64,000 nucleotides of DNA from a virus (lineage: Duplodnaviria > Caudoviricetes), in the IMG/VR virus record IMGVR_UViG_2765235989_000002, positions 1 to 64,000 of that record. One strand, written 5' to 3'. A program made the position numbers and the translations under genes. The notes beneath the pieces were generated by a model. The model worked only from the letters and a program-made list of their open reading frames with translations, was not told the origin of the DNA and searched no databases. This document shows, one piece after another, positions 1-64,000 of this stretch. The first letter of the stretch is position 1, and each line of letters begins with the position of its first letter.

Positions 1-133
1 ACTTGCGGTCCCAGTAGGCGTTCTCCACTTCGATGCGGTCCTGGAGTTCGGCGCGGGTCAGCGTGGACAGGTCCGCGCGGGTGAGTCGCTTGAAGGCTGG
101 CACAGCTTCCTCCCTGTATTGGATAACTGTCAT
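1..133 (-). CDS. Hypothetical protein, partial (MTVIQYREEAVPAFKRLTRADL...)
   Basis: Hand translation; ATG at 133 overlaps TGA at 133-135; alternative GTG at 103 after a GGAGG RBS; runs off the window edge. Confidence 0.5.
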   Translation of the reverse strand, partial: MTVIQYREEAVPAFKRLTRADLSTLTRAELQDRIEVENAYWDRK

Positions 134-1072
134 CAGGCTGCACTCCTCACGTCGTCGCGGCCTGTGCTTTTCTCGCGCGCCGGTGCCACGTATACGCGGC
201 GCCACGGAACCGACCCGCCCTCCTGCCGCGCAGCAGCCTTGATCCGCTCCCACGCCCTCGTAACCGAATCCCCCCGACATCTCCAGCCGGGCCCCGATCT
301 CCTCCGCAGACAGCGACGTCCACTCCATCAAATACCGAAGTGCCTTCCGCCGACCTTCCTTGTCGAGGATCACGGACTCGCCCATCAGGAATCGGTCCAC
401 CACGTCCGCGCCCTCCGTGTACACGGGCGGCACCGCGTCCGTCTGCGGCACCGCGTCCGGGTCGTCGATCGTGTCGTCATCCCACGCCAGCGGCGGAGCC
501 CACCCCTTCCGCTCGGCCCGCCGGCGGGTCTTCCACGAGCCGCCGACCGTCATCCCCAACCGGTCGTACGCCCGCCGGATCGACACGTCCCGCTCCACCG
601 CCAGCGAAGCCCAACTCCCGGCAGCCAAGTCACTGACACAATCCCTGGACAGACCGCAGGCGCTGGCGATCTCGTACTGGAAGTGCCCCAGCGCGTACAG
701 GGCACGAATCCGGCGCACCGCGCCGACCGCCGGCACGTTCCCCCGCGTGACCGGCTGCGACCCGCGAACCCCCAAAATGCTCTCCGCCGTCCCCCGCAGC
801 AGCCACTTCCGGAACCCGTACGACAGGTGTGCCACCGTGGTCTCGCTGACCCCGGCAGCGGCGGCGATCTGGCCTTTACTCAAACCACCGCTCTGAAGCG
901 CAAGAACATGCTGCCGAACCGGTTCGGCAGGAACCGACCGTGGGCGGCCCGCCATCCGGTCAAGGCGCCTCTCCGCGTCAGCCCGGGTAGCAGCCTTCGT
1001 GCACGGGACACAGCGGCACCCATACGCGTACCGGTTCGAGCTGCCGACGTGGTCGGCCTCGAGACGGCTCAT
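133..1072 (-). pseudogene. Actinophage multi-HTH DNA-binding protein with an apparent +1 frameshift in a C6 run at 270-275
   Basis: Not in the ORF track. Hand translation gives MSRLEADH..YAYGCRCVPC..GQIAAAAGVSETTV..GWAPPLAWDDD; removing one base restores EEIGARLEMSGDSVTRAWERIK and a stop at 133-135. Confidence 0.65.
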
Positions 1073-1554
1073 GCCGCCACCTCCATACCCAGACGCGCCT
1101 CTTCCTGCCTCTTCTCCAGCGCCGCGGTCGCGGTCTTCACCGTCTGCACGTTCGTCGCCAGCTTCTGCGCGATCTGCCACGCCGACAGGCCGGCTGCCAG
1201 CGCCGCATCGAACTCCGCGAGCTGCGTCGTCAGGATCCGCTGCACGGCACTCCTCACCCGCGATTCCCTCCGGTGCGCGCGACGCCGCTCCCACTCCGCC
1301 ATACCGCCCCACACACCCGAGTCCTGCCGGGTCTCCAGCGCCCAGGCCAGGCACGTCTCCCGCACCGGACAGCGCCGACACACGTCCTTCGCCATCTCGG
1401 CCTGGGCCTTCGCCAGGTCGGACATGCCGACAGGGAAGAACAGCTCGGGGTCCTCGTCGCGGCAGATACCGCTGGTGCGCCAGTCCTCGGCGGCCGTGCC
1501 GGTCAGGGCGGGCGCGGCGGCGCGTCTCGTGGGACGGCCCGTTCGGGTGGTCAT
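1069..1554 (-). CDS. WhiB-family (Wbl) transcriptional regulator
   Basis: C..DPELFFP..CRRC.....C..GVWGG four-Cys motif; ATGA overlap with the upstream gene. Confidence 0.9.
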   Translation of the reverse strand: MTTRTGRPTRRAAAPALTGTAAEDWRTSGICRDEDPELFFPVGMSDLAKAQAEMAKDVCRRCPVRETCLAWALETRQDSGVWGGMAEWERRRAHRRESRVRSAVQRILTTQLAEFDAALAAGLSAWQIAQKLATNVQTVKTATAALEKRQEEARLGMEVAA

Positions 1555-2072
1555 GAGAGGTCTCCGATCAGGGTGTAGAGGCGGATGAGTGCGCCGGGCT
1601 GGTCGAGGGCGTCGGGGTGCTCGCCGGGGAAGGTCTTGGTGGCGGTGACGCGGATGATGCGGGAGTCGTCGACTACGGCGCCGGCGTCGGCGATGCCGTC
1701 GAAGGTGGAGCGGATGAGCTTGTCGACGTCGCCGCTGTGCCGGGTGGTGGGCCAGCTGCGTTTCCGCTTCGGAGCGGACGCGGGCTTGAGGACTGTGAAG
1801 ACGATCTCGGCTTCGAGGGGGCCGTCGAGGGGCGGGAAGTGCTCCGGGACGGTGCCGATGCGCCGGGCGCGGATGGCTTCTTCGGTGGCTCGGGTGACGA
1901 GGGTCCTCCAGGGCTTGACGCGCTTCGACTGCTCGACGAGGACAGCTGAAACGCGGCCGGAGGCGGCGTTGCGGCGGTGCCCGGCGTACTTCTTGCTGCC
2001 CTGGGGTGCGGGGCGGCCGTGGACGACGATGGCGAGTCGGAGCTGTCGAGTGAGGGCGGGGGCGGTGGTCAT
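1551..2072 (-). CDS. rusA: RusA-like Holliday junction resolvase
   Basis: GRPAPQGSK N-terminus and D-x-D-K...D-G...DD acidic motif (DVDKLIRSTFDGIADAGAVVDDSRI). Confidence 0.85.
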   Translation of the reverse strand: MTTAPALTRQLRLAIVVHGRPAPQGSKKYAGHRRNAASGRVSAVLVEQSKRVKPWRTLVTRATEEAIRARRIGTVPEHFPPLDGPLEAEIVFTVLKPASAPKRKRSWPTTRHSGDVDKLIRSTFDGIADAGAVVDDSRIIRVTATKTFPGEHPDALDQPGALIRLYTLIGDLS

Positions 2073-2289
2073 GAGGCGTACTCCTGTACGGGTGTGGGGC
2101 CGTGGGGTCCGGCGCGGAGGTGGGTGGCGCTGCCCGCTGTGTGTCCGAGGTGGAGGTGTCCGCGTAGCGGCAGCGGTAGGTGTTGAAGCGGGGGCCGCCT
2201 TGTCCTCGTATCTGTCGGGCGCGGCGGCGGGCTGCTCGGCGGCTCGGGAACCGGGTTTTGCCGTAGCAGCCCGCCAGGTAACCGTTCAT
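2069..2289 (-). pseudogene. Small Zn-finger-like phage protein with a 1-bp deletion near 2163
   Basis: CYGKTRF...YRCRY in one frame continues as GHLHLGH...QEYAS* in another; adding one T gives YRCRYCGHLHLGH. Confidence 0.6.
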
Positions 2290-3263
2290 GGGGTGGTCGG
2301 GTATTCGCGGACGCGGAGGCTGGCCGGCCAGTACTGGGGGTCGCCGCCCTTGGTATCGCCGTGGGCGGCGACGGTCCTCCCGGCGTAGGTCGTGTCACGG
2401 GCCCACACGGAGCCGAGCTGCTTGACGAATACGGCCGTACCGGAGTGCTGGCACTGCCCGACGATTTGCGCGGCCCACTCGGGGTTCATCGGGCGGGCGC
2501 CGGGGCCGGACTCTCCGCCGCAGATCACCCAATCGACGCGGGGGCCGGTAACGATGGCCGGGCTGTGCATGGTCAAGCCTGTTGAGGTCGTGTACTCGGG
2601 TCCAGGTGTCGGCCGTCCGGTGAGCCAGTAGGTCAGCTTGGGGCGGCCGCGTCCGGGGACGATGGGCCCCCAGAGGTCGACGGGGCCGAGGAGCGGCTCG
2701 CAGGACAGGAAGCGGACAGCGGCCGGGGTGTCGAGCAGTGCGGGGATGCGAACGTTGGCCCACTTCTGGTTCTCGACGGAAACGCCCAGTTGAATGTTCG
2801 GGAGGGGCCAAGCCCAGCCAGCGGTTGAGGGACGGCCATAGCAGGCTTCGGCCCGGTGGCGAACCATGTGGGAGAACTGGGGGTCGTTGAGCAGACTGCG
2901 CATCCGGCCGTGGCGCTTGGTGAGGACCTGGTAGGTGTGCTGCGGCGTGGCTGCCATGACGCCGAAGATGAGTTCCAACGAGGGCCGGTCGATGCCAGCG
3001 TGGAAGAGGTCGCTCATCGAATTTACGAAGACGAGCCGGGGCTTCTTCCAGCGGAGTGGCTCCATGACGGCCTCGGGATGTACGGCGACGCCGAAGCCGG
3101 GGCCGGAGGTGCGGGGGTTGCCGTCGGTCTGGTACTTCGCGGAGCCCATGCCCTTGAGGCGCTTGGCCATGGTGAGGGCGTAGCAGTTGTCGCAGCCGGG
3201 GCTGATCCGGTCGCATCCTGTTGTCGGGTTCCAGGTCTGCTCGGTCCACTCAATGTTGCTCAT
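2286..3263 (-). CDS. DUF5131 / phage Gp37-Gp68 family protein (radical-SAM-like)
   Basis: IEWT..TWNPTTGCDRISPGCDNCYA, FVNSMSDLFH, LTKR, DWVICGGESG, FVKQLG. Confidence 0.9.
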   Translation of the reverse strand: MSNIEWTEQTWNPTTGCDRISPGCDNCYALTMAKRLKGMGSAKYQTDGNPRTSGPGFGVAVHPEAVMEPLRWKKPRLVFVNSMSDLFHAGIDRPSLELIFGVMAATPQHTYQVLTKRHGRMRSLLNDPQFSHMVRHRAEACYGRPSTAGWAWPLPNIQLGVSVENQKWANVRIPALLDTPAAVRFLSCEPLLGPVDLWGPIVPGRGRPKLTYWLTGRPTPGPEYTTSTGLTMHSPAIVTGPRVDWVICGGESGPGARPMNPEWAAQIVGQCQHSGTAVFVKQLGSVWARDTTYAGRTVAAHGDTKGGDPQYWPASLRVREYPTTP

Positions 3264-3625
3264 GAGGACTCCTCCAGTTCGCTGCGGAGGCGAGCGATGT
3301 GGGCAATGTGGGCGGCGGTTTCGAGGGGGGCGATGCGCACGGCTTCGTTGAGGGCGGTCTGCCGGTCGTAGCGGTAGATCTGGGCCCGGGCGAGTTCGCC
3401 GCGATAGGTCCATTCGGTGCCGGTCCAGGCGTGTTCGTTGCCGGGGTTGTCGTTGAAGACGGCCCATCCGTCGGCGTTGCCGTCGAGGCGGCGTTGAACG
3501 CGGAGGTCGGCTGCGTGGCCGTGAGGGTGGCCGGGGCAGGGGATACGGAATTCGGCGGCGAGGTTGAGGGTGGCGGCGAGTTGTTCGATGTACGCGGGGT
3601 CGGTCGGGTCGGGGGTGTCGGTCAC
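3260..3625 (-). CDS. Hypothetical protein
   Basis: GTG start overlaps the upstream stop; protein-like composition. Confidence 0.6.
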   Translation of the reverse strand: MTDTPDPTDPAYIEQLAATLNLAAEFRIPCPGHPHGHAADLRVQRRLDGNADGWAVFNDNPGNEHAWTGTEWTYRGELARAQIYRYDRQTALNEAVRIAPLETAAHIAHIARLRSELEESS

Positions 3626-3855
3626 TGGCCGATCTCCTTGGCAAGGGCGGCGTTGACGGCGGTGGCGTGGAGGTAGCCGTCGATGTAGCCCTGGGCGTAG
3701 AAGGGGTCGTGTTGGTCGGCCATGGCGGCGCGGGCGTGGGCCCGGCGGGAGGAGAGGCCGGTGATGGCGGCGAGTTCGCCGTCGGTGTAGCCGGCCTCCC
3801 AGCTGTCGTCGGCGCTGTCGCCGGTTCCGGCGGGGGCGATGGTCATGGTGGTCAT
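3622..3855 (-). CDS. Hypothetical protein (repeated GYxDG motif)
   Basis: ORF coupled to the downstream gene; AGYTDG and QGYIDGY. Confidence 0.6.
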   Translation of the reverse strand: MTTMTIAPAGTGDSADDSWEAGYTDGELAAITGLSSRRAHARAAMADQHDPFYAQGYIDGYLHATAVNAALAKEIGQ

Positions 3856-3891
3856 GGCGTGGGGTCTCCGGTTGCGGTGGAAGAGCGGGGG

Positions 3892-4326
3892 TCAGGCGGC
3901 TGTACGAACCGGCGGAAGGTCGGTGAGGGTGTCTGCGGTCTGGGCGGCGCGGTGGAGTGCGCCGATGACCTCGGACACGGTGGGGGCGGGCCAGCCGCGG
4001 TCCGGGGCGGGTGCGTACGACGGCCACCAGGAGAGGTGATCGATGTGGTCGTCCAAGCCGGTGATGGGGTCGGTGGGCGGCTCGGTGGGGAGGACGGCGG
4101 ACAGCATCCGGATGGCGTCCATGGCGGGCTCGTTGGTGGTGATGAGGAGCAGCGCCCGGTCGTCGTCGGTGAGGAAGGCGTTGGGGGTTTTCCCGGTGAC
4201 CGCGCGGAAGATGGCGGCGTTGAGGTCGAGCTGGCCGGTGTGGGTGGCGAAGTGGTCGCCGGTGTGGAGGCCGTAGTAGTTGAGGAGTTGGGCGGCGGTG
4301 CGGAGGATCGTGCCGGTGCTGGACAT
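3892..4326 (-). CDS. DUF6197-like hypothetical protein
   Basis: ILRTAAQLLNYYGLH...AAIFRAVTG...VIGALHRAA pattern; resembles 58901-59461. Confidence 0.55.
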   Translation of the reverse strand: MSSTGTILRTAAQLLNYYGLHTGDHFATHTGQLDLNAAIFRAVTGKTPNAFLTDDDRALLLITTNEPAMDAIRMLSAVLPTEPPTDPITGLDDHIDHLSWWPSYAPAPDRGWPAPTVSEVIGALHRAAQTADTLTDLPPVRTAA

Positions 4327-4434
4327 GGGTGTCTCCCGGGTGCGGCGTGGCGAGGGTGGGGTGTTCACCCGGCCCGGGGAGCTACTGCGCGCCGTGTGGG
4401 CGTGGTGCTCGACCCGGGCCGGGGGCCAGGGTGG

Positions 4435-4773
4435 CTAGTCGGCGTCGGGTGTGGGGTGTTCGTCGGTGCAGGTGGGGCACTGGAGGCGGCCGAGGTTGTA
4501 GCCCTGGGGTTCTTCGACGGTGCGGAGGCCGGGGGCGTCGGCGTCGAAGATGCAGCCGCAGTCACAGGGGCAGGCGCACTTGAGGATCTCGTTGTAGCGG
4601 ACGCCGGTGATGCCGGTGATGGCGATCAGGGCGGCCATGAGGGCTTCGTACTCGGCGGCGCTGGCGGTGTTGTCCGCCTGGGCCATGAGCTGGTCGAAGA
4701 GGTTCTGCTGTGGGGCGGGGAGGTGGTGGTAGTTGATGGTGCTGGTGTTGCGGGCAGGGCTGATCACGCTCAT
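4435..4773 (-). CDS. Cys-rich (Zn-binding) hypothetical protein, first gene after an early promoter
   Basis: AGGAG RBS; CACPCDCGC...CPTC. Confidence 0.6.
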   Translation of the reverse strand: MSVISPARNTSTINYHHLPAPQQNLFDQLMAQADNTASAAEYEALMAALIAITGITGVRYNEILKCACPCDCGCIFDADAPGLRTVEEPQGYNLGRLQCPTCTDEHPTPDAD

Positions 4774-4840
4774 GGCGGAGCTCCTGGAATGGGTTACTCG
4801 GCCAGTTCCCGGTGGGGGTTCTGGCCTTGTCGGCTCCACC

Positions 4841-4880
4841 AGATTACACATTACGCATTGCTTGCACAATGCTTCGCATG
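4841..4880 (-). promoter_or_regulatory. Sigma70/HrdB-like promoter TTGTGC-N17-TAATCT with upstream CATGCGAAGCA box
   Basis: 17-bp spacer; near-identical architecture at 19135-19174. Confidence 0.65.
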
Positions 4881-4901
4881 GAAATGGGTGGTGGGGCATG
4901 A

Positions 4902-4939
4902 CGAAGCCCCCGCCCCGGGGGTAGTGGGCGAGGGCTTCG
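4902..4939. terminator. Hairpin, probable terminator
   Basis: CGAAGCCC...GGGCTTCG inverted repeat just downstream of 4961-5176. Confidence 0.45.
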
Positions 4940-4960
4940 GCTCTTTCGCGCGGGCTGGTG

Positions 4961-5176
4961 TCAGCCTTCGCGCGTGATCATGTCGCGGTGGATCTGCTGG
5001 ATCTGTGTCCAGGACACTGCGGTGAGGCCGCCGACACGGTCGGTCTCCAGGCGGTGCTTCTTGATCCACCGGCGCACGGTGGTCTGCCCCTTGGGGTGCC
5101 CGGTCTCCTCGAGGAGCGCGACGCACTCGTCGAGAGTGACGAAGTCGGCGTACGGGCTGAGACTGTGTGCGGCCAC
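4961..5176 (-). CDS. Small excisionase/MerR-like HTH protein
   Basis: VTLDECVALL...TTVRRWIKKHRL. Confidence 0.6.
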   Translation of the reverse strand: MAAHSLSPYADFVTLDECVALLEETGHPKGQTTVRRWIKKHRLETDRVGGLTAVSWTQIQQIHRDMITREG

Positions 5177-5309
5177 GATGGGCTCCCATCAACTCGACGG
5201 GCCGCAGTTCGCAGCTGACGGCGGCCGAGTGGGCGGGTGGACCTCTGCCAGAAGGCCCGGGGATGGTGCGGGTGGTGCGGTTGTGATGTCTGGTAGACAC
5301 CGCGCACCG

Positions 5310-5849
5310 TCAGATGGTTGCCCTCTTCGTCCGGGCGAATTCGCGGGCGATGTGCTCGTGCGCGAGACGCGCCAGGTTCCAGGTGCGGGACAGGCCCAGC
5401 GGGTCGGTGCAGTCCAGGTTGGAGCACGCCGCCCGGCCGACCGTGGACCGCCAGAACAGGCCGAAGCAGCCGCAGGCGGGGCAGGGGTGACGGCGGATCA
5501 CCTTGTGGTCGCCCATGGCGAGCGCGTGCTCGAGGCCCTGCCGGTAGATGACGGTCTCGCGGGCCTGCCGCTTCTCCGCGTCCAGGTGCTGGGTGTTGTC
5601 CCTCCACCACTGGTAGATGCCGTCGGGGACAGCGGGGGCGTGGCCGGCGTGGGGGGCGTCGGCGCGGGCCCGGTCGATGACCTCGGCGACGCTGGCCGCC
5701 ATGTGGCTGACTATGTTGACGTTGAGAGGGGGGCGGGCCTCGGTGGGGCGGGGGCCGCGGATACCGGTCCCGGTGCGGGCCGGCTCGATGTAGTGCGTGG
5801 CGAGGGTACGCAGTCTTTCTGCTGCGGTGTCGTCTTCCGTCGTGCCCAT
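5310..5849 (-). CDS. Zn-ribbon hypothetical protein (possible transcription regulator)
   Basis: HPCPACGC...CSNLDC; GGAG RBS. Confidence 0.6.
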   Translation of the reverse strand: MGTTEDDTAAERLRTLATHYIEPARTGTGIRGPRPTEARPPLNVNIVSHMAASVAEVIDRARADAPHAGHAPAVPDGIYQWWRDNTQHLDAEKRQARETVIYRQGLEHALAMGDHKVIRRHPCPACGCFGLFWRSTVGRAACSNLDCTDPLGLSRTWNLARLAHEHIAREFARTKRATI

Positions 5850-6104
5850 GGCTCCCCGTTCCGTAGGCGGCCCCCGGGGGCGCAGTGCTGACGGACCGGT
5901 TTGGTTCGGGGCGTGCGCCGGTGGGGCCGGAAGTGTTCCCGGGTGATTCCGGACGCCTCATGATGGCACGTATATGCCTGAAGTTGAACGCATAGTTGTT
6001 GTCGATCACCGCTCGGCTACGAACCGTTGTCGACTCGTGTCGAATCAACCCGGTTTACGAGTCCCCCGCGACCAGCGCAACACCGCCGAGGCGCCGGGCC
6101 GACC

Positions 6105-6479
6105 TCAGACGCGCTTCGGGGCTTCGCGCATGCCGAGGATCATGCCGTGCAGAGTGGCGTGCTGCTCCGCCTCCAGGACGCCCTGGGCGTGTGCTCCCTC
6201 GAGCATGAGCAGCACGGCGTCGACGGTGGCGGCGTATACGGAGCTGGTGGTCTCGTCGGTGAGGCTGTGCCCGCGGGCGAGAAGGAGGGCCTCGATCGTT
6301 TCGGCGAGCTGCTGCTCGGGGCTGTCCGTGTCCGGCGTGACCGCGGCCGGTTCGGGCTGAAGGTGCTGGCGCGATGGCCGGCGTGCGTCCAAGTGGATGA
6401 CGTCGCTGCTGGCGGCGTCTGGCCCGGGCGGTCCGGGCGGTGCGTGCGGCGGGATGTCTGCTGCGGGTGTGGGGGTCAT
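6105..6479 (-). CDS. Hypothetical protein
   Basis: GGAG RBS; Pro-rich N-terminus followed by a helical domain. Confidence 0.55.
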   Translation of the reverse strand: MTPTPAADIPPHAPPGPPGPDAASSDVIHLDARRPSRQHLQPEPAAVTPDTDSPEQQLAETIEALLLARGHSLTDETTSSVYAATVDAVLLMLEGAHAQGVLEAEQHATLHGMILGMREAPKRV

Positions 6480-6846
6480 GAGAGGGCGTGTCTCCGCTCC
6501 TCCGGCAGATCGGGAAGGGTGCGACGGGGCCCGTCCTGCCCGGCCGGGGCCTGTCTGGGCCTGCTGCCAGTCCAGGCCCGAGGGTGTCACTGTGGCAGCA
6601 ATTCGCTTCGGCGAGTAAGGGTGTCCTGAGTATTGATACAGCCGTGACGCATGGTCCAGGCCACCGCCGTATCCCATGAGGAAGCCCCCGCGGACCGTGA
6701 GGGCGGAGTTTTGCCGACAACACCCTTCGGGCCCTGCGGGGGCTCGAGACCTCACGAGCGCGTGCCCGTCAGATGACGGCGATTGTAGTCCTGAACAGCG
6801 CCACGCAGGTAGAGGCGGTCCCGCACTCGCTGCGGGACCGTCGTGG

Positions 6847-7962
6847 TCACGGTTGGTACGGCATGGCCTCGAGGAGCAGCTTGACCACTCGACGCCGGTG
6901 CTGCAGTTCCATCCGTTCGATCATCACGGCGCTGAGTTCGTCAGGTCGGTCCCACTGGACACCTTCCGCCCATGACGGATGAGGTGTCCCCTGTTCGGTT
7001 GCTTCGGGGGCATCGGCTGCTTCTGCGGTACGGGCGTGCTGCTCGGGGACTGAGCGGGGGGCGACGACGGCCTCAGAGGAGCCGTGGGGTTTTACGGCCG
7101 TAAAACTCGGCGCATCCCTGGGTTCGGCCTGAACGGTCGGACGCTGCTCCGCTACGGACGATCCGTCCCGTTCCTCTGGTGCGGAGACACGTGGTGGAGC
7201 AGCAGCGGACGGTACTGCCCGTTGCGCTTCGGTCTTCTCGGCGCGCTTCTTCGCGGCCTTGGCCTCGGCGAGCGCGTTCCGCCGGGACTGTTCTTGCTCC
7301 CACCACTTGGCTTGTTCTGCTGCGTCCCACTTGTTGTCGCGTGCGAGCATCCCAAGCTTGCGGGCGGCTTCCAGCGGGACGCTCTTCTTCCGCACCTGCT
7401 CCTGCATCTGCGGGGCAAGGTGTGTGAGGAGGACGCGCTGCGTGACCCAGCCGTCGGCGCGCTCGAAGTGCTGGGCGACCGCTCGGTTGGTGCCGAACTC
7501 GCGGACCAGGGCCTGCACGGCGTATGCCTCTTCGATGGCGTCGAAGTTCTGCCGGTCGACGTTCTCGGAGACCACGGCCTCCATGAACGTCTTCCGGTCG
7601 GTGGCGAAGCCGTCGTTGACCACGCAGTCCAGTGCCGCGAGCCCGACCTCGGTCGCGGCCCGAAAGCGGCGCTCGCCGCTGACGAGTACGTAGTCGACGC
7701 TCCCGATCTGTTCGGCGTGGTCGGGCCACAGCTTGAGGTAGGCGATGCGGCTGACGACCGGGCACGGCTGGTTCTGCCGGCGCTGAAGGCTCTTACCGAA
7801 GTCGATCAGTTCGTCAGTCGTGCCGAAGTCCTGCCGTGGGTTGACCAGGTTCGGCACGAGACGTGTGATGGGTACCCGGTAGAGCCTTCCGTCGGCGCGG
7901 GTGTCGGTGTATGAAGTGCTGTCCTCGTCTCCGAAGAAGTCGTCGAACTCGTCGCGTGCCAC
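6847..7962 (-). CDS. parB: ParB/RepB/Spo0J partition protein
   Basis: NPRQDF, LVSGERRFRA arginine patch, ENVDRQN, HTH; coupled to parA. Confidence 0.92.
   Translation of the reverse strand: MARDEFDDFFGDEDSTSYTDTRADGRLYRVPITRLVPNLVNPRQDFGTTDELIDFGKSLQRRQNQPCPVVSRIAYLKLWPDHAEQIGSVDYVLVSGERRFRAATEVGLAALDCVVNDGFATDRKTFMEAVVSENVDRQNFDAIEEAYAVQALVREFGTNRAVAQHFERADGWVTQRVLLTHLAPQMQEQVRKKSVPLEAARKLGMLARDNKWDAAEQAKWWEQEQSRRNALAEAKAAKKRAEKTEAQRAVPSAAAPPRVSAPEERDGSSVAEQRPTVQAEPRDAPSFTAVKPHGSSEAVVAPRSVPEQHARTAEAADAPEATEQGTPHPSWAEGVQWDRPDELSAVMIERMELQHRRRVVKLLLEAMPYQP
7089..7106. repeat. Palindrome GTTTTACGGCCGTAAAAC, candidate parS (copy 1, inside parB)
   Basis: Perfect 18-bp palindrome. Confidence 0.75.
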
Positions 7963-8702
7963 TAGCGGGCCCCCGTGAACTTCTGGCGGCGGAGCTGGTG
8001 TTCGAGGGCGAGGGACACGAAGTCCTGCTTCGCCTTGGTGGCGGTGTGGTTCGACTCGTACTGGGTACAGAAGCGTCCGTTCGTGATGCCGCGGGTGTGG
8101 GGCTTGTAGTGCCGGATCGTGGCGTTGTACAGCTCCCAGCCGCGTCGGTTGACCAGGCTCTCGGTTCGTTCCTTGTCGGCTTCGCCGTCGCGCGGATCCC
8201 AGTTGTTGATCACTACGCCGTAGGGAATCTGCCGGGGGAGGAGGACCCGTTCGATGGTGACCTTGGTCGGGGTGAAGGCGGAGCCTTCTGCTTCGAGCGG
8301 GACGATCACGTCGTCGGCGACGTCGAGGATGGCTCGCAGGGCGTCACCGACGGTGCCGTCTCCCAGGGGGTCAATGGCTTCGTCGTCCTCTTCCTCGTTG
8401 AGGGGCATGAAGCCGGGGGTGTCGACGATGATGAAGTCGGCCTTCGCGCGGCGCAGGCGGCGGAGCTGTTCGACGTTGCGGACGCTGGCGTTGACGACGC
8501 GGAAGGGGACTTCGCGTCCTGCTTCTCTGACCTTGTCGGCGTGCTCGACGCTGGTGGCCTGTGGGTCTATTGAGACGACCGCGACGGACGGGTTGTCGCT
8601 GTTACTGCCGAGGATTTCGGCGTAGACGGCGGCCAGATTGACCGTGATGAGCGACTTGCCCACCCCGCCCTTCCTGTTCAAGAGCACGGTGATGTACGGC
8701 AT
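7962..8702 (-). CDS. parA: ParA family ATPase
   Basis: Deviant Walker A KGGVGKS, DPQ, IIVDTPG. Confidence 0.93.
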   Translation of the reverse strand: MPYITVLLNRKGGVGKSLITVNLAAVYAEILGSNSDNPSVAVVSIDPQATSVEHADKVREAGREVPFRVVNASVRNVEQLRRLRRAKADFIIVDTPGFMPLNEEEDDEAIDPLGDGTVGDALRAILDVADDVIVPLEAEGSAFTPTKVTIERVLLPRQIPYGVVINNWDPRDGEADKERTESLVNRRGWELYNATIRHYKPHTRGITNGRFCTQYESNHTATKAKQDFVSLALEHQLRRQKFTGAR

Positions 8703-8804
8703 CTTGCTGTCTCCGATTACTTCCCAATGGTGCTGGTACTCCGGACGGAAGGCAGTCTTTCAGACGGTCGGAGTGCCGCTGGACAGGGAGGGCGACAAGT
8801 CGGC

Positions 8805-8826
8805 GAGTTTTACGGCCGTAAAACTC
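8805..8826. repeat. Candidate parS (copy 2), GAGTTTTACGGCCGTAAAACTC
   Basis: Perfect 22-bp palindrome upstream of parA. Confidence 0.75.
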
Positions 8827-8883
8827 TGGGCCCCTGACACATCGCCGTCACGTCGGCCCGAGCAGCGGTGACCGAGGACAGGC

Positions 8884-8907
8884 CGTGTTTTACGGCCGTA
8901 AAACACG
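8884..8907. repeat. Candidate parS (copy 3), CGTGTTTTACGGCCGTAAAACACG
   Basis: Perfect 24-bp palindrome upstream of parA. Confidence 0.75.
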
Positions 8908-8923
8908 TGGGGTTCCCGTCTCG

Positions 8924-9727
8924 TCATGCCACGTCGAACACCCGGCGTGGCAGCGGGCCCTCGGCCTTTTGCGCACGTGCCACGCGCAGCGCGGTTTGGT
9001 AGACGGCATCGGCCTCGGTAACGTGCGCAGGCGCGGCTACACGTTCCGCTTCAACGACCGCCTCCGTGAACGCATCTGCTGGCTCGCGGCGCGAGGGATG
9101 AGCGACCGCGGCGTTGAGGCGCGCGCGGGCCGCAGCGACGAGCGGCCCTTCCTCGGGCGCGGTCGGCCGGTGCTCGAGGGCGAGGGCAAGGGTACGGCGG
9201 TAGCCGGCCGAGGCGTTCTCCCGCGTCCGTACGGGCGCGGCCGTCGTGTCCGGCGTTCCGGCAGTGGTGACGGTGGGCGCGGTGGAGCGGGGCTGGCCGG
9301 GGCCGACGGCGAGGACCCGGATCGTGCGGACGGCGGCCCGGCCCAGCTTGTCGTTGATCTGCTTGGCAAGCTGCCCGCCGAGCAGCCGCAGCTGGGTGGC
9401 GTAGGCGTTGGACGAGGGGCGGAGGTCGAGCCGGCCTTGGTCCGGGTCGAAGCCTTCAGCGGCGATGAGTCCGTCGTACTGCGGGCACAGGACGGGCCAC
9501 TGGTGGAGGATGTTGCCGCCGTCGAGGCCGAGTTCCCATCCCTGTTCAGCGTTGATGCGCTCGATGGCGGCGGCGAAGGTGACCGGGTCGCGGCCGCCGG
9601 AACGGTCACGGCGGATCCGAGGAGCCTTCCTCGGCGCAGCTGGCCGGGTGCTGGCGGCGGTCTTGTAGGCGGCGAGGGCCTGGCGCGCGAGGTCGACGCC
9701 TGACGCGGTCGGGGTGTGGTCAGGCAT
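8924..9727 (-). CDS. DUF721/DciA-like protein
   Basis: SGVDLARQAL..RDP..GW..WP.L...SSNAYATQLRLL..L...IN..LG...V..I, typical of actinobacterial DUF721. Confidence 0.75.
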   Translation of the reverse strand: MPDHTPTASGVDLARQALAAYKTAASTRPAAPRKAPRIRRDRSGGRDPVTFAAAIERINAEQGWELGLDGGNILHQWPVLCPQYDGLIAAEGFDPDQGRLDLRPSSNAYATQLRLLGGQLAKQINDKLGRAAVRTIRVLAVGPGQPRSTAPTVTTAGTPDTTAAPVRTRENASAGYRRTLALALEHRPTAPEEGPLVAAARARLNAAVAHPSRREPADAFTEAVVEAERVAAPAHVTEADAVYQTALRVARAQKAEGPLPRRVFDVA

Positions 9728-11189
9728 AGGTGGCGGCCTCCTGCCAGGGCATGCTGATGCGGACGTTGGTGCTGTACCGGGTGAGTGCGCGGTCGACGAG
9801 CTGGTTGGTGTAGAGCCGTCGGGCGTCGGCCTCGCCCATGACGGGGATGGCGTCGAGGATGATCTGAGGGTTGGCCTCGGCGGCGGCCCTCAGGTCCACG
9901 ACGGTCGCCTCGTCGAGGGTGTCGATGTCGACATGCTGGCTGTCGTCGTGGCCGTAGCTGACAGCGGCCTCAAGGTCCTCGGCGGACGGCTGGCGGCTGT
10001 GCGCGAGGGCGTCGCGGACGATCCGCTGGACGGACGCGCGGGCCGGGCCGCCGCCGAGGGTTTCGTATCCGCGGTGGCGGGCCTTCTCCTGGACGCGGGA
10101 CTCCTGCCATGCCAGGACGGCCGTCTTGCGGCGCTGGGGGGTGGTGTACAGCAGGTGGGCGCCCTTGAGGCGGTGGGCGAGCATCCCGGACGGGCGGCGG
10201 ACCTCGGCAGCGGTGAGGGGGGTGGCTTCGGCGACGGCCTGGACCTCGAGCGCGGTCCATCCGGCGTCGGCGACGTCCCGGAGGATCCACGCGAGCCGCT
10301 TCCACGAGCCGCGGGAGAGCCACGGGGCGATGCTCATGACCTCGCGGGCGAGCTGGTAGCGGCGGCCGACGCGGTTCAGCTTCCGCCGACCACCGGCCTG
10401 CGCCTTGGACTTCTTCGGGGTGGGGGACTTGCTCTGCCCGCTTGCGAGCTTGCTCTCAGGGGGGAAGTGAGTAGTACCGGCAGTGTCAACAGCTGAGGTA
10501 CCACCCTGCATTGGGGTGCAACGCGTCCTCGAGGAAACGGTCTGCTTCCGGGGCCGGCGGCGCTTGCGGGTGGCCTTCCGGGCGAGCTTCCCCAGCAGGC
10601 CCTGCTTCTCCGGCGCGGCCCCGACCGGGACACGCGTGTAGGCGGGCATCGTCTCGTCGCGCTGGATCGTGCGGATGCCGTGGGCCTCATCGAACGCGGC
10701 GGGGATGATCCGCTCGAACACGGACGTCTGGTTCGGCTGCCCGGACAGGCGGGTGCCCTTCACTCGGTACACGAGGAGCCCGGTCTCGCGGAGCAGGCCG
10801 AGGTGGTACTGGATGGTCCGCTCCGACACCTTCAGCTTCCGCATGAGGTAGGCGATTCCGGGCCGGCACTCGGTCAGCGCGGAGAGTTCCTGGGCGATGA
10901 CGAGCGTCGTCGGCCCCCACTTCGGGCCGTGCTTCCGGGACGGCACGTACAGGCCGGTCTTGGCGAGTTCGTGGACCCAGTGGACGGCGGTCATCCAGGA
11001 GTGGGCGCAGGTGGCGATCCGTCCGCTCGTGGCGTCCAGCCACTGGTCGGCGGGCGCGACAGGGAAGGCACCGGGGGTCTTCGAGGTGTCCTGTCGCTGG
11101 CACGGGATGCCGCCACGGTTGGGGGAAATACTGGGCGAATCGCCCGTGCGGGCGCGCGGAAGCTGACAAGAAGGGGATGCGTACGGCAC
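9720..11189 (-). CDS. Putative replication initiator (N-terminal HTH)
   Basis: CRPGIAYLMRKLKVSERTIQYHLGLLRETGLL HTH; adjacent to parAB and a DciA-like gene. Confidence 0.65.
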   Translation of the reverse strand: MPYASPSCQLPRARTGDSPSISPNRGGIPCQRQDTSKTPGAFPVAPADQWLDATSGRIATCAHSWMTAVHWVHELAKTGLYVPSRKHGPKWGPTTLVIAQELSALTECRPGIAYLMRKLKVSERTIQYHLGLLRETGLLVYRVKGTRLSGQPNQTSVFERIIPAAFDEAHGIRTIQRDETMPAYTRVPVGAAPEKQGLLGKLARKATRKRRRPRKQTVSSRTRCTPMQGGTSAVDTAGTTHFPPESKLASGQSKSPTPKKSKAQAGGRRKLNRVGRRYQLAREVMSIAPWLSRGSWKRLAWILRDVADAGWTALEVQAVAEATPLTAAEVRRPSGMLAHRLKGAHLLYTTPQRRKTAVLAWQESRVQEKARHRGYETLGGGPARASVQRIVRDALAHSRQPSAEDLEAAVSYGHDDSQHVDIDTLDEATVVDLRAAAEANPQIILDAIPVMGEADARRLYTNQLVDRALTRYSTNVRISMPWQEAATYA

Positions 11190-11271
11190 TATGTACCCGT
11201 CTTCCTAAGCGTTTGTGGGACGACAACGGCCCCGCTTCGGTGGTGCTGCTTCGGTGAGAAGCAAGTAGGTC

Positions 11272-11383
11272 GCTCGAACACTCGGGCCCGGTCGCCAAAC
11301 CGGATCTGAGATTCGAGCCTTAGCTCGGTCGCCAAACCGAGCCGTCGGATACGGCCGCGCACGGTGCGCCAACACCAGCGGCC
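11272..11383. ncRNA. Structured element: three hairpins with identical CGCCAA (+) / UUGGCG (-) loops upstream of rep
   Basis: CCGGT-CGCCAA-ACCGG (extends 11272-11318), GCTCGGT-CGCCAA-ACCGAGC, GGTG-CGCCAA-CACC. Confidence 0.55.
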
Positions 11384-11438
11384 AGCGGTTGAGGAAGTGC
11401 CCCCGCCAAGGGGCCCAGAACCTCCCGCTCGAAGGTCG

Positions 11439-11903
11439 CTACGTCACTCGATCTCCCTTACTGGGTGAGGTCTGTCCCTGCGCCCGTTCGGCGAGGAAGT
11501 CGTTGCGGAATCCTCCGCGCGCCGCAACCCGCAGCATGTCCTGCTGCCAGTCACTCGGGCCACTGTCGCGGTCCAACTCCGTGTTCCACCCGGGCTTGTA
11601 CTCGGGGTGGTGGCGCCACATGCGGGTGAAGTAGCGCATCGTGGAGCACGGGAAGCCGCAAGCCGCGTCGCAGGTGAAGCAGCGAGCCTGGCTGTAGCCG
11701 TCGTTGGTGACGTAGCAGGAGTGCTGTACGACGGCCAGGCGCAGCGACTCAACTCGGGCTACCGCCGCGTCCCGCGCGGAACCCTCGTGGAGGGCTGTGG
11801 CCGCATCCATCTCCTCGCGGAGCCGGGCGTACACGAAGTCCTCCGCCCGGAACTCCCAGCCGAAGTCGGGGTCGTCAGAGCCGAGGTAGACCATGCCGCT
11901 CAT
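11439..11903 (-). CDS. Hypothetical protein (DUF6221-like)
   Basis: FVYARLREE...CFTC...FPCSTMRYF..W..HPEYKPGW. Confidence 0.6.
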   Translation of the reverse strand: MSGMVYLGSDDPDFGWEFRAEDFVYARLREEMDAATALHEGSARDAAVARVESLRLAVVQHSCYVTNDGYSQARCFTCDAACGFPCSTMRYFTRMWRHHPEYKPGWNTELDRDSGPSDWQQDMLRVAARGGFRNDFLAERAQGQTSPSKGDRVT

Positions 11904-12337
11904 CGGTGGCCTCCTGTCCAGCCGTAGCCCTCAGCGAGGATCAAGATCACGGGGCACGCATCGCCGGGGGCGAACTGCATCCACTCGTCCAGGTGGCCAG
12001 TCCCGTCTGCGAGGCAAGAGTGTCCTCGACCGCCGTGCAGTTCCAGCAGCTTTCGGTCGGCGGCGCAGCGGCGCAGGACCGACTCGGGGTCGTTCAGGGC
12101 GATGTGAACGGACTGGTCCTTGGACGGATGGACGTCGTTGCTGACCACGACGATGTCCAGTTCGTCCTCGTAGACGACGTGTGACTCGAGTTCCCATTCA
12201 TCGGCGTAACGGTTGTCCGAACTGGTTCCGCTGCACCAACGTCCTGAACGGCCCTTGAGGGCCCGTTGTGCCGCATTGGAACGGATGGCGATGACAGTGT
12301 TCAGCCAGGCGAGGACGCTCTCGCCCTGGCCGCTCAT
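11900..12337 (-). CDS. DUF6221 family protein
   Basis: HIALNDPESVLRRCAADRKLLELH...CPVILILAEGYG. Confidence 0.7.
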   Translation of the reverse strand: MSGQGESVLAWLNTVIAIRSNAAQRALKGRSGRWCSGTSSDNRYADEWELESHVVYEDELDIVVVSNDVHPSKDQSVHIALNDPESVLRRCAADRKLLELHGGRGHSCLADGTGHLDEWMQFAPGDACPVILILAEGYGWTGGHR

Positions 12338-12754
12338 CGCGTGGGCTGTGTAGTGGTGACAGGACCCCTCGATGGCGGTGCGTTCACGCCAGAGTTGCGG
12401 GTCTGCCTGTGATCCGGGGAACGGCCCCGGGTAGTCTTTGCCATGTCGGCACCTTCGTAGAGGGTTGAGTGTCGACCCGGCCCTGCTCCTCGGTGTGCTA
12501 CCACCTTGGAATCCAGCGGGGCCGGACCTATGTCCAGGGGTGTCGCCGTCAGACCTGTAGCTGAGTGGTCGTCTGGCGCCAGGCTGAGCCTACCAATTCC
12601 CTCCGCCACTGTCCCCACCTTCTCCCATACCGTGTCGATCTAGTCAGATCGTCAGCTCATCATGCTGGTCACTCGACCCGGGCGCCGGGCCACCCGAGTC
12701 CAATAAAGATTCACCACAAATAACCGATGCCTGCGGCCCTGCCCTGCTTCGCCC

Positions 12755-13165
12755 TCAAGACGCTTTCAGCAGCGAAAAGGAAATGGGGGACTCGGCGCGG
12801 GCATCGCGCAGTTCGGCGACCGGCGCGGGCTCGGCGGCTGTCTGGCGCCGGTGGGCGCGGCCTTCCCGCGCGCGGGCCCGGCAGTCGGGGTGACGACACT
12901 GCTGGTTGTTGTAGTGGGCCTCCGAGTGCGGAATCCGGTCGTCGCGGATCTTCTTGCCCTGGGTCCGGGCGTCGTCGAGGCGTGCGGCGAACGCGGTGTC
13001 GGTGCGGGCGTGGCGGCGGGGCACGTTGATGCTGACGCCGACGTGCGCGGCGGCTTCCCCGAGGCGCATGCCGTCGGCGACCGCCGCCAGGTACTGCTGA
13101 CGGGCCGTCTCGTCGAACAGGACCTGCCGCCCGCGGCCCCGGCCCGGCTCTGTGGTGGCGGTCAT
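12755..13165 (-). CDS. HTH DNA-binding protein with C-terminal H..Y...CR...CR motif
   Basis: GMRLGEAAAHVGVS; HSEAHYNNQQCRHPDCR. Confidence 0.65.
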   Translation of the reverse strand: MTATTEPGRGRGRQVLFDETARQQYLAAVADGMRLGEAAAHVGVSINVPRRHARTDTAFAARLDDARTQGKKIRDDRIPHSEAHYNNQQCRHPDCRARAREGRAHRRQTAAEPAPVAELRDARAESPISFSLLKAS

Positions 13166-13632
13166 CGGCTGCCCCCGTCCCGGACGACCTCGGTGTCGGC
13201 CGGGTGCACGGGCCGGTGCAGATTGGCGGTGCGGGCGACATGGCGGGCCATGGTTTGGTAGCCGGCGTCGGCGAACTGGGCACGGAGCCGGGCCAGGGCC
13301 TCAGGGGTCCACTCCGGCCGTACGGACATGCGGCCCGCCCGGTAGCCGACGGCCAGGGCCGCGTTCCAGACAGCGCGGACGAGCCACGGCTCGGCGTCGG
13401 GCCACAGAAGCTCAGGAAGCTTCCCGGGCTGGCCGGCGTGGTCGAGGGTGGCGGCGGCGATGAGGCCGGCGAGGTAGTCCCCGGAGGACTGGCAGCGCTC
13501 GGCGAGGACCCGGTCCGTTCCCTCCGGGCCGACGGCGCCGGTCGAGGCGTCGGTCGGGGCGTCGGGGCCCGCGGCCCCGGTACTTGTGGACCCGAGGGCG
13601 GGGGCGGTGAGTTGGTGGGCGGGGGTGATCAC
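13162..13632 (-). CDS. Hypothetical protein
   Basis: Translationally coupled on both sides. Confidence 0.6.
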   Translation of the reverse strand: MITPAHQLTAPALGSTSTGAAGPDAPTDASTGAVGPEGTDRVLAERCQSSGDYLAGLIAAATLDHAGQPGKLPELLWPDAEPWLVRAVWNAALAVGYRAGRMSVRPEWTPEALARLRAQFADAGYQTMARHVARTANLHRPVHPADTEVVRDGGSR

Positions 13633-14564
13633 GAGGCGGTCTCCAGCAGTCGGTCGGGTATGGATAGGGGGAGAGCGAGGGGCTCAGGGGGCGGTATGAC
13701 GAGGCGGAGCCGCACCGGCCCGCCCCCTGAACCGGCCGCGCGGGCCGGGACTCGGCCGGGAGGCCCGCCGCATCCTGAAGCGGCGCGCGGCCGCGCACCG
13801 GCCGGGCTAAGGGGAAGGGGCGGGAAGTCGGGGATCATCAGCTGTACCGGCCGGCCCGGGCCGATACGGCGCTGCCGCATCCCGTCCGTCGTCGGCGCCG
13901 CCGCCACCGGCCACGCCCCGTCCGGCCGCACCCGCACCCCCCGCGGCAGAACCCCGTGCCGGCGCGCCGCGTCCAGCAGGTCCTCCCGCGTCGCGGTCTC
14001 CCGGTCCACGCCCAGCAGCTTGCACAGCGCCGACCGGTTCCAGTTCGCCGTCCGCACGTCCATTCCCGCCCGATACGCGACCAGCTCCTCGTCGGTTTCC
14101 CGCGCCAGCGACCGGAGCACGGCCTGCTTCTGGACTGTGCGGCACATCGCCAGATCCCGCTCCGGCCGACGCACCTCCACGACAGGGACGGGGCGGCCGG
14201 CGTCGAGCGCGGCCTTGCGGCGCTGAATCAGCGCACGGTGACGCTCCAGCGCCAACTCGCCGCCCCACACGCCTTCCGGCTCGGCGAGCATCCCGTCTGC
14301 GGTCTCCGTGTTCGCATATATGCGGCACGCCTCCCGCACCGGGCAGAACCCGCAGACCGATTTCGCGGCGCGCTCCCGCGCGTACCGGTCGGCCTGCGGC
14401 TCCGCCCCGTCTCCCGTCCACGGCCCCCACGCGTCGACCGGCACGTCCGGGTCGCCGGCCGCCATGCGGGGGTTGTCCACGTCGGGCTGGCACCCGCGGT
14501 AGCGGTACAGCGGATGCTCGGTCAACGCCTGGTGCGCCGCACTCGGCGACAGCGACATCGTCAT
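13629..14564 (-). CDS. Extended WhiB-like regulator with a possible C-terminal HTH
   Basis: YRGC...CGFCPVREAC...GVWGG; ELVAYRAGMDVRTANWNRSALCKLLGV. Confidence 0.75.
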   Translation of the reverse strand: MTMSLSPSAAHQALTEHPLYRYRGCQPDVDNPRMAAGDPDVPVDAWGPWTGDGAEPQADRYARERAAKSVCGFCPVREACRIYANTETADGMLAEPEGVWGGELALERHRALIQRRKAALDAGRPVPVVEVRRPERDLAMCRTVQKQAVLRSLARETDEELVAYRAGMDVRTANWNRSALCKLLGVDRETATREDLLDAARRHGVLPRGVRVRPDGAWPVAAAPTTDGMRQRRIGPGRPVQLMIPDFPPLPLSPAGARPRAASGCGGPPGRVPARAAGSGGGPVRLRLVIPPPEPLALPLSIPDRLLETAS

Positions 14565-14845
14565 GGGGATCCCCCCTCCTTCTTCGGCTTCGGATCAGTC
14601 GTGTGGCGGGCGAGCGCCGCGTCCAGGACACGGTCGGCGGCCCCCATCACGGCGTGCTCGTCGAGCACGGCCTGGAGCCGGGCCCGGCACGCCCGCATGT
14701 CCCGCTCGTGGAGCCTTTCCGCGAGACGGGCTGCGGCGCGCACCCCGGAGAGTGCGCGCCGCGTTGATCGGAGTATCTGTAACGCCCACAGGCCGGCGGC
14801 CACCGCCACCACGATGAGGACCGCGACGAACACGTTCAGGAACAC
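14561..14845 (-). CDS. Small membrane protein
   Basis: N-terminal hydrophobic helix. Confidence 0.6.
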   Translation of the reverse strand: MFLNVFVAVLIVVAVAAGLWALQILRSTRRALSGVRAAARLAERLHERDMRACRARLQAVLDEHAVMGAADRVLDAALARHTTDPKPKKEGGSP

Positions 14846-15105
14846 TGCCCTCGCCCCCTTTCCGGCGTGTGGGCCCGGTCTGCGCGGGCGATGGCCTGGC
14901 GGTCGTGGGCGGCCTGCTCGGCCGTCGACATCCGCCGCCAGTCACGGAACGCGGGCGCCGTACCGTCGTCCACCGCAGCGAGAGCGTCACGGTGCGCCGC
15001 GCTCCCCGGGTACACGCCGCGGCGCACCGCGCGCCGGGCCCGGGGAACTGCGGCCGCGAGGACGACGCTGGTGATAAGCAGGATGGGCAGGATTGTGGAA
15101 CCCAC
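14836..15105 (-). CDS. Small membrane/secreted protein
   Basis: AGGAGG RBS; hydrophobic N-terminus. Confidence 0.6.
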   Translation of the reverse strand: MGSTILPILLITSVVLAAAVPRARRAVRRGVYPGSAAHRDALAAVDDGTAPAFRDWRRMSTAEQAAHDRQAIARADRAHTPERGRGQCS

Positions 15106-15154
15106 GGCGGGGCCTCCTTCGGCAGAGAGTCGGCCCCGCCGGGATGAGCGGGGG

Positions 15155-16957
15155 CTATACGGCAGTGGCCATGGCCGGTGCGGCGTACCGGTCGATGTCC
15201 TCGCCGGTGATGGCTTCGACGAGCGCGCAGACGATGACCTCGGAGCAGTTCGGGGTCACGGCGTTGCCGTACTGTCGGACGCGCTCGCGCTTCGAGCCCA
15301 ACACGACGTACTGGTCGGCGAAGCTCATCGCACGGCCGATCTCGTGGGGCTCCAACATCCGGAACCGCACGTCCTCGATGGCGACTTTGCCCTGCACCAG
15401 CGCGTACCGGTCTCGCGTCGACAGGGTCCCCACCGGCTCCCGGACCGTGCGCGCCGTACCGTTGCCGTAGTACGGCACCAGCAGGTGCTCCCAGGTGACC
15501 AGCGACTGGTGGCCGGCCGTCGTCATGGTCCGCAGGTACTCGCTGACCGGGGTGCAGTGCTCGCCACCGGCGCCGACGCTGCCGTTGTTCCTCATGACGA
15601 ACGCAGCGTCGGGCATGACCAGGCCGTGGTGATTGCCGTTCGCGGAGACCGTGCCCACCGGCTCGCCGATCGACCGACCGCGAAGCTGGTCACCGCCGCC
15701 CCGCATGGTCACCATGAACGGCAGCCACGCCAGGCCGGTCTCGTTGCGGGCGGTCTGGGTGCGCAGCGGACTGTTCGCGGACGCTGGTTCCTTCCCCTCG
15801 CGGCCTTCCACCGGAATGAGGAGCGGCGGTATCGCCAGGCCGTCGTTCTCGCGGGTCGTGCGGCAGCTCATCGGGTCCAGAACGCTGGACGGGTCGTTCC
15901 GCCAGGTCCCTCCGGCCGGGACCATGAACGGCCCGTAGGCGACGGCCTTGGTCGGGGTCGTGGTCTGCGTCGTGAGCGGGGCGTCTACGGGCCAGGTGCG
16001 CACGCCGGGCCTGCGCTCGAAGGTGTTCCCCGCCGCCTCCAGGGTGATGGGCCGGGCGAACTTGTCCAGACCGGCCTGGATACGGGCGAGCGTCTTGTCC
16101 GCGAGTGGCTTGGCCCGGTCCCCGATCCGCTGTCCCGGCAGCGACCAGTCGATCGCCACGGCGGCCGGAAGGGTCTCCGGCTCCACCACCTGGTTCCGGC
16201 ACGACACGTTCGGGCACCGGTACACGTACTGCTGCCGGTAGCGGCCCATGTCCCGGCCCGGCGTCTTGAACCGCTGTACCGCCTGCACCCACTCCTTGCA
16301 GGCCGGGCACCACGCCCTGGGGCGCAGCCACTTGTCCCAGTCCGGGACCCGCCGCAGCGAGGAGTGCCAGTAAGCCACGTACAACCGGTCCCGCGACTGC
16401 GGGGCCTTGTGCACCGTCCTCGGGTCCGCGTGCATGCTGTTCAGGGCGATGACCCGGGTCTGGTATCCGAGCTTGTGCAGCTCCCCAAGCCACCGGTCCC
16501 ACTGGTCCCAGGCCCGCACGTCAACGACGTTCTCCACCACCCCGGCCTTCACCAGCCCGCCGCGCTCCTGCACTCCGCGCAGGTACAGCGGCACCTCCTC
16601 CATCAGCGCCCGGGACCGTTCCACCTCCTCCGACGGGCCGAACCCCTCGAACAGGTCGCCCTGCATGGAGGCGTCGAAGTCACGCTTCTTGCCCCGCGCG
16701 TTCGACCACTGCGGGCACTCCGGCGACGCCCAGAAGATGTCGGTGACCGGCCACTTCTCGACGGGTGCGTCGCGGATGTCGCCGCGGTAGTGGTCGACAT
16801 CGGGGAAGTTCGCGGCGTGCGACTCGATCGCCCGCTCCCAGTGGTTCGCCGCGCGCTCCATACGGACGCCGGGGATGGAGTGCATGCCCTGGCTGGAGCC
16901 CCCGGCGCCGCAGAACCAATCCATAACGGTCAAGGCATCATTGTCGTGGTAGGCCAT
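15155..16957 (-). CDS. Orphan C5 cytosine DNA methyltransferase
   Basis: FCGAGG (motif I), SPEC (IV), ENV (VI), PQSRDR (VIII), RQYGNAV (X). Confidence 0.92.
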   Translation of the reverse strand: MAYHDNDALTVMDWFCGAGGSSQGMHSIPGVRMERAANHWERAIESHAANFPDVDHYRGDIRDAPVEKWPVTDIFWASPECPQWSNARGKKRDFDASMQGDLFEGFGPSEEVERSRALMEEVPLYLRGVQERGGLVKAGVVENVVDVRAWDQWDRWLGELHKLGYQTRVIALNSMHADPRTVHKAPQSRDRLYVAYWHSSLRRVPDWDKWLRPRAWCPACKEWVQAVQRFKTPGRDMGRYRQQYVYRCPNVSCRNQVVEPETLPAAVAIDWSLPGQRIGDRAKPLADKTLARIQAGLDKFARPITLEAAGNTFERRPGVRTWPVDAPLTTQTTTPTKAVAYGPFMVPAGGTWRNDPSSVLDPMSCRTTRENDGLAIPPLLIPVEGREGKEPASANSPLRTQTARNETGLAWLPFMVTMRGGGDQLRGRSIGEPVGTVSANGNHHGLVMPDAAFVMRNNGSVGAGGEHCTPVSEYLRTMTTAGHQSLVTWEHLLVPYYGNGTARTVREPVGTLSTRDRYALVQGKVAIEDVRFRMLEPHEIGRAMSFADQYVVLGSKRERVRQYGNAVTPNCSEVIVCALVEAITGEDIDRYAAPAMATAV

Positions 16958-18216
16958 CAGGCGGCTCCCCTTCCCGTGTCGCCGCCCGGCGCGGCCTTCC
17001 TCGTCTGCTCGTTCAGTCCGGCGATCCGCCCGTCCAGCAGCTTCCGCATCGGCAGCCACGCTCCGTCCGGGCCCTGCACCTGGCGGTCCAGGACGCCGTG
17101 CTTGTCCGCGTCGCCCTTGATCTGCACCAGAGCGATCGGGTTGTTCCAGCAGCGTTCACTGGCGACCTGGCCGATGAGACGCTGTACGTGCCTGTCCGCC
17201 GCCTCGTCGTCGGTCCCGGCCGAGGCGCCGGCGGCGGAAGCGCCCGCCTCGCTCTGGGAACCGTCGCTCTCGCCGTTGTCCGGGGACAGCTCGGCAAGAC
17301 GGTCCGTCAGCAGGTCCTCGATCCGCGTGGGGACCTTGTCCTTCCCGGCAGGCACCAGATGGTCCAGCAGCCGCTTCTCGCGGGCCTCGGCCAGGTGCTG
17401 CTCGACGACGGCCCGTTCGTCCCAGCCCTTACGGACGCGGCGCAGGAACTGTTCCTTCTTCTGCGCGTCCAGCAGCTCGCGGATCCGGTCGTCGATCAGC
17501 TCGCCGAACAGGCGCAGCGTGCCCTGTGCATCGTGGACCTGGGACTCGTGGAAGTTCTCCTCGCCGACCTGCACCTTCACCGCTCGGAGCCCTTCCAGAT
17601 GGCCCCAGCGCTTCTGCATCAGCGAGTACAGGTCGTCCAGCCGGTCCTCTCGGGACGGCTCGGCGGTGAGCTGGTCTCTCTCGGCGGCGGCCTTGTCCAT
17701 GTCGGTCTTGGACCACAGGTCCAGGGCCGCGCCGAACCGCATGGCGGCGTTCCGCAGCGCGTCACCGATGGCTTCCTTCGCGGCGTTCGGGCCGGTCTTA
17801 CCGTCCGAGTTGCCGTAGCCGATCCGGGTGTGCCCGCCGACGGTCAGGCGGATCCACAGGCCGCCGACCTGGTCGAACTTGGGCAGGCCGTCAGCGTCGA
17901 AGGCCATGGGTTCCCAGGTCCACAGCGGATCGGCTTCCAGAAGCCGGCCGGTCAACTCGGCATGCCCGACGTAGTCCAGGTGAACGTGTTTGGTCGTCAG
18001 CGTGCTAGCGCAGGTATCGCACCGCTGTCGGGTGTGCTGTTCACACACCTTGAACTGGGCCTTACTGCATTTGGTGCACGAGACCTTGGGGAGCTTGGAG
18101 ATCTGGCTGGGCTGGAATGGTCGCCGCAGGATTTCCAGGGCGTCGAGCTGGTTTTGGGTGTGCGAGGTGGGGCCCTCCGCCGTGTTGCTGGCGGGGGCCT
18201 CGATGGCCGCGGCCAT
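16957..18216 (-). CDS. Rad52/Sak-like single-strand annealing protein with a long C-terminal extension
   Basis: LRRPF..LDYVGHAELTGRLLEADPLWTW...KEAIGDALRNAAMRFGAALDLW. Confidence 0.75.
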   Translation of the reverse strand: MAAAIEAPASNTAEGPTSHTQNQLDALEILRRPFQPSQISKLPKVSCTKCSKAQFKVCEQHTRQRCDTCASTLTTKHVHLDYVGHAELTGRLLEADPLWTWEPMAFDADGLPKFDQVGGLWIRLTVGGHTRIGYGNSDGKTGPNAAKEAIGDALRNAAMRFGAALDLWSKTDMDKAAAERDQLTAEPSREDRLDDLYSLMQKRWGHLEGLRAVKVQVGEENFHESQVHDAQGTLRLFGELIDDRIRELLDAQKKEQFLRRVRKGWDERAVVEQHLAEAREKRLLDHLVPAGKDKVPTRIEDLLTDRLAELSPDNGESDGSQSEAGASAAGASAGTDDEAADRHVQRLIGQVASERCWNNPIALVQIKGDADKHGVLDRQVQGPDGAWLPMRKLLDGRIAGLNEQTRKAAPGGDTGRGAA

Positions 18217-18296
18217 GAGGTCTCCTGTGTGGGGTTGTGACGGTGTACGGCCGGTGCGGGCCCGGTTGTCGGCGTCCAGGCCCGCCCGACGGGGGC

Positions 18297-19076
18297 TTAC
18301 TCGGCCGGGGCGTCAGACCAGACGAACCGGCCGCGGGACGGCTTCACGATGTTCGGGTGGCCGGCGAACCAGCGCTGGATGGTCGCGGTCGGCGGCGGCG
18401 TGACGCCAGGGTGGCCGGCGGTGAACGACCGGAGCGCGGCCGCCACGGTGGTGCCGTCCTCGCCCGCCTCGCGGACGAGCGCAATGAACTCGTCCCAGTG
18501 CGGGGTGTTCCGGTCGGCCCACGCCTCACCGGCGTCTGCGGAGGCGGGCATGGGGTACTTGGCGAGGATCCACGCGGTCACGACCCGGGACAGGGAGGGC
18601 CGCTTCCCGCGCGGCCCCGTCTCTTCCTTGATCTTCTCTGTGGCGAGGCGGCGCCACTCCGGGTCCAGCGGGACGTTCAGCGCGACCTTCGTGCTGCCGA
18701 TGTTGACGGGGGGCGGGTTCGGGTCGAAGCGCCCTTCGACGTACGCCTTCAGTCCTTCGCGGGCCAGGTCGGCGAGGTCGTCGTTGGCGCCGGCCACCGC
18801 GTGCCGGATGTGCTCGCGGACTGTGTCGCCCATCATCAGCGCCAGGTTCGACGGTGATTCGCCGGGGGCCTGTTCACGGCGGAGCCGGTCCCATCCGCCG
18901 GGGGCGAGGACCTGGTCGACGGCGTCGGCCTCGGCGGTGTGGCCGTCCTTGCGGAGGAGGGCGGCGGCTGAGGTGAGGTGGGGTCGGATCGGGGGGCGGG
19001 CCACGGATGGTCCTCTCGGTGTGCGCCGTTCGGACCGGGGCCGGCCGGGCGGGCGCGTGGGGGCGGCTGTTGCCAC
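18297..19076 (-). CDS. Hypothetical protein, possibly DNA-binding; first gene of the early operon (alternative start near 19004)
   Basis: AAGGAGG RBS; two ribbon-helix-helix-like segments (NLALMM.., VALNVPLD..). Confidence 0.55.
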   Translation of the reverse strand: MATAAPTRPPGRPRSERRTPRGPSVARPPIRPHLTSAAALLRKDGHTAEADAVDQVLAPGGWDRLRREQAPGESPSNLALMMGDTVREHIRHAVAGANDDLADLAREGLKAYVEGRFDPNPPPVNIGSTKVALNVPLDPEWRRLATEKIKEETGPRGKRPSLSRVVTAWILAKYPMPASADAGEAWADRNTPHWDEFIALVREAGEDGTTVAAALRSFTAGHPGVTPPPTATIQRWFAGHPNIVKPSRGRFVWSDAPAE

Positions 19077-19134
19077 GCCAGTTTCCTCCTTATGCATGGG
19101 GCATGCAATGCGTTGTAGGGGCCGTTCCCGGAAC

Positions 19135-19174
19135 AGATTACCTACAAAGCATGGTGTTTGCAATGCTTCACATG
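19135..19174 (-). promoter_or_regulatory. Sigma70/HrdB-like promoter TTGCAA-N17-TAATCT with upstream CATGTGAAGCA box
   Basis: 17-bp spacer; twin of 4841-4880. Confidence 0.7.
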
Positions 19175-19210
19175 TATGGTGGTGTCCACACCACAACAGC
19201 GGGGGCACCC

Positions 19211-19609
19211 ATGAAGCACACCAACCGGCAGACCGAAACCCGGACCCTCACCGACCTCTACCGCGCCCTCGACCGCCAGCACGCCGTCACCATCACCTAC
19301 CTCGACCAAGACGGCACCGAGTCCATCCGCACGATCGAGATCAGCGACATCCGCACCACCAAGTCCGGCCGCATCGAGATCCGCGCCATGTGCCGACTCC
19401 GGGGCGAAGCGCGCGGCTTCCTCCTCCACCGCATCGCGTCCTACACCTGCCACCGCATCCCGTACGTCCTCGAACAGCCGGAGGCAACAACCCCCGCCGG
19501 ACGCGTCATCGTGGTCCGTAGCGAACGCCAGCTCATCGCCCGCGAACTCGGCCGCGACTACCTCCCCCGCACCAGCGTCACCCGCACCGACACCGCGCTC
19601 GCCGCCTGA
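19211..19609 (+). CDS. Stand-alone WYL domain protein
   Basis: LYRALD..HAVTITYLDQDG..SIRTIE...AMCRLRGEARGFLLHRI. Confidence 0.8.
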   Translation: MKHTNRQTETRTLTDLYRALDRQHAVTITYLDQDGTESIRTIEISDIRTTKSGRIEIRAMCRLRGEARGFLLHRIASYTCHRIPYVLEQPEATTPAGRVIVVRSERQLIARELGRDYLPRTSVTRTDTALAA

Positions 19610-19627
19610 TCCAAGGAGACAAGACGA

Positions 19628-19657
19628 AGGCCACCACCCCGAACCGGGTGGTGGCCT
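19628..19657. terminator. Hairpin terminator after the WYL gene
   Basis: AGGCCACCACCC...GGGTGGTGGCCT. Confidence 0.6.
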
Positions 19658-19747
19658 CTCAAGTCACAATGATCGCGCACGCGCAGCGTAGCCCAAACCA
19701 GCGCCACTCCGAAAGCCCCAGCTCACGAACCACTCGGGAAGCCGGCC

Positions 19748-19936
19748 ATGGACCGTCAGGAAGCCCTCACCGCGACCCCGCCCGGACTACGCCGACGAGT
19801 CTGGTGCCAGGAGTGCGGCCGCGAGCTGACCGACCCGGAATCCCGCCGCCGGCGCCTCGGCCCCGAATGCGACCCCGACACCCGGACCAGCCACACCCGG
19901 CACGACGCCGATCAGGACCCGATACCGGGACTGTGA
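19748..19936 (+). CDS. DUF6011 family Zn-finger protein
   Basis: CQECGRELTDPESRRRRLGPEC. Confidence 0.75.
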   Translation: MDRQEALTATPPGLRRRVWCQECGRELTDPESRRRRLGPECDPDTRTSHTRHDADQDPIPGL

Positions 19937-19964
19937 AAGCCGGGGACCGCTACCCGTGCGCTGT

Positions 19965-21095
19965 TCACGCCCGGCGCCGGGCGGCACGTGCCTTTCGGGT
20001 GGCACGTCCCCTCCGGGCCGCCTCCCGGCACTCCGGCTCCCGGCACCCCGTGTTGTAGCAGCTCTCCCGCCCGTGAACCCTCGGCCGGTCCGGCGGCAGC
20101 GGACGCGGTCCCCGCCGCTTCGGAAGCTGGGCAGCAGCCTCCCGCGCGGCCTTCTCCAACAGGACCCGCTCCTCCTCCGGGACCGCCGCCGCACGCCGAA
20201 GCCCCTCCAACTGCAACGGAAGCGGCTCCCACCCCGGGCTTCCCGCCATCACGTAGTTCAGCGTTACCACCCCCCGCACGTATGACCTCCCGAGTCCCTC
20301 AGCGCTGATCGGCAGCCCCGGCGGACCCAACCACGTCGGCGCCAGCGTCACCCACAAAGCGTTCTTCGCGCCCTCCGGAAGCGCCACCAGGTCCTCACGG
20401 AACTTCAGCCACCGCCGCAACGCGACCCCCGTACCCTCCCGCAGCGGCAACACAAGCTCAAGCGGCTCCAGATGCGCGCCGTTCTGCTGCCGGCGCCGCA
20501 CTCGCACCGACCGGCTGTCCTCCCCCAGATCCGCCACCGTCATCGCCGCGAGCTCCGACACCCGCGACCGCGTATCCAGAGCCACCGCCGTCAACGCCAG
20601 CAGCCGCGCACGGTACTCAACCGTCATCGACCGGCTGCCGCGCGCCAACGGCCCCCCGGACGCCAGCGACACCAGGAACCGGAACAGCTCCGCCTCCTGC
20701 CGCGGCGTGGTCGTGTCCCGCAGCCCCGGCTCGACCACCTGCGGCAGCCGAACCCCCTGGTTCCCTACTATGCGGCGGGCCAGAATATGCAGGCAGTCCC
20801 GGACGATCCGCCGCGTCGCCAGCGGCATCTCGTGCCCCAGCCGCGCCGCGTCCGCCCACAGCTCCCCCTCGACCGCGAGATCCCAGAACTCGGCGACCGC
20901 GTCCGGCTGGAACAGCCGCCGCGCGGACCGCGTCCTTGGCCCGGGCATCCCGTCCCGGCCGACCGCCCGGTCCCACATGCCGACGATCATCCGCAGCTGC
21001 TTCAGCCGGTTCCCGGACACCTCCGGTGCCAGCTGGTCGACGACCGCGGCGAGCTCCCGTACGGCTGGCGCACGGTACTGGCGGCGCCCGGTCAC
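19965..21095 (-). CDS. Degenerate tyrosine-recombinase-fold protein (probably inactive) with a C-terminal Cys motif
   Basis: Box I present (LDTRSRVSEL); box II altered (LEGLRR) with no catalytic Tyr segment; GTGA overlap with the upstream recombinase. Confidence 0.65.
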   Translation of the reverse strand: MTGRRQYRAPAVRELAAVVDQLAPEVSGNRLKQLRMIVGMWDRAVGRDGMPGPRTRSARRLFQPDAVAEFWDLAVEGELWADAARLGHEMPLATRRIVRDCLHILARRIVGNQGVRLPQVVEPGLRDTTTPRQEAELFRFLVSLASGGPLARGSRSMTVEYRARLLALTAVALDTRSRVSELAAMTVADLGEDSRSVRVRRRQQNGAHLEPLELVLPLREGTGVALRRWLKFREDLVALPEGAKNALWVTLAPTWLGPPGLPISAEGLGRSYVRGVVTLNYVMAGSPGWEPLPLQLEGLRRAAAVPEEERVLLEKAAREAAAQLPKRRGPRPLPPDRPRVHGRESCYNTGCREPECREAARRGRATRKARAARRRA

Positions 21096-22285
21096 CCCTT
21101 CTCCTCCCCACGAACGGAGCCGTCGGACGGGCGGGCCTGCGCCGCGGCCTCGGCCACGCGGCCCATCTGCGCGAGCGGATTCAACTCGCCTGCCGCATCT
21201 TCCTCGTCCACATAGCCGATGAGCGCCTTCGACTTGTCGTCCCAGCCCCCGTGCCGGCCGATCCGGACGAGGTCCACCTTGGCCTTGCGGGACGACTTCA
21301 CAAAACCGCGACGGGTGGAGTGGGACCGCCACCGGCCAGGCAGGCCCGTACGTTCGATGGAGCGCTGCACGATGTCGGACAGCGCCTCCACGGTCATCCG
21401 CCCGTCCGGATCGCCGATCGGCTCGCCGCCGCGCTGCATGGGCGGGTTGAGATAGCCCCACCGGTCCATACGGACGAACAGCGGGCCCTCGGCGTGCCCG
21501 TTGTCCGCCAGCCCGGCCACCAGCTCCCGGACCGCGCGGACCGTGCACAGCTCAGGATCGGGATCGAGCGGGACATCGACCGGCTGCCACATCTTCCGCT
21601 TCTTCCGGTACACCATCACCCGCAGCCCACCGTCGGGGAGTTCAGTGAAGCTGCCAGGCCAGTCGAGGGGCTTGAGCTCGCTGCCCCGGGAGGCGACGGC
21701 GTGCCCGAGGAGCATGACGGCCGCATCACGCTTCCCCGGCAGCGAGCTGCGGTCGAGTTCGCGCAGCGCGCGACGGATGACCTCGCGGTCGGCTGGGCTG
21801 GCCTTGCGCGGCGCGGCCGCCGGGTCCTTGGCCTGAGCGAGCTGCTCGCGGTAGCCGAGGACGACCTTGCGGGCGCCCATGGTGTCGGGCGGCTTGTGCC
21901 CGGCGGCCCGGTGCGCGGAGCGGATCGCGGCGATGATGCGGTCCATGGACCGCGGTCCGTAAGGCTTCCCGGTGCGGGCCCGCGGGGTGCGCTTCAGGTA
22001 GGACAAGTACTCGGTGACGGTCTGGGGCGCCGCGGGCATGGGCCGACGGCCGACCGTGGCGCACCATTCGGCGAAGCGCCGCATATCGCCCTCGTAGCCG
22101 TCGCGGGTCCCCTCGGTGATGCCGGCCTTGACGTCTTCCTGCGCTTCGGGCGAGAGCCACGCGTCGGGGTCGCCGTCCGGGCCGGGAACGGCGAGGCTCT
22201 CGGCGTTGGCAAGTGCAGGGAGGTGGTCGTTGACCAGTTCGACGTCGAGTACCTCGTCCGAGTCCAGGTCGTTCACGGCCGTCAC
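21092..22285 (-). CDS. Cre-like tyrosine recombinase/resolvase
   Basis: T...Y..D...F..WC N-domain; RDAAVMLLG..ASRGSEL; SHSTRRG; RHGGW; IGY. Confidence 0.88.
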   Translation of the reverse strand: MTAVNDLDSDEVLDVELVNDHLPALANAESLAVPGPDGDPDAWLSPEAQEDVKAGITEGTRDGYEGDMRRFAEWCATVGRRPMPAAPQTVTEYLSYLKRTPRARTGKPYGPRSMDRIIAAIRSAHRAAGHKPPDTMGARKVVLGYREQLAQAKDPAAAPRKASPADREVIRRALRELDRSSLPGKRDAAVMLLGHAVASRGSELKPLDWPGSFTELPDGGLRVMVYRKKRKMWQPVDVPLDPDPELCTVRAVRELVAGLADNGHAEGPLFVRMDRWGYLNPPMQRGGEPIGDPDGRMTVEALSDIVQRSIERTGLPGRWRSHSTRRGFVKSSRKAKVDLVRIGRHGGWDDKSKALIGYVDEEDAAGELNPLAQMGRVAEAAAQARPSDGSVRGEEKG

Positions 22286-22320
22286 GTTCCTTCCGCGTCC
22301 GCTCCCCCGCGCGGTGATCA

Positions 22321-22346
22321 CTCTACAGAATGAACGTTATCTGGAG
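22321..22346. other. Candidate lox/dif-like crossover site CTCTACAGAA-TGAACG-TTATCTGGAG
   Basis: Imperfect 10-bp inverted arms (7/10) around a 6-bp spacer, directly upstream of the recombinase. Confidence 0.45.
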
Positions 22347-22545
22347 CCAGGATGCTCGTTCCCTCTGACGGCACAACATGACCCGGTCATGTCTCCGAAA
22401 ACGGGGATGACTCCCCAGACCTTCGTCAGGAACGATTCTCCGCTCAGGCAGGTTCTTCCTGCCGGCTAAGCCGGAGCACCCGCGCTCCCCGAGCCGGCGA
22501 CTGACGCGAGATCGGCGGGCACTGGACCCTTTCGGCGTCGGGGCA

Positions 22546-23001
22546 TCAAAGGTCGGGATCGGGAAGCACGTTGAGCTGTAGGTCGAAGAACAGGACCTTG
22601 GCGTCGAGATAGGGCTTGCCAGTGGCCCGCTCCGAATCCGCGCACAGGGAATCGACGAGCCGGTCGCATATGGACTGGCGAGTGTCGTCGCTCTCGGGCC
22701 GGACGACACCACGCGCGCCGAGGAGCGTCTGGCGGCCGGCCACCGTACCGGTGACGGTCAGCACCCAGTGAAAGGCGTTGCGGTTGGTCACCTCGGTCAC
22801 CTGCCTGATGGTGAACTTCCCAGCGGAGTAGAGGAGTAGCCGGGCCGCCTCGTGTACTTCCGACTCATATGGCTGGCCGCTCTCGGCCGCTGCGGCCTCG
22901 GCTCGGTCGAGGGACTCAGACAGGTCCTGGATCTGCCGCATGAACACCATCGCCGGGTGATTGAGATCGACAGGATGCGCGTCCGGCTCGTCGCTCCCCA
23001 T
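22546..23001 (-). CDS. Hypothetical protein
   Basis: GGAGG RBS; globular composition. Confidence 0.6.
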   Translation of the reverse strand: MGSDEPDAHPVDLNHPAMVFMRQIQDLSESLDRAEAAAAESGQPYESEVHEAARLLLYSAGKFTIRQVTEVTNRNAFHWVLTVTGTVAGRQTLLGARGVVRPESDDTRQSICDRLVDSLCADSERATGKPYLDAKVLFFDLQLNVLPDPDL

Positions 23002-23146
23002 AAGCCCTCCCCCTTCAGATAGGGAAATTTATACGAGGTGATCACAAACCCTACCTCGAAGGCCCGGTTCTCCTGCTCGGGCAGTTCTCCTCCCTTGGCC
23101 CAAGCCGGAGGCAACGAGCCTGCCATCCACTGCCAGCATTGAGGAC

Positions 23147-23557
23147 ATGACTACTACGGATCTGCTCATGAAGCTCGGATACCTGCCGGCACTCGACTCC
23201 GTCGAAGGAAGCCGATGGATGAATCAACAGACCATCCGAAAGTGCCTGGCAGAAAGCGGTGAAAGCCCTCAAGTCGTCTCCGCGCTCGCGGTACTCGTAG
23301 CAGCGTTCGACTCTGTAGTCGCACTACATGAAGGAACGCCAGAAGATACGACCAAGCGCCAGAACGTGATGGCGTTCCTGGAAGTCCTCACGGGCCCGAA
23401 GGTGTACGAGGGCCTGGGAGGACTACCGCGTATCAGCAACGCTCCGTCGTGCGTCTGCGGTCACGCTCGCGACCACCATGGCACGGACCCCACGCGTTGC
23501 AGCAGCTGCACTTGGAACTCCGACCACCATGTCTACACGCCGGGGCCGACAGATTGA
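23147..23557 (+). CDS. Hypothetical protein with a C-terminal CxCxH..H..CxxC Zn ribbon
   Basis: GAGG RBS; CVCGHARDHH...CSSC. Confidence 0.6.
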   Translation: MTTTDLLMKLGYLPALDSVEGSRWMNQQTIRKCLAESGESPQVVSALAVLVAAFDSVVALHEGTPEDTTKRQNVMAFLEVLTGPKVYEGLGGLPRISNAPSCVCGHARDHHGTDPTRCSSCTWNSDHHVYTPGPTD

Positions 23558-23767
23558 CGTCTTACACAGCAGGGATTGACACCCCTCCCCACTGGCCCCG
23601 GGGAAGGGGCACACGATTCGTTCGCTGGCATCGAACGGGTCGGCGCTCGCGGCCGGGCCGAGGTCGGCGATTCGGTCGGCGAGGAACTGGGAAGTCACTG
23701 CCTTGCAGTGAAACCGCTCGGGCAGCAGCGGTGGTTCGTCCGCTCTGGCGGGGAGGTTGGTCGGTAC

Positions 23768-24043
23768 TCACGGACGAGACGCCATCAGGGGGCCGAACTC
23801 GCGCTCTACGTCGCGACGGAGCATGGGGTCCATGTCAGACGCGCACGGAAGCATGACCGAGTCGCCGTCATGCGTCTCCCCGGTGAGAGCCCAGACGTCC
23901 CCTTCCGGGTCGGTGAACTCGGGCCAGCCCGTTGGGATGCTGCTGTTGGTGGCTTCGCAGATCTCGGAGGCGATGTCATCTGGCACGCGGACGGCGCCGT
24001 TGCGGTACGCGATCTCCATCGGGTGCATGTGAGGCATAGTCAC
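23768..24043 (-). CDS. Small phage hypothetical protein
   Basis: GGAAG RBS; FTDPEGDVWALTG...VEREFGPL. Confidence 0.6.
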   Translation of the reverse strand: MTMPHMHPMEIAYRNGAVRVPDDIASEICEATNSSIPTGWPEFTDPEGDVWALTGETHDGDSVMLPCASDMDPMLRRDVEREFGPLMASRP

Positions 24044-24224
24044 ATTTTACCTATCTTCCTTGGTGATATGTGAGCTTATCGTGAACCACGCTGCGCACTC
24101 CCGGGGAAGGCTGCGCGCCAACTAACGTGAAACTAGCGCGAGTAAACGAGTGACAGAAGTATGCGGGTGCACTACCGTTCTCGTTAGAGCACGTAAGTTC
24201 ACGTCCAATGTAAGGGGAGGGATT

Positions 24225-24446
24225 ATAGCCGTACGCCGCCCGTCGAAGATCTGGCGCATCGTCGTCCCGTCACCCGGCGGGCCCATCGAGAAGCCACAGC
24301 GCTCCGAAGCCGCCGCGCGCGACGCAGTCGAGGCGGAAAAGCAGACCACCACCGCGAACCGCATCGTCGTGGAGAAGTGGGAGGACCGTCAGTGGGGCGA
24401 GTGGCTCCGCTGGGTCCGTACCGACAGCAACTGGCACGCCGAGTAG
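24225..24446 (+). CDS. Small hypothetical protein, start uncertain (ATA/ATT after GGAGG)
   Basis: Coding-like segment WRIVVPSP...VEKWEDRQWGEW begins right after a strong RBS. Confidence 0.45.
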   Translation: MAVRRPSKIWRIVVPSPGGPIEKPQRSEAAARDAVEAEKQTTTANRIVVEKWEDRQWGEWLRWVRTDSNWHAE

Positions 24447-24454
24447 GAGACACC

Positions 24455-24871
24455 GTGCGCATCACCGTCACCGTGGACGACCCGACCCCTGAGTTCCAGG
24501 ACAAGCTGATCACTCTCCTTGCCGAACACACCGAGGACATCGAGACCGACACAAGGTGGAACGAGGAACGCGCCACCCACTACTTCCGAATGCTGCCCGC
24601 CCGCGCCCGACGCATCGTCAAGGAAGCCGTCCAGCGCGGCGGCATGGTCCCGGCCGACGCCCTCCGCGACAACCCCGACGACAGCCTCCGCGGTCACAGC
24701 GCCCCGCTCAGCCGCATCCTCCAGCGCGGCAAGATGCTCGGCCGCTGGCCCGAGGGCATCGACCAGCCGGTGAAGCCCCTCGGGCCCGGCTTCGGCAAGG
24801 TCGAAGGGTACGAGATGCCCGCCGACCTGATTCCCGTCTTCCAGACAGCCATCCGCAACGTACAGCAGTGA
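24455..24871 (+). CDS. Hypothetical protein (possible winged helix)
   Basis: AGGAG RBS + GTG. Confidence 0.65.
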   Translation: MRITVTVDDPTPEFQDKLITLLAEHTEDIETDTRWNEERATHYFRMLPARARRIVKEAVQRGGMVPADALRDNPDDSLRGHSAPLSRILQRGKMLGRWPEGIDQPVKPLGPGFGKVEGYEMPADLIPVFQTAIRNVQQ

Positions 24872-24885
24872 GGATACCGACCCCA

Positions 24886-25215
24886 ATGACACGTCCTGCC
24901 ATCACCGTCCGGCAGCTGTACCGAGATCTCGCCCCCGACATGAAAAGCCGCGACCGCCGTCTCCGAGTCATCAGCGTCGGAGACGCCCGGGCAGAGCTGG
25001 TCGTCGAGCACGACCTCGGCGGCCCGACCGGAAAGAAGACCTCCGTAAGCCTCAACCGACTACGTTCCTCCGCATTCGAACTGCTGGAAGACTCGACCGA
25101 CAGTGACCCGCTCTACCTGGCCTTGCTCGCGGCCATCTCCGACGTTCACCGGCCCGGAGCCACACCCGCCGACTACGCCCGCGCAGCCCTCCACACCTTC
25201 CGCATCGAAAAGTGA
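24886..25215 (+). CDS. Hypothetical protein (DUF6354-like)
   Basis: VRQLYRDLAPDMKSRDRRLRV. Confidence 0.6.
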   Translation: MTRPAITVRQLYRDLAPDMKSRDRRLRVISVGDARAELVVEHDLGGPTGKKTSVSLNRLRSSAFELLEDSTDSDPLYLALLAAISDVHRPGATPADYARAALHTFRIEK

Positions 25216-25226
25216 GGATACCGATC

Positions 25227-25484
25227 ATGCTTGCTACTCAGGAGCGCGTCCGCGAGGGCGACCGAACCATCATCATCTGGCACAAGGCCGCCGAACCGGA
25301 GCAGTGCAACGGCGGGTGCGACTGGCACCCGATCGCATGCAGTACTACGGAGGGCATCACCACGCCCGGTTCGCTCCGAGAAATCCCGATCGACCTGGCC
25401 GAGGTACCCCTGGAGCGAACGGCTGAGGCGCAGCGCTGGTGCTCCAACTGCCTTGCCGTCCACGGCACCAGCACTGAGAAGTGA
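25227..25484 (+). CDS. Small Cys/His protein
   Basis: WH...C...C.....AC...WCSNC. Confidence 0.55.
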   Translation: MLATQERVREGDRTIIIWHKAAEPEQCNGGCDWHPIACSTTEGITTPGSLREIPIDLAEVPLERTAEAQRWCSNCLAVHGTSTEK

Positions 25485-25552
25485 TGCCCCTCAAGCTCCA
25501 CGCTACGAAGCCGGCGTCATCACTTTTCTACTGGCGCTGACCCGGCAACGAA

Positions 25553-25593
25553 CCGTGTGCCCCTCCCCAGGAACAGTGGGGAGGGGCACACGG
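25553..25593. terminator. Bidirectional terminator between the accessory cassette and the late operon
   Basis: CCGTGTGCCCCCTCCCCA...TGGGGAGGGGCACACGG. Confidence 0.6.
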
Positions 25594-25609
25594 CATGTCG
25601 GAGCCTACG

Positions 25610-25822
25610 TCACTCCGGCACCTGCACATCCGCCCCCGACGGCAAGAACCCCATCAACCCCACCTTGAACGCGTCGATCCGGTCCAGCAGATCCTGATCT
25701 GACCACGCCTCCACCTGCTGAGGCGTCAACGTGAAGGTGAAGCCAACGCCAGCATCCGCGCTGGATATCGACACCGTGCACCGCGTCGAGCGAGATGCGA
25801 GACCGGGAACCGTGAGCGGCAT
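25610..25822 (-). CDS. Small hypothetical protein
   Basis: AAGGG RBS; 70-aa ORF. Confidence 0.5.
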   Translation of the reverse strand: MPLTVPGLASRSTRCTVSISSADAGVGFTFTLTPQQVEAWSDQDLLDRIDAFKVGLMGFLPSGADVQVPE

Positions 25823-25935
25823 GGAATGTCCCTTCTTTGTTGGTGCGGGGGCCTGATGTTGAACTGACGTGCAGGTCGATGGGTGGGGCGGTGGTGGAGG
25901 GCTGGGCGCAAGCGCGGGTTATTTGTGGTGAATAT

Positions 25936-26112
25936 TTATTGGACTTCTGCTGTTCCTTGAGCAGTCTCGACGGTCATGCCGAAGTCCAGCTCAGGTTCCT
26001 CCGGTGGAGGAGCCGTACCGCTGTCGTTCACCCCGGGGAAGACCGGCGGAACGACCACCGGACCCAGCTCATCTTCTGGCTCGGTAGACACGAGGCTCAC
26101 CTTCCTCATCAT
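25936..26112 (-). CDS. Small acidic/Pro-rich protein (not in the ORF track)
   Basis: TGATG coupling; ..VSTEPEDELGPVVVPPVFPG..AEVQ*. Confidence 0.4.
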   Translation of the reverse strand: MMRKVSLVSTEPEDELGPVVVPPVFPGVNDSGTAPPPEEPELDFGMTVETAQGTAEVQ

Positions 26113-26828
26113 CAGAGACGGTCAGAGAGCAGCCTCAACGGGAGCACTCCCGAGGAGGAAGCCGACGGTTCGGTCGTAACGGGTGGAGCAGACGGGGAGG
26201 GCTCCTGCGGTGACGGCTCCACGTCCGGAGTACAGGCGTACTGAGGGGCGTCCGCGTCGAAGTCGTCGGCGGGCACGCAGGTGTACGTGACGCCCTGCGG
26301 GTCGGTGTACGTCCAGCGCGCTGGCGGGGCCCCGTCCGTACCGTCACTGCCCGACGGGCCAGGGCTCCCGTCCTGGCCGTCCTTCCCGGGTGCGCCGTCC
26401 CGGCCCGCCGCACCGGGAACACCCGACGCCCCGACAGGCCCCGGCGGCCCTGCGGCCGTCGAGTCGGCGCCGGGTATCCCGGAGGGGCCCGGTGGGCCAG
26501 CCGGCCCGGTCGGGCCCGGGCTCGGCGTCAGCGTAGGCGCAGCCCTCCCCGGCACCCCCGGAGGCCCGGGCGATCCTGCGGGGCCCGGCGGCCCGGCCAC
26601 GGACGTGCCACGCGACCCGGGCGGCCCCGCCACGGGCTTCTCCCCCAGCCCCTGCACCTGACGTGCGAGAGCGTCACGCGCCTGATTCGCCGCGTCCAGG
26701 TCGTTGGAGAGCACAACGAACCCGGTGACGATCGAGCCCAGAGCGAGCGCGGCAACCATCGTGGCGGCGCCGGCGAGGTAGTTCCCGCGCTTCCGCCGTT
26801 GACGGGCCTCCAGCCTGGTAGTTCTCAT
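26112..26828 (-). CDS. Membrane-anchored collagen-like protein
   Basis: TM helix, short coiled coil, G-x-y repeats, C-terminal Cys pair. Confidence 0.8.
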
Positions 26829-27139
26829 CCCTTTCCTCCTGCCAGGAAGAACACGATGGGGATGATCAGCCCCAGTACCGGGATGACCACTGAGGCGAAC
26901 AGCCACCGGCGGGTCTGGGTGACCCGGTCGGCGTCCGCGGTTCGCAGCGCCTGCACACCCTCCACGTCCTTCTTCAAATCGGCGAGTTGCCGCTCGAGCG
27001 CCGCCTTCTCCACCCCGTACACGTCGGTGGAGACCATGCGGTCCAAGCGGGAGTTGATCTGGGCCATGTCGTCGCGGATGTCGCCACGCATGAGCTGGAT
27101 GAGCCGCCCCAGCTCTCCCAGAGACGGCTCATCAGCCAT
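26825..27139 (-). CDS. Coiled-coil protein with a C-terminal TM helix (lysis accessory)
   Basis: EPSLGELGRLI...RRWLFASVVIPVLGLIIPIVFFL. Confidence 0.7.
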   Translation of the reverse strand: MADEPSLGELGRLIQLMRGDIRDDMAQINSRLDRMVSTDVYGVEKAALERQLADLKKDVEGVQALRTADADRVTQTRRWLFASVVIPVLGLIIPIVFFLAGGKG

Positions 27140-27163
27140 GTTGTGCTCCGGATACAGGGAAGG

Positions 27164-27535
27164 TCAGGACACCGCAGTCGGCCGAGGCCGTCCTCCCGCC
27201 GGGACGGGTGCGGTCACCTGCGAGCGGACCAGCCAGAACTGTGCGACGACCGTCACGAACGCCATCGCGGCGGCCTGCTTCTCCGCCGTCCAGTCCAGGC
27301 CGAGGTTCATGCCGAGCGCGAGCGCGGCCTGAGCGAACCCGGTAAGCGCGGCCAGCAGTCCGTCGCCGACCATGTACGCCACGATCAGGCCGACCGCCGC
27401 AGCGGCGGCCACGTTGATGGCGGTCTGCGTGTCCTGGCTGACCTCGACGACGAATGCCGAGACGAACTGGACGACGACCGCGACGAGACCGAGGATCGCC
27501 GACGGTTCACGCCCGAACAGGGTGGGTGTCTTCAC
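27164..27535 (-). CDS. Putative holin
   Basis: LFGREP N-terminus, about 4 TM helices, VRSQVTAP; follows the endolysin. Confidence 0.75.
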   Translation of the reverse strand: MKTPTLFGREPSAILGLVAVVVQFVSAFVVEVSQDTQTAINVAAAAAVGLIVAYMVGDGLLAALTGFAQAALALGMNLGLDWTAEKQAAAMAFVTVVAQFWLVRSQVTAPVPAGGRPRPTAVS

Positions 27536-27559
27536 GTGATTCTCCAGATGAGAGACGGT

Positions 27560-28882
27560 TCAGAGGGACTTCGGGACGCGGAGCTTGTCCCATGAGGTCT
27601 TGCCGGGGATGCCGTCGGCGCCGGCACCGGAGTAGCCGAGCTTGCGCTGCCACGCGGCGTAGCTGGCCTTGTCGGCGAGCGTCCAGTTCGGTCCGGGGCC
27701 GGACTTGTACTTGCCGCATCCCTCGGCGACCAGGCGGCGGCCCATCGCGGTGACGATCGCCGAGCTGCGGCCGGTGTGGAAGAAGGCCGCACCCGGGAAC
27801 GGTTCGAACTGCGCGCTCGGCGTGCCGGGTGCGGCGGGAACCTTCAGTTTCTGCCCGACCGCGAGCTTGTTCGGGTCCTTGAGGCCGTTGAGGGCCACGA
27901 GCTTCGCCACAGTGGTCTTGTAGCGGGAGGCGATCGTCGACAGGGTGTCGCCCTTCTTCACCGTGTACGTGCCGCTCGAGCTGGCCCCGCCTTCGGTCCC
28001 TGTGCTGCCGGTGGGCTTGCCGGGCACGATGCCCGTGTCGATCGCGCCCGGGTCCCAGTGGTCGTTGCCGGGTACCTGGGCGTGCGCGTAGTGGCCGCCC
28101 TTCGACTGCCACGTCGTTCGGGACCGGGACCCGGATGCGGCCAGCGCAGCGGTCGCCGGGGGCTTCCCGGCCGGCCACACGTCGGGGATACCGTGCGCGC
28201 GCATCGCCGCCAGCAGGGCCCGGAAGTTCGGCTTGGCCGACGGGTCGAACCCCTTGGTCCACGGGGAGGCGGCGCGGCCGAGGACTTCGACCTGGATGTT
28301 GACGCGGCCCTCGCGGTTCGTGCGGCGGGCACCGTCGTTCTTGAGCGCCCGGGCGGACTGGGTGAGCGGGCCGAACTGGCCGATCCGGTCCGTGACCGGG
28401 TCGTAGATGACCTGCGGCTCGGCACCGACCCGTATCAGGTAGGCGGCGATGGAGGTGAAGTAGTTGCCGCCGGCCGGGGACTCGGTGGTGTGCCAGGTGG
28501 CGCGCGGCGGGTTGCCGGGGGTGTCCATGGCGCCGCCGATGGACTGCCCGCCGAAGCGGGTGGCGCCGGAGATGTAGGCGGGCCCGGCCGTACCGCGCGG
28601 CAGGTCCTCGGGCCCGGGTTCCGCTGTTGCCAGGCCTGGCTTGTGGATCTGGTCGTCGGGTGCGTCGACCGGCACGTACACGTCCAGGTCGCCGTCGTCG
28701 CGGAGCACCATGAAGGCACCGGCCTGGCGGGGATGCTCCTTGACGTGCCGGGGCGTCGCCTCAAGAGCGGCAATAGCGCGGACCTCGTCGGTGTGGGCCT
28801 GGTTGACGGTGCCGTAGTAGGTGCTGGTGGTCTTGAGGGTGTCGGGGTCTATGTGGTCGACGGCGACGTGGTAGCTGGTCAC
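27560..28882 (-). CDS. Endolysin (amidase + LysM + peptidoglycan-binding domain)
   Basis: WHTTE...QVE...[15 protein letters not shown]; [13 protein letters not shown]; [10 protein letters not shown]. Confidence 0.88.
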
Positions 28883-29703
28883 AGGGTCACTCCGTCTCGG
28901 CGGGGCTGGATAAGGTCGATCTGTGTACGGATGGCTTGGTAGGTGGCCAGGCGCATGCGACCGTCGCCGTGGTCGCCCCAGCTGGTGCCCCACGAGTTCC
29001 TGAACCGGATGACGGTGTAGTCGGGGAGCAGCGTGCCGTCGTCCATGGCGACCGTTTCGAGGGCGGTGACGCACACCTCGTGGCCGCCCTCGAGTGGGGA
29101 CGACGTCCAGTTCGGATCGTCGTCGAGGAAGCCGTCCGGGCCGGTCTGGGTGAAGGCTGAATGCCAGGGCATGCCCATGAGGACGGGGCCGGTCTGGAGG
29201 AGCATGCAGAGTTCCTGCGCTGTGGTGGCGTGCCCGTACTGGTCGATGAGGCCGCGGTCGCGTAGGGCTTTGGCGACACCGAGCCCGGAGGAACCGGTGT
29301 CCTGGGTAGGCCAGACGGCGTCCGTCCACTGATCGTGGGCGGTTGCGTCGGCGTAGAGGCCGATCGCGAAGTGCTCGGCGGCCGCGGTGTCGTCGGTGTC
29401 CAGTCCGACCGCGCGCGCCTGGGCCTTGGGCAGCAGGATCGACAGGAGTGTGGTGGCGGCGTTGCCGGTGCACGAGGAGAGGGCGTCCAGGTCGTCGTCC
29501 AGTCCGTACTGCACGGATGTACGGATGCCCTGCGTGACGAGGTTGCGCTGGTCAAGGACGGGGAGGCGGGGTTCCCACTCGGTGGCGCGCAGCGGCTGCC
29601 CATCGTAGGGGCGGCGGTAGGCGAGACTGCGCGGGTCCAGCACCTGATGACGCCCGAGGTGGTCGGGCGTGTTGTAGGTGCGCACTGTGAGGTTGGTGGG
29701 CAT
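28879..29703 (-). CDS. Papain-like (C1A) cysteine peptidase
   Basis: LDQ...[24 protein letters not shown]. Confidence 0.8.
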
Positions 29704-29851
29704 TCGCCCGTGCTCCTGCACTCCCCGCGCAGAGCTGGTGACGGTTCGTCTGCTCCGGCCTAGCCGGCGGCAGTCCCTCGGGGGTGGTGCGGGGCGGAGG
29801 GTCGCCCTCGTGGTTCAGCGTACGGGCGTGCAGGCCAGAGGTTGCCTCTGG

Positions 29852-30208
29852 TCAGCTCATCTCCGGCTGAGGGTCGAGGAGGACCGCAGACAGGATGGTG
29901 GTGTCCCTTCCGCATGCTGCGTCGAATACGCGCACGATGCCGGCGTTGGAGTACACCAGGCCGATTTCGCCGACGATGTTCAGGTTGGGGCAGCCGGCGG
30001 TGCGGCATGTCCAGGTGACGGAGTACCACTTGGCGGGCTGGAACACGATGGGGTTGTCCGGCAGGTCGGGTGCTTCGGGTGGCGGGGTGGGCTCAGGCTC
30101 GGGTTCCGGTGTCGGCTCGGGGTCTGGAATCGGGTCCGGCTCGACTGGATCGTCCCCCTCCGGCTGGGGCGCGTCTGAGATGTTCTCCTCAACGGGTTCG
30201 GTGCTCAT
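29852..30208 (-). CDS. Pro/Glu-rich protein with Cys motif, after the tail fibre gene
   Basis: ATGA overlap; CRTAGCPN...AACG. Confidence 0.6.
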   Translation of the reverse strand: MSTEPVEENISDAPQPEGDDPVEPDPIPDPEPTPEPEPEPTPPPEAPDLPDNPIVFQPAKWYSVTWTCRTAGCPNLNIVGEIGLVYSNAGIVRVFDAACGRDTTILSAVLLDPQPEMS

Positions 30209-31794
30209 GCGGACATCACGATCCAATCGATTCCGGTTGCGACGATGTTGGTGCGGGTGAGCCAGAGGGTCATGCTGGTGGCAGTCACGTTGGTGCATCC
30301 GACGCCGGTCACGTTGGTTCCAGGGGCGGACGTGTTCGCCGTGGCGACGGCCCTGAACGTGCTGCCGGCCAGGCTGAATCCGGTGACGGTGATCGACGTG
30401 GGGGTGTTGACGGCGGACGGGGTGATTGTGCTGTGGCCGGAGGCGATGTTTCCGGCGGTGAGCATGCCGTTCACATCGACGTTGCCGGCCTTGTCCATGG
30501 TGAATCGGTAGCGTCCCGCGTCGGGGTCCCAGTAGCGCATCACGTAGCCGGTGTGGCTGGGGCCAGGCTGAATAAACAGGACGGTGTTGGCGTCGCCGAC
30601 GTTGGGCTGGATGGTGACCTTCGCGCGAGTCTTCGCGAGACCTGGCGTCATGACGACGTCAGCGGGCTGCGTCGTTCCTGTGGCGTCGGCGTATCCGAAG
30701 GAGGCGGTGGTGTCGTTCAGGTAGATGCGTCCTCCGACGTAGGTGGACGAGCTGGAGTTCCGGAGCCGTTCGGCGGCCCAGAAGTCCTCGCCGAAAAACG
30801 TCCGCCAGCGCATGTCTGTGAAGCCGCTGCCGGTGAAGGTGCCGCTGAACAGTCCCAGGTTCGCGGACCCGGGGGTGTTGGCGACGACGTTGACGAGGGC
30901 GCTGTTCGTACCATCCGTGCTGGACAAGCGCAAGTTCGGGTAGGCGCTGTTCGGGTCGAGGGTGAGGGTGCCGCCTCCGGTGCCGGTGAGTTTCAGGCCG
31001 GCTGCGTCCATGGATGCGATCTCGCGTGTCGCGTCGTACACCTTGACGGAGTTGGAGCCGGACTCGTTGATGGCGACGCGCTGCCCGGACGCGGCGGTGC
31101 GCATCACGGATCCGGTGATGGTGCCGCCCGTGATGGTTTTGCCGGTGATGGCGTCTGCTTTCAGGGCGGTCGCATCCACGCTTCCTGCGGCGAGCAGCGC
31201 TGTGGTGATCGCGTTCGCGTACACCTTGGGGGTGGTGATGGCGCCGTCCGCGATGAGGGTTTCGGTGATCTCGCCGATGCCGATGTCGCCCGCGACCGGG
31301 CGCGGCGCGTACGGTCCCGCCGCGGTGGTGGGGGCGGATGCGGTGCCGGAGGTGTTGCGGGCGAGGAGTCGTACGTACAGGGGGCCGGTGGCCGGGATGT
31401 AGATGATGCCGCCCTGCGGGGTTTCGATCGTCGCCTGGAGGGTTTCCGGGCTCGGCGTGAAGTCGGCGGCCGGGTCGGTGTGGACTTCGACCCGGGCCCA
31501 GTCCAGGGGGATGACCGCGCCGTCGGCGAAGGTGCCGTCCCAGGCGGCGGCGATCCCTCCGAGGGCCGGGCCGGCCGTGGGCGTGGCGGGGACCGGGGGC
31601 GGGGCGCCGTTGACGATGTTCACTGCGGTGGTGCCGTCGCCCTGCTGCCCGACGATGGCCCGCAGACCGCCGGTGCCGTCGCGGACTTCGATCGCAGCGT
31701 CTTCGATGCTCGCGCCGTGCGCGAGCCGTTGCCCCTTCTTGATCTGCGCGACTTCCCGGCGCAGACGGGCGACTTCTTCAGCGAGTGAGGGCAT
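30205..31794 (-). CDS. Minor tail / receptor-binding protein
   Basis: FN3-like segment, repeated AITT/AITG motifs, beta-rich C-terminus; tail gene position. Confidence 0.75.
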   Translation of the reverse strand: MPSLAEEVARLRREVAQIKKGQRLAHGASIEDAAIEVRDGTGGLRAIVGQQGDGTTAVNIVNGAPPPVPATPTAGPALGGIAAAWDGTFADGAVIPLDWARVEVHTDPAADFTPSPETLQATIETPQGGIIYIPATGPLYVRLLARNTSGTASAPTTAAGPYAPRPVAGDIGIGEITETLIADGAITTPKVYANAITTALLAAGSVDATALKADAITGKTITGGTITGSVMRTAASGQRVAINESGSNSVKVYDATREIASMDAAGLKLTGTGGGTLTLDPNSAYPNLRLSSTDGTNSALVNVVANTPGSANLGLFSGTFTGSGFTDMRWRTFFGEDFWAAERLRNSSSSTYVGGRIYLNDTTASFGYADATGTTQPADVVMTPGLAKTRAKVTIQPNVGDANTVLFIQPGPSHTGYVMRYWDPDAGRYRFTMDKAGNVDVNGMLTAGNIASGHSTITPSAVNTPTSITVTGFSLAGSTFRAVATANTSAPGTNVTGVGCTNVTATSMTLWLTRTNIVATGIDWIVMSA

Positions 31795-32894
31795 CAGAGG
31801 TTCTCCGGGGGGCCGTAGTGGAAGGAGTCGGCGCGGGCGAGGGTCAAGGTGGCCTGGTCGTCGGCGTCTCCGGGCTTGTACGAGTCGGCGGTGATGCGGG
31901 CCCAGCCCGACCAGGAGATCCAGTCGTTGTGGACGGCCACCTGCACGTCGTCGCCGATCTGCCACGAGCCGAGGGGCGCGTTGGGGTGGTCTCGTACGGT
32001 GATCTGCTGGACGTCGCCCATGATCTGGCGGCGTTTGCGTTCGGCGGCGGCGCGGCGGCCGAGGGTGTCGTTGCCGTTGACGGTGGGCAGGGCGAGGACG
32101 CTCTCGAGGCGGAGGCGGCCGTCTCGGACGGGGTCGACGGCGAAGCGGGTTGCGGTGCCTTCGCCGGAGCCGGTGGCGATGACGACGTTGGCGTAGTCGT
32201 CTGCCGAGTAGGTGACGGGCGGCGCTTGGACGATGTTGACGCCGCTGCGGAAGGTGATGTCGGTGCGGCGGGCCCCGAGCCGCGGGTAGCCGAGGACGAT
32301 ACGGCGCCGGACGGTGCCGTTCGACTGGTAGGTGCAGCTGTTCGTGTACTGGGGGGCGCCGTCCTCGGACACGATGTCGTCGACCATCTCGCCGAGGACG
32401 GGGGTCTCGTACCAGTAGGAGCGCCACGGTTCTTCCGGGGTGCCAGCTTTCGCGCTGGAGGTAGTCGTGTCGACGGTGACGCCGAGGGTTCCGTCGGGCT
32501 GTTCCTGGGCGTAGGCCCAGATGTCGCGGATGATCTGGCAGGGGTCGCCGTAGGTGTAGGGGCCGCGGCCGTTGAGGTTGCCGTGGATGTCGTGCCGTTT
32601 GGTCAGGTAGGACGACCAGCCGGCGGCCTCGATCCGATACCGGGTGTCCTCGGGGGAGGTGACCCAGATCAGGCCGCCCCAGCGGAGGTAGCCGTCTGCT
32701 TCGACGTAGATGAGGGTGCGGCCGGGGTCGAGGACGTTGATGTTCGCGGTGGCCCAGCGGGGGGCGAGCGTGCCGGTCATACTGCCGGGGCCGTTCAACT
32801 CGCGGCCGAACTCAACGTCGGAAAGGGGCAGCGCCGGGTGAAGGAGTTCGCCGGTGAGGGCGTGCTGCGTCCAGTACCGCCAGCGCGCGGCCAT
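31794..32894 (-). CDS. Minor tail (hub/Tal-like) protein
   Basis: FGRELNGPGS..WGGLIW..LGYPRLG; position. Confidence 0.75.
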   Translation of the reverse strand: MAARWRYWTQHALTGELLHPALPLSDVEFGRELNGPGSMTGTLAPRWATANINVLDPGRTLIYVEADGYLRWGGLIWVTSPEDTRYRIEAAGWSSYLTKRHDIHGNLNGRGPYTYGDPCQIIRDIWAYAQEQPDGTLGVTVDTTTSSAKAGTPEEPWRSYWYETPVLGEMVDDIVSEDGAPQYTNSCTYQSNGTVRRRIVLGYPRLGARRTDITFRSGVNIVQAPPVTYSADDYANVVIATGSGEGTATRFAVDPVRDGRLRLESVLALPTVNGNDTLGRRAAAERKRRQIMGDVQQITVRDHPNAPLGSWQIGDDVQVAVHNDWISWSGWARITADSYKPGDADDQATLTLARADSFHYGPPENL

Positions 32895-33844
32895 CAGAGT
32901 CGGCCTTCGAGGAACTCGACGTCCACTTTGAATGTGGTGCTGCTGTCGACGCCGATCTTCCCGTTGTTCGAGGCCGCGGTCTTCATGCGGGCGACGATCG
33001 GCTGGTTCGTGCCGCGCATCACGGCTCCGGCGGTGGTGGTGAGGTCGATCGTTTCGACCATCTCGGTGTAGATGCGGCGCACGCCGGTGGACTGGTTGTC
33101 GTCGATGTTGACGCCCTGGGTGGCCTCGACGGTGCCGAGCATGAAGCGGAACCCGCCGAATACGTACCCGCCGTCGAGGCGGAGGTTCGTCACCCCGAAC
33201 ACGATCTTCGCTGTGGCGGCCCAGGACGGGATCGCGAGGGTCGCGAGGGTGGTGTTGGGGTGGGTGCGCCAGGTCTCGGAGGTGCCGCTGATCTCGACCA
33301 GGGACCCGGAGTAGTAGTAGGGGGTGAGGATGCGGTCCCGGCGGGGGTTCGCGATGGTCCGCAGGTCCTTGATGTACGCGTTGGTGATGGTGCCGGTGGA
33401 GGCGGGGATGTCGATCCGGCAGATGGGTACGGCCGAGTAGCCCGCCGGCACGGTCGTGGCCGTGGAGCTGACGTTCGGGATGACCTCCCAGAACACGATC
33501 GGGTCGACCGTCGGGTCGCGGTTGCCCTCGTAGGCGGGGTCTTCGACGCGGAGGACGACCATGTCGGAGCGGGCGGTCCCGCCGGTGGCGGCGATGTTCA
33601 CCGTGTCGGAGCCGATGTTGTACGCCGCGTAGGTGCCCTGGAACGGGTTGACGCGGCCGGTGATGACGGCGGATCCGGCTGCGATCTGGATGCCGCCGCC
33701 AGGGGTCGGCAGGGCGGACGCTTTCAGGTCCGTGCCGGTGGTGACGCCCTGCTGGGCGCGCGCCAGGTCCTTGACGAGCATCCGGAACTGCTGCGCGGTG
33801 TGGGTGCCGCCGGTGGTGGCGATCGGGATCGGATTCAGGGCCAC
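32894..33844 (-). CDS. Minor tail protein
   Basis: QGTY...RSDMVVLRVEDP...RIDIPAST..IT..IKDLR, an actinophage minor-tail pattern. Confidence 0.75.
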   Translation of the reverse strand: MALNPIPIATTGGTHTAQQFRMLVKDLARAQQGVTTGTDLKASALPTPGGGIQIAAGSAVITGRVNPFQGTYAAYNIGSDTVNIAATGGTARSDMVVLRVEDPAYEGNRDPTVDPIVFWEVIPNVSSTATTVPAGYSAVPICRIDIPASTGTITNAYIKDLRTIANPRRDRILTPYYYSGSLVEISGTSETWRTHPNTTLATLAIPSWAATAKIVFGVTNLRLDGGYVFGGFRFMLGTVEATQGVNIDDNQSTGVRRIYTEMVETIDLTTTAGAVMRGTNQPIVARMKTAASNNGKIGVDSSTTFKVDVEFLEGRL

Positions 33845-33854
33845 GGCTGTCTCC

Positions 33855-34751
33855 TCAGAGGGCCTTGTAGGCCGGCCACCAGGTGACGGCCAGGGTGCTG
33901 GTCAGGGTGTTGTCCGTGGCCGTCCACTGGAGTTCGTTGAGTCCGGGCGCCAGTTGGAACAGGTCGATGCGGGAGGTTGCGGAGAGGGGGGCGCCGCCGC
34001 CGTTGTTGCGGAGGACGGTGCGCCAGCCCGGCCGGGTGTCGATCTCCACCCACTCCCCCGCGGTGAGCGTCGTCTGGACGGTCAGGGTGCGTCCGCTGGC
34101 CACGTGCGTGATCTTCGGGTTCGCGCACGGTCCCGCGATGCGGAGCACGGGCCAGGTGGGGGCCGTGCCCTCGACGTCGAGCCAGCCGGGCCGGCCGACC
34201 GACTCGGGGTTCCCGGCGATGACGAACGGGAACTGGAGCGGGAAGGTGATGCCGCCCTGGGTGACCGCGCCGAGCGGGATGCTCGTGGTGCCGGGGGTGT
34301 CGGCGTAGTACAGGTGGTCCTGGCCCTGGAACTCGATGTCCAGGGGGATCCAGCCGTGGATGGCCTTGGTGATGTCCGGCTCGAGCTTGCGGAGCCGTCC
34401 GCGTACCGTGCGGGCGGTGCGGCCGGGGTATTTCAGGCGCAGGTCCATGGTGGTGCCGCCCTGCCCTCGGACGGCCGGGGTGTCGGCCAGGTCCTGGAGC
34501 GCGGCCAGCACGTTCAGCGCGGTCGTGCGGTCGCCGGGGGTGCGGATCGCGGCGTCGATCCGGATGGTGCGTCCGCTGTAGCGGTCCGGGCCGAGCCACA
34601 GCCCGTCCTCCCCCGGCGGCTCCACGTCCGCGGTGCGCAGCGGCGGCTGGCCGAGCCCTTCGATCGCGGCGACGGTGACGGGGGTGCCGCGGCCGATGAG
34701 GATGTTGCCGAGCTGATGCTGGCCGTCCTCGAGCTGGATGGGTGTGGTCAT
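33855..34751 (-). CDS. Distal tail protein (Dit-like)
   Basis: Directly after tape measure; FPLQFPF, GPCANPKIT, LAPGLNEL. Confidence 0.75.
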   Translation of the reverse strand: MTTPIQLEDGQHQLGNILIGRGTPVTVAAIEGLGQPPLRTADVEPPGEDGLWLGPDRYSGRTIRIDAAIRTPGDRTTALNVLAALQDLADTPAVRGQGGTTMDLRLKYPGRTARTVRGRLRKLEPDITKAIHGWIPLDIEFQGQDHLYYADTPGTTSIPLGAVTQGGITFPLQFPFVIAGNPESVGRPGWLDVEGTAPTWPVLRIAGPCANPKITHVASGRTLTVQTTLTAGEWVEIDTRPGWRTVLRNNGGGAPLSATSRIDLFQLAPGLNELQWTATDNTLTSTLAVTWWPAYKAL

Positions 34752-37700
34752 CGTGCTCGGGTTCCTCCTCGTGCGAGGCGCCGTAGCTGGTAGGCGTTGT
34801 CGGCGTCGATGCGTGCGGCGAGGTCCCGGTCGGTTCGGTCGGCCAGGTGCCAGTGCTGCTCGCCTACGAGGGGGCCCTGTTCGCGGATGATGACGATCCG
34901 TCCGCCGTCGGCGGCGCCGGCGGGGGTGAGGCCGACGCCGAACCGGCCGGCGACGTCACGGAGGACGGCCGTGGCGCCGGCGCGCTTGTTCGGGCCGAGG
35001 GGGATGTACGCTTCGCCGCCGGTCGAGGGCTCGGCGAAGGTGAGCGCGCCGGCGCGGGTGGAGTAGAGCCCGGGCCGGATGCCGCCGTCCGCGTAGGAGA
35101 GGCCCTTGTTCGCGCGGGCCAGGTCGGTGAGGAACTGGGTGGCGCGGGAGCCGAGCGCGGTTTTGATCTGGCCGGACGCTTTCGTGGCGGTGGCGATGAT
35201 CTCGTCTTCTCCGAGGCCGGTGGTGTCGGCGACGGTGTGGATGCCGGTCTTGCTGGTCTTGATCGCGGCGATGATCGCAACGAGCTGCTGCACCTGCTCG
35301 GTAGTCAGGGAGTTGTTCGCGGTCTTCGCGGCGCTGTTCGCCGACGACGCCTTCTTGCCGTCCTTCACCGCGGCGGCGGCGAGCTCCATGGCCGCCTGGT
35401 CGCCCTGTGCGGCAAGCTGCTTGGCGAGGTCGCCGTACCCCTTCGCCGACAGGGTGATCAGGTTCTTCGCGAACGAGGCATCAGCGGTGTTCGCCTTGGA
35501 CAGCTGGCGGGTGTAGTCCGTCAGCGACGCCTTCGCCGTGGCGGCGAGGCCGCGCAGCGCGGCCGCCATCTCGTTGAGGTACTTCGTGGACCCTCCTGCC
35601 ATCTTCTTGGCGAGGGCGACCCCGTCCTTGCCCATCGAGGCGAGGGCGTCGGCGACGTCTCCGCCGGCACGGTCCGCGACCTTCGCGAGGTCGGCGTTCC
35701 ATGCCTGGGTGGCTTTGCTGTTGGCCTTGAGCTGGGTCTCGACGGTCTTCAGGTCGAAGTACTCGACGTCCTTGGTGGTGGTCTTGCCCTTCGACTTGAC
35801 CTTGACCTTCTTGGTCTTGTGCCCGGCTTGCCCGGCGTCGGACGCGGAGTACAGGGAGCCGGTCTGCGGGTCGTAGCGCCAGTCCGTGACCGACCCGTCC
35901 GCGTTCCACTGGATGCGTGTGGGGTCGCCGCCGAGGCGCCGTACGGTCTCTTCGGCGATGGCGCGGGAGCGGGGCCGTTTGCCGGGGGCGAGGGGGATGT
36001 AGGACTCGCCGCCGGTCTCTTCCTCGGCCCAGACGCGCCAGGCTCCGGCCGGGGCGATCTGTGCGACGTGGTTCTCGGGGCGGCGTGCGTTCATGCCGCC
36101 TGCGGCGTAGGCGGTGTAGATGTTGCCGTCGGCGTTCGCGCTGGCGCCGGAGAGCCACTGCTGGCCAGGCTGTTTCCCGGTGGACACGTACTTGGAGTAG
36201 GTGGTGATGGTGACGGTCTTGCTCCTGAGTCCTTCGATCGCGCGGCGCAGCGCGTCCACGCCGGCCCGCGCGCCGCCTGTGGGGGCGCTGATCGTGACGG
36301 TTTTGCCCTTGGTGGTGCGGATTTTGAAGCCGAGGGCTTCGAGCTGCTGGCGCGCTTCGGCGGTCGGGGCGCGCATGGTGAGGGTCTTGCCGTTGGTGGC
36401 CCGGAGTTTGGCCTGGATGGTCTCGAGTTCGCGGATGGCTTCCGCGCTGGGGGCCTTGATGGGCAGGGTCTTGCCGTTGGTCTGTCCGAGCTTGCTGATC
36501 AGCGCGTCGAGTTCCGCGCGTGCGGCAGCGGTCGGGGCGGTGATCTTGTATTCGCGGGTGCCGGGGATCAGCTTGATCTGGTAGCCGATGTCCTCAAGTT
36601 CCTTCTTCGCGTCCGCGCCGAGAGCGTCGACCTTGATGGTCTTCTTGTCGGGGAACTGCTGGAACTCGGCCTGGACTGCGAGGAGCTCGGCGAGGGTGCT
36701 GTCGACGCCTTCGGTCTGGAGGAGGATCGACACCTGGCCGGGGATGAGGCCCATGGCGTCGGCGACGCCGGCCGCTTCCTTCTTGGACAGGCCGTAGCCC
36801 TCGGCCAGCTTCAGGGCAGAGGTCCGGGCGTCCTGCATTTCCTTGCGGGCGGCGGCGATCGAGTCGGGGACGCTCTTGCCCTGGGACTGGGCGAAGTCGT
36901 AGGCGGCGAGCGCGGCGGACGCGGAGCTGTCGGCGATGCTGTTGAGGGTATTGAACAGCTGCTGGCCGTTCTTCGTGGTCGTGTCGAGGGCGCCGCCGAT
37001 CCCGATGAGCTGCTTGCCCCAGCCGTTGCTGCGGTCGATGCCTGCGGCCATCGCCTCGTTGGCCTGCGTGATGGCCTCGTTCACGCGGGCCTGCGCGGCC
37101 TGGAGGGAGACGCTGCCGCCGGACAGCAGGTCGAGTGCGTCCCGTAGCGCGCGGGTGCGGGAGTCGGCGTCGGCGGTCTTGTCGGCGAGCGCCGCGACCG
37201 CGTCCTTCAGCCGGTCGTACGCGGTCGTGCTGGCCGCGCCCTTAACGCCCTCGTTGAAGGACTTGGCGTCGGCGGCGGCCTTCTGGAAGTCGCCGCCGAG
37301 CCCGCCGAGGGCCTTGCGGAGGTCGTCGGCGGCCCGGCCCTGCACCGTGTACGCCTCGCTGGTCTGCCCGGTCTCCGGGTCCATGACGAGGGTCTTCTGC
37401 GCAGTCGCGGTCGCGGCGAGTTCCCGGCGGAGCTTGCTCAGGGAGCTGCCCTGATTGGTGTAGGCGTCCACGAGGGCGGACATGGGGACTTTCGCGGTGC
37501 GGGCGAGGTCGACCAAGCGCTGCTGCCCGTCGAGGGTCGTCTTGACCTTCTGCGCCATCAGGTTCTCGGCGGCGATTGCCCGGACGTTCTCGTCGACGGC
37601 GCCGTTGGATTCGCGGAGGGCCTGCGCGAGGTTGGAGATCTGCTGCTGATGCTCGGCGGCCGCTGCGGCGGCCTTCTGCTGCCGGGACGCGAGGAGACCA

Positions 37701-39994
37701 AGGCCGACGGTCGCTACGGTGAGGGCGACACCCCACGGTCCGCCCATGGCGCCCATGAGGCCGCCCATCGCGGTCCGCAGCCCGGTGCCGGCCGCCGCGG
37801 TGACGCCGCGCAGCGCGCCGCCGAACCCGGCCGCCTGCGTGGAGGCGGTGCGGAAGCTCTGGCCCATTCGGCCGATGACGGGCACGTGAGCTTGGAGGGT
37901 GGCGACGGCCGCGCCGTAGCGGGAGAGGGACTGGCCGGAGGCGGCGGCGAGGGTCCGCTGGAGCGCCATCTGCTGGTTCAGGGACCGGAAGGAGCCGGTG
38001 AGGCGTCCGCCGACGGTGCTGGCGAGTCCTTGCGCGATGGGGCCGACGCGCCGCATCAGCAGCATCGCGAACACCGCGGTCTGCACGGGTCCGGGCAGGC
38101 TGCCGAAGAGGGAGACGAGGCCGCCGATCAGGTGCCCGAGGGGGCCGAGGAGGCCCGACAGGGTGGAGACGGCGGAGGCTGCGGTGTCGAGGGCGTAGAC
38201 GGCGATGTCGAGGGCGGTGGCGGCGCCGGATCCTTCCGACGCGACGTCGCCGAGCGCACTGATGACGGGCTCGGCGCCCGCGGCGAGGTTGGTGAGGACG
38301 TCCACGACCGCTTGGCCGGCGCTGAGCAGGACGTGGAGGGCGGAGGCTACCGCGTCGCCGCCGAACTCCTCGAACGGGGTGAGCATGCGGCTGGCGGCGT
38401 CGCCGATGTCGGCGAACTGCTTGCGGGCGGCGTCCGCGATGTCCGGGCCGAACAAGGTCGCCGCGTCGTTGAGGTAGTCGAAGAAGTTTTCGATCTTCGG
38501 GGTTGCGGTGGCGAGACTGGCGGTGATGCCACGGGTGAGGTACTCCAGGCCAGGCGCGATGCCGTCGTAGATGGTCAGGCCGGTCTGCTTGGCCTGGGTC
38601 TTCAGCTGGAGCATCGCGCCGGCGAGTCCTTTGCCTTTGGCGGCGGCGATGTCGGAGGCGGCCCCGGTGTCGGATACGGCCGCCATCAGCGCGTCAAAAG
38701 AGTCGACTCCCTGGTGGGCCAGGGCGATCGCACCGGACATTGCTGGTTTGCCCATGCTCTTCTTCACCGCGGCGGTGAAGTCCTGCTGGCTCATCTCGTG
38801 CTGGGCTTTGGACAGGCCGTCGATGACGTAGCGCAGGCCCTTGAACTTCCCTTGGGCGTCCCACGCTTCGATGCCCATGGCCTTGAGACCTTTGATCATC
38901 TGCGGGGTCGGTGCGGCGAGGTTCGCGAGCATGCCGCGCAGGGTGGTGCCGGCGGTCTGGCCGAGGATGCCGGCCTTGCCGAGCATGCCGACCGCGGACG
39001 CCGCCTCGCGCATGTTCACGCCGAGCCCGTGGGCGACGGGCCCGGCGTACTTCATCGCGTAGTAGATGTCGATGATGTCGCCGGACGCGGCGTTCGCGGT
39101 CGCGGCGAGGGTGTCGGCGGCGACGCCGGCCTGGTCGGCGCCCATGCCGAACTGGTCCATCATGTCGCCGAGGTACTTGGCGGAGTCGGCGGCGTTGACC
39201 TGGGCGGCTGAGGCCAGCGTGAGGGAGGCGCGGGTGGAGGAGATCGCCTGGTCGGTGCGGAAGCCGGCCTTGGCCAGCTCGACCATCGCCTCCGCCGCAT
39301 CCGCCGCGGTGGCGCCGGGCAGGGTGAGGTCGTTGCCGAGCTGCGCGGCGGTGGCGGCGGCCCGCTGCATCTGTATGCCGGTGGCGCCGGTGACGGCGCC
39401 GAACGTGTTCATCGCCTGCTGGTACTCGTTGCCGTTCTCGACGAGCTTGTCGACCCCCATCACCAGGGCGCCGCCGGACAGGAGCGCGGCGGCGCCCGTC
39501 AGCTGGTGACGGAGCCGGCCAGTCTCGTCGGCGTAGCGGCGCATGGCGAGGACACCGCGGTCGCCGATCCGGCCCATGTGCGTCGAGGCGTTCTGGGCGG
39601 CTTGTGCGAGACGGAGCAGGTCGCGGACGGCGGTGTCGATCTGCCCGGACATGCGGGCCAGGTCCCGGCCGGCGGTGCGGGACTGTGTGCCGAGGCGAGT
39701 GACGTTGCGGTCGGCAGTGCGGGCGGCGTCCGCGTACCGGTTGATGCTGCGGGCTGCGGTGCGCGTGTTGTCGCCGAGCCGGTTGATGTGCCGGGCGGCG
39801 GTGTTCGCTTCGCGGCCGAGGGCGCGGATCCGGCGCGCGGTGCTGTCGGCGTCCCGGCCGAAGCTGCGGAGTTCGGTGCGGGCGGTCCGGGCGGCGGTGC
39901 CGAGCGTGCGGGCGTGGGTGGCGGACTGCCGTAGCTCGCGGACGAGGCTGCCGCCATGCGCCCGCAGGTCGACACTGAGGTTCCAGTTCGCCAC
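34748..39994 (-). CDS. Tail tape measure protein
   Basis: 1748 aa, Ala-rich; TP901-type TMP core (AMVELAKAG...AGTTLRGML). Confidence 0.92.
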   Translation of the reverse strand: MANWNLSVDLRAHGGSLVRELRQSATHARTLGTAARTARTELRSFGRDADSTARRIRALGREANTAARHINRLGDNTRTAARSINRYADAARTADRNVTRLGTQSRTAGRDLARMSGQIDTAVRDLLRLAQAAQNASTHMGRIGDRGVLAMRRYADETGRLRHQLTGAAALLSGGALVMGVDKLVENGNEYQQAMNTFGAVTGATGIQMQRAAATAAQLGNDLTLPGATAADAAEAMVELAKAGFRTDQAISSTRASLTLASAAQVNAADSAKYLGDMMDQFGMGADQAGVAADTLAATANAASGDIIDIYYAMKYAGPVAHGLGVNMREAASAVGMLGKAGILGQTAGTTLRGMLANLAAPTPQMIKGLKAMGIEAWDAQGKFKGLRYVIDGLSKAQHEMSQQDFTAAVKKSMGKPAMSGAIALAHQGVDSFDALMAAVSDTGAASDIAAAKGKGLAGAMLQLKTQAKQTGLTIYDGIAPGLEYLTRGITASLATATPKIENFFDYLNDAATLFGPDIADAARKQFADIGDAASRMLTPFEEFGGDAVASALHVLLSAGQAVVDVLTNLAAGAEPVISALGDVASEGSGAATALDIAVYALDTAASAVSTLSGLLGPLGHLIGGLVSLFGSLPGPVQTAVFAMLLMRRVGPIAQGLASTVGGRLTGSFRSLNQQMALQRTLAAASGQSLSRYGAAVATLQAHVPVIGRMGQSFRTASTQAAGFGGALRGVTAAAGTGLRTAMGGLMGAMGGPWGVALTVATVGLGLLASRQQKAAAAAAEHQQQISNLAQALRESNGAVDENVRAIAAENLMAQKVKTTLDGQQRLVDLARTAKVPMSALVDAYTNQGSSLSKLRRELAATATAQKTLVMDPETGQTSEAYTVQGRAADDLRKALGGLGGDFQKAAADAKSFNEGVKGAASTTAYDRLKDAVAALADKTADADSRTRALRDALDLLSGGSVSLQAAQARVNEAITQANEAMAAGIDRSNGWGKQLIGIGGALDTTTKNGQQLFNTLNSIADSSASAALAAYDFAQSQGKSVPDSIAAARKEMQDARTSALKLAEGYGLSKKEAAGVADAMGLIPGQVSILLQTEGVDSTLAELLAVQAEFQQFPDKKTIKVDALGADAKKELEDIGYQIKLIPGTREYKITAPTAAARAELDALISKLGQTNGKTLPIKAPSAEAIRELETIQAKLRATNGKTLTMRAPTAEARQQLEALGFKIRTTKGKTVTISAPTGGARAGVDALRRAIEGLRSKTVTITTYSKYVSTGKQPGQQWLSGASANADGNIYTAYAAGGMNARRPENHVAQIAPAGAWRVWAEEETGGESYIPLAPGKRPRSRAIAEETVRRLGGDPTRIQWNADGSVTDWRYDPQTGSLYSASDAGQAGHKTKKVKVKSKGKTTTKDVEYFDLKTVETQLKANSKATQAWNADLAKVADRAGGDVADALASMGKDGVALAKKMAGGSTKYLNEMAAALRGLAATAKASLTDYTRQLSKANTADASFAKNLITLSAKGYGDLAKQLAAQGDQAAMELAAAAVKDGKKASSANSAAKTANNSLTTEQVQQLVAIIAAIKTSKTGIHTVADTTGLGEDEIIATATKASGQIKTALGSRATQFLTDLARANKGLSYADGGIRPGLYSTRAGALTFAEPSTGGEAYIPLGPNKRAGATAVLRDVAGRFGVGLTPAGAADGGRIVIIREQGPLVGEQHWHLADRTDRDLAARIDADNAYQLRRLARGGTRAR

Positions 39995-40021
39995 CGAGCC
40001 CTCCCTCCCCTTCTTTCGTCG

Positions 40022-40429
40022 TCAGTCGTCGTCCCGGCGGCGGCGCCGCTGGTTCTTCAGGTCGCGTTCGGCTTGCAGGGCGGCGTGAACGGACACTGGT
40101 ATGAGCGTGATCTTCCGGCCGTTGGTGCTTTCGCTGCTCTTGGCGAGTTCGTCCTGCTTGTCGGCGATGACTTCGCAGCCCACGCACAGTTGGACCGACG
40201 CGGCGTAGGCGTCTTCTTCGCCTTCTCCTCCGTGGTCCCAGTCGTCGTAGCGGGTGCCGCACTGCGGACAAACGGTGCGCTGGTACTCCCGGTAGGCGAG
40301 GGCCTTTTCCCGGTCGCGGGCCGTCCAGGTTCCGGTCCCGATGCCGCGGAACTGGCTGTGGGGGATGCCCCAGCGGTCGCACAGCTCGAGTTCGGCCCGG
40401 AACTGGTCATCGTGGATCAGCCTTTTCCC
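40022..40429 (-). CDS. Tail assembly chaperone, C-terminal extension reached by -1 frameshift (gpGT-like)
   Basis: Open frame KRLIHDDQFRAELELC... begins at the slippery site. Confidence 0.75.
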   Translation of the reverse strand, partial: GKRLIHDDQFRAELELCDRWGIPHSQFRGIGTGTWTARDREKALAYREYQRTVCPQCGTRYDDWDHGGEGEEDAYAASVQLCVGCEVIADKQDELAKSSESTNGRKITLIPVSVHAALQAERDLKNQRRRRRDDD

Positions 40430-40977
40430 AGATCGGACCGGGTGGTCTGCTGCACGGACAGGGCCGCGTTGAACAGGGCGTTCGCTTCGGCGAGGGACCA
40501 GGTGTCGAGGAGTTCCTGCGCTTCGTCGACGGTCATGCCGTCGACGCTGGCGGCGGAGATCAGCGCGGCATGGAAGCTGGGGGCCCAGTCCCGGCCTTCC
40601 TCCTGCTCTTCCTCGGTCGGCTTGTGCTCGGCGTAGAGGGCTTCCATCGCGGTGCGGGGCAGGGCGCGGAGCCGGATCGGGATGGCCGCGGCGTCGTAGG
40701 CCGTCTTCGCGGCCGTCCACTCTTCCCGGGCGGCGTCGGCTTCCTTCTGCGCGTCCGTGTCGCCGTCGGTGGTGGTGTTCAGGAGGGTCTCGGCGGTGTC
40801 CTTGGCGCGGGCCGCACGGTCGTAGCGGCGCTTGACGTCCAGGTCGTCGCAGACGGTGAAGACGGCCTCGGCGAGGCGCCGGTCCCGCAGGCGCTGCATC
40901 TTCGCGGCCCAGTGCGCGTCCTGGGCGACGGCGGCCGCGGGCGGCTCGGAGGTGGTCGGCTTGCGGCTGGTGGGCAT
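40417..40977 (-). CDS. Tail assembly chaperone (gpG-like)
   Basis: Between major tail and tape measure genes; GGAGG RBS. Confidence 0.8.
   Translation of the reverse strand: MPTSRKPTTSEPPAAAVAQDAHWAAKMQRLRDRRLAEAVFTVCDDLDVKRRYDRAARAKDTAETLLNTTTDGDTDAQKEADAAREEWTAAKTAYDAAAIPIRLRALPRTAMEALYAEHKPTEEEQEEGRDWAPSFHAALISAASVDGMTVDEAQELLDTWSLAEANALFNAALSVQQTTRSDLGKG
40423..40429 (-). other. -1 programmed frameshift site GGGAAAA
   Basis: X XXY YYZ heptamer at the chaperone C-terminus (LGKG*). Confidence 0.8.
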
Positions 40978-41081
40978 GATGAGGGGTTCCTCCGTCAGGG
41001 GAAGGGGACCCGGCCGGGCGCCGTGCGGCGCCCCTTCCCGAACGCGTCGGGCCCGGCCGGGAGCTGAGAGGGGCGGCGGGG

Positions 41082-41555
41082 TCAGGTGGCGGCCGGTACG
41101 GGCGCGTCGAGGGCCGGGGTGTCGGTGATCGCGAACTTGACCATCCACTTGGCGGCCTCGTTGTCCACGGTGATCGTGGACGACTTGGAGGCGACGGTCA
41201 CCGGGTAGACGTCCATCGAGTTCGAGGCCGGGACGTCGCCCTTGCGGAGGATGATGATGAACCCGGTGGTGCCCTTTGCGAGGGTCTCTTCGAGTTCGTC
41301 GGCGGCGCTGTCCTCGTAGAAAGTGAGGGTGGAGTCGGCGGCCTGGTCGTCGCCCTCGATCTTCGCGGTGAACTTCGACTCGAGGTCAGGCGTCTCGATG
41401 GTCTGGTTCTCGAGGGCGAACCCGTCGACCGCAGCGAGGGCCTTGGTGAGCTTCGTGGCGCCGGCCAGTTCGGTGCGGGTGGGGATGTAGGAGGGGGCGG
41501 CGATGGTCGTCGCGAACAGGATCTTCGTGACGCCCTTGCGGGAGAACCTGGGCAT
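41082..41555 (-). CDS. Major tail tube protein
   Basis: PTRTEL..G..LT...DGF...TPDL...DVYPV pattern; position. Confidence 0.8.
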   Translation of the reverse strand: MPRFSRKGVTKILFATTIAAPSYIPTRTELAGATKLTKALAAVDGFALENQTIETPDLESKFTAKIEGDDQAADSTLTFYEDSAADELEETLAKGTTGFIIILRKGDVPASNSMDVYPVTVASKSSTITVDNEAAKWMVKFAITDTPALDAPVPAAT

Positions 41556-41616
41556 GGCGGGGACCCCTTGTCCCGGGGCCCCGTCGGAGCCCCTGCTGTG
41601 GCGGTTGTCGTCTCGG

Positions 41617-41660
41617 CCACGAGGTGGCACGTCCGCGTGGGGTCCCGCCGCGGTGCGGTC
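41617..41660 (-). promoter_or_regulatory. Conserved two-hairpin leader (copy A), about 60 nt upstream of the major tail gene
   Basis: Shares a CACCGC loop, GGAC linker and CCACG..CCTCGTGG stem with 46807-46853. Confidence 0.45.
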
Positions 41661-41676
41661 AAACGCCTGAACCAGG

Positions 41677-42126
41677 TCAGGCGGGCGTCAGGTCGAACCT
41701 GAAGCGCTGCACGTAGGTCATGATTCCATCTGCCGGGTCGCTTGTTCCCCCCGGTTCCGTGTCGAGGTCGCGACACATGACGCTGGCCCCGGGCACCACC
41801 AGAGGATGCCGCCACGCTCCGGTCGCCGGATCGCGGCCGAGGAGCGCGGTGCGGGCACGGTCGGCCATCAGCTCGACCTGGTCCAGCATTCCGGCGGAGC
41901 CCTTCACGCCGGGGGCCGGGGCGGACACGGAGGTCACCTGGTACACGAAGGACGCGTCCTCGTGTTCGTCGGCGAACGGCGCCCCGGAGACGGTGCTGTC
42001 GACGGCGTACAGCAGGTAGTAGTGCTGCGGGCCGCCGAGCGGCATCCGGCCCCGGCCGACCGGGATGCTGGTGGCCGTGGCGAGGAGGTCGGCGACCGCC
42101 GCGGTGACCGGGAGGCGTTCGATCAC
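41677..42126 (-). CDS. Tail terminator-like protein
   Basis: Position before major tail gene; YQVTSV. Confidence 0.65.
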   Translation of the reverse strand: MIERLPVTAAVADLLATATSIPVGRGRMPLGGPQHYYLLYAVDSTVSGAPFADEHEDASFVYQVTSVSAPAPGVKGSAGMLDQVELMADRARTALLGRDPATGAWRHPLVVPGASVMCRDLDTEPGGTSDPADGIMTYVQRFRFDLTPA

Positions 42127-42512
42127 GACAGGATCTCCCTCACGGCCAGCGCTACCTGCCCGCGCAGCACGGTGGTGATGACGGGCAGGGCCGGGCCGGC
42201 GTGCGGGAACGGTGGCTGGTGGTAGGTCCGGCCGAGTGAGTCGGTCATGCCCATGAACCCGAACTCCAGGCGCCGGCCCTGCGGGGCCGCGGTGCCGATG
42301 GTGCATTGCGCACCGTACGGGATGCGGTTGGTGACGCTGCGCCAGGAGTTGCGGTACTGGCCGGTGATGACGTTCGGGCCGGGGCGGTCGGAGGCGTTGC
42401 CGCGGATCCGGGCGTTGCCGATCGTCCCGGTGTGCTTCACCGCCTGGTAGAGGGTGTTCCCGACGCGGTCGCTGGCGTGCTCGAGTCGGTCGGCGAGTTC
42501 GTCGGGGGTCAT
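42123..42512 (-). CDS. HK97 gp10-like neck protein
   Basis: PNVITGQYRNSW...RLEFG...PPFPH. Confidence 0.75.
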   Translation of the reverse strand: MTPDELADRLEHASDRVGNTLYQAVKHTGTIGNARIRGNASDRPGPNVITGQYRNSWRSVTNRIPYGAQCTIGTAAPQGRRLEFGFMGMTDSLGRTYHQPPFPHAGPALPVITTVLRGQVALAVREILS

Positions 42513-42958
42513 GTGGCGCCTCCGGGGATCCGGATCTGGTCCAGCGGGGTCCGGCGGGCGATCTCCACGGTGGCGGCCTGCCCGGGGTCGGGGCAGGTCC
42601 AGGCCCGGCCGAGGAGCGCGCTGCGGGCCGGGTCGTGGACGGCCGTCACGGTGACGACCGCGTCCTTGGGCGCGACGGGCGCGTCGAGGGGCGTGTACAG
42701 CTGGTAGCGGGACTTCGTCTCCTGGATCCAGGGCTGCTGGACATCGGGGGTGGCGGAGATCTCTGCGGCCGCGTTCGCGTTGAAGACCGCTCCGGGCCCT
42801 TCGTAGAGGACGGCGCCTTCGGGGTATTCGAGGTTGCCGGTGCTGGTGTTGAGGACGGGTTCGGTGGTGGCGGGCAGGGTGATCCGTACGGTGTCGATGA
42901 GGATGTTGGTGCTGAACCAGCGGGTGACCCCGGCCAGTGCACGGTCGAGGCCCGGCAT
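42509..42958 (-). CDS. Head closure protein (DUF6093-like)
   Basis: DTVRIT...TG...VLYEGP. Confidence 0.7.
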   Translation of the reverse strand: MPGLDRALAGVTRWFSTNILIDTVRITLPATTEPVLNTSTGNLEYPEGAVLYEGPGAVFNANAAAEISATPDVQQPWIQETKSRYQLYTPLDAPVAPKDAVVTVTAVHDPARSALLGRAWTCPDPGQAATVEIARRTPLDQIRIPGGAT

Positions 42959-43335
42959 CAGGTCCTCCCCTGGGCCCAGTCGGCGAGGGTCGCCAGCATC
43001 GCCTTGGTCAATTCGTTCTTCGACCCGTCGAGATCCTCCCGGGCGAGTGCAGCCTCGTCGAGGGCGGCCGGGTTGATGCCGCGGAGGAATGCCACGATGG
43101 CCTCGCCGAGGTCGGCGTCTGTGGCGACGGCGACCTGCGCGAGACCGTCGAAGACGAGGCCGCCCTTGGGCAGGGTGTGCAGCACTATCTGGGGCGGTCC
43201 GCCGACGTGCTGCTCGATCGTGTAGCCGCGGAGGTAACGGCTGACGTCGTTGCCTGCGAGTTCGATGTGTGCCGTCCCGGGGCCGGCTGTGATGGTGATG
43301 GGCTGCGGATGGACGGACATGTTCGGCTCGGTCAT
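42958..43335 (-). CDS. Hypothetical protein
   Basis: Translationally coupled within the late operon. Confidence 0.6.
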   Translation of the reverse strand: MTEPNMSVHPQPITITAGPGTAHIELAGNDVSRYLRGYTIEQHVGGPPQIVLHTLPKGGLVFDGLAQVAVATDADLGEAIVAFLRGINPAALDEAALAREDLDGSKNELTKAMLATLADWAQGRT

Positions 43336-44174
43336 ACCTGGTCTCCGGAGGACAGGTTGGGGGCGTAGTTGAGGTCCGGGCGCGGGGTCCACTGCCGGAT
43401 GCATCCGAAGTGGCTGGTGGGGAACATGGCGGCGTCGTCGGCGGAGCGGATCGTGCCGTCGGCGTGGTCGGTGTCCGGGTGGCCGGCGAAGCCGCATTCG
43501 GGGCCGTCGGTGCATTCGAACCAGCGGGCGCCCAGGTCGTCGGTTCCGTAGAGGAGGGCGGCGGTGTTCGCGGCGGTGGTTGCCTGCTCTTTCAGCGCTG
43601 CCGTGGCCCAGTGCCGCACGGTGTGTTTCGACTGGTCCGCGTAGACCACGCGGTCCAGGGGGTGTGCGGCCAGCAGTTGCTTGCGGTCGATGCCTTCGGG
43701 GGTGCGGGCCTGGTCTTGGGCGTTGCGGGCGAACGCCTGCGCGCGGCGGACGGCTTCCTGGATGCGGGCGGTGAGGTCGGCGTAGTACTGGGTGGACAGG
43801 GCGGTGATTGTGCTCTGGTGCCGGTCGGTCCATTCGAAGGGTCGGGCGTGCTGCTGTACCGAGTGCACGGCCCGTTTCAGGGAGGCGACTGCCCCATCGC
43901 GGTAGAGGAGGGGCAGGTCGCGTGCCGCCCAGCGTTCGGTGACGGCGCGGGCGGTCCGGTCGAAGGCGGCCAGGGCGTCGAGGAAGCGGCGGACGGCGTC
44001 TCGTCTGCGTTGCGTGGCGCCGCGTGCGCGGGCTGTGGGTGTTCGGGACAGGGCGCGCAGGAGGTCGAGCTGGGCGCGGTGGAGGGTGTCCCACGCTGCG
44101 GCGAGCGCGGCGGCCGCGGCCTGCACGGTGGCATCGCGGCTCAGGACGGGTTGGGGGCGGGTGGGGGTGGTCAT
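43332..44174 (-). CDS. Minor capsid (MuF/gp7-like) protein
   Basis: DGPECG..GH.D...ADG...PTSHFGCIR. Confidence 0.65.
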   Translation of the reverse strand: MTTPTRPQPVLSRDATVQAAAAALAAAWDTLHRAQLDLLRALSRTPTARARGATQRRRDAVRRFLDALAAFDRTARAVTERWAARDLPLLYRDGAVASLKRAVHSVQQHARPFEWTDRHQSTITALSTQYYADLTARIQEAVRRAQAFARNAQDQARTPEGIDRKQLLAAHPLDRVVYADQSKHTVRHWATAALKEQATTAANTAALLYGTDDLGARWFECTDGPECGFAGHPDTDHADGTIRSADDAAMFPTSHFGCIRQWTPRPDLNYAPNLSSGDQV

Positions 44175-44512
44175 CGGCGGGGCCGTTCGATGAGCCGGAT
44201 GATGCCGAACCCGAGATCGGTGTCCTCGTCGCCGGGCTGGGGTTCGTCCGGCGGGGCAGGTACGTCGCCGGATTCGAGGGCGTTGATCTGCCGCTCGATG
44301 GCCTTGATGTTCTCGGTGTAGGACACGCCGACGACGCCGGTCACGGTGACGGTGGACGGCTGGTCGTGGATGAGCGCGGCCTTGCGCTCGTAGAGGACTT
44401 CGAGGGCGACCGCCCGCGCGCTGCCGAGGCGGGCGTACCGCTGTTCGAGGTCTGCGGTGTCGGTGCTGGGGCCGAGCTGGGAGATCAGCCAGGCTTGTAC
44501 GGCGCTGTTCAC
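44171..44512 (-). CDS. Head-tail adaptor-like protein
   Basis: GGAGG RBS; helical; downstream of the capsid gene. Confidence 0.6.
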   Translation of the reverse strand: MNSAVQAWLISQLGPSTDTADLEQRYARLGSARAVALEVLYERKAALIHDQPSTVTVTGVVGVSYTENIKAIERQINALESGDVPAPPDEPQPGDEDTDLGFGIIRLIERPRR

Positions 44513-44594
44513 AGGTCCTCCGTACGGGCGGGGCGGGAAGGGGGGCAGCGTGCGGGCCCGGGCGGCGCCCCCACCGGCCGGGCCCGCACACCGC

Positions 44595-44927
44595 CTACCG
44601 GCCGCCGGTGCCCTCAGCAGCGGCCGTCCGGCCCCGAGCCGGCTTCTTGGCCGCCGTCTTACGGGCAGCCGGTTTGGTGGTCGCGGAGTCAGCGGACGGG
44701 ACCGTGCCGTCGTCAGCGTTTCCGGCCGGGGCGTCGCCAGGCGCGTCGTCCGGGTCGGCTCCGGCGTCGTCTGCGTCCGCTTCCGGGGGGAGGGTTCCGC
44801 CCTCCCAGGCGCTGGCCATCCGCACCAGCGCGGCCAGGTGCGGGGCCGGTTCCTCCCCTGCATTCAGAACCCTGCGGCGGCCGGTTTTCGGGTCGGTCAC
44901 GTGCACCGACCGGGCGAGCTTCGCCAC
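44595..44927 (-). CDS. Small virion-associated hypothetical protein
   Basis: Directly after the capsid gene; acidic then basic tail. Confidence 0.6.
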   Translation of the reverse strand: MAKLARSVHVTDPKTGRRRVLNAGEEPAPHLAALVRMASAWEGGTLPPEADADDAGADPDDAPGDAPAGNADDGTVPSADSATTKPAARKTAAKKPARGRTAAAEGTGGR

Positions 44928-44930
44928 GGT

Positions 44931-45983
44931 TCAGTCCTCCAGGACAGTGGCCGTGATGTGGATGTCCGGTACGTACAGCACCGGCATGCCCACTGCGGCG
45001 CCGCGTGTGTAGACCTGCACCGGGTTGTCCTCGACCTTGGTGACAATGACGATGCCGGGGGCCTGCTCGGCGGTGAGGGCCGGGTTGGAGCCGGAGGAGA
45101 GCTGGATGCCTTCGGCAGTCAGCCCGTACTGGGTCTCGGCCCACTGGTTCGGAGCGATACCCGGCGTCATGATCCACAGGTTGTCGGGGAGGACCCGCAC
45201 GTAGTTGCCTTCGTCGTCGTACACCTGGACGTCGTACTCGACGATCGGCGGCAGGTTGTAGCGGGCGCGGACGGCCGAGACCTGGTCCGGGGCGAGCATT
45301 GCCGTGGGGGTCTGGCCGCCGATCGGCGTGTTGTAGTACGAGGCCCGGTACTCCTGGTTCGCGGCGAGGAACGAGCGGGCCCGGCGGGAGGTGATGACCC
45401 GGGACGGGACCGGCGCGCCGGTGTCGCGCAGGTAGTTCATCCACGCCATCTCGTCGGTGAGGGGGGTGGCGTGGGCCTCGTTCCACGGGATCGCGGCGGT
45501 GGGCCGGTTCGCGGCGGGCACGTTCCAGTCGACGTCGAGGCCGTTGCCGGGCAGGTCGACGACTCCGGTGGCGAGGATTTTCCCGGCGGCGATCTCCTGG
45601 GCGGTCTTGATGGACTCGAAGTGCCGCTCGATGTCGTCGTACAGCTTCTCGATGAACTCGGCGGCGTCCTGGCCGTGCGAGATGTTGAAGAGGATGGTCT
45701 CCATCTCGCTGATGGGGAGGGTCTGGCCGAGCGGGGGCAGCAGGCCCTCGTTGACGACCCTGGACGCGTGGCGAGTCGCGATGGCGGTCGGCGCGTCGTA
45801 GACGCGGAACTTCGCCGCGTTCACGCGCCGCTTGCTGGAGCTGGTGCGGAACTTGATGTTGTTGATGTTCCGCTCGGGGACGATCTGCTGGGTGAGCAGG
45901 TAGTCCGCGGGGGTGGTCAGTTCGCGGACGAACGCGTTGATCTCGGCGGCGTCGAGCTCCCGCAGGAGCAGGTCGAGGTCCAT
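44931..45983 (-). CDS. Major capsid protein (lambda gpE-like)
   Basis: 350 aa; AAKFRVYDAP..LPPLGQ..DWNVP..MPVL. Confidence 0.85.
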   Translation of the reverse strand: MDLDLLLRELDAAEINAFVRELTTPADYLLTQQIVPERNINNIKFRTSSSKRRVNAAKFRVYDAPTAIATRHASRVVNEGLLPPLGQTLPISEMETILFNISHGQDAAEFIEKLYDDIERHFESIKTAQEIAAGKILATGVVDLPGNGLDVDWNVPAANRPTAAIPWNEAHATPLTDEMAWMNYLRDTGAPVPSRVITSRRARSFLAANQEYRASYYNTPIGGQTPTAMLAPDQVSAVRARYNLPPIVEYDVQVYDDEGNYVRVLPDNLWIMTPGIAPNQWAETQYGLTAEGIQLSSGSNPALTAEQAPGIVIVTKVEDNPVQVYTRGAAVGMPVLYVPDIHITATVLED

Positions 45984-46003
45984 GTCGGTGGTCTCCTGTG
46001 GGC

Positions 46004-46747
46004 TCAGCGCCAGTGGATGAACGCGGTCGTGGAGGTCACGTCATCGGCGTCGAAGGGGATGGGGAGCTTGCTGGCGTACACCTCGGCCTGCCACAGCAGG
46101 ACGCCGCCGCACTTGGTGGAGCCCGGGTTGAAGGGGGTCTCCTCGAGGAGGAACCCGGCGAGGACCTGGGTGCCGTCCGATGCTCCGGCAGCGCCGCCGG
46201 CGGTGGCCGTGGCGATGGTGACGGCCGGGGACGTCCCGCCGGTCAGGCCGGATGCGGATGCGGTCATCTGGGGGACGTCTTCGCCGAGGTAGGCGCCCGC
46301 GAAGGTCACAGAGATGACCGCGCCGGGGTGGGGGCCGCCGGTGACGGTGACATCGCCCGGGGCGATGTTCGACAGTGCTTCGAGCGCGGCCTTCACCTGT
46401 GCGGCGGTCGCGTTGTAGGGGATGCCGGCGGTGGTCTGCCCGGAGAACGTGAGCGTGTAGGTGCCGCCGGTCGGGCTTCCAGTGACGGTGACGGTCTGGA
46501 CCTCTGCGGTGGGGCCGCTGTACGGGCCGTACAGCCCCGACGCGGTGATCTTCCCGAGGGGAAGGCCGGACTTGAGGATGTTCCGGCCCTGGAGGAGGGT
46601 GCCCTTGGTGTAGTGGACGCCCTCGACGAACTTGCTGAGGTCCAGGGTGATGGTGTTGCCGTCGTTGGTGCCGACCAGGGAGGCGAGCCAGGGACGGCCC
46701 GAGGTGGCGGTTTCGTCCACGACGGTCATGGGCTGGAAGTCGTTCAC
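46004..46747 (-). CDS. Head decoration protein with an inserted beta-rich domain
   Basis: LKSGLPLGKITASGLYGPY...DGTQVLAGFL flanking a TGGTYTLTF..YNATAAQVKAALEAL insert. Confidence 0.75.
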   Translation of the reverse strand: MNDFQPMTVVDETATSGRPWLASLVGTNDGNTITLDLSKFVEGVHYTKGTLLQGRNILKSGLPLGKITASGLYGPYSGPTAEVQTVTVTGSPTGGTYTLTFSGQTTAGIPYNATAAQVKAALEALSNIAPGDVTVTGGPHPGAVISVTFAGAYLGEDVPQMTASASGLTGGTSPAVTIATATAGGAAGASDGTQVLAGFLLEETPFNPGSTKCGGVLLWQAEVYASKLPIPFDADDVTSTTAFIHWR

Positions 46748-46806
46748 GACCTCTGCTCCTTGCGTGAAACGGCGAGTGGTTGCCTGCGGCGCCGGTTGGC
46801 GCGCGT

Positions 46807-46853
46807 CCACGAGGAGCGGGCGTGGTCCCTGGTCCGGCCGCGCGGTGGCGGCC
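46807..46853 (-). promoter_or_regulatory. Conserved two-hairpin leader (copy B), about 60 nt upstream of the decoration-capsid genes
   Basis: GGCCGC-CACCGC-GCGGCC, GGAC, CCACG..CCTCGTGG. Confidence 0.45.
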
Positions 46854-46860
46854 GGGGGTC

Positions 46861-47637
46861 TTATGCGGCGGGGCGGTGGCCGCGGGCCTGCGCGATGGCG
46901 CGGCCGCGGTCTCCGGGCTTCCCTGTGGGGGCCTGCCGGACTGGCGGGCCGCCGGCCGGGGCTCCGCCGGGGGCCGGGGGAAGCTGAGGCGGCGCGGCCG
47001 GTGGTTTGATGCCGAACAGTTCGGGGCGGCGTTCCTTCAGCTGGGTTGCGGCGTCCGTGAGGGCCTGGTCGTCGGCGTCGTCGGGGACGCGGAGGAGGGT
47101 GACGGCGTCCTCGAGGTCGGTGCCGGTCGCGCCGAGGCCGACGAGGACGGCGCGGTGGGCCGCAGCGCGTTCCCGGGCCTCGGCGGCCTTCTCCCGTGCC
47201 GCAGCACGGGCTTCCCGGTCGGTGAGTTCCTTCTCCTTGCGTTCATGCTCCGACATGCGGGCCTGCTCGGCCTTCTTCTGCTCCTCGACGTAGGTGCGCA
47301 GGCCGTTGACGTCGTCGAAACCGAGGTCGGAGGCGAGCCGCTGGTTGCCGTTGCGGCGGCCGGAGTCCTTCTCGGCGGTCAGCTTCTGCTCAAGCCAGTT
47401 GCGGTGGACGACGACTTCACCGTCGGCGAGGCCGGGCAGGGCGGAGGAAGGGGCCGGCGGCTTCGGCTTGGGCGCGCTGTCGTCCAGCTTCGGGCCCGGG
47501 GCAGCGGCCGGGGTCGGTACCGGAGGTGTGGGGGCGCCGCCGTCGTTGTAGAACACGGCGAGCCTGGCGATGCCGGCGTAGGGGTGCGCCCAGGCCGTGG
47601 CCGGGGCGGTGTGGTGCTGCTGCGCGGGGCGACGCAT
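46861..47637 (-). CDS. Capsid scaffolding protein
   Basis: Coiled coil MSEHERKEKE..; LKERRPELF; position. Confidence 0.75.
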   Translation of the reverse strand: MRRPAQQHHTAPATAWAHPYAGIARLAVFYNDGGAPTPPVPTPAAAPGPKLDDSAPKPKPPAPSSALPGLADGEVVVHRNWLEQKLTAEKDSGRRNGNQRLASDLGFDDVNGLRTYVEEQKKAEQARMSEHERKEKELTDREARAAAREKAAEARERAAAHRAVLVGLGATGTDLEDAVTLLRVPDDADDQALTDAATQLKERRPELFGIKPPAAPPQLPPAPGGAPAGGPPVRQAPTGKPGDRGRAIAQARGHRPAA

Positions 47638-47665
47638 GAGGGCAGATCCTCCCAAGGAATATTCA

Positions 47666-47676
47666 GGCCCCGCGCC
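47666..47676 (-). promoter_or_regulatory. GGCGCGGGGCC late-gene leader motif (scaffold)
   Basis: Identical 11-mer precedes three late genes. Confidence 0.5.
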
Positions 47677-47702
47677 TGAGATCAAGGAAAGCACGGATCG
47701 GT

Positions 47703-49589
47703 TCACGGGTTGCCCCCGCTCCCCTCCGGCTGGCCGGCCGGGCCCTGCCCCTGGGGGTCTTGGGGCGGCTGTACACCGGGCTGGGGCGGCAGTTGGATCG
47801 GCGGTACGGGTGGTTGTTCGGGGGCTTTGCGGCCAAGGAAGTCGGCGACTTCGTCGGGGTTGCCGAGCGCGTCGGCCAGATCGCGTGCCTGCGCGAAGGC
47901 CCGGGACTGGATCTGTTCGATCTCCTTCTCCATGTCGTCGATGGGGAAGCCGGCCTCGGTCAGCATCCGCACCGCGGTCTCAAGGGAGAGGACACCCTTC
48001 TCGACGCCGGTCGTTACCTGCTGGAGGACAGCGTCCCGGTCGGTGGGCGTGTACGGGCCGTAGATGAGCTTGGCGGGCACGGGGGTGATGCCGGCCCAGT
48101 CGGGGTGCTGCCCGGCGAGGTGGAGTCGCTGTACGAACTTCAGCAGGAGGGTGTTCTTGTGGTCACGCGCGAGGCGCATGTCGTCCATGAGGGAGTCCAG
48201 CGGGCCGAGGCTGAGGGCGAGGGCGTAGCCGGAGGGCACCTTCGAGGGGTCCATGGTGCCGAGGGAGACGGCGGGGAGGCGTACGACGGTCGCGGCCCGC
48301 TCGGACAGGTCGTGGCGTTGGTGGCGTAGCTCTTGGAGTTGGGGGGCGGTGTTGAGGGTGTCCATGCGGCCGTTCTCGCCGAGGGTGAAGACCATGCCTG
48401 GGGCGACGGCGTGCTGGCCGCTGCCGGTGATGTTCTTCCCGGCGAGGCCGATGATCGGGGATCCGGTGGTGGCGGAGGCGCGGGCGCTGTCGGTGTCGGT
48501 GCCCTGGAGTTCGTCGAAGACCTGGAGGACCGCGGCGAGAGAGGACTGGCCCCAGTGCTCCTCGGCCGGGGGGACGGTGTTGGGGACGTGGATCACCGGG
48601 ATGAAGTCGATGAGGAGGTCCAGGTGGTCGAGGACTTCCCCGTCGGAGCGGGTCGCGAACGTTGCTTTCTCGAGCGGCAGGGAGTCGACGTCGGCAGGGG
48701 CCCGGATGTCGCCGAGTTCCCAGGTCGCGTCGGTGAGGTAGCACGCCCGGTAGGACGGCTTGTCGGACCACGGGTAGATGCGGCTGATGGCGCCGCTGTC
48801 GGGGTCGGCGACGTCCCCCTTACCGAGGCTGGGGACGGGCGGCTCGCCGTCGGCGGGCTCGGTCATGACGGGGGCTCGGACGGGCCGGCTGTTGCGGTCG
48901 ACGCCGGATGCGGTCGCGGGCCGGATCCAGTCGAGTTCGTAGGTGATGCGGCGCAGGCGGGCAGGGAGGTTCCGCTGCTTGTCCTCTGGCAGCTCCCACG
49001 CGAAGTGGATCCGCTGCGGGTACTCGCCGCCGTCGTCGTCTTCTCCGATGACGGGGAAGTAGAAGCCGGGGTCGGAGACCCGCAGGGTGACGCGTTCCTT
49101 CGCGGGGTCCCAGGCGAGCCGGTAGACGGCGTCGCCGAGGGAGACGGCTTTGCGTTCGGCCTGCTTCATCCGCATGGGCAGCAGTTCGGTCTCGGCCCAG
49201 TCCCGCAGAAGGTCCTGGACGCGTTCCGCCGCCGCCTGCCCCCCGTCGGCTTCGTCGCTGGCGGCGTGTTCGGCGCCGGGGACGGTGATGGTCTGCCCGC
49301 GGCCCATGACGTGAGCGACCAGGGTGTCGACGAACATGCTGGGGTCGCCGTACTCGCGCCGGTCCCGCTCGGTGCTGCCGCCGTGGATCTCGGCGAGTTC
49401 AGCGGCCTGGTTGGAGTCGTACGCGGTGAACAGCTTGTATGCGGCGAGGCGCCGTTCGTCGGCGGCTGGCACCCAGGAGGCGTACGCCTCGGGGAAGGCC
49501 CGCCGGTTGGGCATGCCGAGATGGTCGCTGTAGACCGGCTTGAAGTTGAGGCGCGACCAGGCGTCGATGAGCACGGTCTTGAGGCCCAC
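47703..49589 (-). CDS. Portal protein
   Basis: FIPVIHVPN..HWGQSSL..SGYAL..SLETAV; position after terminase. Confidence 0.85.
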   Translation of the reverse strand: MGLKTVLIDAWSRLNFKPVYSDHLGMPNRRAFPEAYASWVPAADERRLAAYKLFTAYDSNQAAELAEIHGGSTERDRREYGDPSMFVDTLVAHVMGRGQTITVPGAEHAASDEADGGQAAAERVQDLLRDWAETELLPMRMKQAERKAVSLGDAVYRLAWDPAKERVTLRVSDPGFYFPVIGEDDDGGEYPQRIHFAWELPEDKQRNLPARLRRITYELDWIRPATASGVDRNSRPVRAPVMTEPADGEPPVPSLGKGDVADPDSGAISRIYPWSDKPSYRACYLTDATWELGDIRAPADVDSLPLEKATFATRSDGEVLDHLDLLIDFIPVIHVPNTVPPAEEHWGQSSLAAVLQVFDELQGTDTDSARASATTGSPIIGLAGKNITGSGQHAVAPGMVFTLGENGRMDTLNTAPQLQELRHQRHDLSERAATVVRLPAVSLGTMDPSKVPSGYALALSLGPLDSLMDDMRLARDHKNTLLLKFVQRLHLAGQHPDWAGITPVPAKLIYGPYTPTDRDAVLQQVTTGVEKGVLSLETAVRMLTEAGFPIDDMEKEIEQIQSRAFAQARDLADALGNPDEVADFLGRKAPEQPPVPPIQLPPQPGVQPPQDPQGQGPAGQPEGSGGNP

Positions 49590-49609
49590 AAAGTTCCCTC
49601 CGTATAGCT

Positions 49610-49620
49610 GGCCCCGCGCC
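49610..49620 (-). promoter_or_regulatory. GGCGCGGGGCC late-gene leader motif (portal)
   Basis: Identical 11-mer about 20 nt before the start. Confidence 0.5.
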
Positions 49621-49903
49621 GCATCCAGCGTACGAGCGTTCCGAAGGTACGTTCCCCCGGCTCTCAACCGGCCGCGTCATTCACCCATTCGAGTTACAGG
49701 GCGAAGGGGTACCCCTCGAAAAGGCGCCCCATTGGAGGGCGTTGTGGGGATTCGCTCACGTACGCAAGGCATCGGGGGTCCGTAGTCGCATTCGGGAGGT
49801 CGTAGAATCTGGATTGGGCGTTCACACCACACGCTTCCTGATCGTCCCCCGGCCGCAATTGCCCGGGGGAACGCCTGCGGGTTGACCGGATCAGGAGGAT
49901 CAG

Positions 49904-49990
49904 GTGGAGAACGACCATCCGGACTGGGGCTTTTGGTGCTTCGTCATCGCCCTCTTCGAGTTGGTGCTCAAGGTGATGACGCCGCAGTAG
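49904..49990 (+). CDS. 28-aa hydrophobic peptide, candidate type I toxin (MENDHPDWGFWCFVIALFELVLKVMTPQ)
   Basis: AGGAGG RBS at 49893-49898; single TM-like stretch; own terminator; below the ORF track size cut-off. Confidence 0.6.
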   Translation: MENDHPDWGFWCFVIALFELVLKVMTPQ

Positions 49991-50012
49991 CCGCCAGTCC
50001 GGATCCGTGACG

Positions 50013-50050
50013 AGCCGCCTCCCAGCCAGGGAGGCGGCTTCGTTGTTTCT
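50013..50050 (+). terminator. Intrinsic terminator
   Basis: AGCCGCCTCCC-N5-GGGAGGCGGCT followed by a T-rich tail. Confidence 0.7.
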
Positions 50051-50212
50051 CCCTGAACCCCAGCGAACTTAACAGTGCGCCGGAACTATTCCAATGTACC
50101 TTCACGAACCGAGATTTTTAAATCTCGCCCAGTTGGTGAGAGTGATTCCCTTCTCGGCTTGCATCTCGTCTCAGATCACCGTCCAGGGGCCTTGCTGGGC
50201 CTGTCACGGTCT

Positions 50213-51850
50213 TCAGCGCCGTCCGCTGAGACGGTGGTCTGCATACTTTGCCGTCTGTACGGCAGCTGAAGCTGGATCTGCCAGTTCGGTGAGTCCGTGT
50301 ACGCAGGCGTCCATGCGGTCTGGGGAGTCCATGCCGGGGATCCAGGTGACAAGTTGTCCCTCAAGGCGCGGGAACTCGCCGACGTGGTGGACAAGGCCCT
50401 GGGCGTACAGCTGGGCGATTGGTTCGGCGCGCAGGCGTTTCCCCTGCTTGGCGTGCACTTCGATGATGGCTGGCATCAACATGCCAGCGGTCTCGCCCGC
50501 CTCGGTGAGCTCCTTCCAGGCTTGGCGGATGATCTGCTTGGCCATGTCGCCGCCGAAGTTCGACTCGACGACGATCGCGTCCGCGCGTAGCTCGATGGCG
50601 AGGCGGCAGGCCGCGTGTCCCCAGGTGTCTGCTCCCATCCGGTCGGAGCGGTCGGCGAGCACGTACAGCTGCCCTGTGTTGTCGCGCCCGCCGGCCCAGA
50701 GGCCGGTTTCGTCGTTGACGTCGTCATCCCCGCCCGCGGTGTCCACGGCGACGACGATGCGGGTGAGGTCGACGCCTCGGAACTGCATGGGGGTGAGCCG
50801 GTTGTCAGTGATCCACGGCCACTGCCATACGCCGCCCTCGAGCGGGCGAGGCTTCTGCTGGTAAAGGGACCACCAGACGCGTTCGCCGACCGCGCGCCGG
50901 ATCTTCTCGAGGGCCTTGCGTCCGTACCGGAGCGGCCAGAGGGGTTCTCCGACAGGACGGCCGAGGGCGTCGTCTTCACTGTCGGCGATGGCCGGCAGGT
51001 CGAGGATGGTCCAGTCGGAGGCGTCTTCGCCTTCGAGGATGCGGCCGGCGAGGTCTTGCTCGTGCCAGCGTGTCTGGATGACCAGGATGCTGCCGCCGGG
51101 CTCGATGCGAGTGTTGAGGACGGACGTCCACCAGTCCCAGAGGCGGCGGCGCATGGTGGGCGATTCGGCGTCGGCGGCGTCCTTGATGGGGTCGTCGACG
51201 ATCGCGAGGTGCGCGCCCTTGCCGGTGAGTCCTCCGCCGACGCCGGCGGTGACGAGGCCGCCGTCGAGCCGGTTACCGGTGTCGGGGTCGGCGAGGTCGA
51301 ATCGGTTGGCGGCTTTGGATCCGGCGTGGAGGGCGAGGCCGAGCTGGGGTCCGTAGGTGTTGATGGCGTCGCGGATCCACCGGCCGTGGTCGTCGGCGAG
51401 GTCGGCTGAGTAGGAGGCGATCATCACCCGGTGGTCGGGGTGCCGCGACAGGTACCACAGGGGTGCCCAGCGCGCGGCGCGGCGGGACTTTCCGTGCCGT
51501 GGGGGCATGGTGATGAGGACTTTGCGGGGGCGGCCGGCGGCGATGTCGCGGAACACCTGGTCGATGAGGTCCAGGTGCCGGGCTTGTTTCTCCTTGCCGT
51601 CGGTGAGGATCGCGGACATGGAGCCCGGGGATCGCTTGAGGGCCATGTCCCGTTCGACGCCAGCGAGAATGGTCCGTATCTCGGGGCTGGCTGCGATTGC
51701 GATACGGCGTCGCTGGGCCCGGTTCAGACGCCGGTACTGGGCGACCAGCTTGAGGAACTCCTCTGCCTCGGCGGCGATGTCGACGTCGGGCTGTTGTCCC
51801 GCGTCTTGGGCCAGGGGCGGGTCAGGCGTCTTCATCGGTGGTGTCGCCAT
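50213..51850 (-). CDS. terL: Terminase large subunit
   Basis: MPPRHGKS Walker A, AIVDDPIKD Walker B, VAVD and DRMDA nuclease motifs. Confidence 0.93.
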   Translation of the reverse strand: MATPPMKTPDPPLAQDAGQQPDVDIAAEAEEFLKLVAQYRRLNRAQRRRIAIAASPEIRTILAGVERDMALKRSPGSMSAILTDGKEKQARHLDLIDQVFRDIAAGRPRKVLITMPPRHGKSRRAARWAPLWYLSRHPDHRVMIASYSADLADDHGRWIRDAINTYGPQLGLALHAGSKAANRFDLADPDTGNRLDGGLVTAGVGGGLTGKGAHLAIVDDPIKDAADAESPTMRRRLWDWWTSVLNTRIEPGGSILVIQTRWHEQDLAGRILEGEDASDWTILDLPAIADSEDDALGRPVGEPLWPLRYGRKALEKIRRAVGERVWWSLYQQKPRPLEGGVWQWPWITDNRLTPMQFRGVDLTRIVVAVDTAGGDDDVNDETGLWAGGRDNTGQLYVLADRSDRMGADTWGHAACRLAIELRADAIVVESNFGGDMAKQIIRQAWKELTEAGETAGMLMPAIIEVHAKQGKRLRAEPIAQLYAQGLVHHVGEFPRLEGQLVTWIPGMDSPDRMDACVHGLTELADPASAAVQTAKYADHRLSGRR

Positions 51851-52334
51851 CATCAGCGTCGTGCGGGTCCTCGGGGATGTCGTCGTCCTCAAGGTCGGGT
51901 TCACCCGCGGTGCGGATGAGGTCGCGCAGTTCGGCAATCGCGACCGGGCCGACCGGGACCGCTCCTCCGTCGGGCCCGGACAGCTCGGTCTTGGCGGGCA
52001 TGTCGAGTCCGTTCAGCTTTGCCTGCCGGTCCATGAGCTTGAGGACGAGCTCGGCGGCCTTGGTGTCGCCGCCAGCGGTAGCGTTCTCCCAGTGGGCTTC
52101 GAGGAGTGCTTCGAGGCGTTCGTTCGCTTCCTGCCGGTACACGCTGGCTTCGGCGGCCTGCTCGTCGCGGCGTTCCTCAATGGCGCGGATGAAGTCCTTG
52201 GTGGCGGCGCCGCGGCTGGTGTAGCCGAGGGCGAGGATGCGGGGGTCTTCGAACCGGACGCCGGCGCGGCGTAGGCGGATGAGTTCTGCGCGGCGGGCGG
52301 CGACTTCGGCTTGCTCGGCTTTGGAGGCTGGCAT
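51822..52334 (-). CDS. terS: Terminase small subunit
   Basis: HTH, ..RQAKLNGLD..KTELSGPDGGAV; upstream of terL. Confidence 0.8.
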   Translation of the reverse strand: MPASKAEQAEVAARRAELIRLRRAGVRFEDPRILALGYTSRGAATKDFIRAIEERRDEQAAEASVYRQEANERLEALLEAHWENATAGGDTKAAELVLKLMDRQAKLNGLDMPAKTELSGPDGGAVPVGPVAIAELRDLIRTAGEPDLEDDDIPEDPHDADDGDTTDEDA

Positions 52335-52363
52335 GGCGGTGGGGGCTCCCGCTCAATAGGTGT

Positions 52364-52374
52364 GGCCCCGCGCC
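52364..52374 (-). promoter_or_regulatory. GGCGCGGGGCC late-gene leader motif (terS)
   Basis: Identical 11-mer about 30 nt before the start. Confidence 0.5.
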
Positions 52375-52444
52375 TGTAACCGATGATCCCTGATGCTGGC
52401 GGGATTCTTCCCCCGGCGGTGGGCGGGCTGTCACGATGCGCGGC

Positions 52445-53137
52445 ATGAGACGTGTGAGTGGGGTGGGGGCTGTCGTGGTGGCGGCGGTGTTGTTGGTGTC
52501 GGGGTGCGGGGGCTCGAGCGGGGGTTCGGAGGGCTCGGGGCCGGGCGGAGAGACGAGTTCGCCGGCGGCGGTGCCGGAGTCGTCGGGGCCGGGGGTTGAG
52601 GAGTCGGAGGAGTCGTTCCCGGCGACGCCGGAGGGGGATGTGGACCGTCTGGCGTCCGAGAAGGGCTGGGTGGTGGACGACCTGTATCCGGCAGCGTCGG
52701 ACTTCGTGGCGGATATATGCGCGTCGCTGCCGGAGAGCGCGGCGGACAGCTCGTCGCGGCCTCAGTGGCTGGCGGAGAGCGGCGTGTTGGAGGGCGACGG
52801 GAAGGCGGTTCTGCTGGCGGGGATCCCGAAGCTGTGCCCGAAGTGGGAGGCGACGCTGAAGGAGGCGGTGTCGGGTGACTACGAGCGGTGGGTGTCGTCT
52901 GGGGAGTACGAGGTGAAAGCGGGCCCGGCGGATGCGGGGGCGGATGTGCTGGTGATGCCGGCGGGCACGTACCGGACGGTGGGCGCGCTCGCGGACTGCT
53001 ACTGGGAGCGGACGTCCGAGGACGGGCAGATCATCGACAATCAGTTCGCGACGCAGGCTCGCCGGATCACGGTGACGGTGCAAACGGGAGAACTGTTCAA
53101 GTCGGAGCAGTGCGGGACGTGGAAGCCGGTGAAGTAG
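52445..53137 (+). CDS. Lipoprotein
   Basis: Signal peptide with lipobox VSGC; GTYRT..CYWER...FKSEQCGTW domain. Confidence 0.8.
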   Translation: MRRVSGVGAVVVAAVLLVSGCGGSSGGSEGSGPGGETSSPAAVPESSGPGVEESEESFPATPEGDVDRLASEKGWVVDDLYPAASDFVADICASLPESAADSSSRPQWLAESGVLEGDGKAVLLAGIPKLCPKWEATLKEAVSGDYERWVSSGEYEVKAGPADAGADVLVMPAGTYRTVGALADCYWERTSEDGQIIDNQFATQARRITVTVQTGELFKSEQCGTWKPVK

Positions 53138-53501
53138 CCGCGGACCCGGTGGTGGCCGGGCCACTGATGCTGGGGTGCTCGGCAGTAGCGCACCTCTGGC
53201 ACTTTTGACGCGGCCTGCCGGTGGGAGGCCGGTTTCCCGTGCGGCGGGAAGCCAAGGGCACGGGTGCTGGTTCTTCAGACGGGTCGGCCCCGCCAGTTCG
53301 GGGGAGGCTGGCGGGGCCGGGGGAACCCTGTACGGCCGGGGGTGCCGTGCTGGGGCTCAAGGGTGTTGGTCTTGTTGCACGGCCCGGGTTCTTTCTGGCG
53401 CGGGGACGCAGGAAGAACACAGATGAGTATCCGTCCCGGGCCGTGCTCTTCCATGGTGGTACAGGTTCGGGCGTTTGTCCGGGCTGCTCTCCCCCGGGGT
53501 G

Positions 53502-55841
53502 TTACTCGTCGGGTGTTGGTGCCGGGCCCAGGCCGTACGTACCGCGGGTACCGTCCTGCGGCCGGTGGATTTTCTGCTCCTTGACGAGGCGGGCGAGGGT
53601 GTTGGACAGCGTCGTCTCCTTCATCCCGGTCTGCTGAAGCAGCGTGGTCTTGTCCATGTACTGGATCTCGTAGTCGTCCGGCTCCAGGTCGGCGCCGGCG
53701 AGCGCCTCGAGGTGCATGGGGTCGGAGTTCTCCCGGAGAGCCTGGATGACTTTGTCTTCCGCGCTGGGTTCCTTCTTCGGCAGGTCGACGCCGTTGACGT
53801 ACTTCGGTGCGGAAGAGTCGTCCTGGTCGCTTCCGCTGCCGCCTTCTTCGAAGCCGCGGACCGGGGTGTTGGCGATCTCTTCCAGGGTGGCGTCGTCCCA
53901 GCCGGGGAAGTCCTCGGGGACGGCGACCTGGTCGGGCCGGATGTGCGGGGTGGCGTCCTCGAGGGTGAAGGTGCGGCCCATGCCGGGGCGTCCGCCGGGG
54001 GCGCCCATGAATCCGAGGCCGAAGGTGCGGCGCGGGTCGTCCTCGGGGAGGGTCGGGTCGTAGATCAGAGAGTCGTCCTCGGACTTCCATACGGCGGGGA
54101 TTTTGGCGGGGTCGATGCCTTCGAAGCCGTCGGGGAGGTCGGCGAGGTTGGTCTGGCCGGAGTCGGTGCGCAGGATCAGCCAGGCTCCGCCGTTGATCAG
54201 GTTGGCGCGGATGGCTTGTTCGCCGCCGATCTGGTCCAGGTTCACGGTCTGGTTGATCAGGGTCCACGGCATGCCCAGGGAGCGGCCGAGGCTGGCGCCG
54301 GCCTTGACGATGTGTACGGCTTCCTTGCGGTTGGGCACGTTGGGGCCGAGTACTTGGGCGGCCTCGTCGAGGGCGGTGGCGCACCAGGGTCGCATTTTGG
54401 AGGGCTGGAAGTTCTTCAGTTCCAGTCGGGCGGCTTCCTCCTTGCGGTGCATGAGGATCGCGTAGGAGATCCGCAGGGCGCCGAGGGCGCCGTATGTCTG
54501 GAGGCCGGAGTAGGCGGCCATCTTGGGGATCGCGGGGTTGGAGGCGCCCTTGGGGTCGGCGTAGAGGATGGCCGCGTCGTTGGCGTGGTAGCCCAGGCAG
54601 ACGAGTTGGGCGGCGCCGCCCTTTCCGGATCCGGTTGTGCCGGCGATGACGAGGTGGAGGGCGCCGAGGACGGGGTCGAACATGGGGAACATCCAGGGGT
54701 GCCCGGAGATGACCTTGCCGAAGGGGACGCGGCCGCCCTTGGTGGCCTTGAGGGCGTCCAGGCCGGGGAAGTCGAATCCCTTCTCCAGGGGGTTTTCCTT
54801 CATCGTGCGGATGATGGCCTTGCGGGGGTTGGTGGCGATCGGCTCGTAGGAGATCAGCAGGGGTGAGGTGCGCATGGCGCCGGCGAGTTCGTTCCGGTCG
54901 GGGGCCTTGAGGATGTCGAGGTCTTCGTCGGCGACGACGTATGCGGCCTGGCCGCCGGTGTTCGGGTCGTCGGTGACGTCCTCCAGGTGGGTCTTCGCCA
55001 TCAGGCCGCCGGGGCGGGCTACGTACTTCATCCAGGCGCCCTCCAGGGTGGAGGGGTTCAGCTTCGCGGGGGCTTTCATGCTGACCTCGATGCGGGCCTC
55101 TCCCGCATGGTCGCCGGGGGTGATGTCGACCCATCCGGGACGGACCTTGTAGACGGAGGAGACGGTCTCCTTGGAGACGGAGACGCCGCTTCCTGCCGGG
55201 GCCAGGATGGTGCCGGTCCAGCGGAGGATGGTGCCGGTCGCGGGGTCGGTGTACGCGAGGACGTTCGCGAGGACCTGGTGTTTGTGGGCTCCGGTGGTCG
55301 GGTTGGAGATGTGCGTTCCCCATGCCATGACGATGCCGTCGGCGATGCTTGCGGGCTTGCCGGCCGTGCTGGCTGCGTGGGGGTGGGTGGTGCGGCGGGT
55401 CTGGGTCTTGCGGGCCAGGACCTTGCGTAGCTTCCAGGGGACGAGGGCGACGGCGGCCCACCAGCCGAGGGAGACGATGCCGGGGATGGATGCCGGGTTG
55501 AGGATGCCGGCCATGAGGGCGTCCGTGCCGTCGAGGCCCCTGAGTGTGCCGAGGCCGAGGGACATGCCGGTGGTGAGGGTGGAGATGAACATCGGGGAGC
55601 GGTGGGCGCGGACGATGTCCCCGGCCGGGAGGTTGTCGGTGAGTTCGGGCGGGAGGCGGTTCATGTAGTTCGCGGCCATGAAGCCGGCGGCTCCGCCGTA
55701 GGCGATGGCTGCGGTGAACGCGGCGCCGCCGTCGAGGAGCGGGGCGAGGATGCCGGTGGCGATGGGGGCGGCGGAGGTGACGAAGGCAATGCCGCGTTCG
55801 GTGCTTGCGGCGCGGGGGCTGGTGGTCGTGGGCGTGGTCAT
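53502..55841 (-). CDS. traB: TraB-type FtsK/SpoIIIE conjugative DNA translocase
   Basis: N-terminal TM helices, GTTGSGKG Walker A, DPKG, LDEA Walker B, C-terminal winged helix. Confidence 0.85.
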   Translation of the reverse strand: MTTPTTTSPRAASTERGIAFVTSAAPIATGILAPLLDGGAAFTAAIAYGGAAGFMAANYMNRLPPELTDNLPAGDIVRAHRSPMFISTLTTGMSLGLGTLRGLDGTDALMAGILNPASIPGIVSLGWWAAVALVPWKLRKVLARKTQTRRTTHPHAASTAGKPASIADGIVMAWGTHISNPTTGAHKHQVLANVLAYTDPATGTILRWTGTILAPAGSGVSVSKETVSSVYKVRPGWVDITPGDHAGEARIEVSMKAPAKLNPSTLEGAWMKYVARPGGLMAKTHLEDVTDDPNTGGQAAYVVADEDLDILKAPDRNELAGAMRTSPLLISYEPIATNPRKAIIRTMKENPLEKGFDFPGLDALKATKGGRVPFGKVISGHPWMFPMFDPVLGALHLVIAGTTGSGKGGAAQLVCLGYHANDAAILYADPKGASNPAIPKMAAYSGLQTYGALGALRISYAILMHRKEEAARLELKNFQPSKMRPWCATALDEAAQVLGPNVPNRKEAVHIVKAGASLGRSLGMPWTLINQTVNLDQIGGEQAIRANLINGGAWLILRTDSGQTNLADLPDGFEGIDPAKIPAVWKSEDDSLIYDPTLPEDDPRRTFGLGFMGAPGGRPGMGRTFTLEDATPHIRPDQVAVPEDFPGWDDATLEEIANTPVRGFEEGGSGSDQDDSSAPKYVNGVDLPKKEPSAEDKVIQALRENSDPMHLEALAGADLEPDDYEIQYMDKTTLLQQTGMKETTLSNTLARLVKEQKIHRPQDGTRGTYGLGPAPTPDE

Positions 55842-55881
55842 GGGGATACTCCTGGGTGGGTTGTATGGCCTGCGGATATGG

Positions 55882-55911
55882 GGCGGGGCCGGGGTGCGTC
55901 CCGGCCCCGCC
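55882..55911. terminator. Hairpin upstream of traB
   Basis: GGCGGGGCCGGG...CCCGGCCCCGCC. Confidence 0.45.
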
Positions 55912-55921
55912 CTGCCGGGGG

Positions 55922-56305
55922 CTATGCCTGCTCGAACCAGTCGCGGGAGACGTTCTCCAGGCCGTCGACGCTGGACCGGTCGAAGGCTTCCTGGAAGCCG
56001 CCGTGGGTGGACCTGGCCTGGTCGCCCGCTGCTGTGGCCTGCTTGGCGGTGTCCTGGGCCTTGGCGGCGTAGGTCAGGATCCCGTCGGACAACCCCTTGA
56101 TGACCTTGGACAGTTCGTGGGAGTCGGCCACCGAGTCCCTGTCGACGGACTTCGCGGCCATCTGATCGGACTCCCTGCTGGTCTCTGTGGCCTCTGCGTC
56201 GATGACTTTCGCTGCCGCCTTGACGTCGTCGGCGTTCCGGGAGACCTTCCTCTCCAGCTTGGCCACCTTCGCTTGGAGGGCCTTGTACGTCAGGTCGCTG
56301 CTCAT
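55922..56305 (-). CDS. Helical-hairpin transfer-region protein
   Basis: AGGA RBS; all-helical 127 aa. Confidence 0.7.
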   Translation of the reverse strand: MSSDLTYKALQAKVAKLERKVSRNADDVKAAAKVIDAEATETSRESDQMAAKSVDRDSVADSHELSKVIKGLSDGILTYAAKAQDTAKQATAAGDQARSTHGGFQEAFDRSSVDGLENVSRDWFEQA

Positions 56306-56325
56306 GGTGATCGGGTTCCTTCGGG

Positions 56326-58167
56326 TCAGGCCGCGAGCGCGGTGTCGGAGGGGGTGACGCCTCGGTCGGCGTAGAACTTCAGTTCGGCCGTCTTCGTCTC
56401 GTCGGAGTCGACGACGGCCTGGTACAGGGGGGCGTAGCGGGTCTGGACGTTGGACAGGACGGCCTTCGCGAAGTCGTGGGCCTTGCCGGCGCGTTTGTGG
56501 ACTTCGTTCGCCTCGTCGGCCTGGGCCTTCGCCAGGTCGGCCAGCTTCTGGAGTTGACCGACGACTTTCTCTCCGCCCTTGACTCCCTTGGCTTCCTCTG
56601 CGAGCTTCTGGCAGTCGCCGGCCTGCTCGCGTGCTTCGGCGGCCAGGATCTTGGTCGCATCGGCGATCCTGGACAGGCCGTCGATGCGAGCCTCCAGTCG
56701 GCCTTCGTAGTCTTTGAAGCGGCGAAGCTCTCCCCGGGTCACGGACGGCTTCAGGAAGCCCTCCCCCAGGGTGATCTTCTTTGCGTCGATGCCCTGCGCC
56801 TGGATCGGCGTCGCCTGCGACATGAACGGGTCCTCCATCGGTTCGTCGTCGTCTTCGATCTGGACCGCCTGGCCCTGGGTGATGCCCTGGAGGTCGGCCT
56901 TGCGCGATGCGTGTGCCTTGTCGAGGCGGTCTTTGTCCCGGTCGGCGGCCTCGCTGGTGTCGCCCCAGCCGTCCTTGACGCCGTCCTTGTATGCCTTGAC
57001 GTGGGCGACCGCCCGGGCGGCGCGTGTCCCGTCGCGGTATCCGGCCTCGCGGGACTCGCGGGTGGAGAACGGCTTCCCCTTCTCCGCGTGCTCTCCGGGC
57101 GGCGGGGTTTTCCCGGTCGGGTCCGTCTTGCCGGTCTCGCTGTCCTTGCTGCTGCCGGACGGGCCCGTGCTCTTCCCTCCAGGGCCTGCGGCGCCGGCCT
57201 TGCCGGGCGTACCGTCTGCCCCCGGGCCGCCCTTCGCGCCGGGGGCCTTGCCGGACGGGCCGTCAGACGGCTTCCCACCCTCGCCGGTGCCGCCCTTCGA
57301 GAGGGGCCCGTTGCTGCTCTTGCCATCCGCGGTCGAGCCGGAACCGGATCCCTTGCCGCCCGTCCCGGAGCCGTCCTTGCCGGCGGCACCGGCCGGGCCT
57401 GCGGCACCGTTCTTCCCGCCCCCTGAACCGCCGCTGGACGGGCCGCTCGCCCCGGCCTTGCCGTCGTGCCCCTTGGACAGCTTCGGGGAGCCCCCATCGC
57501 CGCCATTCTTCGGATTCTTTGGACGCGGAGATCCGTTGCTGTTTCCGCTGCTGGATCCGCCTCCTCCAGACCCACGGCCGCTACCGCCCCCCGCTCCTGA
57601 TGCTCCGTTGGCACCGGAATACCCAGAGGAGCCCTTCTGCGGGCTCCCGTTGGACTTTCGCGTGTCTTTTACCGGACCGGGCCCTGTGCTCTTGTTGCCC
57701 AGTGATTTCCCTCCCGGACCGTTCGCGGCTGACGCCTTTCCAGGGATTCCACCGGAGCGGTTGACTGTGACTTGCCGGGTCTCTTTCACCTGCCGTGCCT
57801 GGGCTTTCGTTTTGGCCAGGTCGAGGCGCTTGTTCTGGGCGCCTCCGCCTTTCCCCCATCGGGCCGCACCGGCCAGCAGCCACGCCCGCCAAATCCCTTT
57901 CTTCTCGATGGTCCGCCCGGCCGTTCCGTCTTTTGTGGCTGTTTCGTTGTCGCCGTGGTAGGCGGCGCTGGAGGCGTCGGAGGTGCTCGGCGCGGGACCG
58001 CCTGCGGTTGCCTCGCTGGCGGTGGGGGCGGCCAGGTCGAAGGCGGGCCGGGCCGGATCGACGGGGGCGAGCATGGAGGCCAGCAGCCCGGACTGCGGGC
58101 TGCTGGACGCGCCGGCTGGCGGGTCGTCCGGGCCGGGAACAGCTGCGGGGACCGTGTCGGTCGCCAT
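56326..58167 (-). CDS. Gly/Ser/Lys-rich transfer-region protein with a C-terminal helical domain
   Basis: AAGGAG RBS; long low-complexity linker. Confidence 0.7.
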   Translation of the reverse strand: MATDTVPAAVPGPDDPPAGASSSPQSGLLASMLAPVDPARPAFDLAAPTASEATAGGPAPSTSDASSAAYHGDNETATKDGTAGRTIEKKGIWRAWLLAGAARWGKGGGAQNKRLDLAKTKAQARQVKETRQVTVNRSGGIPGKASAANGPGGKSLGNKSTGPGPVKDTRKSNGSPQKGSSGYSGANGASGAGGGSGRGSGGGGSSSGNSNGSPRPKNPKNGGDGGSPKLSKGHDGKAGASGPSSGGSGGGKNGAAGPAGAAGKDGSGTGGKGSGSGSTADGKSSNGPLSKGGTGEGGKPSDGPSGKAPGAKGGPGADGTPGKAGAAGPGGKSTGPSGSSKDSETGKTDPTGKTPPPGEHAEKGKPFSTRESREAGYRDGTRAARAVAHVKAYKDGVKDGWGDTSEAADRDKDRLDKAHASRKADLQGITQGQAVQIEDDDEPMEDPFMSQATPIQAQGIDAKKITLGEGFLKPSVTRGELRRFKDYEGRLEARIDGLSRIADATKILAAEAREQAGDCQKLAEEAKGVKGGEKVVGQLQKLADLAKAQADEANEVHKRAGKAHDFAKAVLSNVQTRYAPLYQAVVDSDETKTAELKFYADRGVTPSDTALAA

Positions 58168-58186
58168 CAACACTCCTTCACTGTGG

Positions 58187-58292
58187 GTAGTCACTTACTA
58201 CTCACCGCCCAGCCCGAAATCCCGGTTCAGGAGCTCTTGGGGGTAGCGCCTGGGTGGGTTCTCGAGCTGGAAGGTGAGTGGTGAGTGACTAC
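58187..58292. repeat. Long imperfect inverted repeat (about 106-nt hairpin)
   Basis: GTAGTCACTTACTACTCACC / GGTGAGTGGTGAGTGACTAC plus inner pairing. Confidence 0.7.
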
Positions 58293-58897
58293 GCGGGGTT
58301 ACTGCGGGTGGCCTTCTTCGCGGCGACGACGAGGCCGGCCGCGAGGACCGCGCCGCCGAGCAGGAGACCGTTGTTGATGCCTCCGCTGTCACCGCTGGCG
58401 GCGGTCTGGGTGGTGGAGCCTGCGGCCTGCATGTCGCTGCTGTCGGTGGTGCCGTACTGGGTCTGGCAGTCGTCGACGACGCTCCGGTAGGTGACGCCCG
58501 GCTGGCTGTTGACCAGGGGCTTGTTGGCTTTCACACAGGCGTCGATCTGCTGCTGGCGGGTGTTGTCGGCGGCGTGCCGGGCTTTCTGGCTGGCCGCGTT
58601 GACGCGGTTCATTTCCTTCAGTTCTTCCAGCCGCAATTCCTGCTGCTTGAGGGCGATTTCCTGCGCCTTCGCTTCGCTGGCGGCCTGCTGGGTGGTGTAG
58701 TGCTGCCAGCCGATGAGCCCGCCTCCGGCCAGAACGGTGACGCCGATAGCGAGGGCGGCCTTTCCACGCTTGGTGAGGCCCGGGTTTATCGGCTGGGCGG
58801 GTGCCCCGTACGGGTAGGGGTCGATGGTTTCGGTGTGTTCCGAAGGGAATTCACGCGACACCATTCGGTTGAATTCTTCGTCGTCGTAGGGGGACAT
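58289..58897 (-). CDS. Spd-like membrane protein (two TM helices, coiled coil, Cys pair)
   Basis: GLTKRGKAALAIGVTVLAGGGL; C-terminal TM. Confidence 0.7.
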   Translation of the reverse strand: MSPYDDEEFNRMVSREFPSEHTETIDPYPYGAPAQPINPGLTKRGKAALAIGVTVLAGGGLIGWQHYTTQQAASEAKAQEIALKQQELRLEELKEMNRVNAASQKARHAADNTRQQQIDACVKANKPLVNSQPGVTYRSVVDDCQTQYGTTDSSDMQAAGSTTQTAASGDSGGINNGLLLGGAVLAAGLVVAAKKATRSNPA

Positions 58898-58900
58898 TGG

Positions 58901-59461
58901 TCATTCTCCGTTCTGGTGTGCTTTTCGGGCGGCGGTGGTGAGGAAGGCCCGCACGTTAGAGAACTGCTGGTCGGGGAGGTCGTTCCAGACGTAGAACGGC
59001 AGGGTGACGCCGTGCTCGGCGAGGGTGTCCTGCATGTAGCGGACGGCCCGGTCGCGGCTGTCCGGGGTGACGTTTCCGGTCGCTTCGAGGAGGCTCTGGG
59101 CGCCGCGGATGCACATGCGGCCGGTGGGTGAGAAGTCGGAGAGCTTGCACCAGCCGTAGTGGTTGAGGACGGCGATGGTCTGCTCGAGGTGCGCGGACGG
59201 CACGCGGGGTACCGGTTCCTGCCACCAGCCGAGGCCGGCCATGAGGGTGCGGAGGGAGCGGGGCAGGAGGCGGTGGCTGCGTGGGGGCATGTCGGGGACC
59301 GGCGCCACGGCCGGGCCAGGGGCTACGGCCGTGGGCCGCACCGGCTGGGGCCGTACGGGGTGGGGGCGTCCGAGGATCCGGGACGCTGACGGCGTCCCGG
59401 TCTCGACGATCTGGTTCTGGGCCACGTGTTGGTCTCCTTCTTGGTCTCGCCGGTCGGTCAC
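58901..59461 (-). CDS. DUF6197-like protein
   Basis: LNHYGWC...GRMCIRGA...WND...V..FL..AA; true start possibly the GTG near 59425. Confidence 0.65.
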   Translation of the reverse strand: MTDRRDQEGDQHVAQNQIVETGTPSASRILGRPHPVRPQPVRPTAVAPGPAVAPVPDMPPRSHRLLPRSLRTLMAGLGWWQEPVPRVPSAHLEQTIAVLNHYGWCKLSDFSPTGRMCIRGAQSLLEATGNVTPDSRDRAVRYMQDTLAEHGVTLPFYVWNDLPDQQFSNVRAFLTTAARKAHQNGE

Positions 59462-60064
59462 CGGGGGGTCTCGGTCTCTTGCTGCTCACGCGGTCTCGGT
59501 GGTCTTGAGGTCTCCCGCCGCCTCGGAGACCGTGGTCTCGGTCTCTCCGCTTCCGGTGGTCTCTGCGAGGTACAGGTCTCGTGCTGTCTTCAGCCGTTTG
59601 GCGGCCGTGGACTTGGGGCGGCCGGTGGTCTCGATGGCGTCGTCGAGAGAGACCTTCATGTGGCCGTTGCGAGACCTCATGAGGGAGACCAGTGCGCGGG
59701 TCTCGGTCTCGCGGTCTCCGATGGCGGAGACCGAGGTGGTCTCTCGGGGGAGACTTGTGCGCGAGACCTTTGAGCGGGTCTCGGTCTCGCTGGTCTCTGC
59801 CGGGTTGGTGGTCCCGGGAGACCGGTCTCCGGTCTCGGTCTCCGTGTTGGTTCCTCGGTCTCCCTGGTCTCGGGAGACCACGGTCTCGGTGGTCTCGATG
59901 GTCTCCGCGCGCCGGGCGGGGCTGGTCTCGGTTCCGGTGCGGGGGGTCTCTGCTCGCTGAGGTGAGACCGTTCCCCTGGTCTCCTTCTGCGGAGAGACCG
60001 CCGGGGTGGAGATCTGCCGGGTCGCGAGACTGGTCTCCGTGTCTTCGGGCTTGGTGGGGAGACC
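59399..60064. repeat. Dense array of about 42 GGTCTC/GAGACC hexamers in both orientations
   Basis: Counted by hand; spans the 3' part of 59486-61114 and continues past its stop codon. Confidence 0.85.
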
Positions 60065-61114
60065 CCAGGGGTTGCTGTGGTCGAGGCGGGCGAGGGTCGG
60101 GGCGTGGGCTGAGACGGCTAGGTCGTCGAGGAGGGCGGTCTTCTGTGCGGGGTCGTGGGCGACGTTGGCGGCCCGGAGGGCGGCGCGGAGCTGGCGGCGG
60201 ATCCAGCGGCCGCGCCATCCGCCCTTCCTCTTGTCGCTGAGGGCGTCGTACCGGTCGGTGAGGTTGGCGGCCTTGACGCGGGCGCGCTGACGGAGGAGTT
60301 CGGTGGTCGTGGTGTCGGTGTCGGCGACCCCGAACGTGGCGAGGATCTTCTGGCTGAGGCGGCGGCCGAGGCGGGCGAGGACGCTCATGCTGCGGGCGGT
60401 GGCGTCGGCGGCGCGGATCTCGAGGCCCATGGCGAGGTGCCACAGGAGTGCGGCGCCGATGGGGCCGAACACGGCGCGCCAGGCGCCGGCGGTGAGGCCC
60501 TGCCAGAATCCTTCGGCTGTGGCGGCGCCTTCGGCGAAGGCGGGGACGGCGAGGAATCCGGTGATGATCCAGACGAGGAGGCCGGGCATGCCGGGTGCGT
60601 TGTCGCGCTTGAGGTTGTCGCGGGCGGCGAGGCCGAGGGCGATGAGGACGATTTCGCCGGTGCCGCAGAGGGCGATGCGGGTGAAGGTGTCGGTGATGTT
60701 GAGGTGGGTGTGGGTGAAGCCCCAGGCGGTGTTGATGCCGACGCCGGTGCAGACGAGGGCGCCGATGGTGACGGCGGCCTGTCCGGCGGACGGGGACTCG
60801 GCGTCGGAGTTCTTGGTCTTGGTGATCGCGTTCCGGGTGGCGCTGATGAGGGCGGCGGCCAGGAGGACGAGGGCGGCGGCCGCGGCGGTGCAGAGGGCGA
60901 TGCGGCGGCCGGTCTGGTCGAGGGTGAGCAGGCGGAGGGGGCCGCCGACGCCGGCGTACAGGCCGGTGGCGACGGTGAGCGTGGCCAGGGCGACGAGGGT
61001 CTTCGGGGTGCGGTGGGTGCTGGGGGGTGTGGGTGCCCCGGCGGTGGGCAGGGGCTGCCAGTCCCCGAGGACGGGGGTGTTGGACGGCTGCTGGCCGACC
61101 GGGACGGTGGTCAC
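59486..61114 (-). CDS. SpdB2-like multi-pass membrane spread protein
   Basis: About 6 TM helices, RAVFGPIGAALLWHLAMGLEIR, repetitive C-terminus. Confidence 0.7.
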   Translation of the reverse strand: MTTVPVGQQPSNTPVLGDWQPLPTAGAPTPPSTHRTPKTLVALATLTVATGLYAGVGGPLRLLTLDQTGRRIALCTAAAAALVLLAAALISATRNAITKTKNSDAESPSAGQAAVTIGALVCTGVGINTAWGFTHTHLNITDTFTRIALCGTGEIVLIALGLAARDNLKRDNAPGMPGLLVWIITGFLAVPAFAEGAATAEGFWQGLTAGAWRAVFGPIGAALLWHLAMGLEIRAADATARSMSVLARLGRRLSQKILATFGVADTDTTTTELLRQRARVKAANLTDRYDALSDKRKGGWRGRWIRRQLRAALRAANVAHDPAQKTALLDDLAVSAHAPTLARLDHSNPWGLPTKPEDTETSLATRQISTPAVSPQKETRGTVSPQRAETPRTGTETSPARRAETIETTETVVSRDQGDRGTNTETETGDRSPGTTNPAETSETETRSKVSRTSLPRETTSVSAIGDRETETRALVSLMRSRNGHMKVSLDDAIETTGRPKSTAAKRLKTARDLYLAETTGSGETETTVSEAAGDLKTTETA

Positions 61115-61234
61115 GGAGATCGGTGTCCTTTCGCGGGTGGTTGGGCGGGGCTGAGGTTCGGTGGTCCGGTTGGTCCGGTCCTCTCTGACGTCACCAGCCC
61201 GGTGGTGCGGCTGGTGGCGACAGGGCGGGCCGGG

Positions 61235-61447
61235 TCAGCGGCGGAGGCCCGGGACGCGGGCGGTGATGCGGTCGGTCAGGGTCGGGCCGTCGAGCTGGGT
61301 GTCGAACGCGTTGGCCAGGTCGCGGGCGTCGGCCAGGTCCTGGGTCATGACGGGGTCGCCGCCGCGGCGGTCGGCCTTGGCCTTGTCGTCGGCGACGATG
61401 CCGACCCACTCGCCCATTGCGCGGCGGGCGTTCTCCTTCTTGGGCAC
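61235..61447 (-). CDS. Small hypothetical protein
   Basis: AAGGAG RBS. Confidence 0.6.
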   Translation of the reverse strand: MPKKENARRAMGEWVGIVADDKAKADRRGGDPVMTQDLADARDLANAFDTQLDGPTLTDRITARVPGLRR

Positions 61448-61463
61448 GGTGTTCTCCTTCTGG

Positions 61464-61613
61464 TCAGCGGGTGAGGACGGGCTTGGTGATGTCGCGGTGG
61501 TGGACGGTTACGGTGACGCCGCGGCGGCAAAGCTGTCGGGCGAGCTGGTTGGCTGCTACGGCGCTCCTGTGCCGACCTCCGCCGCAGCCGAAGGCGATGG
61601 TGGCCGCGGGCAT
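61464..61613 (-). CDS. RapZ C-terminal-domain-like fragment (49 aa)
   Basis: IAFGCGGGRHRSA...VTVHHRD. Confidence 0.6.
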   Translation of the reverse strand: MPAATIAFGCGGGRHRSAVAANQLARQLCRRGVTVTVHHRDITKPVLTR

Positions 61614-61771
61614 CAGGCGGCGTCCTTGAGGTGGAGGTTGGTCCAGGTGTCGAAGTCGACGCCCGGCCACTCCTCCACGGGGATGTCGGCGTGCTCCTGG
61701 TCGAAGTGCTGGCGGCCCTGTTCGGTGGTCCAGTGCCAGTGGCTGGTGTCGGTGACGGTCTGGGTGGCCAT
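61613..61771 (-). CDS. Small hypothetical protein (MATQTVTDTSHWHW...)
   Basis: AAGGAG RBS; TGATG coupling; hand translation. Confidence 0.55.
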   Translation of the reverse strand: MATQTVTDTSHWHWTTEQGRQHFDQEHADIPVEEWPGVDFDTWTNLHLKDAA

Positions 61772-61965
61772 GGGGTGCGTGCTCCTTCCGGGGCTGTTCG
61801 GGGCGGGTGGTCTGGTCGTGCTCGGGGCTCAGTCGCCGTAGTTCTCGGGGAGTCCGTGGCGTCGGAGCCACTCGCCCCGCCTCGTAGCGAGGCCAGCGCC
61901 GGGTGGGGGTGGCGGTGTCCGGCCGTCTGTCGGCTCGGCGGCCGGACACCGCGCGGGGAGGGTGG

Positions 61966-62118
61966 TCAGGGGCGGGGCTTCTTGGCGTTCTGCAATGCCT
62001 GCTGGTTCGCGGCGGCCTGGCGGGCACCGCTGCCGGACTGGTAGTCGCGCTGGCAGGCGTCGTGCGTGGCGGGGGTGCTGGTGATCGGGTTCGGGCGGGG
62101 CTTCCTGTCGTCGGGCAT
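61966..62118 (-). CDS. Small hypothetical protein (MPDDRKPRPNP...)
   Basis: Hand translation, 50 aa. Confidence 0.45.
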   Translation of the reverse strand: MPDDRKPRPNPITSTPATHDACQRDYQSGSGARQAAANQQALQNAKKPRP

Positions 62119-62122
62119 GTGG

Positions 62123-62521
62123 TCAGGTGTCCTGGTCGATGAGGCCGATGGCGTCGGCGAGGGGCTGGCGGTTGAGGTAGCTGGTTTCGTGGCCGTGCTG
62201 CTCGCCGAGGTGGCGGACGGTCTTCTGTAGGGCGAGGGGCAGGCTGCGGAGTGCCGGGTTGGTGTCCGGGTCGGTCAGGCGCTGCACGAGGAGTGCGATG
62301 CCGGTGAGGATGTCGAGGCCGTCGTCGTCGGCGAGGACGTGGAGGACGGTTTGGGTCTGGTCGGTGGTGAGCCGGTCGAGGGCGAGGAGGTGCAGGCCCT
62401 GCCGGATGAGGTCGATTCCGGCGTGGACTCCGGCGGTGTCGTCGAGGAGGCCGGCGAGTTCGTCGTCGAGCGGGGGGACGGCGTTCGCGGGGGTGTGGAC
62501 GGGGCCCATGGGGTCGCGCAT
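62123..62521 (-). CDS. Hypothetical protein
   Basis: TGATG coupling. Confidence 0.6.
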   Translation of the reverse strand: MRDPMGPVHTPANAVPPLDDELAGLLDDTAGVHAGIDLIRQGLHLLALDRLTTDQTQTVLHVLADDDGLDILTGIALLVQRLTDPDTNPALRSLPLALQKTVRHLGEQHGHETSYLNRQPLADAIGLIDQDT

Positions 62522-62961
62522 CACAGGTCGCCGTCCCATTCGCCGGTGACGAGCTGCTCGTAGGCGGCGGCCGCGGCTTCGGGGTGTTCGGCGGAGAACA
62601 CGTCGTTGAGGTACGAGTTGGGGTCGATCGCGGCGAAGTGGTCCTCGAGGTCGGCGACCAGTTCCGGGTCCAGTTCGCTGTCGACGGGTACGTCGGGGAT
62701 GTCGAGTTCCGGGGCAGTCCCCTCGGTCCCGTTGGTGAGCGTGTACGGGATCAGGGGGTTGGCCTGCCGGTAGTCGGCGATGACCTCGGTCGCGTCGGTC
62801 AGGGACTTCACCGCGTCGGCGGGGAGCGGCGCCTCGCCGATGTACTCGCCGGCCGCGTTGCGGAGCGTGATCCGGACGGCGTTCTCCGTGCTGTCGGCCG
62901 GGGTCAGGCGCTGAAGCTGAGCGAGGTAGCTGAGGGCGTGCAGGTCGTTGGCGTCCATCAC
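62521..62961 (-). CDS. Acidic hypothetical protein
   Basis: Coupled ORF. Confidence 0.6.
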   Translation of the reverse strand: MMDANDLHALSYLAQLQRLTPADSTENAVRITLRNAAGEYIGEAPLPADAVKSLTDATEVIADYRQANPLIPYTLTNGTEGTAPELDIPDVPVDSELDPELVADLEDHFAAIDPNSYLNDVFSAEHPEAAAAAYEQLVTGEWDGDL

Positions 62962-63110
62962 GCACCGTCCTGCGAAGCCGTACGGCGGGTCGTGTCGGGG
63001 GCCTTGGCCAGCTTGTCCAGCCGACGCCGGGTCTGGCTCAGCTGGCCCACGATCAGGCCGACGAACGCGTAGACGATCGCGGCGGTCGCGATAGCGCTCA
63101 GGATCTCCAT
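62958..63110 (-). CDS. Small membrane protein (MEILSAIATAAIVYAFVGLIV...)
   Basis: Hand translation; TGATG coupling. Confidence 0.55.
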   Translation of the reverse strand: MEILSAIATAAIVYAFVGLIVGQLSQTRRRLDKLAKAPDTTRRTASQDGA

Positions 63111-63394
63111 CACGCCGCCACCGCCTTCAGGACGCGGTCGCTGCCGGTCCAGACGGTGCCGATGGTGGACACGGTGCCGGTGATGTGGTCGTGGACGGTG
63201 ACCGCGAACTGGGCCGCGCGCCGCTTCAGGATGCGGCGGGCCTCGGACGGGTCGGTGATGACGTCGAGGACGGTGAAGATGCCGTCCTGGTTGTCGTAGA
63301 GGACACCGGGCCGACGCGGCCCGATCTGCTCGGCCACCACCCGGCGCAGCGCCTCGTCAGTCTGCTGGGCGAATTTTTCTGTACGATCCCTCAT
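63110..63394 (-). CDS. Hypothetical protein, first gene of the transfer operon
   Basis: AGGAGG RBS. Confidence 0.65.
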   Translation of the reverse strand: MRDRTEKFAQQTDEALRRVVAEQIGPRRPGVLYDNQDGIFTVLDVITDPSEARRILKRRAAQFAVTVHDHITGTVSTIGTVWTGSDRVLKAVAA

Positions 63395-63544
63395 GGATCA
63401 GCCTCCTGTATGCGCAGGTGGGACGATTCGCCGGGTCCTTCGGGGCCCCTGAGAGGCCTAGGTGTATGCGCACCTGGGCCTTTCGGCGGTTCTGGGGCTT
63501 CCGCCGTTCCCGACCACTTCAATGTAGACCACTCGCGGCACGAT

Positions 63545-63565
63545 GCGCTAGTAGTAGCGCTACAT
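63545..63565. promoter_or_regulatory. Overlapping palindromes (GCGCTA-N4-TAGCGC, GTAGCGCTAC), candidate GntR operator
   Basis: Located in the divergent tra/gntR promoter region. Confidence 0.4.
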
Positions 63566-63644
63566 GTTTCGTTGGACTAACCTCAAGAGGGAACCGCTGC
63601 ACACAACGGAGTGAGCAGTGCACAACAGAGAGAGGAGGCAGGCC

Positions 63645-64000
63645 ATGCCCGAGACCCCTGGGTACGCGGAGATCGCCGCGCACTTTCGGCGGCAGATTCA
63701 GGACGGAACGCTCCGGCCCGGCGACACGATCCCGAGTTACAAGGAAGCCAGCGCCCAATTCGGCGTTGCGCATACGACCGTGAACCGCGCATACCGGGTA
63801 CTCAAGATGGAGGGACTGACCCTCACCAAGCCAGGTGTCGGGACGGTCGTGGCCGCACCGGCCAGCAACAACATCGGAACACGAGTAGCCCTGCATGCCG
63901 CTACAGGTAGCGCTCTTGACCGTGGCGAGTCGTCACGGATCCTCGAGGTGGGCACCGTCGGTGCCGACGCACTCGTCGCTCCCCGGCTCGACGTCGCTCC
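63645..64000 (+). CDS. GntR family regulator (TraR/KorSA-like), partial
   Basis: YAEIAAHFRRQIQDGTLRPGDTIPS...FGVAHTTVNRAYRVLKMEGL...PGVGTVV. Confidence 0.9.
   Translation, partial: MPETPGYAEIAAHFRRQIQDGTLRPGDTIPSYKEASAQFGVAHTTVNRAYRVLKMEGLTLTKPGVGTVVAAPASNNIGTRVALHAATGSALDRGESSRILEVGTVGADALVAPRLDVA

Follow-up and report, generated by a model that had tools for sequence, protein, structure and literature searches.

Four hairpins lie in the non-coding DNA directly in front of the candidate rep gene of a Streptomyces phage-plasmid. They differ in their stems, and all of them present the same six-nucleotide loop, which reads CGCCAA on the + strand and UUGGCG on the rep (-) strand. In homologous plasmids this loop word varies, usually in all hairpins of one array together (42 arrays), and it is independent of the Rep protein that is encoded downstream. 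The reading that we prefer, tentatively and with a confidence that falls a little short of calling it probable, is that the array is a multivalent sense/antisense kissing-loop RNA system resembling the UUGGCG/CGCCAA systems of enterobacterial plasmids.

The window, i.e. the whole stretch of 64,000 nt that was analysed, belongs to a pZL12-like phage-plasmid of Streptomyces with a length of 83,134 nt, and all relevant genes are on its minus strand (Table 1). The upstream ORF and rep are separated by a gap of 249 nt. The candidate Rep has 27% identity to pZL12.20c over 342 aa (E 2e-19). Zhong et al. reportedly mapped the repA locus in pZL12 in 2010. A tblastn search of the phage collection with Rep returned only two records of Streptomyces phage ZL12 (pZL12), with 26% identity, and PHROGs contained no family for Rep, the DciA-like protein or the upstream ORF. 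The annotations of the rep candidate in the relatives L025-L054 are inconsistent, i.e. helix-turn-helix protein, transcriptional regulator, hypothetical protein, or "cell wall protein", and the annotated start codons are up to ~130 codons apart.

Table 1. Features of the array and its surroundings, listed from upstream to downstream of rep (window positions; hairpin sequences as read on the + strand)
Feature	Positions	Strand	Description
Two DUF6221-like ORFs	12337-11900 and 11903-11439	-	upstream of the array
5′ cassette boundary block	11435..11480	-	overlaps the 3′ end of the upstream ORF (final ~15 codons and TAG stop)
Hairpin A	11399..11414		stem GCCCC/GGGGC, loop CGCCAA 11404-11409 (+); conserved in relatives
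Hairpin B	11353..11383		outer stem GGCCGC/GCGGCC, inner stem GGTG/CACC, loop CGCCAA 11367-11372
Hairpin C	11323..11342		stem GCTCGGT/ACCGAGC, loop CGCCAA 11330-11335
Hairpin D	11272..11318		inner stem CCGGT/ACCGG, loop CGCCAA 11293-11298, outer stem GCTCGAA/TTCGAGC
Inverted repeat E	11247..11263		TGCTTC-N5-GAAGCA here; mostly GGTTC-N4-6-GAACC in relatives (~20 nt after hairpin D)
3′ cassette boundary	11160..11195		rep GTG 11189-11187 (-), 18 variable bases, then near-invariant TTGTCAGCTT
rep candidate	9720..11189	-	489 aa, GTG start, winged-HTH region; distant pZL12.20c homologue
DciA-like gene	9727-8924	-	downstream of rep
ParA-like gene	8702-7962	-	beyond the DciA-like gene

Reading of the sequence and a stem search placed the four hairpins at 11288-11414, between the upstream operon and the rep start at 11189. 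The loop words start at 11293, 11330, 11367, and 11404, i.e. with a spacing of exactly 37 nt. The original prediction had described an array of three hairpins with the same hexaloop and different stems. These three, i.e. hairpins D, C, and B, are real and have the loop positions listed in Table 1, but the count was too low, as hairpin A is a fourth member. The G-U pairs that had been attributed to the longest stem on the + strand were also seen in the + strand fold.

The hexamer CGCCAA as such is not enriched, with 43 sites on both strands of the window compared to an expectation of 42.1 ± 7.0. Only four of the 43 sites are flanked by a stem of at least three Watson-Crick pairs, and these are the four hairpins, each of which has at least four pairs. 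Stems of at least 4 bp around a 6-nt loop are found at just 0.62% of the window positions. Chance does not account for the array, as flanking stems occur at only these four sites. The fold energy of the whole region is unexceptional (z values of -1.68 for the + strand and -1.22 for the - strand), and thus the signal of the array is the repeated loop together with covariation, not stability. The whole 83,134-nt genome contains no other hairpin with a CGCCAA hexaloop, and the search for a second hairpin with this loop made no trans-encoded partner RNA apparent. An additional hairpin, "Z", over a GGGAGG box was dropped, as its pairing is not preserved in relatives.

Of the 126 plasmid records matched by the rep region, 124 are from Streptomyces; the 331-nt intergenic stretch matches 54. 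The comparative analyses were based on 42 different homologous arrays, which came from contigs of GTDB and IMG/VR and from 30 records of plasmids or phages. Their common layout on the rep strand is a block ending in the upstream stop codon, the GGGAGG box, hairpins A-D, repeat E, a variable GC hairpin, the ribosome site, and the GTG start. A scan of viral contigs for the exact pattern of three CGCCAA words 37 nt apart yielded 13 loci, six of which are homologous arrays. The other seven (L013, L014, L016, L018, L020, L021, and L022) are unrelated to the array and were discarded; two of them, L013 and L022 from giant-virus bins of IMG/VR, are AT-rich 37-nt tandem repeats, each with GTTTTGGCG and a short palindrome.

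For 29 class-I-like sequences, the named structure is paired in 87.0% of the cells, compared to 37.7-51.2% when the partners are slid against each other. Twelve pairs change on both sides, a number that was matched by one of 500 shuffles, which ignore the relatedness of the sequences. Examples are an inner pair of hairpin B and the outer stem of hairpin D, which change from G-C to A-U and from C-G to A-U, respectively, in eight of the 29 sequences each; hairpin C has several alternative complementary stems in relatives. In the other classes, the stem sequences differ and complementarity is kept, which is a stronger argument for selected hairpins than the shuffle test. Covariation had been proposed as a check of the hairpins, and both the two-sided changes and the complementary stems across classes reveal it.

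The comparison of the relatives also revealed the boundaries of the conserved region. On the 5′ side, conservation begins ~45 nt before the upstream stop codon, even behind unrelated ORFs. Unrelated upstream ORFs share their last ~15 codons (...QTSPSKGDQVT, stop), and in pZL12 the block lies outside any annotated gene. As the block is common to unrelated ORFs and stands alone in pZL12, it is part of the non-coding cassette rather than of a protein. On the 3′ side, 18 variable bases separate the start-codon block from TTGTCAGCTT, which occurs in 39 of 40 arrays and uses codons that are rare in Streptomyces (TGT and CTT); conservation ends there. The nucleotide sequence of the first ~30 codons of rep is conserved even between two Rep families with ~27% identity elsewhere. 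The conserved 5′ end of rep, with TTGTCAGCTT and its rare codons, is a signal at the DNA or RNA level within the coding sequence, and it may be an antisense promoter. The shared boundary blocks, the unrelated upstream ORFs, and the divergent Reps together argue for a unit at the nucleotide level of ~340 nt. The array evidently forms the core of this self-contained non-coding cassette, which extends from ~11480 to ~11160 and recombines freely with different rep genes.

Inverted repeat E shows the reverse of the pattern of hairpins A-D, i.e. its arms are conserved and its spacer is variable. This pattern is operator-like and would be typical of a dimeric operator; the variant of the repeat has no obvious match to the Rep family. 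Positions 11234-11256 contain a tandem GCTTCGGTG repeat on the + strand. At the matching place, many relatives have CCCGCTTCGGTGGG on the + strand, which corresponds to a C(UUCG)G tetraloop hairpin; this hairpin includes a G.U pair, the rep-strand counterpart of which would be a mismatch of A and C.

The loop words of the 42 arrays fall into six groups, given here as read on the rep strand. TTGGCG is the most common word and is found in 26 arrays, in four loops in 15 of them, in three loops in eight, and in two loops in three. Four arrays have TTGACG in all four loops, two have TTGCCG three times together with TGCCAC, five have TGCCA-type words, and one has TTGGCA/TTGGCT. The remaining four arrays, including that of pZL12, lack hairpin A and have CGCCAA on the rep strand, i.e. 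the word is flipped to its reverse complement. The TTGACG arrays differ from the nearest TTGGCG arrays at ~9% of the non-loop positions (13-19 of 158), and despite this close similarity they have the same G-to-A change in every loop. By our own arithmetic, three further occurrences of this change at its loop position have a probability of about (1/18)^3. The 37-nt period is confined to the TTGGCG and TTGACG classes, and spacings of 50/44/27 or 49/46/27 are found elsewhere; helical phasing is therefore not a conserved feature.

We compared the loop words with the Reps that are encoded downstream. These belong to at least two divergent families, which have only ~30 N-terminal residues in common. 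Class I arrays occur with both of them (13 with family 1, nine with family 2, and four unclear). Reps that are 97% identical (aa 31-170, including the HTH) are found behind a class III/TGCCA-type array (L032) and a TTGACG array (L053), and Reps that are 91% identical are found behind the flipped array of pZL12 and a TTGGCG array (L047). Conversely, Reps behind arrays of the same class and word can be only 23-26% identical. Upstream ORFs are also unrelated between arrays of one class. A repeat that co-varies with the DNA-binding domain of Rep, as is typical of iterons, was thus not found in the Rep pairs with 97% and with 23-26% identity. The loop word is independent of Rep, and Rep is not its reader. 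That the word does not follow Rep argues against Rep-bound iterons and favours a self-contained, portable cassette for control and incompatibility.

Plasmids that share a strain also differ in their words. Strain NBC_01240 has a TTGGCG plasmid (L044) and a TTGACG plasmid (L048), and strain NBC_01369 likewise has one of each (L054 and L053, respectively), so that the words differ in both of the two strains in which both arrays were read. Two further strains seem to follow this pattern, as judged solely from identical hit statistics. Three of the four TTGACG plasmids reside beside a TTGGCG plasmid, one of the three by this hit-statistics inference. The pattern fits an incompatibility role of the loop word without proving one, and the word need not be the cause of compatibility because the co-resident plasmids differ in Rep as well.

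The cassette brings its specificity with it when it is exchanged between rep genes, and the rest of the genome holds no partner for it; such an element is best explained by cis-encoded sense and antisense RNAs that meet by their loops. The rep leader, transcribed from the - strand, would display up to four UUGGCG loops, and a + strand countertranscript would display the complementary CGCCAA loops. Kissing at any identical loop pair would nucleate a duplex and shut down the expression of rep. It would thus set the copy number, and the loop word would be the incompatibility determinant. Plain antisense pairing does not require identical loops, because a cis-antisense pair is complementary whatever the loop sequence. 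The identity of the loops could be explained by nucleation of any loop with any other, and also if escape from a co-resident relative requires all loops to change. A reverse-complement flip is compatible with kissing, since a complementary pair of sense and antisense loops is retained.

Kissing-loop RNA copy control had been proposed in the original prediction, and it gains from the position before rep, the covariation, the word identical to that of ColIb-P9, the concerted switching, and the different words of co-resident plasmids. Its other parts, i.e. transcription across the array on either strand, the position of an antisense promoter, the kissing mechanism, and the effect on rep, we infer from the sequence. 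A YUNR U-turn may be located in the sense or in the antisense loop, according to the accessible text of PMC4485353. The loops UUGGCG, UUGACG, and UUGGCA fit this motif, UUGCCG and GUGGCA do not, and a part of the TGCCA-type loops does not fit it strictly.

The sequence was also inspected for signals of transcription. The + strand at the rep start contains CTGACA (11163-11168) and CACTAT (11187-11192), separated by 18 nt, i.e. a promoter pattern with a variable spacer. These hexamers have five of six and three of six matches to the consensus, respectively, and were not detected by the sigma-70 scan. They could constitute a + strand antisense promoter, with a weak -10 element in a block that also holds the start codon. 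Scans for sigma-70 consensus promoters and for terminators gave no sites in 10900-11900, and Rfam gave no matches at E values up to 10 (10900-11700, both strands). No RNA-seq run was listed among the runs matching 9700-12400, the sole match being a soil DNA run with 0.09 of the words. Inspection of 39 minus-strand CGCCAA word contexts revealed no start-site pattern for the loop complement; these 39 words are inside coding sequences, typically in GCC-AAG/AAC codons. Many relatives have a variable GC-rich hairpin and a U-rich tract between repeat E and the rep ribosome site, and the terminator scan found no intrinsic terminator between the target hairpins and this ribosome site in the window.

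The main rival to the kissing-loop reading is serious, even though we regard it as unlikely. The loops could be read by a protein, or by a part of Rep other than its variable body, that binds hairpins of RNA or of single-stranded DNA. The reader could be encoded by the plasmid or by the host, the array would be a multivalent platform for it, and its specificity would co-evolve with the loop word. Conceivable roles include translational repression, the recruitment of a helicase or primase, and a partition-like or handcuffing site. One shared reader predicts four identical loops that sit on different stems and change together, and the gene for a DciA-like helicase loader after rep makes single-stranded origin signals conceivable. 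The mismatches may favour folding of one strand. The loop-word hairpins have 15 A.C mismatches on the rep strand, which would be G.U pairs on the + strand, versus four G.T mismatches, and many of all these mismatches share ancestry; for hairpin C, base composition alone predicts a ratio of about 2:1 if only the 5′ arm is free to vary. Standard pairs amount to 93.0% on the rep strand versus 95.6% on the + strand of the 29 class-I-like sequences, and most of this gap is due to a single C.A column, located in the outer stem of hairpin D and conserved in 27 of the 29. Fold energies showed no preference, the + strand being more stable in 23 of 40 cases (mean z values of -1.52 and -1.58). No candidate for the reader was found among the neighbours of the array, where neither the upstream ORFs nor Rep track the loop class, and a host-encoded reader would leave the plasmid-specific loop words unexplained. 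The flip of the loop to its reverse complement on the same strand, as in the pZL12 type, is awkward for a reader of single-stranded loops.

That the array is a classical origin, at which Rep binds the repeats as iterons in double-stranded or cruciform DNA, as has been suggested for other theta plasmids of Streptomyces, we consider quite improbable. The array is indeed directly upstream of rep, but the regular 37-bp spacing seen in the window is missing in the other classes. The flip would be easily accommodated, as TTGGCG and CGCCAA are the same duplex site and the nearly identical Reps of L047 and pZL12 could bind both; however, the lack of correspondence between word and Rep described above weighs against this explanation. 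Selection acts on the complementarity of the arms and not on their sequence, which a dimer on duplex DNA would not need, and stems as short as 4-7 bp, closed by 6-nt loops, form cruciforms poorly. RepA of pWTY27 binds a long inverted repeat of its iteron, for which stem-loop recognition was suggested (accessible text of PMC3583192), and this is in favour of an origin. The cumulative GC skew, which is dominated by gene orientation and uninformative, gave no origin signal here. The least probable explanation is a rep mRNA leader that acts only in cis, i.e. an attenuator, stabiliser, or processing site, in which the loops are alike because a ~37-nt unit was duplicated in tandem. Each unit has a hairpin and the linker word CTTCC, suggesting a tandem-repeat origin, and the GC-rich hairpin with U-rich tract of many relatives would suit this explanation, but past duplication cannot account for a lineage in which all four loops acquired the same base change, the flips are unexplained, and the window has no terminator-like site.

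The kissing-loop reading invites a comparison with characterised plasmids. CopA and RNAI share the UUGGCG loop motif. In the available text of Asano et al. (1998), 5′-rUUGGCG-3′ is the target-loop motif of ColIb-P9. The array resembles ColIb-P9 Inc/repZ, IncB RNAI, and R1 CopA/CopT in having a hairpin before rep whose loop reads UUGGCG on the rep strand and, on the other strand, CGCCAA, and this was found for all four loops. The use of the loop bases as the incompatibility determinant is a further, proposed likeness to ColIb-P9 and R1. In contrast to the one hairpin of those systems, four are present here (three in some relatives), all with the same loop. ColIb-P9 and R1 are enterobacterial, whereas the host here is an actinobacterial phage-plasmid, and the array is exchanged independently of rep. 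They also have an antisense RNA, the counterpart of which is here a candidate deduced from sequence.

Two further hallmarks of the enterobacterial systems were looked for. No conserved coupled leader peptide of the repY/tap type is found among the 42 arrays, and a loop pseudoknot partner, CGCC(AA) near the rep ribosome site, has no conserved place in any class. A 29-codon frame starting from the UUG of loop A was rejected, as it is absent in 11 of the 42 arrays and often out of frame, and its peptide is not conserved. The analogy to ColIb-P9 and R1 drawn in the original prediction is thus borne out by the UUGGCG loop and fails for the leader peptide and the pseudoknot of loop and ribosome site. 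The array may work like these systems, but it is not a member of their family, because both features were searched for and not found.

In ColE1, which has no Rep protein, single loop-base changes in RNA I/RNA II create new compatibility groups. ColE1 and pIP501 resemble the array in having several consecutive stem-loops, the loops of which would kiss their complements; their loops differ from each other, whereas the loops here are identical within a plasmid. For RNAIII of pIP501, two loop pairs must interact at once, as stated in the accessible part of Heidrich and Brantl (2007). pIP501 and pT181 have an attenuator terminator, in contrast to the window, where none is detectable. The accessible text of PMC3583192 describes Streptomyces theta plasmids as rep-plus-iteron loci. 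pWTY27, pFP11, and SCP2 are similar to the plasmid studied here in having a non-coding region with repeats or inverted repeats beside rep. Unlike in their iterons, the repeated word here is located in the loops of variable stems and shows no covariation with Rep. The open-access text that was searched, which did not include the pZL12 paper, yielded no paper on antisense control in Streptomyces theta plasmids.

Hairpin A, the classes of loop words, their independence from Rep, and the different words of co-resident plasmids are new here. A wider proposal, which we offer as possible and with more doubt than confidence, is that a large family of Streptomyces phage-plasmids uses a portable RNA "barcode" for replication control and compatibility, and that this barcode acts independently of the initiator protein. 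It would consist of three or four hairpins with one shared kissing loop and any-to-any nucleation, a new compatibility type would emerge when the word is changed or flipped simultaneously in every loop, and the commonest word would equal the enterobacterial U-turn loop by convergence. If the kissing-loop reading holds, it would add a system of copy control and incompatibility that is separable from Rep, and it would explain how closely related phage-plasmids of 85-100 kb can share one strain. The loop word would be a sequence marker that predicts compatibility at one glance, and vectors for Streptomyces could be equipped with orthogonal control parts. That the enterobacterial hexaloop is used again here would be a clear example of convergence, with the U-turn kissing loop as a physical optimum. 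The array had also been suggested to control a plasmid/lytic switch, and nothing was found that connects it to such a switch.

Outside the rep region, a stem with a TATGCG loop had been predicted in the tra leader, and it is indeed present at about 63455-63480. A second hairpin with a TATGCG loop is located at 63405-63418, and the two are 55 nt apart. Their stems differ, i.e. CCTG/CAGG at 63405-63418 and GGCCTAGGTG/CACCTGGGCC at 63455-63480, and the design is the same as that of the array before rep.

Follow-up and report, generated by a model that had tools for sequence, protein, structure and literature searches.

A dense GGTCTC/GAGACC array inside a membrane-protein gene of a Streptomyces phage-plasmid is a candidate membrane-docking site

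Centromere-like systems such as ParR/parC, the omega heptads of pSM19035, and StbA/stbDR of R388 are short-repeat arrays bound cooperatively by plasmid adaptors. They consist of many closely spaced 6-10-bp words, sometimes in both orientations, that are recognized by a small element-encoded DNA-binding domain, and the resulting large nucleoprotein complex positions the plasmid.

In Streptomyces, conjugation and intramycelial spreading are known mainly through TraB and clt, and the roles of membrane "spread" proteins are largely open in the available text of PMC4447253. Regions of the clt type are described there as direct 8-bp repeats recognized by TraB, and the clt of pWTY27 is reported to cover 16 bp of traA (available part of PMC3583192). 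SpdA2 of pIJ101 binds a palindrome (sps) inside its own gene; sps dictates a peptide motif in SpdA2, whose function relates to plasmid stability or spreading (available part of PMC4170104). The integral membrane protein SpdB2 is described as a dsDNA binder required for intramycelial spreading, with homologues reported on actinophages (PMC4447253, same text).

Here, we describe a repeat array in a 64-kb stretch of DNA ("the window") from an 83,134-bp viral genome. The element is a pZL12-like Streptomyces phage-plasmid. As in the pZL12/pSLE1 type, it unites a virion module with plasmid maintenance and transfer genes on one replicon (~85-95 kb for the type). The genome encodes terminase, portal, scaffold, decoration, and capsid proteins, with a TerL 62% identical to that of phage ZL12, and it also carries ParA-like (7962-8702) and DciA-like genes and a C5 cytosine methyltransferase. 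The array lies in a GntR-controlled operon that ends in a TraB/FtsK-like translocase gene and shows synteny to pSLE1 and further plasmids of ~90 kb. The features of this region are as follows.

63618..64000 (genome 63618-64406), plus strand: 5' part of a divergent GntR/UTRA regulator (Pfam GntR E 8e-15, UTRA E 3e-14)
59486..61114, minus strand: gene X, 542 aa, with an N-terminal polytopic membrane domain, a conserved linker ending in NPWGLP, a repeat zone, and a C-terminal HTH-like domain
59399..60064, no strand assigned: array of 42 GGTCTC/GAGACC hexamers, using three frames and two orientations
58901..59461, minus strand: operon gene following gene X, encoding a DUF6197 protein listed at 186 aa (Pfam PF19698, E 2.5e-16)
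58289..58897, minus strand: 202-aa operon protein with a C-terminal hydrophobic segment (weak spanin-like PHROG matches only)
56326..58194, minus strand: 622-aa Gly/Ser/Lys-rich operon protein (no family found)
55922..56305, minus strand: 127-aa protein, encoded immediately before the translocase (no family found)
53502..55841, minus strand: TraB/FtsK-like translocase, 779 aa, with N-terminal hydrophobic segments, a GTTGSGKG P-loop, and a C-terminal winged-helix-like tail

By position, the regulator is TraR/KorA-like. In three syntenic relatives (L085-L087), DUF6197 homologs occupy the same position, and the 202-, 622-, and 127-aa proteins are 44-53%, 40-45%, and 55-60% identical to their counterparts. 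The translocase has weak profile matches (phrog_1358, E 0.009; TraD, E 0.1) and no sequence match in the PDB; its homologs occur in 121 plasmid records, where they carry the name "DNA translocase FtsK" or that of a "conjugative DNA transfer family protein". Copies of CCAACACC cluster at the 3' end of the translocase gene; as part of this cluster lies in conserved coding sequence, it is at most a weak candidate for the real TraB clt.

Our search of openly accessible main texts found no published account of such arrays or of the function of X-type proteins. By analogy, the array would resemble the clt loci of pSVH1, pJV1, and pWTY27: a cluster of short repeats in cis, with a proposed reader that is membrane-anchored, encoded by the element, and part of a transfer operon. 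As in pWTY27, the repeats extend into a coding region. Unlike clt, with its 4-9 direct repeats, the array repeats a 6-bp word ~40 times and in either orientation, sits inside another gene 3.6 kb from traB, and has a word that tracks the tail of that gene; the proposed reader, unlike TraB, lacks a motor domain. Like SpdA2 with sps, X is a Streptomyces plasmid protein with a motif within its own coding region, which it would also bind. However, SpdA proteins are small and soluble (117-163 aa in the available part of PMC4170104), whereas X is membrane-anchored and has 542 aa. In the same source, sps is a single conserved palindrome of 12 bp that occurs one to three times and is common to many plasmids; here, 20-40 sites carry an element-specific word. 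The sps palindrome has no match in the window at up to one mismatch. The plasmid pZL12 is the same kind of element and has a membrane-protein gene, pZL12.73c, two genes upstream of its FtsK/SpoIIIE-like gene; unlike gene X, pZL12.73c has no clear array (best 7-mer, seven copies), and the pZL12 translocase cannot be aligned to the 779-aa translocase. The adaptors of centromere-like arrays are soluble, work with a partner NTPase, and bind intergenic repeats, whereas the adaptor proposed here would be a membrane protein with its array overprinted on a gene.

An initial annotation of this DNA had counted by hand about 42 hexamers in ~670 bp, roughly three quarters of them GGTCTC on the plus strand, in both orientations, so that the protein reads both ET and VS. 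Exact search finds the same number at 59399-60064, with 31 GGTCTC and 11 GAGACC on the plus strand; 74% of the copies thus share one orientation. Inside the open reading frame of gene X are 37 copies. Read along the gene, GAGACC encodes Glu-Thr 20 times (frame 0) and (G/R)-D-x six times (frame 1), while GGTCTC encodes x-Val-Ser eight times (frame 2) and falls twice in frame 1 and once in frame 0. The remaining five copies (59399, 59431, 59443, 59467, and 59473) lie beyond the stop codon (59486-59488), as the initial annotation had also seen, and the lowest three of these overlap the listed 5' end of the DUF6197 gene. The distance between scattered copies varies irregularly from 6 to 52 bp, with five GGTCTCGGTCTC doublets among them, and a search for a longer tandem unit or a flanking consensus around the hexamers found neither. 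Because the copy at 60059 falls in the conserved peptide NPWGLP and is shared with L090, a relative with a different array, the array proper may comprise 41 copies.

The k-mer check that had been suggested bears out the enrichment. The window holds 99 GGTCTC/GAGACC copies, against 63.1 ± 8.2 in shuffled sequences (maximum 89; none of 100 shuffles reached 99), and the density of the array is ~70-fold above that of the rest of the window. Outside the array, the word is neither depleted nor enriched (57 copies, compared with ~63 expected for the whole window). Of 113 copies in the whole genome, 40 fall in kilobase 59, the next best kilobase bins hold 4, and there is no second cluster across the 83,134 bp. 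Elsewhere, no 666-bp segment holds more than 14 copies of another canonical hexamer.

The array is under selection as DNA. All 20 Glu-Thr pairs in gene X are written GAGACC, a spelling that 26 reference genes from this genome use for 24 of 41 such pairs, and all nine Val-Ser pairs are written GTCTCN (15 of 34 in the reference genes). The tail of gene X has an excess of rare codons where they build the hexamer (TCT, 2.1% versus 0.15%; CGA, 2.6% versus 0.5%; GGA, 4.7% versus 1.1%). The Glu-Thr bias toward GAGACC replicates in relatives (19/20, 17/17, and 12/17). Hexamers also follow the stop codon in all four GAGACC loci, and in relatives whose open reading frame stops 22 codons earlier the corresponding downstream copies are noncoding. 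Together, the codon tests and the post-stop copies support an earlier reading of the array as selected at the level of DNA rather than protein.

Comparison of relatives indicates that the word follows only the last ~70 residues of X. Among eight phage-plasmid loci, a word is shared in only 3 of 28 pairs, those whose X tails are 76-87% identical. All four loci with available DNA sequence that bear the window's type of tail carry GAGACC arrays (42, 39, 35, and 24 copies), and their shared tail ('...IGDRETE..VSLxDAIxETGRPKxTAAKRLKxARDxY') is fused to three different N-terminal architectures. All 12 proteins of this tail type contain 16-24 ET pairs; among the other 45 homologs, the maximum is 3. 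Within flanks of 8-10 kb, the C-terminal part of X is the only open reading frame of the window that is matched in all three other GAGACC loci. The association of tail and word reaches down to 48-50% tail identity (L084) and spans plasmids, chromosomal relaxase-type elements, and viral contigs. A binding array for Spd or another protein had been among the options first considered, and co-variation of the word with X's own tail points in that direction. The accompanying expectation, that homologs would swap the motif along with a recognition helix, holds for the C-terminal HTH of X and fails for TraB.

Two plasmids (L001 and L090) indicate that array and HTH form one exchangeable cassette of ~0.5 kb. 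Their DNA is 90-93% identical on both sides, including the first 350 codons of X, and the 460-540 bp between these flanks are wholly different: a GAGACC array with one HTH in the former and a CGAACC array with another in the latter. Of the 154 related loci that were scored, 80 have such an array, defined by at least 13 copies of one hexamer and at least 8-fold enrichment in the gene tail, and the words number over a dozen; by the same thresholds, the array is absent or weak in 58. Dropped from these counts were 6 of 88 genome or plasmid loci with N runs or a truncated gene (L009, L025, L047, L056, L057, and L075) and 2 of 74 viral loci in which tblastn did not relocate the gene on the plus strand.

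Words are private to tail classes. Tails of the 'QLREI' class carry GGGGAC in 32 of 32 cases, 'IGQxRAQ' tails carry GGGTAC/CGTACC, GCATCC, and others, and 'STVRSWV' tails carry AGGACGC-type words; one of the array-bearing elements has the word GGGGACCG. Repeated peptides suggest arrays in P0003, the closest N-terminal homolog with a different tail, and in P0010, of the 'RQ' type; neither of these tails occurs in PLSDB. At a fine scale, the GGGGACSG class shows graded preferences by subfamily, one nearly pure CG and two mixed. A clean C/G switch between 'TRVQ' and 'RPQ' tails was considered for this class and rejected, as the counts are graded instead. The same module is found on a linear plasmid of 241 kb, where the 18 kb inspected contain no annotated phage gene, and in chromosomal relatives the array lies 0.5-1.2 kb upstream of a relaxase gene.

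Two parts of gene X bear on how its protein might act.

60533..60997, minus strand: at least four hydrophobic transmembrane segments, residues 40-194 (Kyte-Doolittle scan)
59552..59725, minus strand: three-helix HTH-like domain, residues 464-521 (AlphaFold2 model)

Conserved columns across the gene X family fall in residues 119-350. We found no family match for X in Pfam, PHROG, or NCBIfam. In the ESM Atlas, the clusters nearest to the N-terminal part are DUF2637 (0.91) and then SpdB_N (0.82-0.83), which we take as a lead only. The DUF2637 profile (PF10935) matched none of 19 X-family members at E ≤ 0.1 and had no match in the element's own genome, where the positive controls likewise went without a match; PGAP names the syntenic gene of L087 DUF2637. 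With this lead, and as a membrane protein in a spd/tra-type operon, X recalls SpdB2/SpdB. In contrast with the proposal made here for X, DNA binding by SpdB2 is described as nonspecific, with no cognate repeat array described, in the available text of PMC4447253.

The AlphaFold2 model of a 103-aa tail fragment has helices at 25-42, 51-58, and 62-82 with pLDDT ~90 and a basic third helix, and the HTH-like domain is invariant in 12 proteins. Pfam gave no HTH match for the tail. Fold searches gave weak, nonsignificant matches: the best in Foldseek was SigR region 4 (E 2.1), and a VIA search returned mixed rows, headed by a TetR N-terminal HTH (Z 6.0, rmsd 2.1 over 52 residues). From the model topology and these weak matches, the tail may be an HTH-like DNA-binding domain.

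We consider it fairly likely that the array acts in cis by docking the membrane-anchored product of the same gene through that protein's C-terminal HTH-like domain. X would be anchored in the cytoplasmic membrane through its polytopic N-terminal domain, and its tail, presumably cytoplasmic, would bind ~40 tightly spaced sites that lie within gene X and immediately beyond it, a specificity suggested by the co-variation. Bound X would tie the phage-plasmid DNA to the membrane and could bring it to where the operon's TraB-type pump and Spd-like proteins act; alternatively, the tether could keep the plasmid in place along hyphae. The downstream role may thus lie in transfer and spreading or in segregational stability. 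Between the window and L085, the downstream operon is conserved at 45-75% identity, yet the X proteins are unrelated. This argues against a specific contact between X and TraB and leaves gene position as the only link to transfer. A partition role is not obviously needed, because the element has a separate ParA-like gene (7962-8702). Further points against the docking reading are the graded preferences in the GGGGACSG class, the lack of a clear array in pZL12.73c, and the 58 related loci in which the array is absent or weak.

A caveat is that the HTH-coding segment lies physically inside the array: the region 59552-59725 itself includes several hexamers and has hexamers on both flanks. Array and HTH segment therefore travel together in any recombination, and this unavoidable linkage would suit a reading in which the word is recognized by another sequence-specific protein of the element or the host, encoded beyond the 8-10-kb flanks that the comparison covered, while the X tail hitchhikes. 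We regard this as rather unlikely. A host factor cannot account for more than a dozen words in one genus, no further open reading frame in the flanks tracks the word, and the association of tail and word is maintained over three unrelated N-terminal architectures and diverse element types, even where tails have diverged to 48-50% identity.

The X tail might also bind the array for regulation, as a roadblock or operator that limits read-through into potentially toxic spd and traB genes, in the manner of kil-kor autoregulation. The array is upstream of spd-like and traB-like genes in one transcription unit and shortly upstream (0.5-1.2 kb) of the relaxase gene in chromosomal relatives, and traB expression is described as toxic and repressor-controlled in the available text of PMC4447253. 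However, this role would leave unaccounted for both the polytopic membrane domain to which the reader is fused in all observed architectures and the need for 20-40 sites, with a dedicated GntR repressor already there. We therefore judge it unlikely.

The initial annotation had favored a very large clt, read by the winged helix of the TraB-like translocase. On this reading, TraB would use the array to load the plasmid into the pump. The array shares an operon with a TraB-like gene, most of its copies point one way, and in known clt loci TraB or TraA binds clustered short repeats of 7-9 bp (available parts of PMC4447253 and PMC3583192). Yet the word changes under similar TraBs and stays the same under unrelated ones. 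In six locus pairs with different words, TraB is 63-78% identical, and in the three pairs with the same word it is 24% identical or not alignable. The TraBs of the window and of L085 (plasmid NZ_CP108975.1) are 75% identical and have the same putative recognition helix (TLSNTLARLVKE), but NZ_CP108975.1 has no GAGACC array (three copies) and instead has 13 copies of CTTCGC; L086 and L087, with TraBs 78% identical, have arrays of GGCTCA and CCGAAG, respectively. Conversely, the window, L001, and L083 share GAGACC with TraBs whose C-terminal tails are unrelated. Of 80 chromosomal loci, 58 have the array-bearing X homolog beside a relaxase gene rather than TraB. The clt loci described so far adjoin tra, whereas here 3.6 kb and four genes separate the array from traB downstream, and the array lies in another gene and not at the traB 3' end. 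The replicon thus has a repeat cluster, as expected of a clt, but neither adjacency to tra nor a change of word with the TraB tail, our comparative proxy for recognition. On this comparison, TraB was rejected as the reader of the array, since the word tracks neither TraB nor its recognition helix, and we hold the giant-clt reading to be very unlikely.

Other phages have origins and pac sites embedded in genes, and GGTCTC is a BsaI/Eco31I-type recognition site. A pac site, an iteron origin, or a restriction or methylation decoy for a GGTCTC-specific system might thus be sought in a phage-plasmid with a terminase and a C5 cytosine methyltransferase. These readings are highly improbable: the same module sits on the 241-kb linear plasmid and on chromosomal relaxase-type elements, cumulative GC skew peaks near 66-67 kb and not at the array, no convincing iterons occur in genome 64.3-68.1 kb, and the word is at background frequency elsewhere. 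The decoy, earlier listed as a less likely option, also fails to fit the variety among relatives, whose words number over a dozen, are unrelated to one another, and each go with one class of HTH tail. We likewise give next to no credence to the hexamers as a functionless by-product of a low-complexity Glu-Thr-rich linker expanded by slippage: the repeat zone is hydrophilic and of low complexity and 20 of the 37 copies inside the open reading frame encode Glu-Thr, but 17 lie in other frames or the opposite orientation, 5 lie outside the open reading frame, downstream copies are noncoding in relatives whose reading frame stops earlier, synonymous choice is fixed (20/20 versus 24/41) with rare codons recruited, and there is no tandem unit.

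The array is a clear case of a dense code, presumably for protein binding, overprinted on codons, fixing synonymous choices and recruiting rare codons. If X-type proteins bind the arrays in their own genes, as the docking reading has it, TraB-type and relaxase-type elements would have a second DNA-handling step that is sequence-specific and membrane-bound, and such proteins would offer natural orthogonal DNA-to-membrane tethers as tools. More tentatively, array and HTH tail could be a portable "address label" that decides which DNA is held at the hyphal membrane. If so, it would be present in all kinds of actinomycete mobile elements: TraB-type plasmids and phage-plasmids, relaxase-type integrative elements, and prophages. 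Swapping a ~0.5-kb cassette would re-address an element, and co-resident relatives would avoid competing for, or being captured by, each other's anchors. The label would then be an undescribed determinant of specificity and incompatibility for spreading or inheritance.

The window carries 42 copies of the hexamer GGTCTC/GAGACC at 59399-60064, of which 31 read GGTCTC and 11 GAGACC on the plus strand. This exact search bears out the initial annotation, which had claimed about 42 copies there, roughly three quarters of them GGTCTC on the plus strand. The window as a whole has 99 copies, compared with 63.1 ± 8.2 in dinucleotide-preserving shuffles (n = 100; at least 99 copies in 0/100), and the excess is wholly local. 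All other hexamers stay at or below 14 copies per 666-bp window. The source record is a single-contig virus of 83,134 bp (CheckV completeness 92%), with the window as its first 64 kb; 113 copies occur across this record, with no second cluster. Spacing between copies is 6-52 bp, with five GGTCTCGGTCTC doublets, and the array has neither a longer tandem unit nor a conserved flanking base.

The array is written into the gene of a membrane protein, here called X:

59486..61114, minus strand: X, 542 aa; the array covers the last third of the ORF, plus five copies past the stop codon

X is the first gene in the larger part of an operon on the minus strand (X, DUF6197, 202-aa, 622-aa Gly-rich, 127-aa, and 779-aa proteins), faced by a divergent GntR/UTRA regulator. 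This layout is that of Streptomyces transfer/spread operons, as far as the available text of PMC4447253 describes them, and its synteny is common to pSLE1 and other ~90-kb plasmids. The 779-aa protein, which we call TraB-like, starts with hydrophobic segments, contains a GTTGSGKG P-loop, and ends in a tail resembling a winged helix. Its profile matches are weak; homologues occur in 121 Streptomycetaceae plasmid records, labelled FtsK translocase or conjugative transfer protein. The element also carries large terminase (62% identical to that of the Streptomyces plasmid-phage ZL12), portal, scaffold, decoration, and major capsid genes at 44.9-51.9 kb, and ParA-like, DciA-like, C5-methyltransferase, and integrase-like genes at 8-22 kb. 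Past the window, at genome positions 74162-76512 (10663-13013 of the overlapping stretch L002), an MmyB-like regulator adjoins a gene for a chalcone-synthase-like type III polyketide synthase; the available text of PMC4487206 places a similar gene on pSLE1 and pZL12.

Residues 40-194 of X include at least four strongly hydrophobic segments. These are followed by a family-wide conserved region ending in NPWGLP, a hydrophilic zone of repeats, and finally a C-terminal domain, which does not vary among 12 proteins and is predicted to form three helices (AlphaFold2, pLDDT about 90). Foldseek and VIA-align searches with the tail model returned weak matches, many to helix-turn-helix DNA-binding folds (sigma region 4, TetR N-terminal domains, winged helices), and none was significant. 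X has no family match in Pfam, PHROGs, or NCBIfam. Its N-terminal part lies closest to the DUF2637 (0.91) and SpdB_N (0.82-0.83) clusters of the ESM Atlas, a proximity that serves as a lead only; 0/19 family members match the DUF2637 profile at E ≤ 0.1.

We find that selection acts on the DNA, as the initial annotation had argued, rather than on the protein. The 37 in-ORF copies comprise 20 GAGACC in frame (Glu-Thr), six GAGACC in frame 1, and 11 GGTCTC in frames 2, 1, or 0 (Val-Ser, Arg-Ser, Gly-Leu). Glu-Thr pairs in X are always written GAGACC (20/20 versus 24/41 in a reference set of 26 genes from this genome), and Val-Ser pairs always GTCTCN (9/9 versus 15/34). Three relatives likewise write Glu-Thr as GAGACC (19/20, 17/17, and 12/17). 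Rare codons are commoner in the X tail (TCT, 2.1% versus 0.15%; CGA, 2.6% versus 0.5%; GGA, 4.7% versus 1.1%; AGG, 1.0% versus 0.24%) and fall exactly where they build the word. Furthermore, all four GAGACC loci with DNA have three to five copies within 150 bp past the stop codon. The ORF is 22 codons shorter at its 3′ end in 11 relatives than in the window; thus, in relatives with DNA, the corresponding downstream hexamers are non-coding.

The word varies with the tail of X. Protein searches recover homologues that have the same N-terminal domain with other repeat peptides and other tails, and homologues that have different N-terminal parts with the same Glu-Thr zone and tail. The tail is common to four loci with DNA, and 4/4 have GAGACC arrays: the window (42 copies), L001 (NZ_CP109240.1; 39), L083 (NZ_CP107756.1; 35), and L084 (NZ_CP109092.1, a 241-kb linear plasmid; 24). 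Three different N-terminal architectures occur among them. Syntenic genes of sibling phage-plasmids have other tails and private words: CTTCGC ×13 (L085), GGCTCA ×19 (pSLE1, L086), CCGAAG ×26 (L087), CGCTCA ×21 (L003), and CGAACC ×24 (L090). Cross-counts are close to zero. Only 3 of the 28 pairs of eight loci have a common word, and their tails (last 70 residues) are 76-87% identical.

The cleanest case of exchange is L001 and L090. Upstream, across the first 350 codons of X, and again downstream, the two share 90-93% DNA identity, while the intervening 460-540 bp (array and tail) are unrelated. Array and tail therefore constitute a single cassette, with the word going along with the tail. The uppermost copy of the window's array, 60059-60064, lies at the left boundary of the exchangeable segment and encodes Gly-Leu of the family-wide NPWGLP; it may be a coding coincidence, because it also occurs in L090 despite the different array word there. 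Directly after X, both plasmids have a small homologous ORF (L001, 7620-7960; L090, 9530-9870) with a C-terminal helix-turn-helix of the class fused to the X homologue in L003/P0012 (...SRPTAQRIRxRVE...). CGAACC-type copies lie in the flank common to both, although the L001 array is GAGACC. Together these have the appearance of a remnant left by a previous cassette.

We infer, with somewhat more confidence than doubt, that X, anchored in the membrane, uses its tail to bind the roughly 40 sites that lie within its gene and just past it. Binding would hold the element's DNA at the membrane, where it could either pass to the transfer/spread apparatus or be retained along hyphae. What is shown is the array, selection on its DNA, the cassette structure, and the co-variation; binding, membrane topology, and role are proposed. 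Another, unseen reader of the array is unlikely. Co-travel of array and tail is expected from linkage alone, because the tail-coding DNA sits inside the array; across 8-10 kb of flank, no window ORF apart from X (in its C-terminal part) has a match at each of the other three GAGACC loci. A regulatory roadblock that has the X tail again as binder is slightly less probable.

The initial annotation had proposed either a very large gene-embedded clt (the short repeats recognised by TraB) or a binding array for a Spd or other protein, with a restriction or methylation decoy as a less likely option. This reading is supported in part: protein binding is still predicted, but the word does not track TraB, and a clt is improbable. 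TraB-like proteins are 63-78% identical in six pairs with different words and 24% identical or not alignable in the three same-word pairs, so we rejected this protein as the reader. Nor does the word swap with the TraB recognition helix: the window and L085 have the same putative helix, TLSNTLARLVKE, and different words. Protein-only repeats, set against the codon evidence, and a pac site, origin, or restriction decoy are both very improbable, the decoy notwithstanding that GGTCTC, the BsaI/Eco31I site, is concentrated in 42 copies on an element that also encodes a C-5 cytosine methylase (634 aa, 15155-17059, minus strand; Pfam E 1.4e-18).

The 83-kb genome has 11 copies of CCAACACC. Four copies cluster on the minus strand at 53362-53865, in a stretch that runs over the TraB-like gene's 3′ end and continues for 140 bp, and L085 has three of its five copies at the corresponding place. 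This cluster may represent the genuine TraB clt; homology may explain the copies, because at least two lie in conserved codons (ANTP, SNTL). The TraB-like protein of L085 (NZ_CP108975.1; locus positions 10290-10562) has an extra C-terminal extension resembling an FtsK gamma domain (...STSMLQRKLRVGFARAEQLM...), which that of the window lacks.

We class the X array among cis-acting repeat arrays with element-encoded binders (predicted here), a known kind. It would work like a clt or plasmid centromere, but differs from a clt in its predicted reader and in its position. Among documented systems, SpdA2/sps of pIJ101 comes closest to a site placed within the gene of its own reader; the available text of PMC4170104 describes it as a small soluble protein with one to three copies of one conserved palindrome, and this palindrome is absent here. 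SpdB2 sits in the membrane and binds DNA in a nonspecific manner; the available text of PMC4447253 describes no array. A literature search found no account of such gene-embedded arrays.

Similar arrays also occur among relatives. We scored the best 80 of 539 relatives of X in the genome collection, and IMG/VR supplied another 74; an array was called at ≥13 copies of one hexamer with ≥8-fold enrichment in the gene's tail. The scorable loci numbered 154: an array is present in 80, an intermediate case in 16, and at most a weak one in 58. Across these sequences, words are tied to tail classes: 'QLREI' tails have GGGGAC(C/G)G in 32/32 (13-36 GGGGAC copies), 'IGQxRAQ' tails have GGGTAC/CGTACC, GCATCC/CGCATC, GAGTGC, or CGCACC by subclass, 'STVRSWV' tails have AGGACG/GCGTCC, and 'GQLVRWL' tails have no array word. 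Within GGGGACSG, C predominates almost completely at position 7 in one tail subfamily (10-17 CG versus 0-1 GG), and the position is mixed in two others (about 10 CG/8 GG and about 12 CG/20 GG), a graded preference shift rather than a switch.

At chromosomal loci, SPDY/DUF317, HTH_36, and phage zinc-finger-like genes lie near the X homologues. In 58/80 of these loci, X lies 0.5-1.2 kb upstream of a MobA/VirD2-type relaxase homologue (Pfam Relaxase domain in 2/3 scanned), and the pair is a conserved module of Streptomyces integrative elements. Between the window and L085, the downstream operon is 45-75% identical and the X proteins are unrelated. This lack of co-variation argues that X and its array form a module in their own right and not an adaptor dedicated to TraB. 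Given its place upstream of relaxases, the module would therefore serve relaxase-type as well as TraB-type elements.
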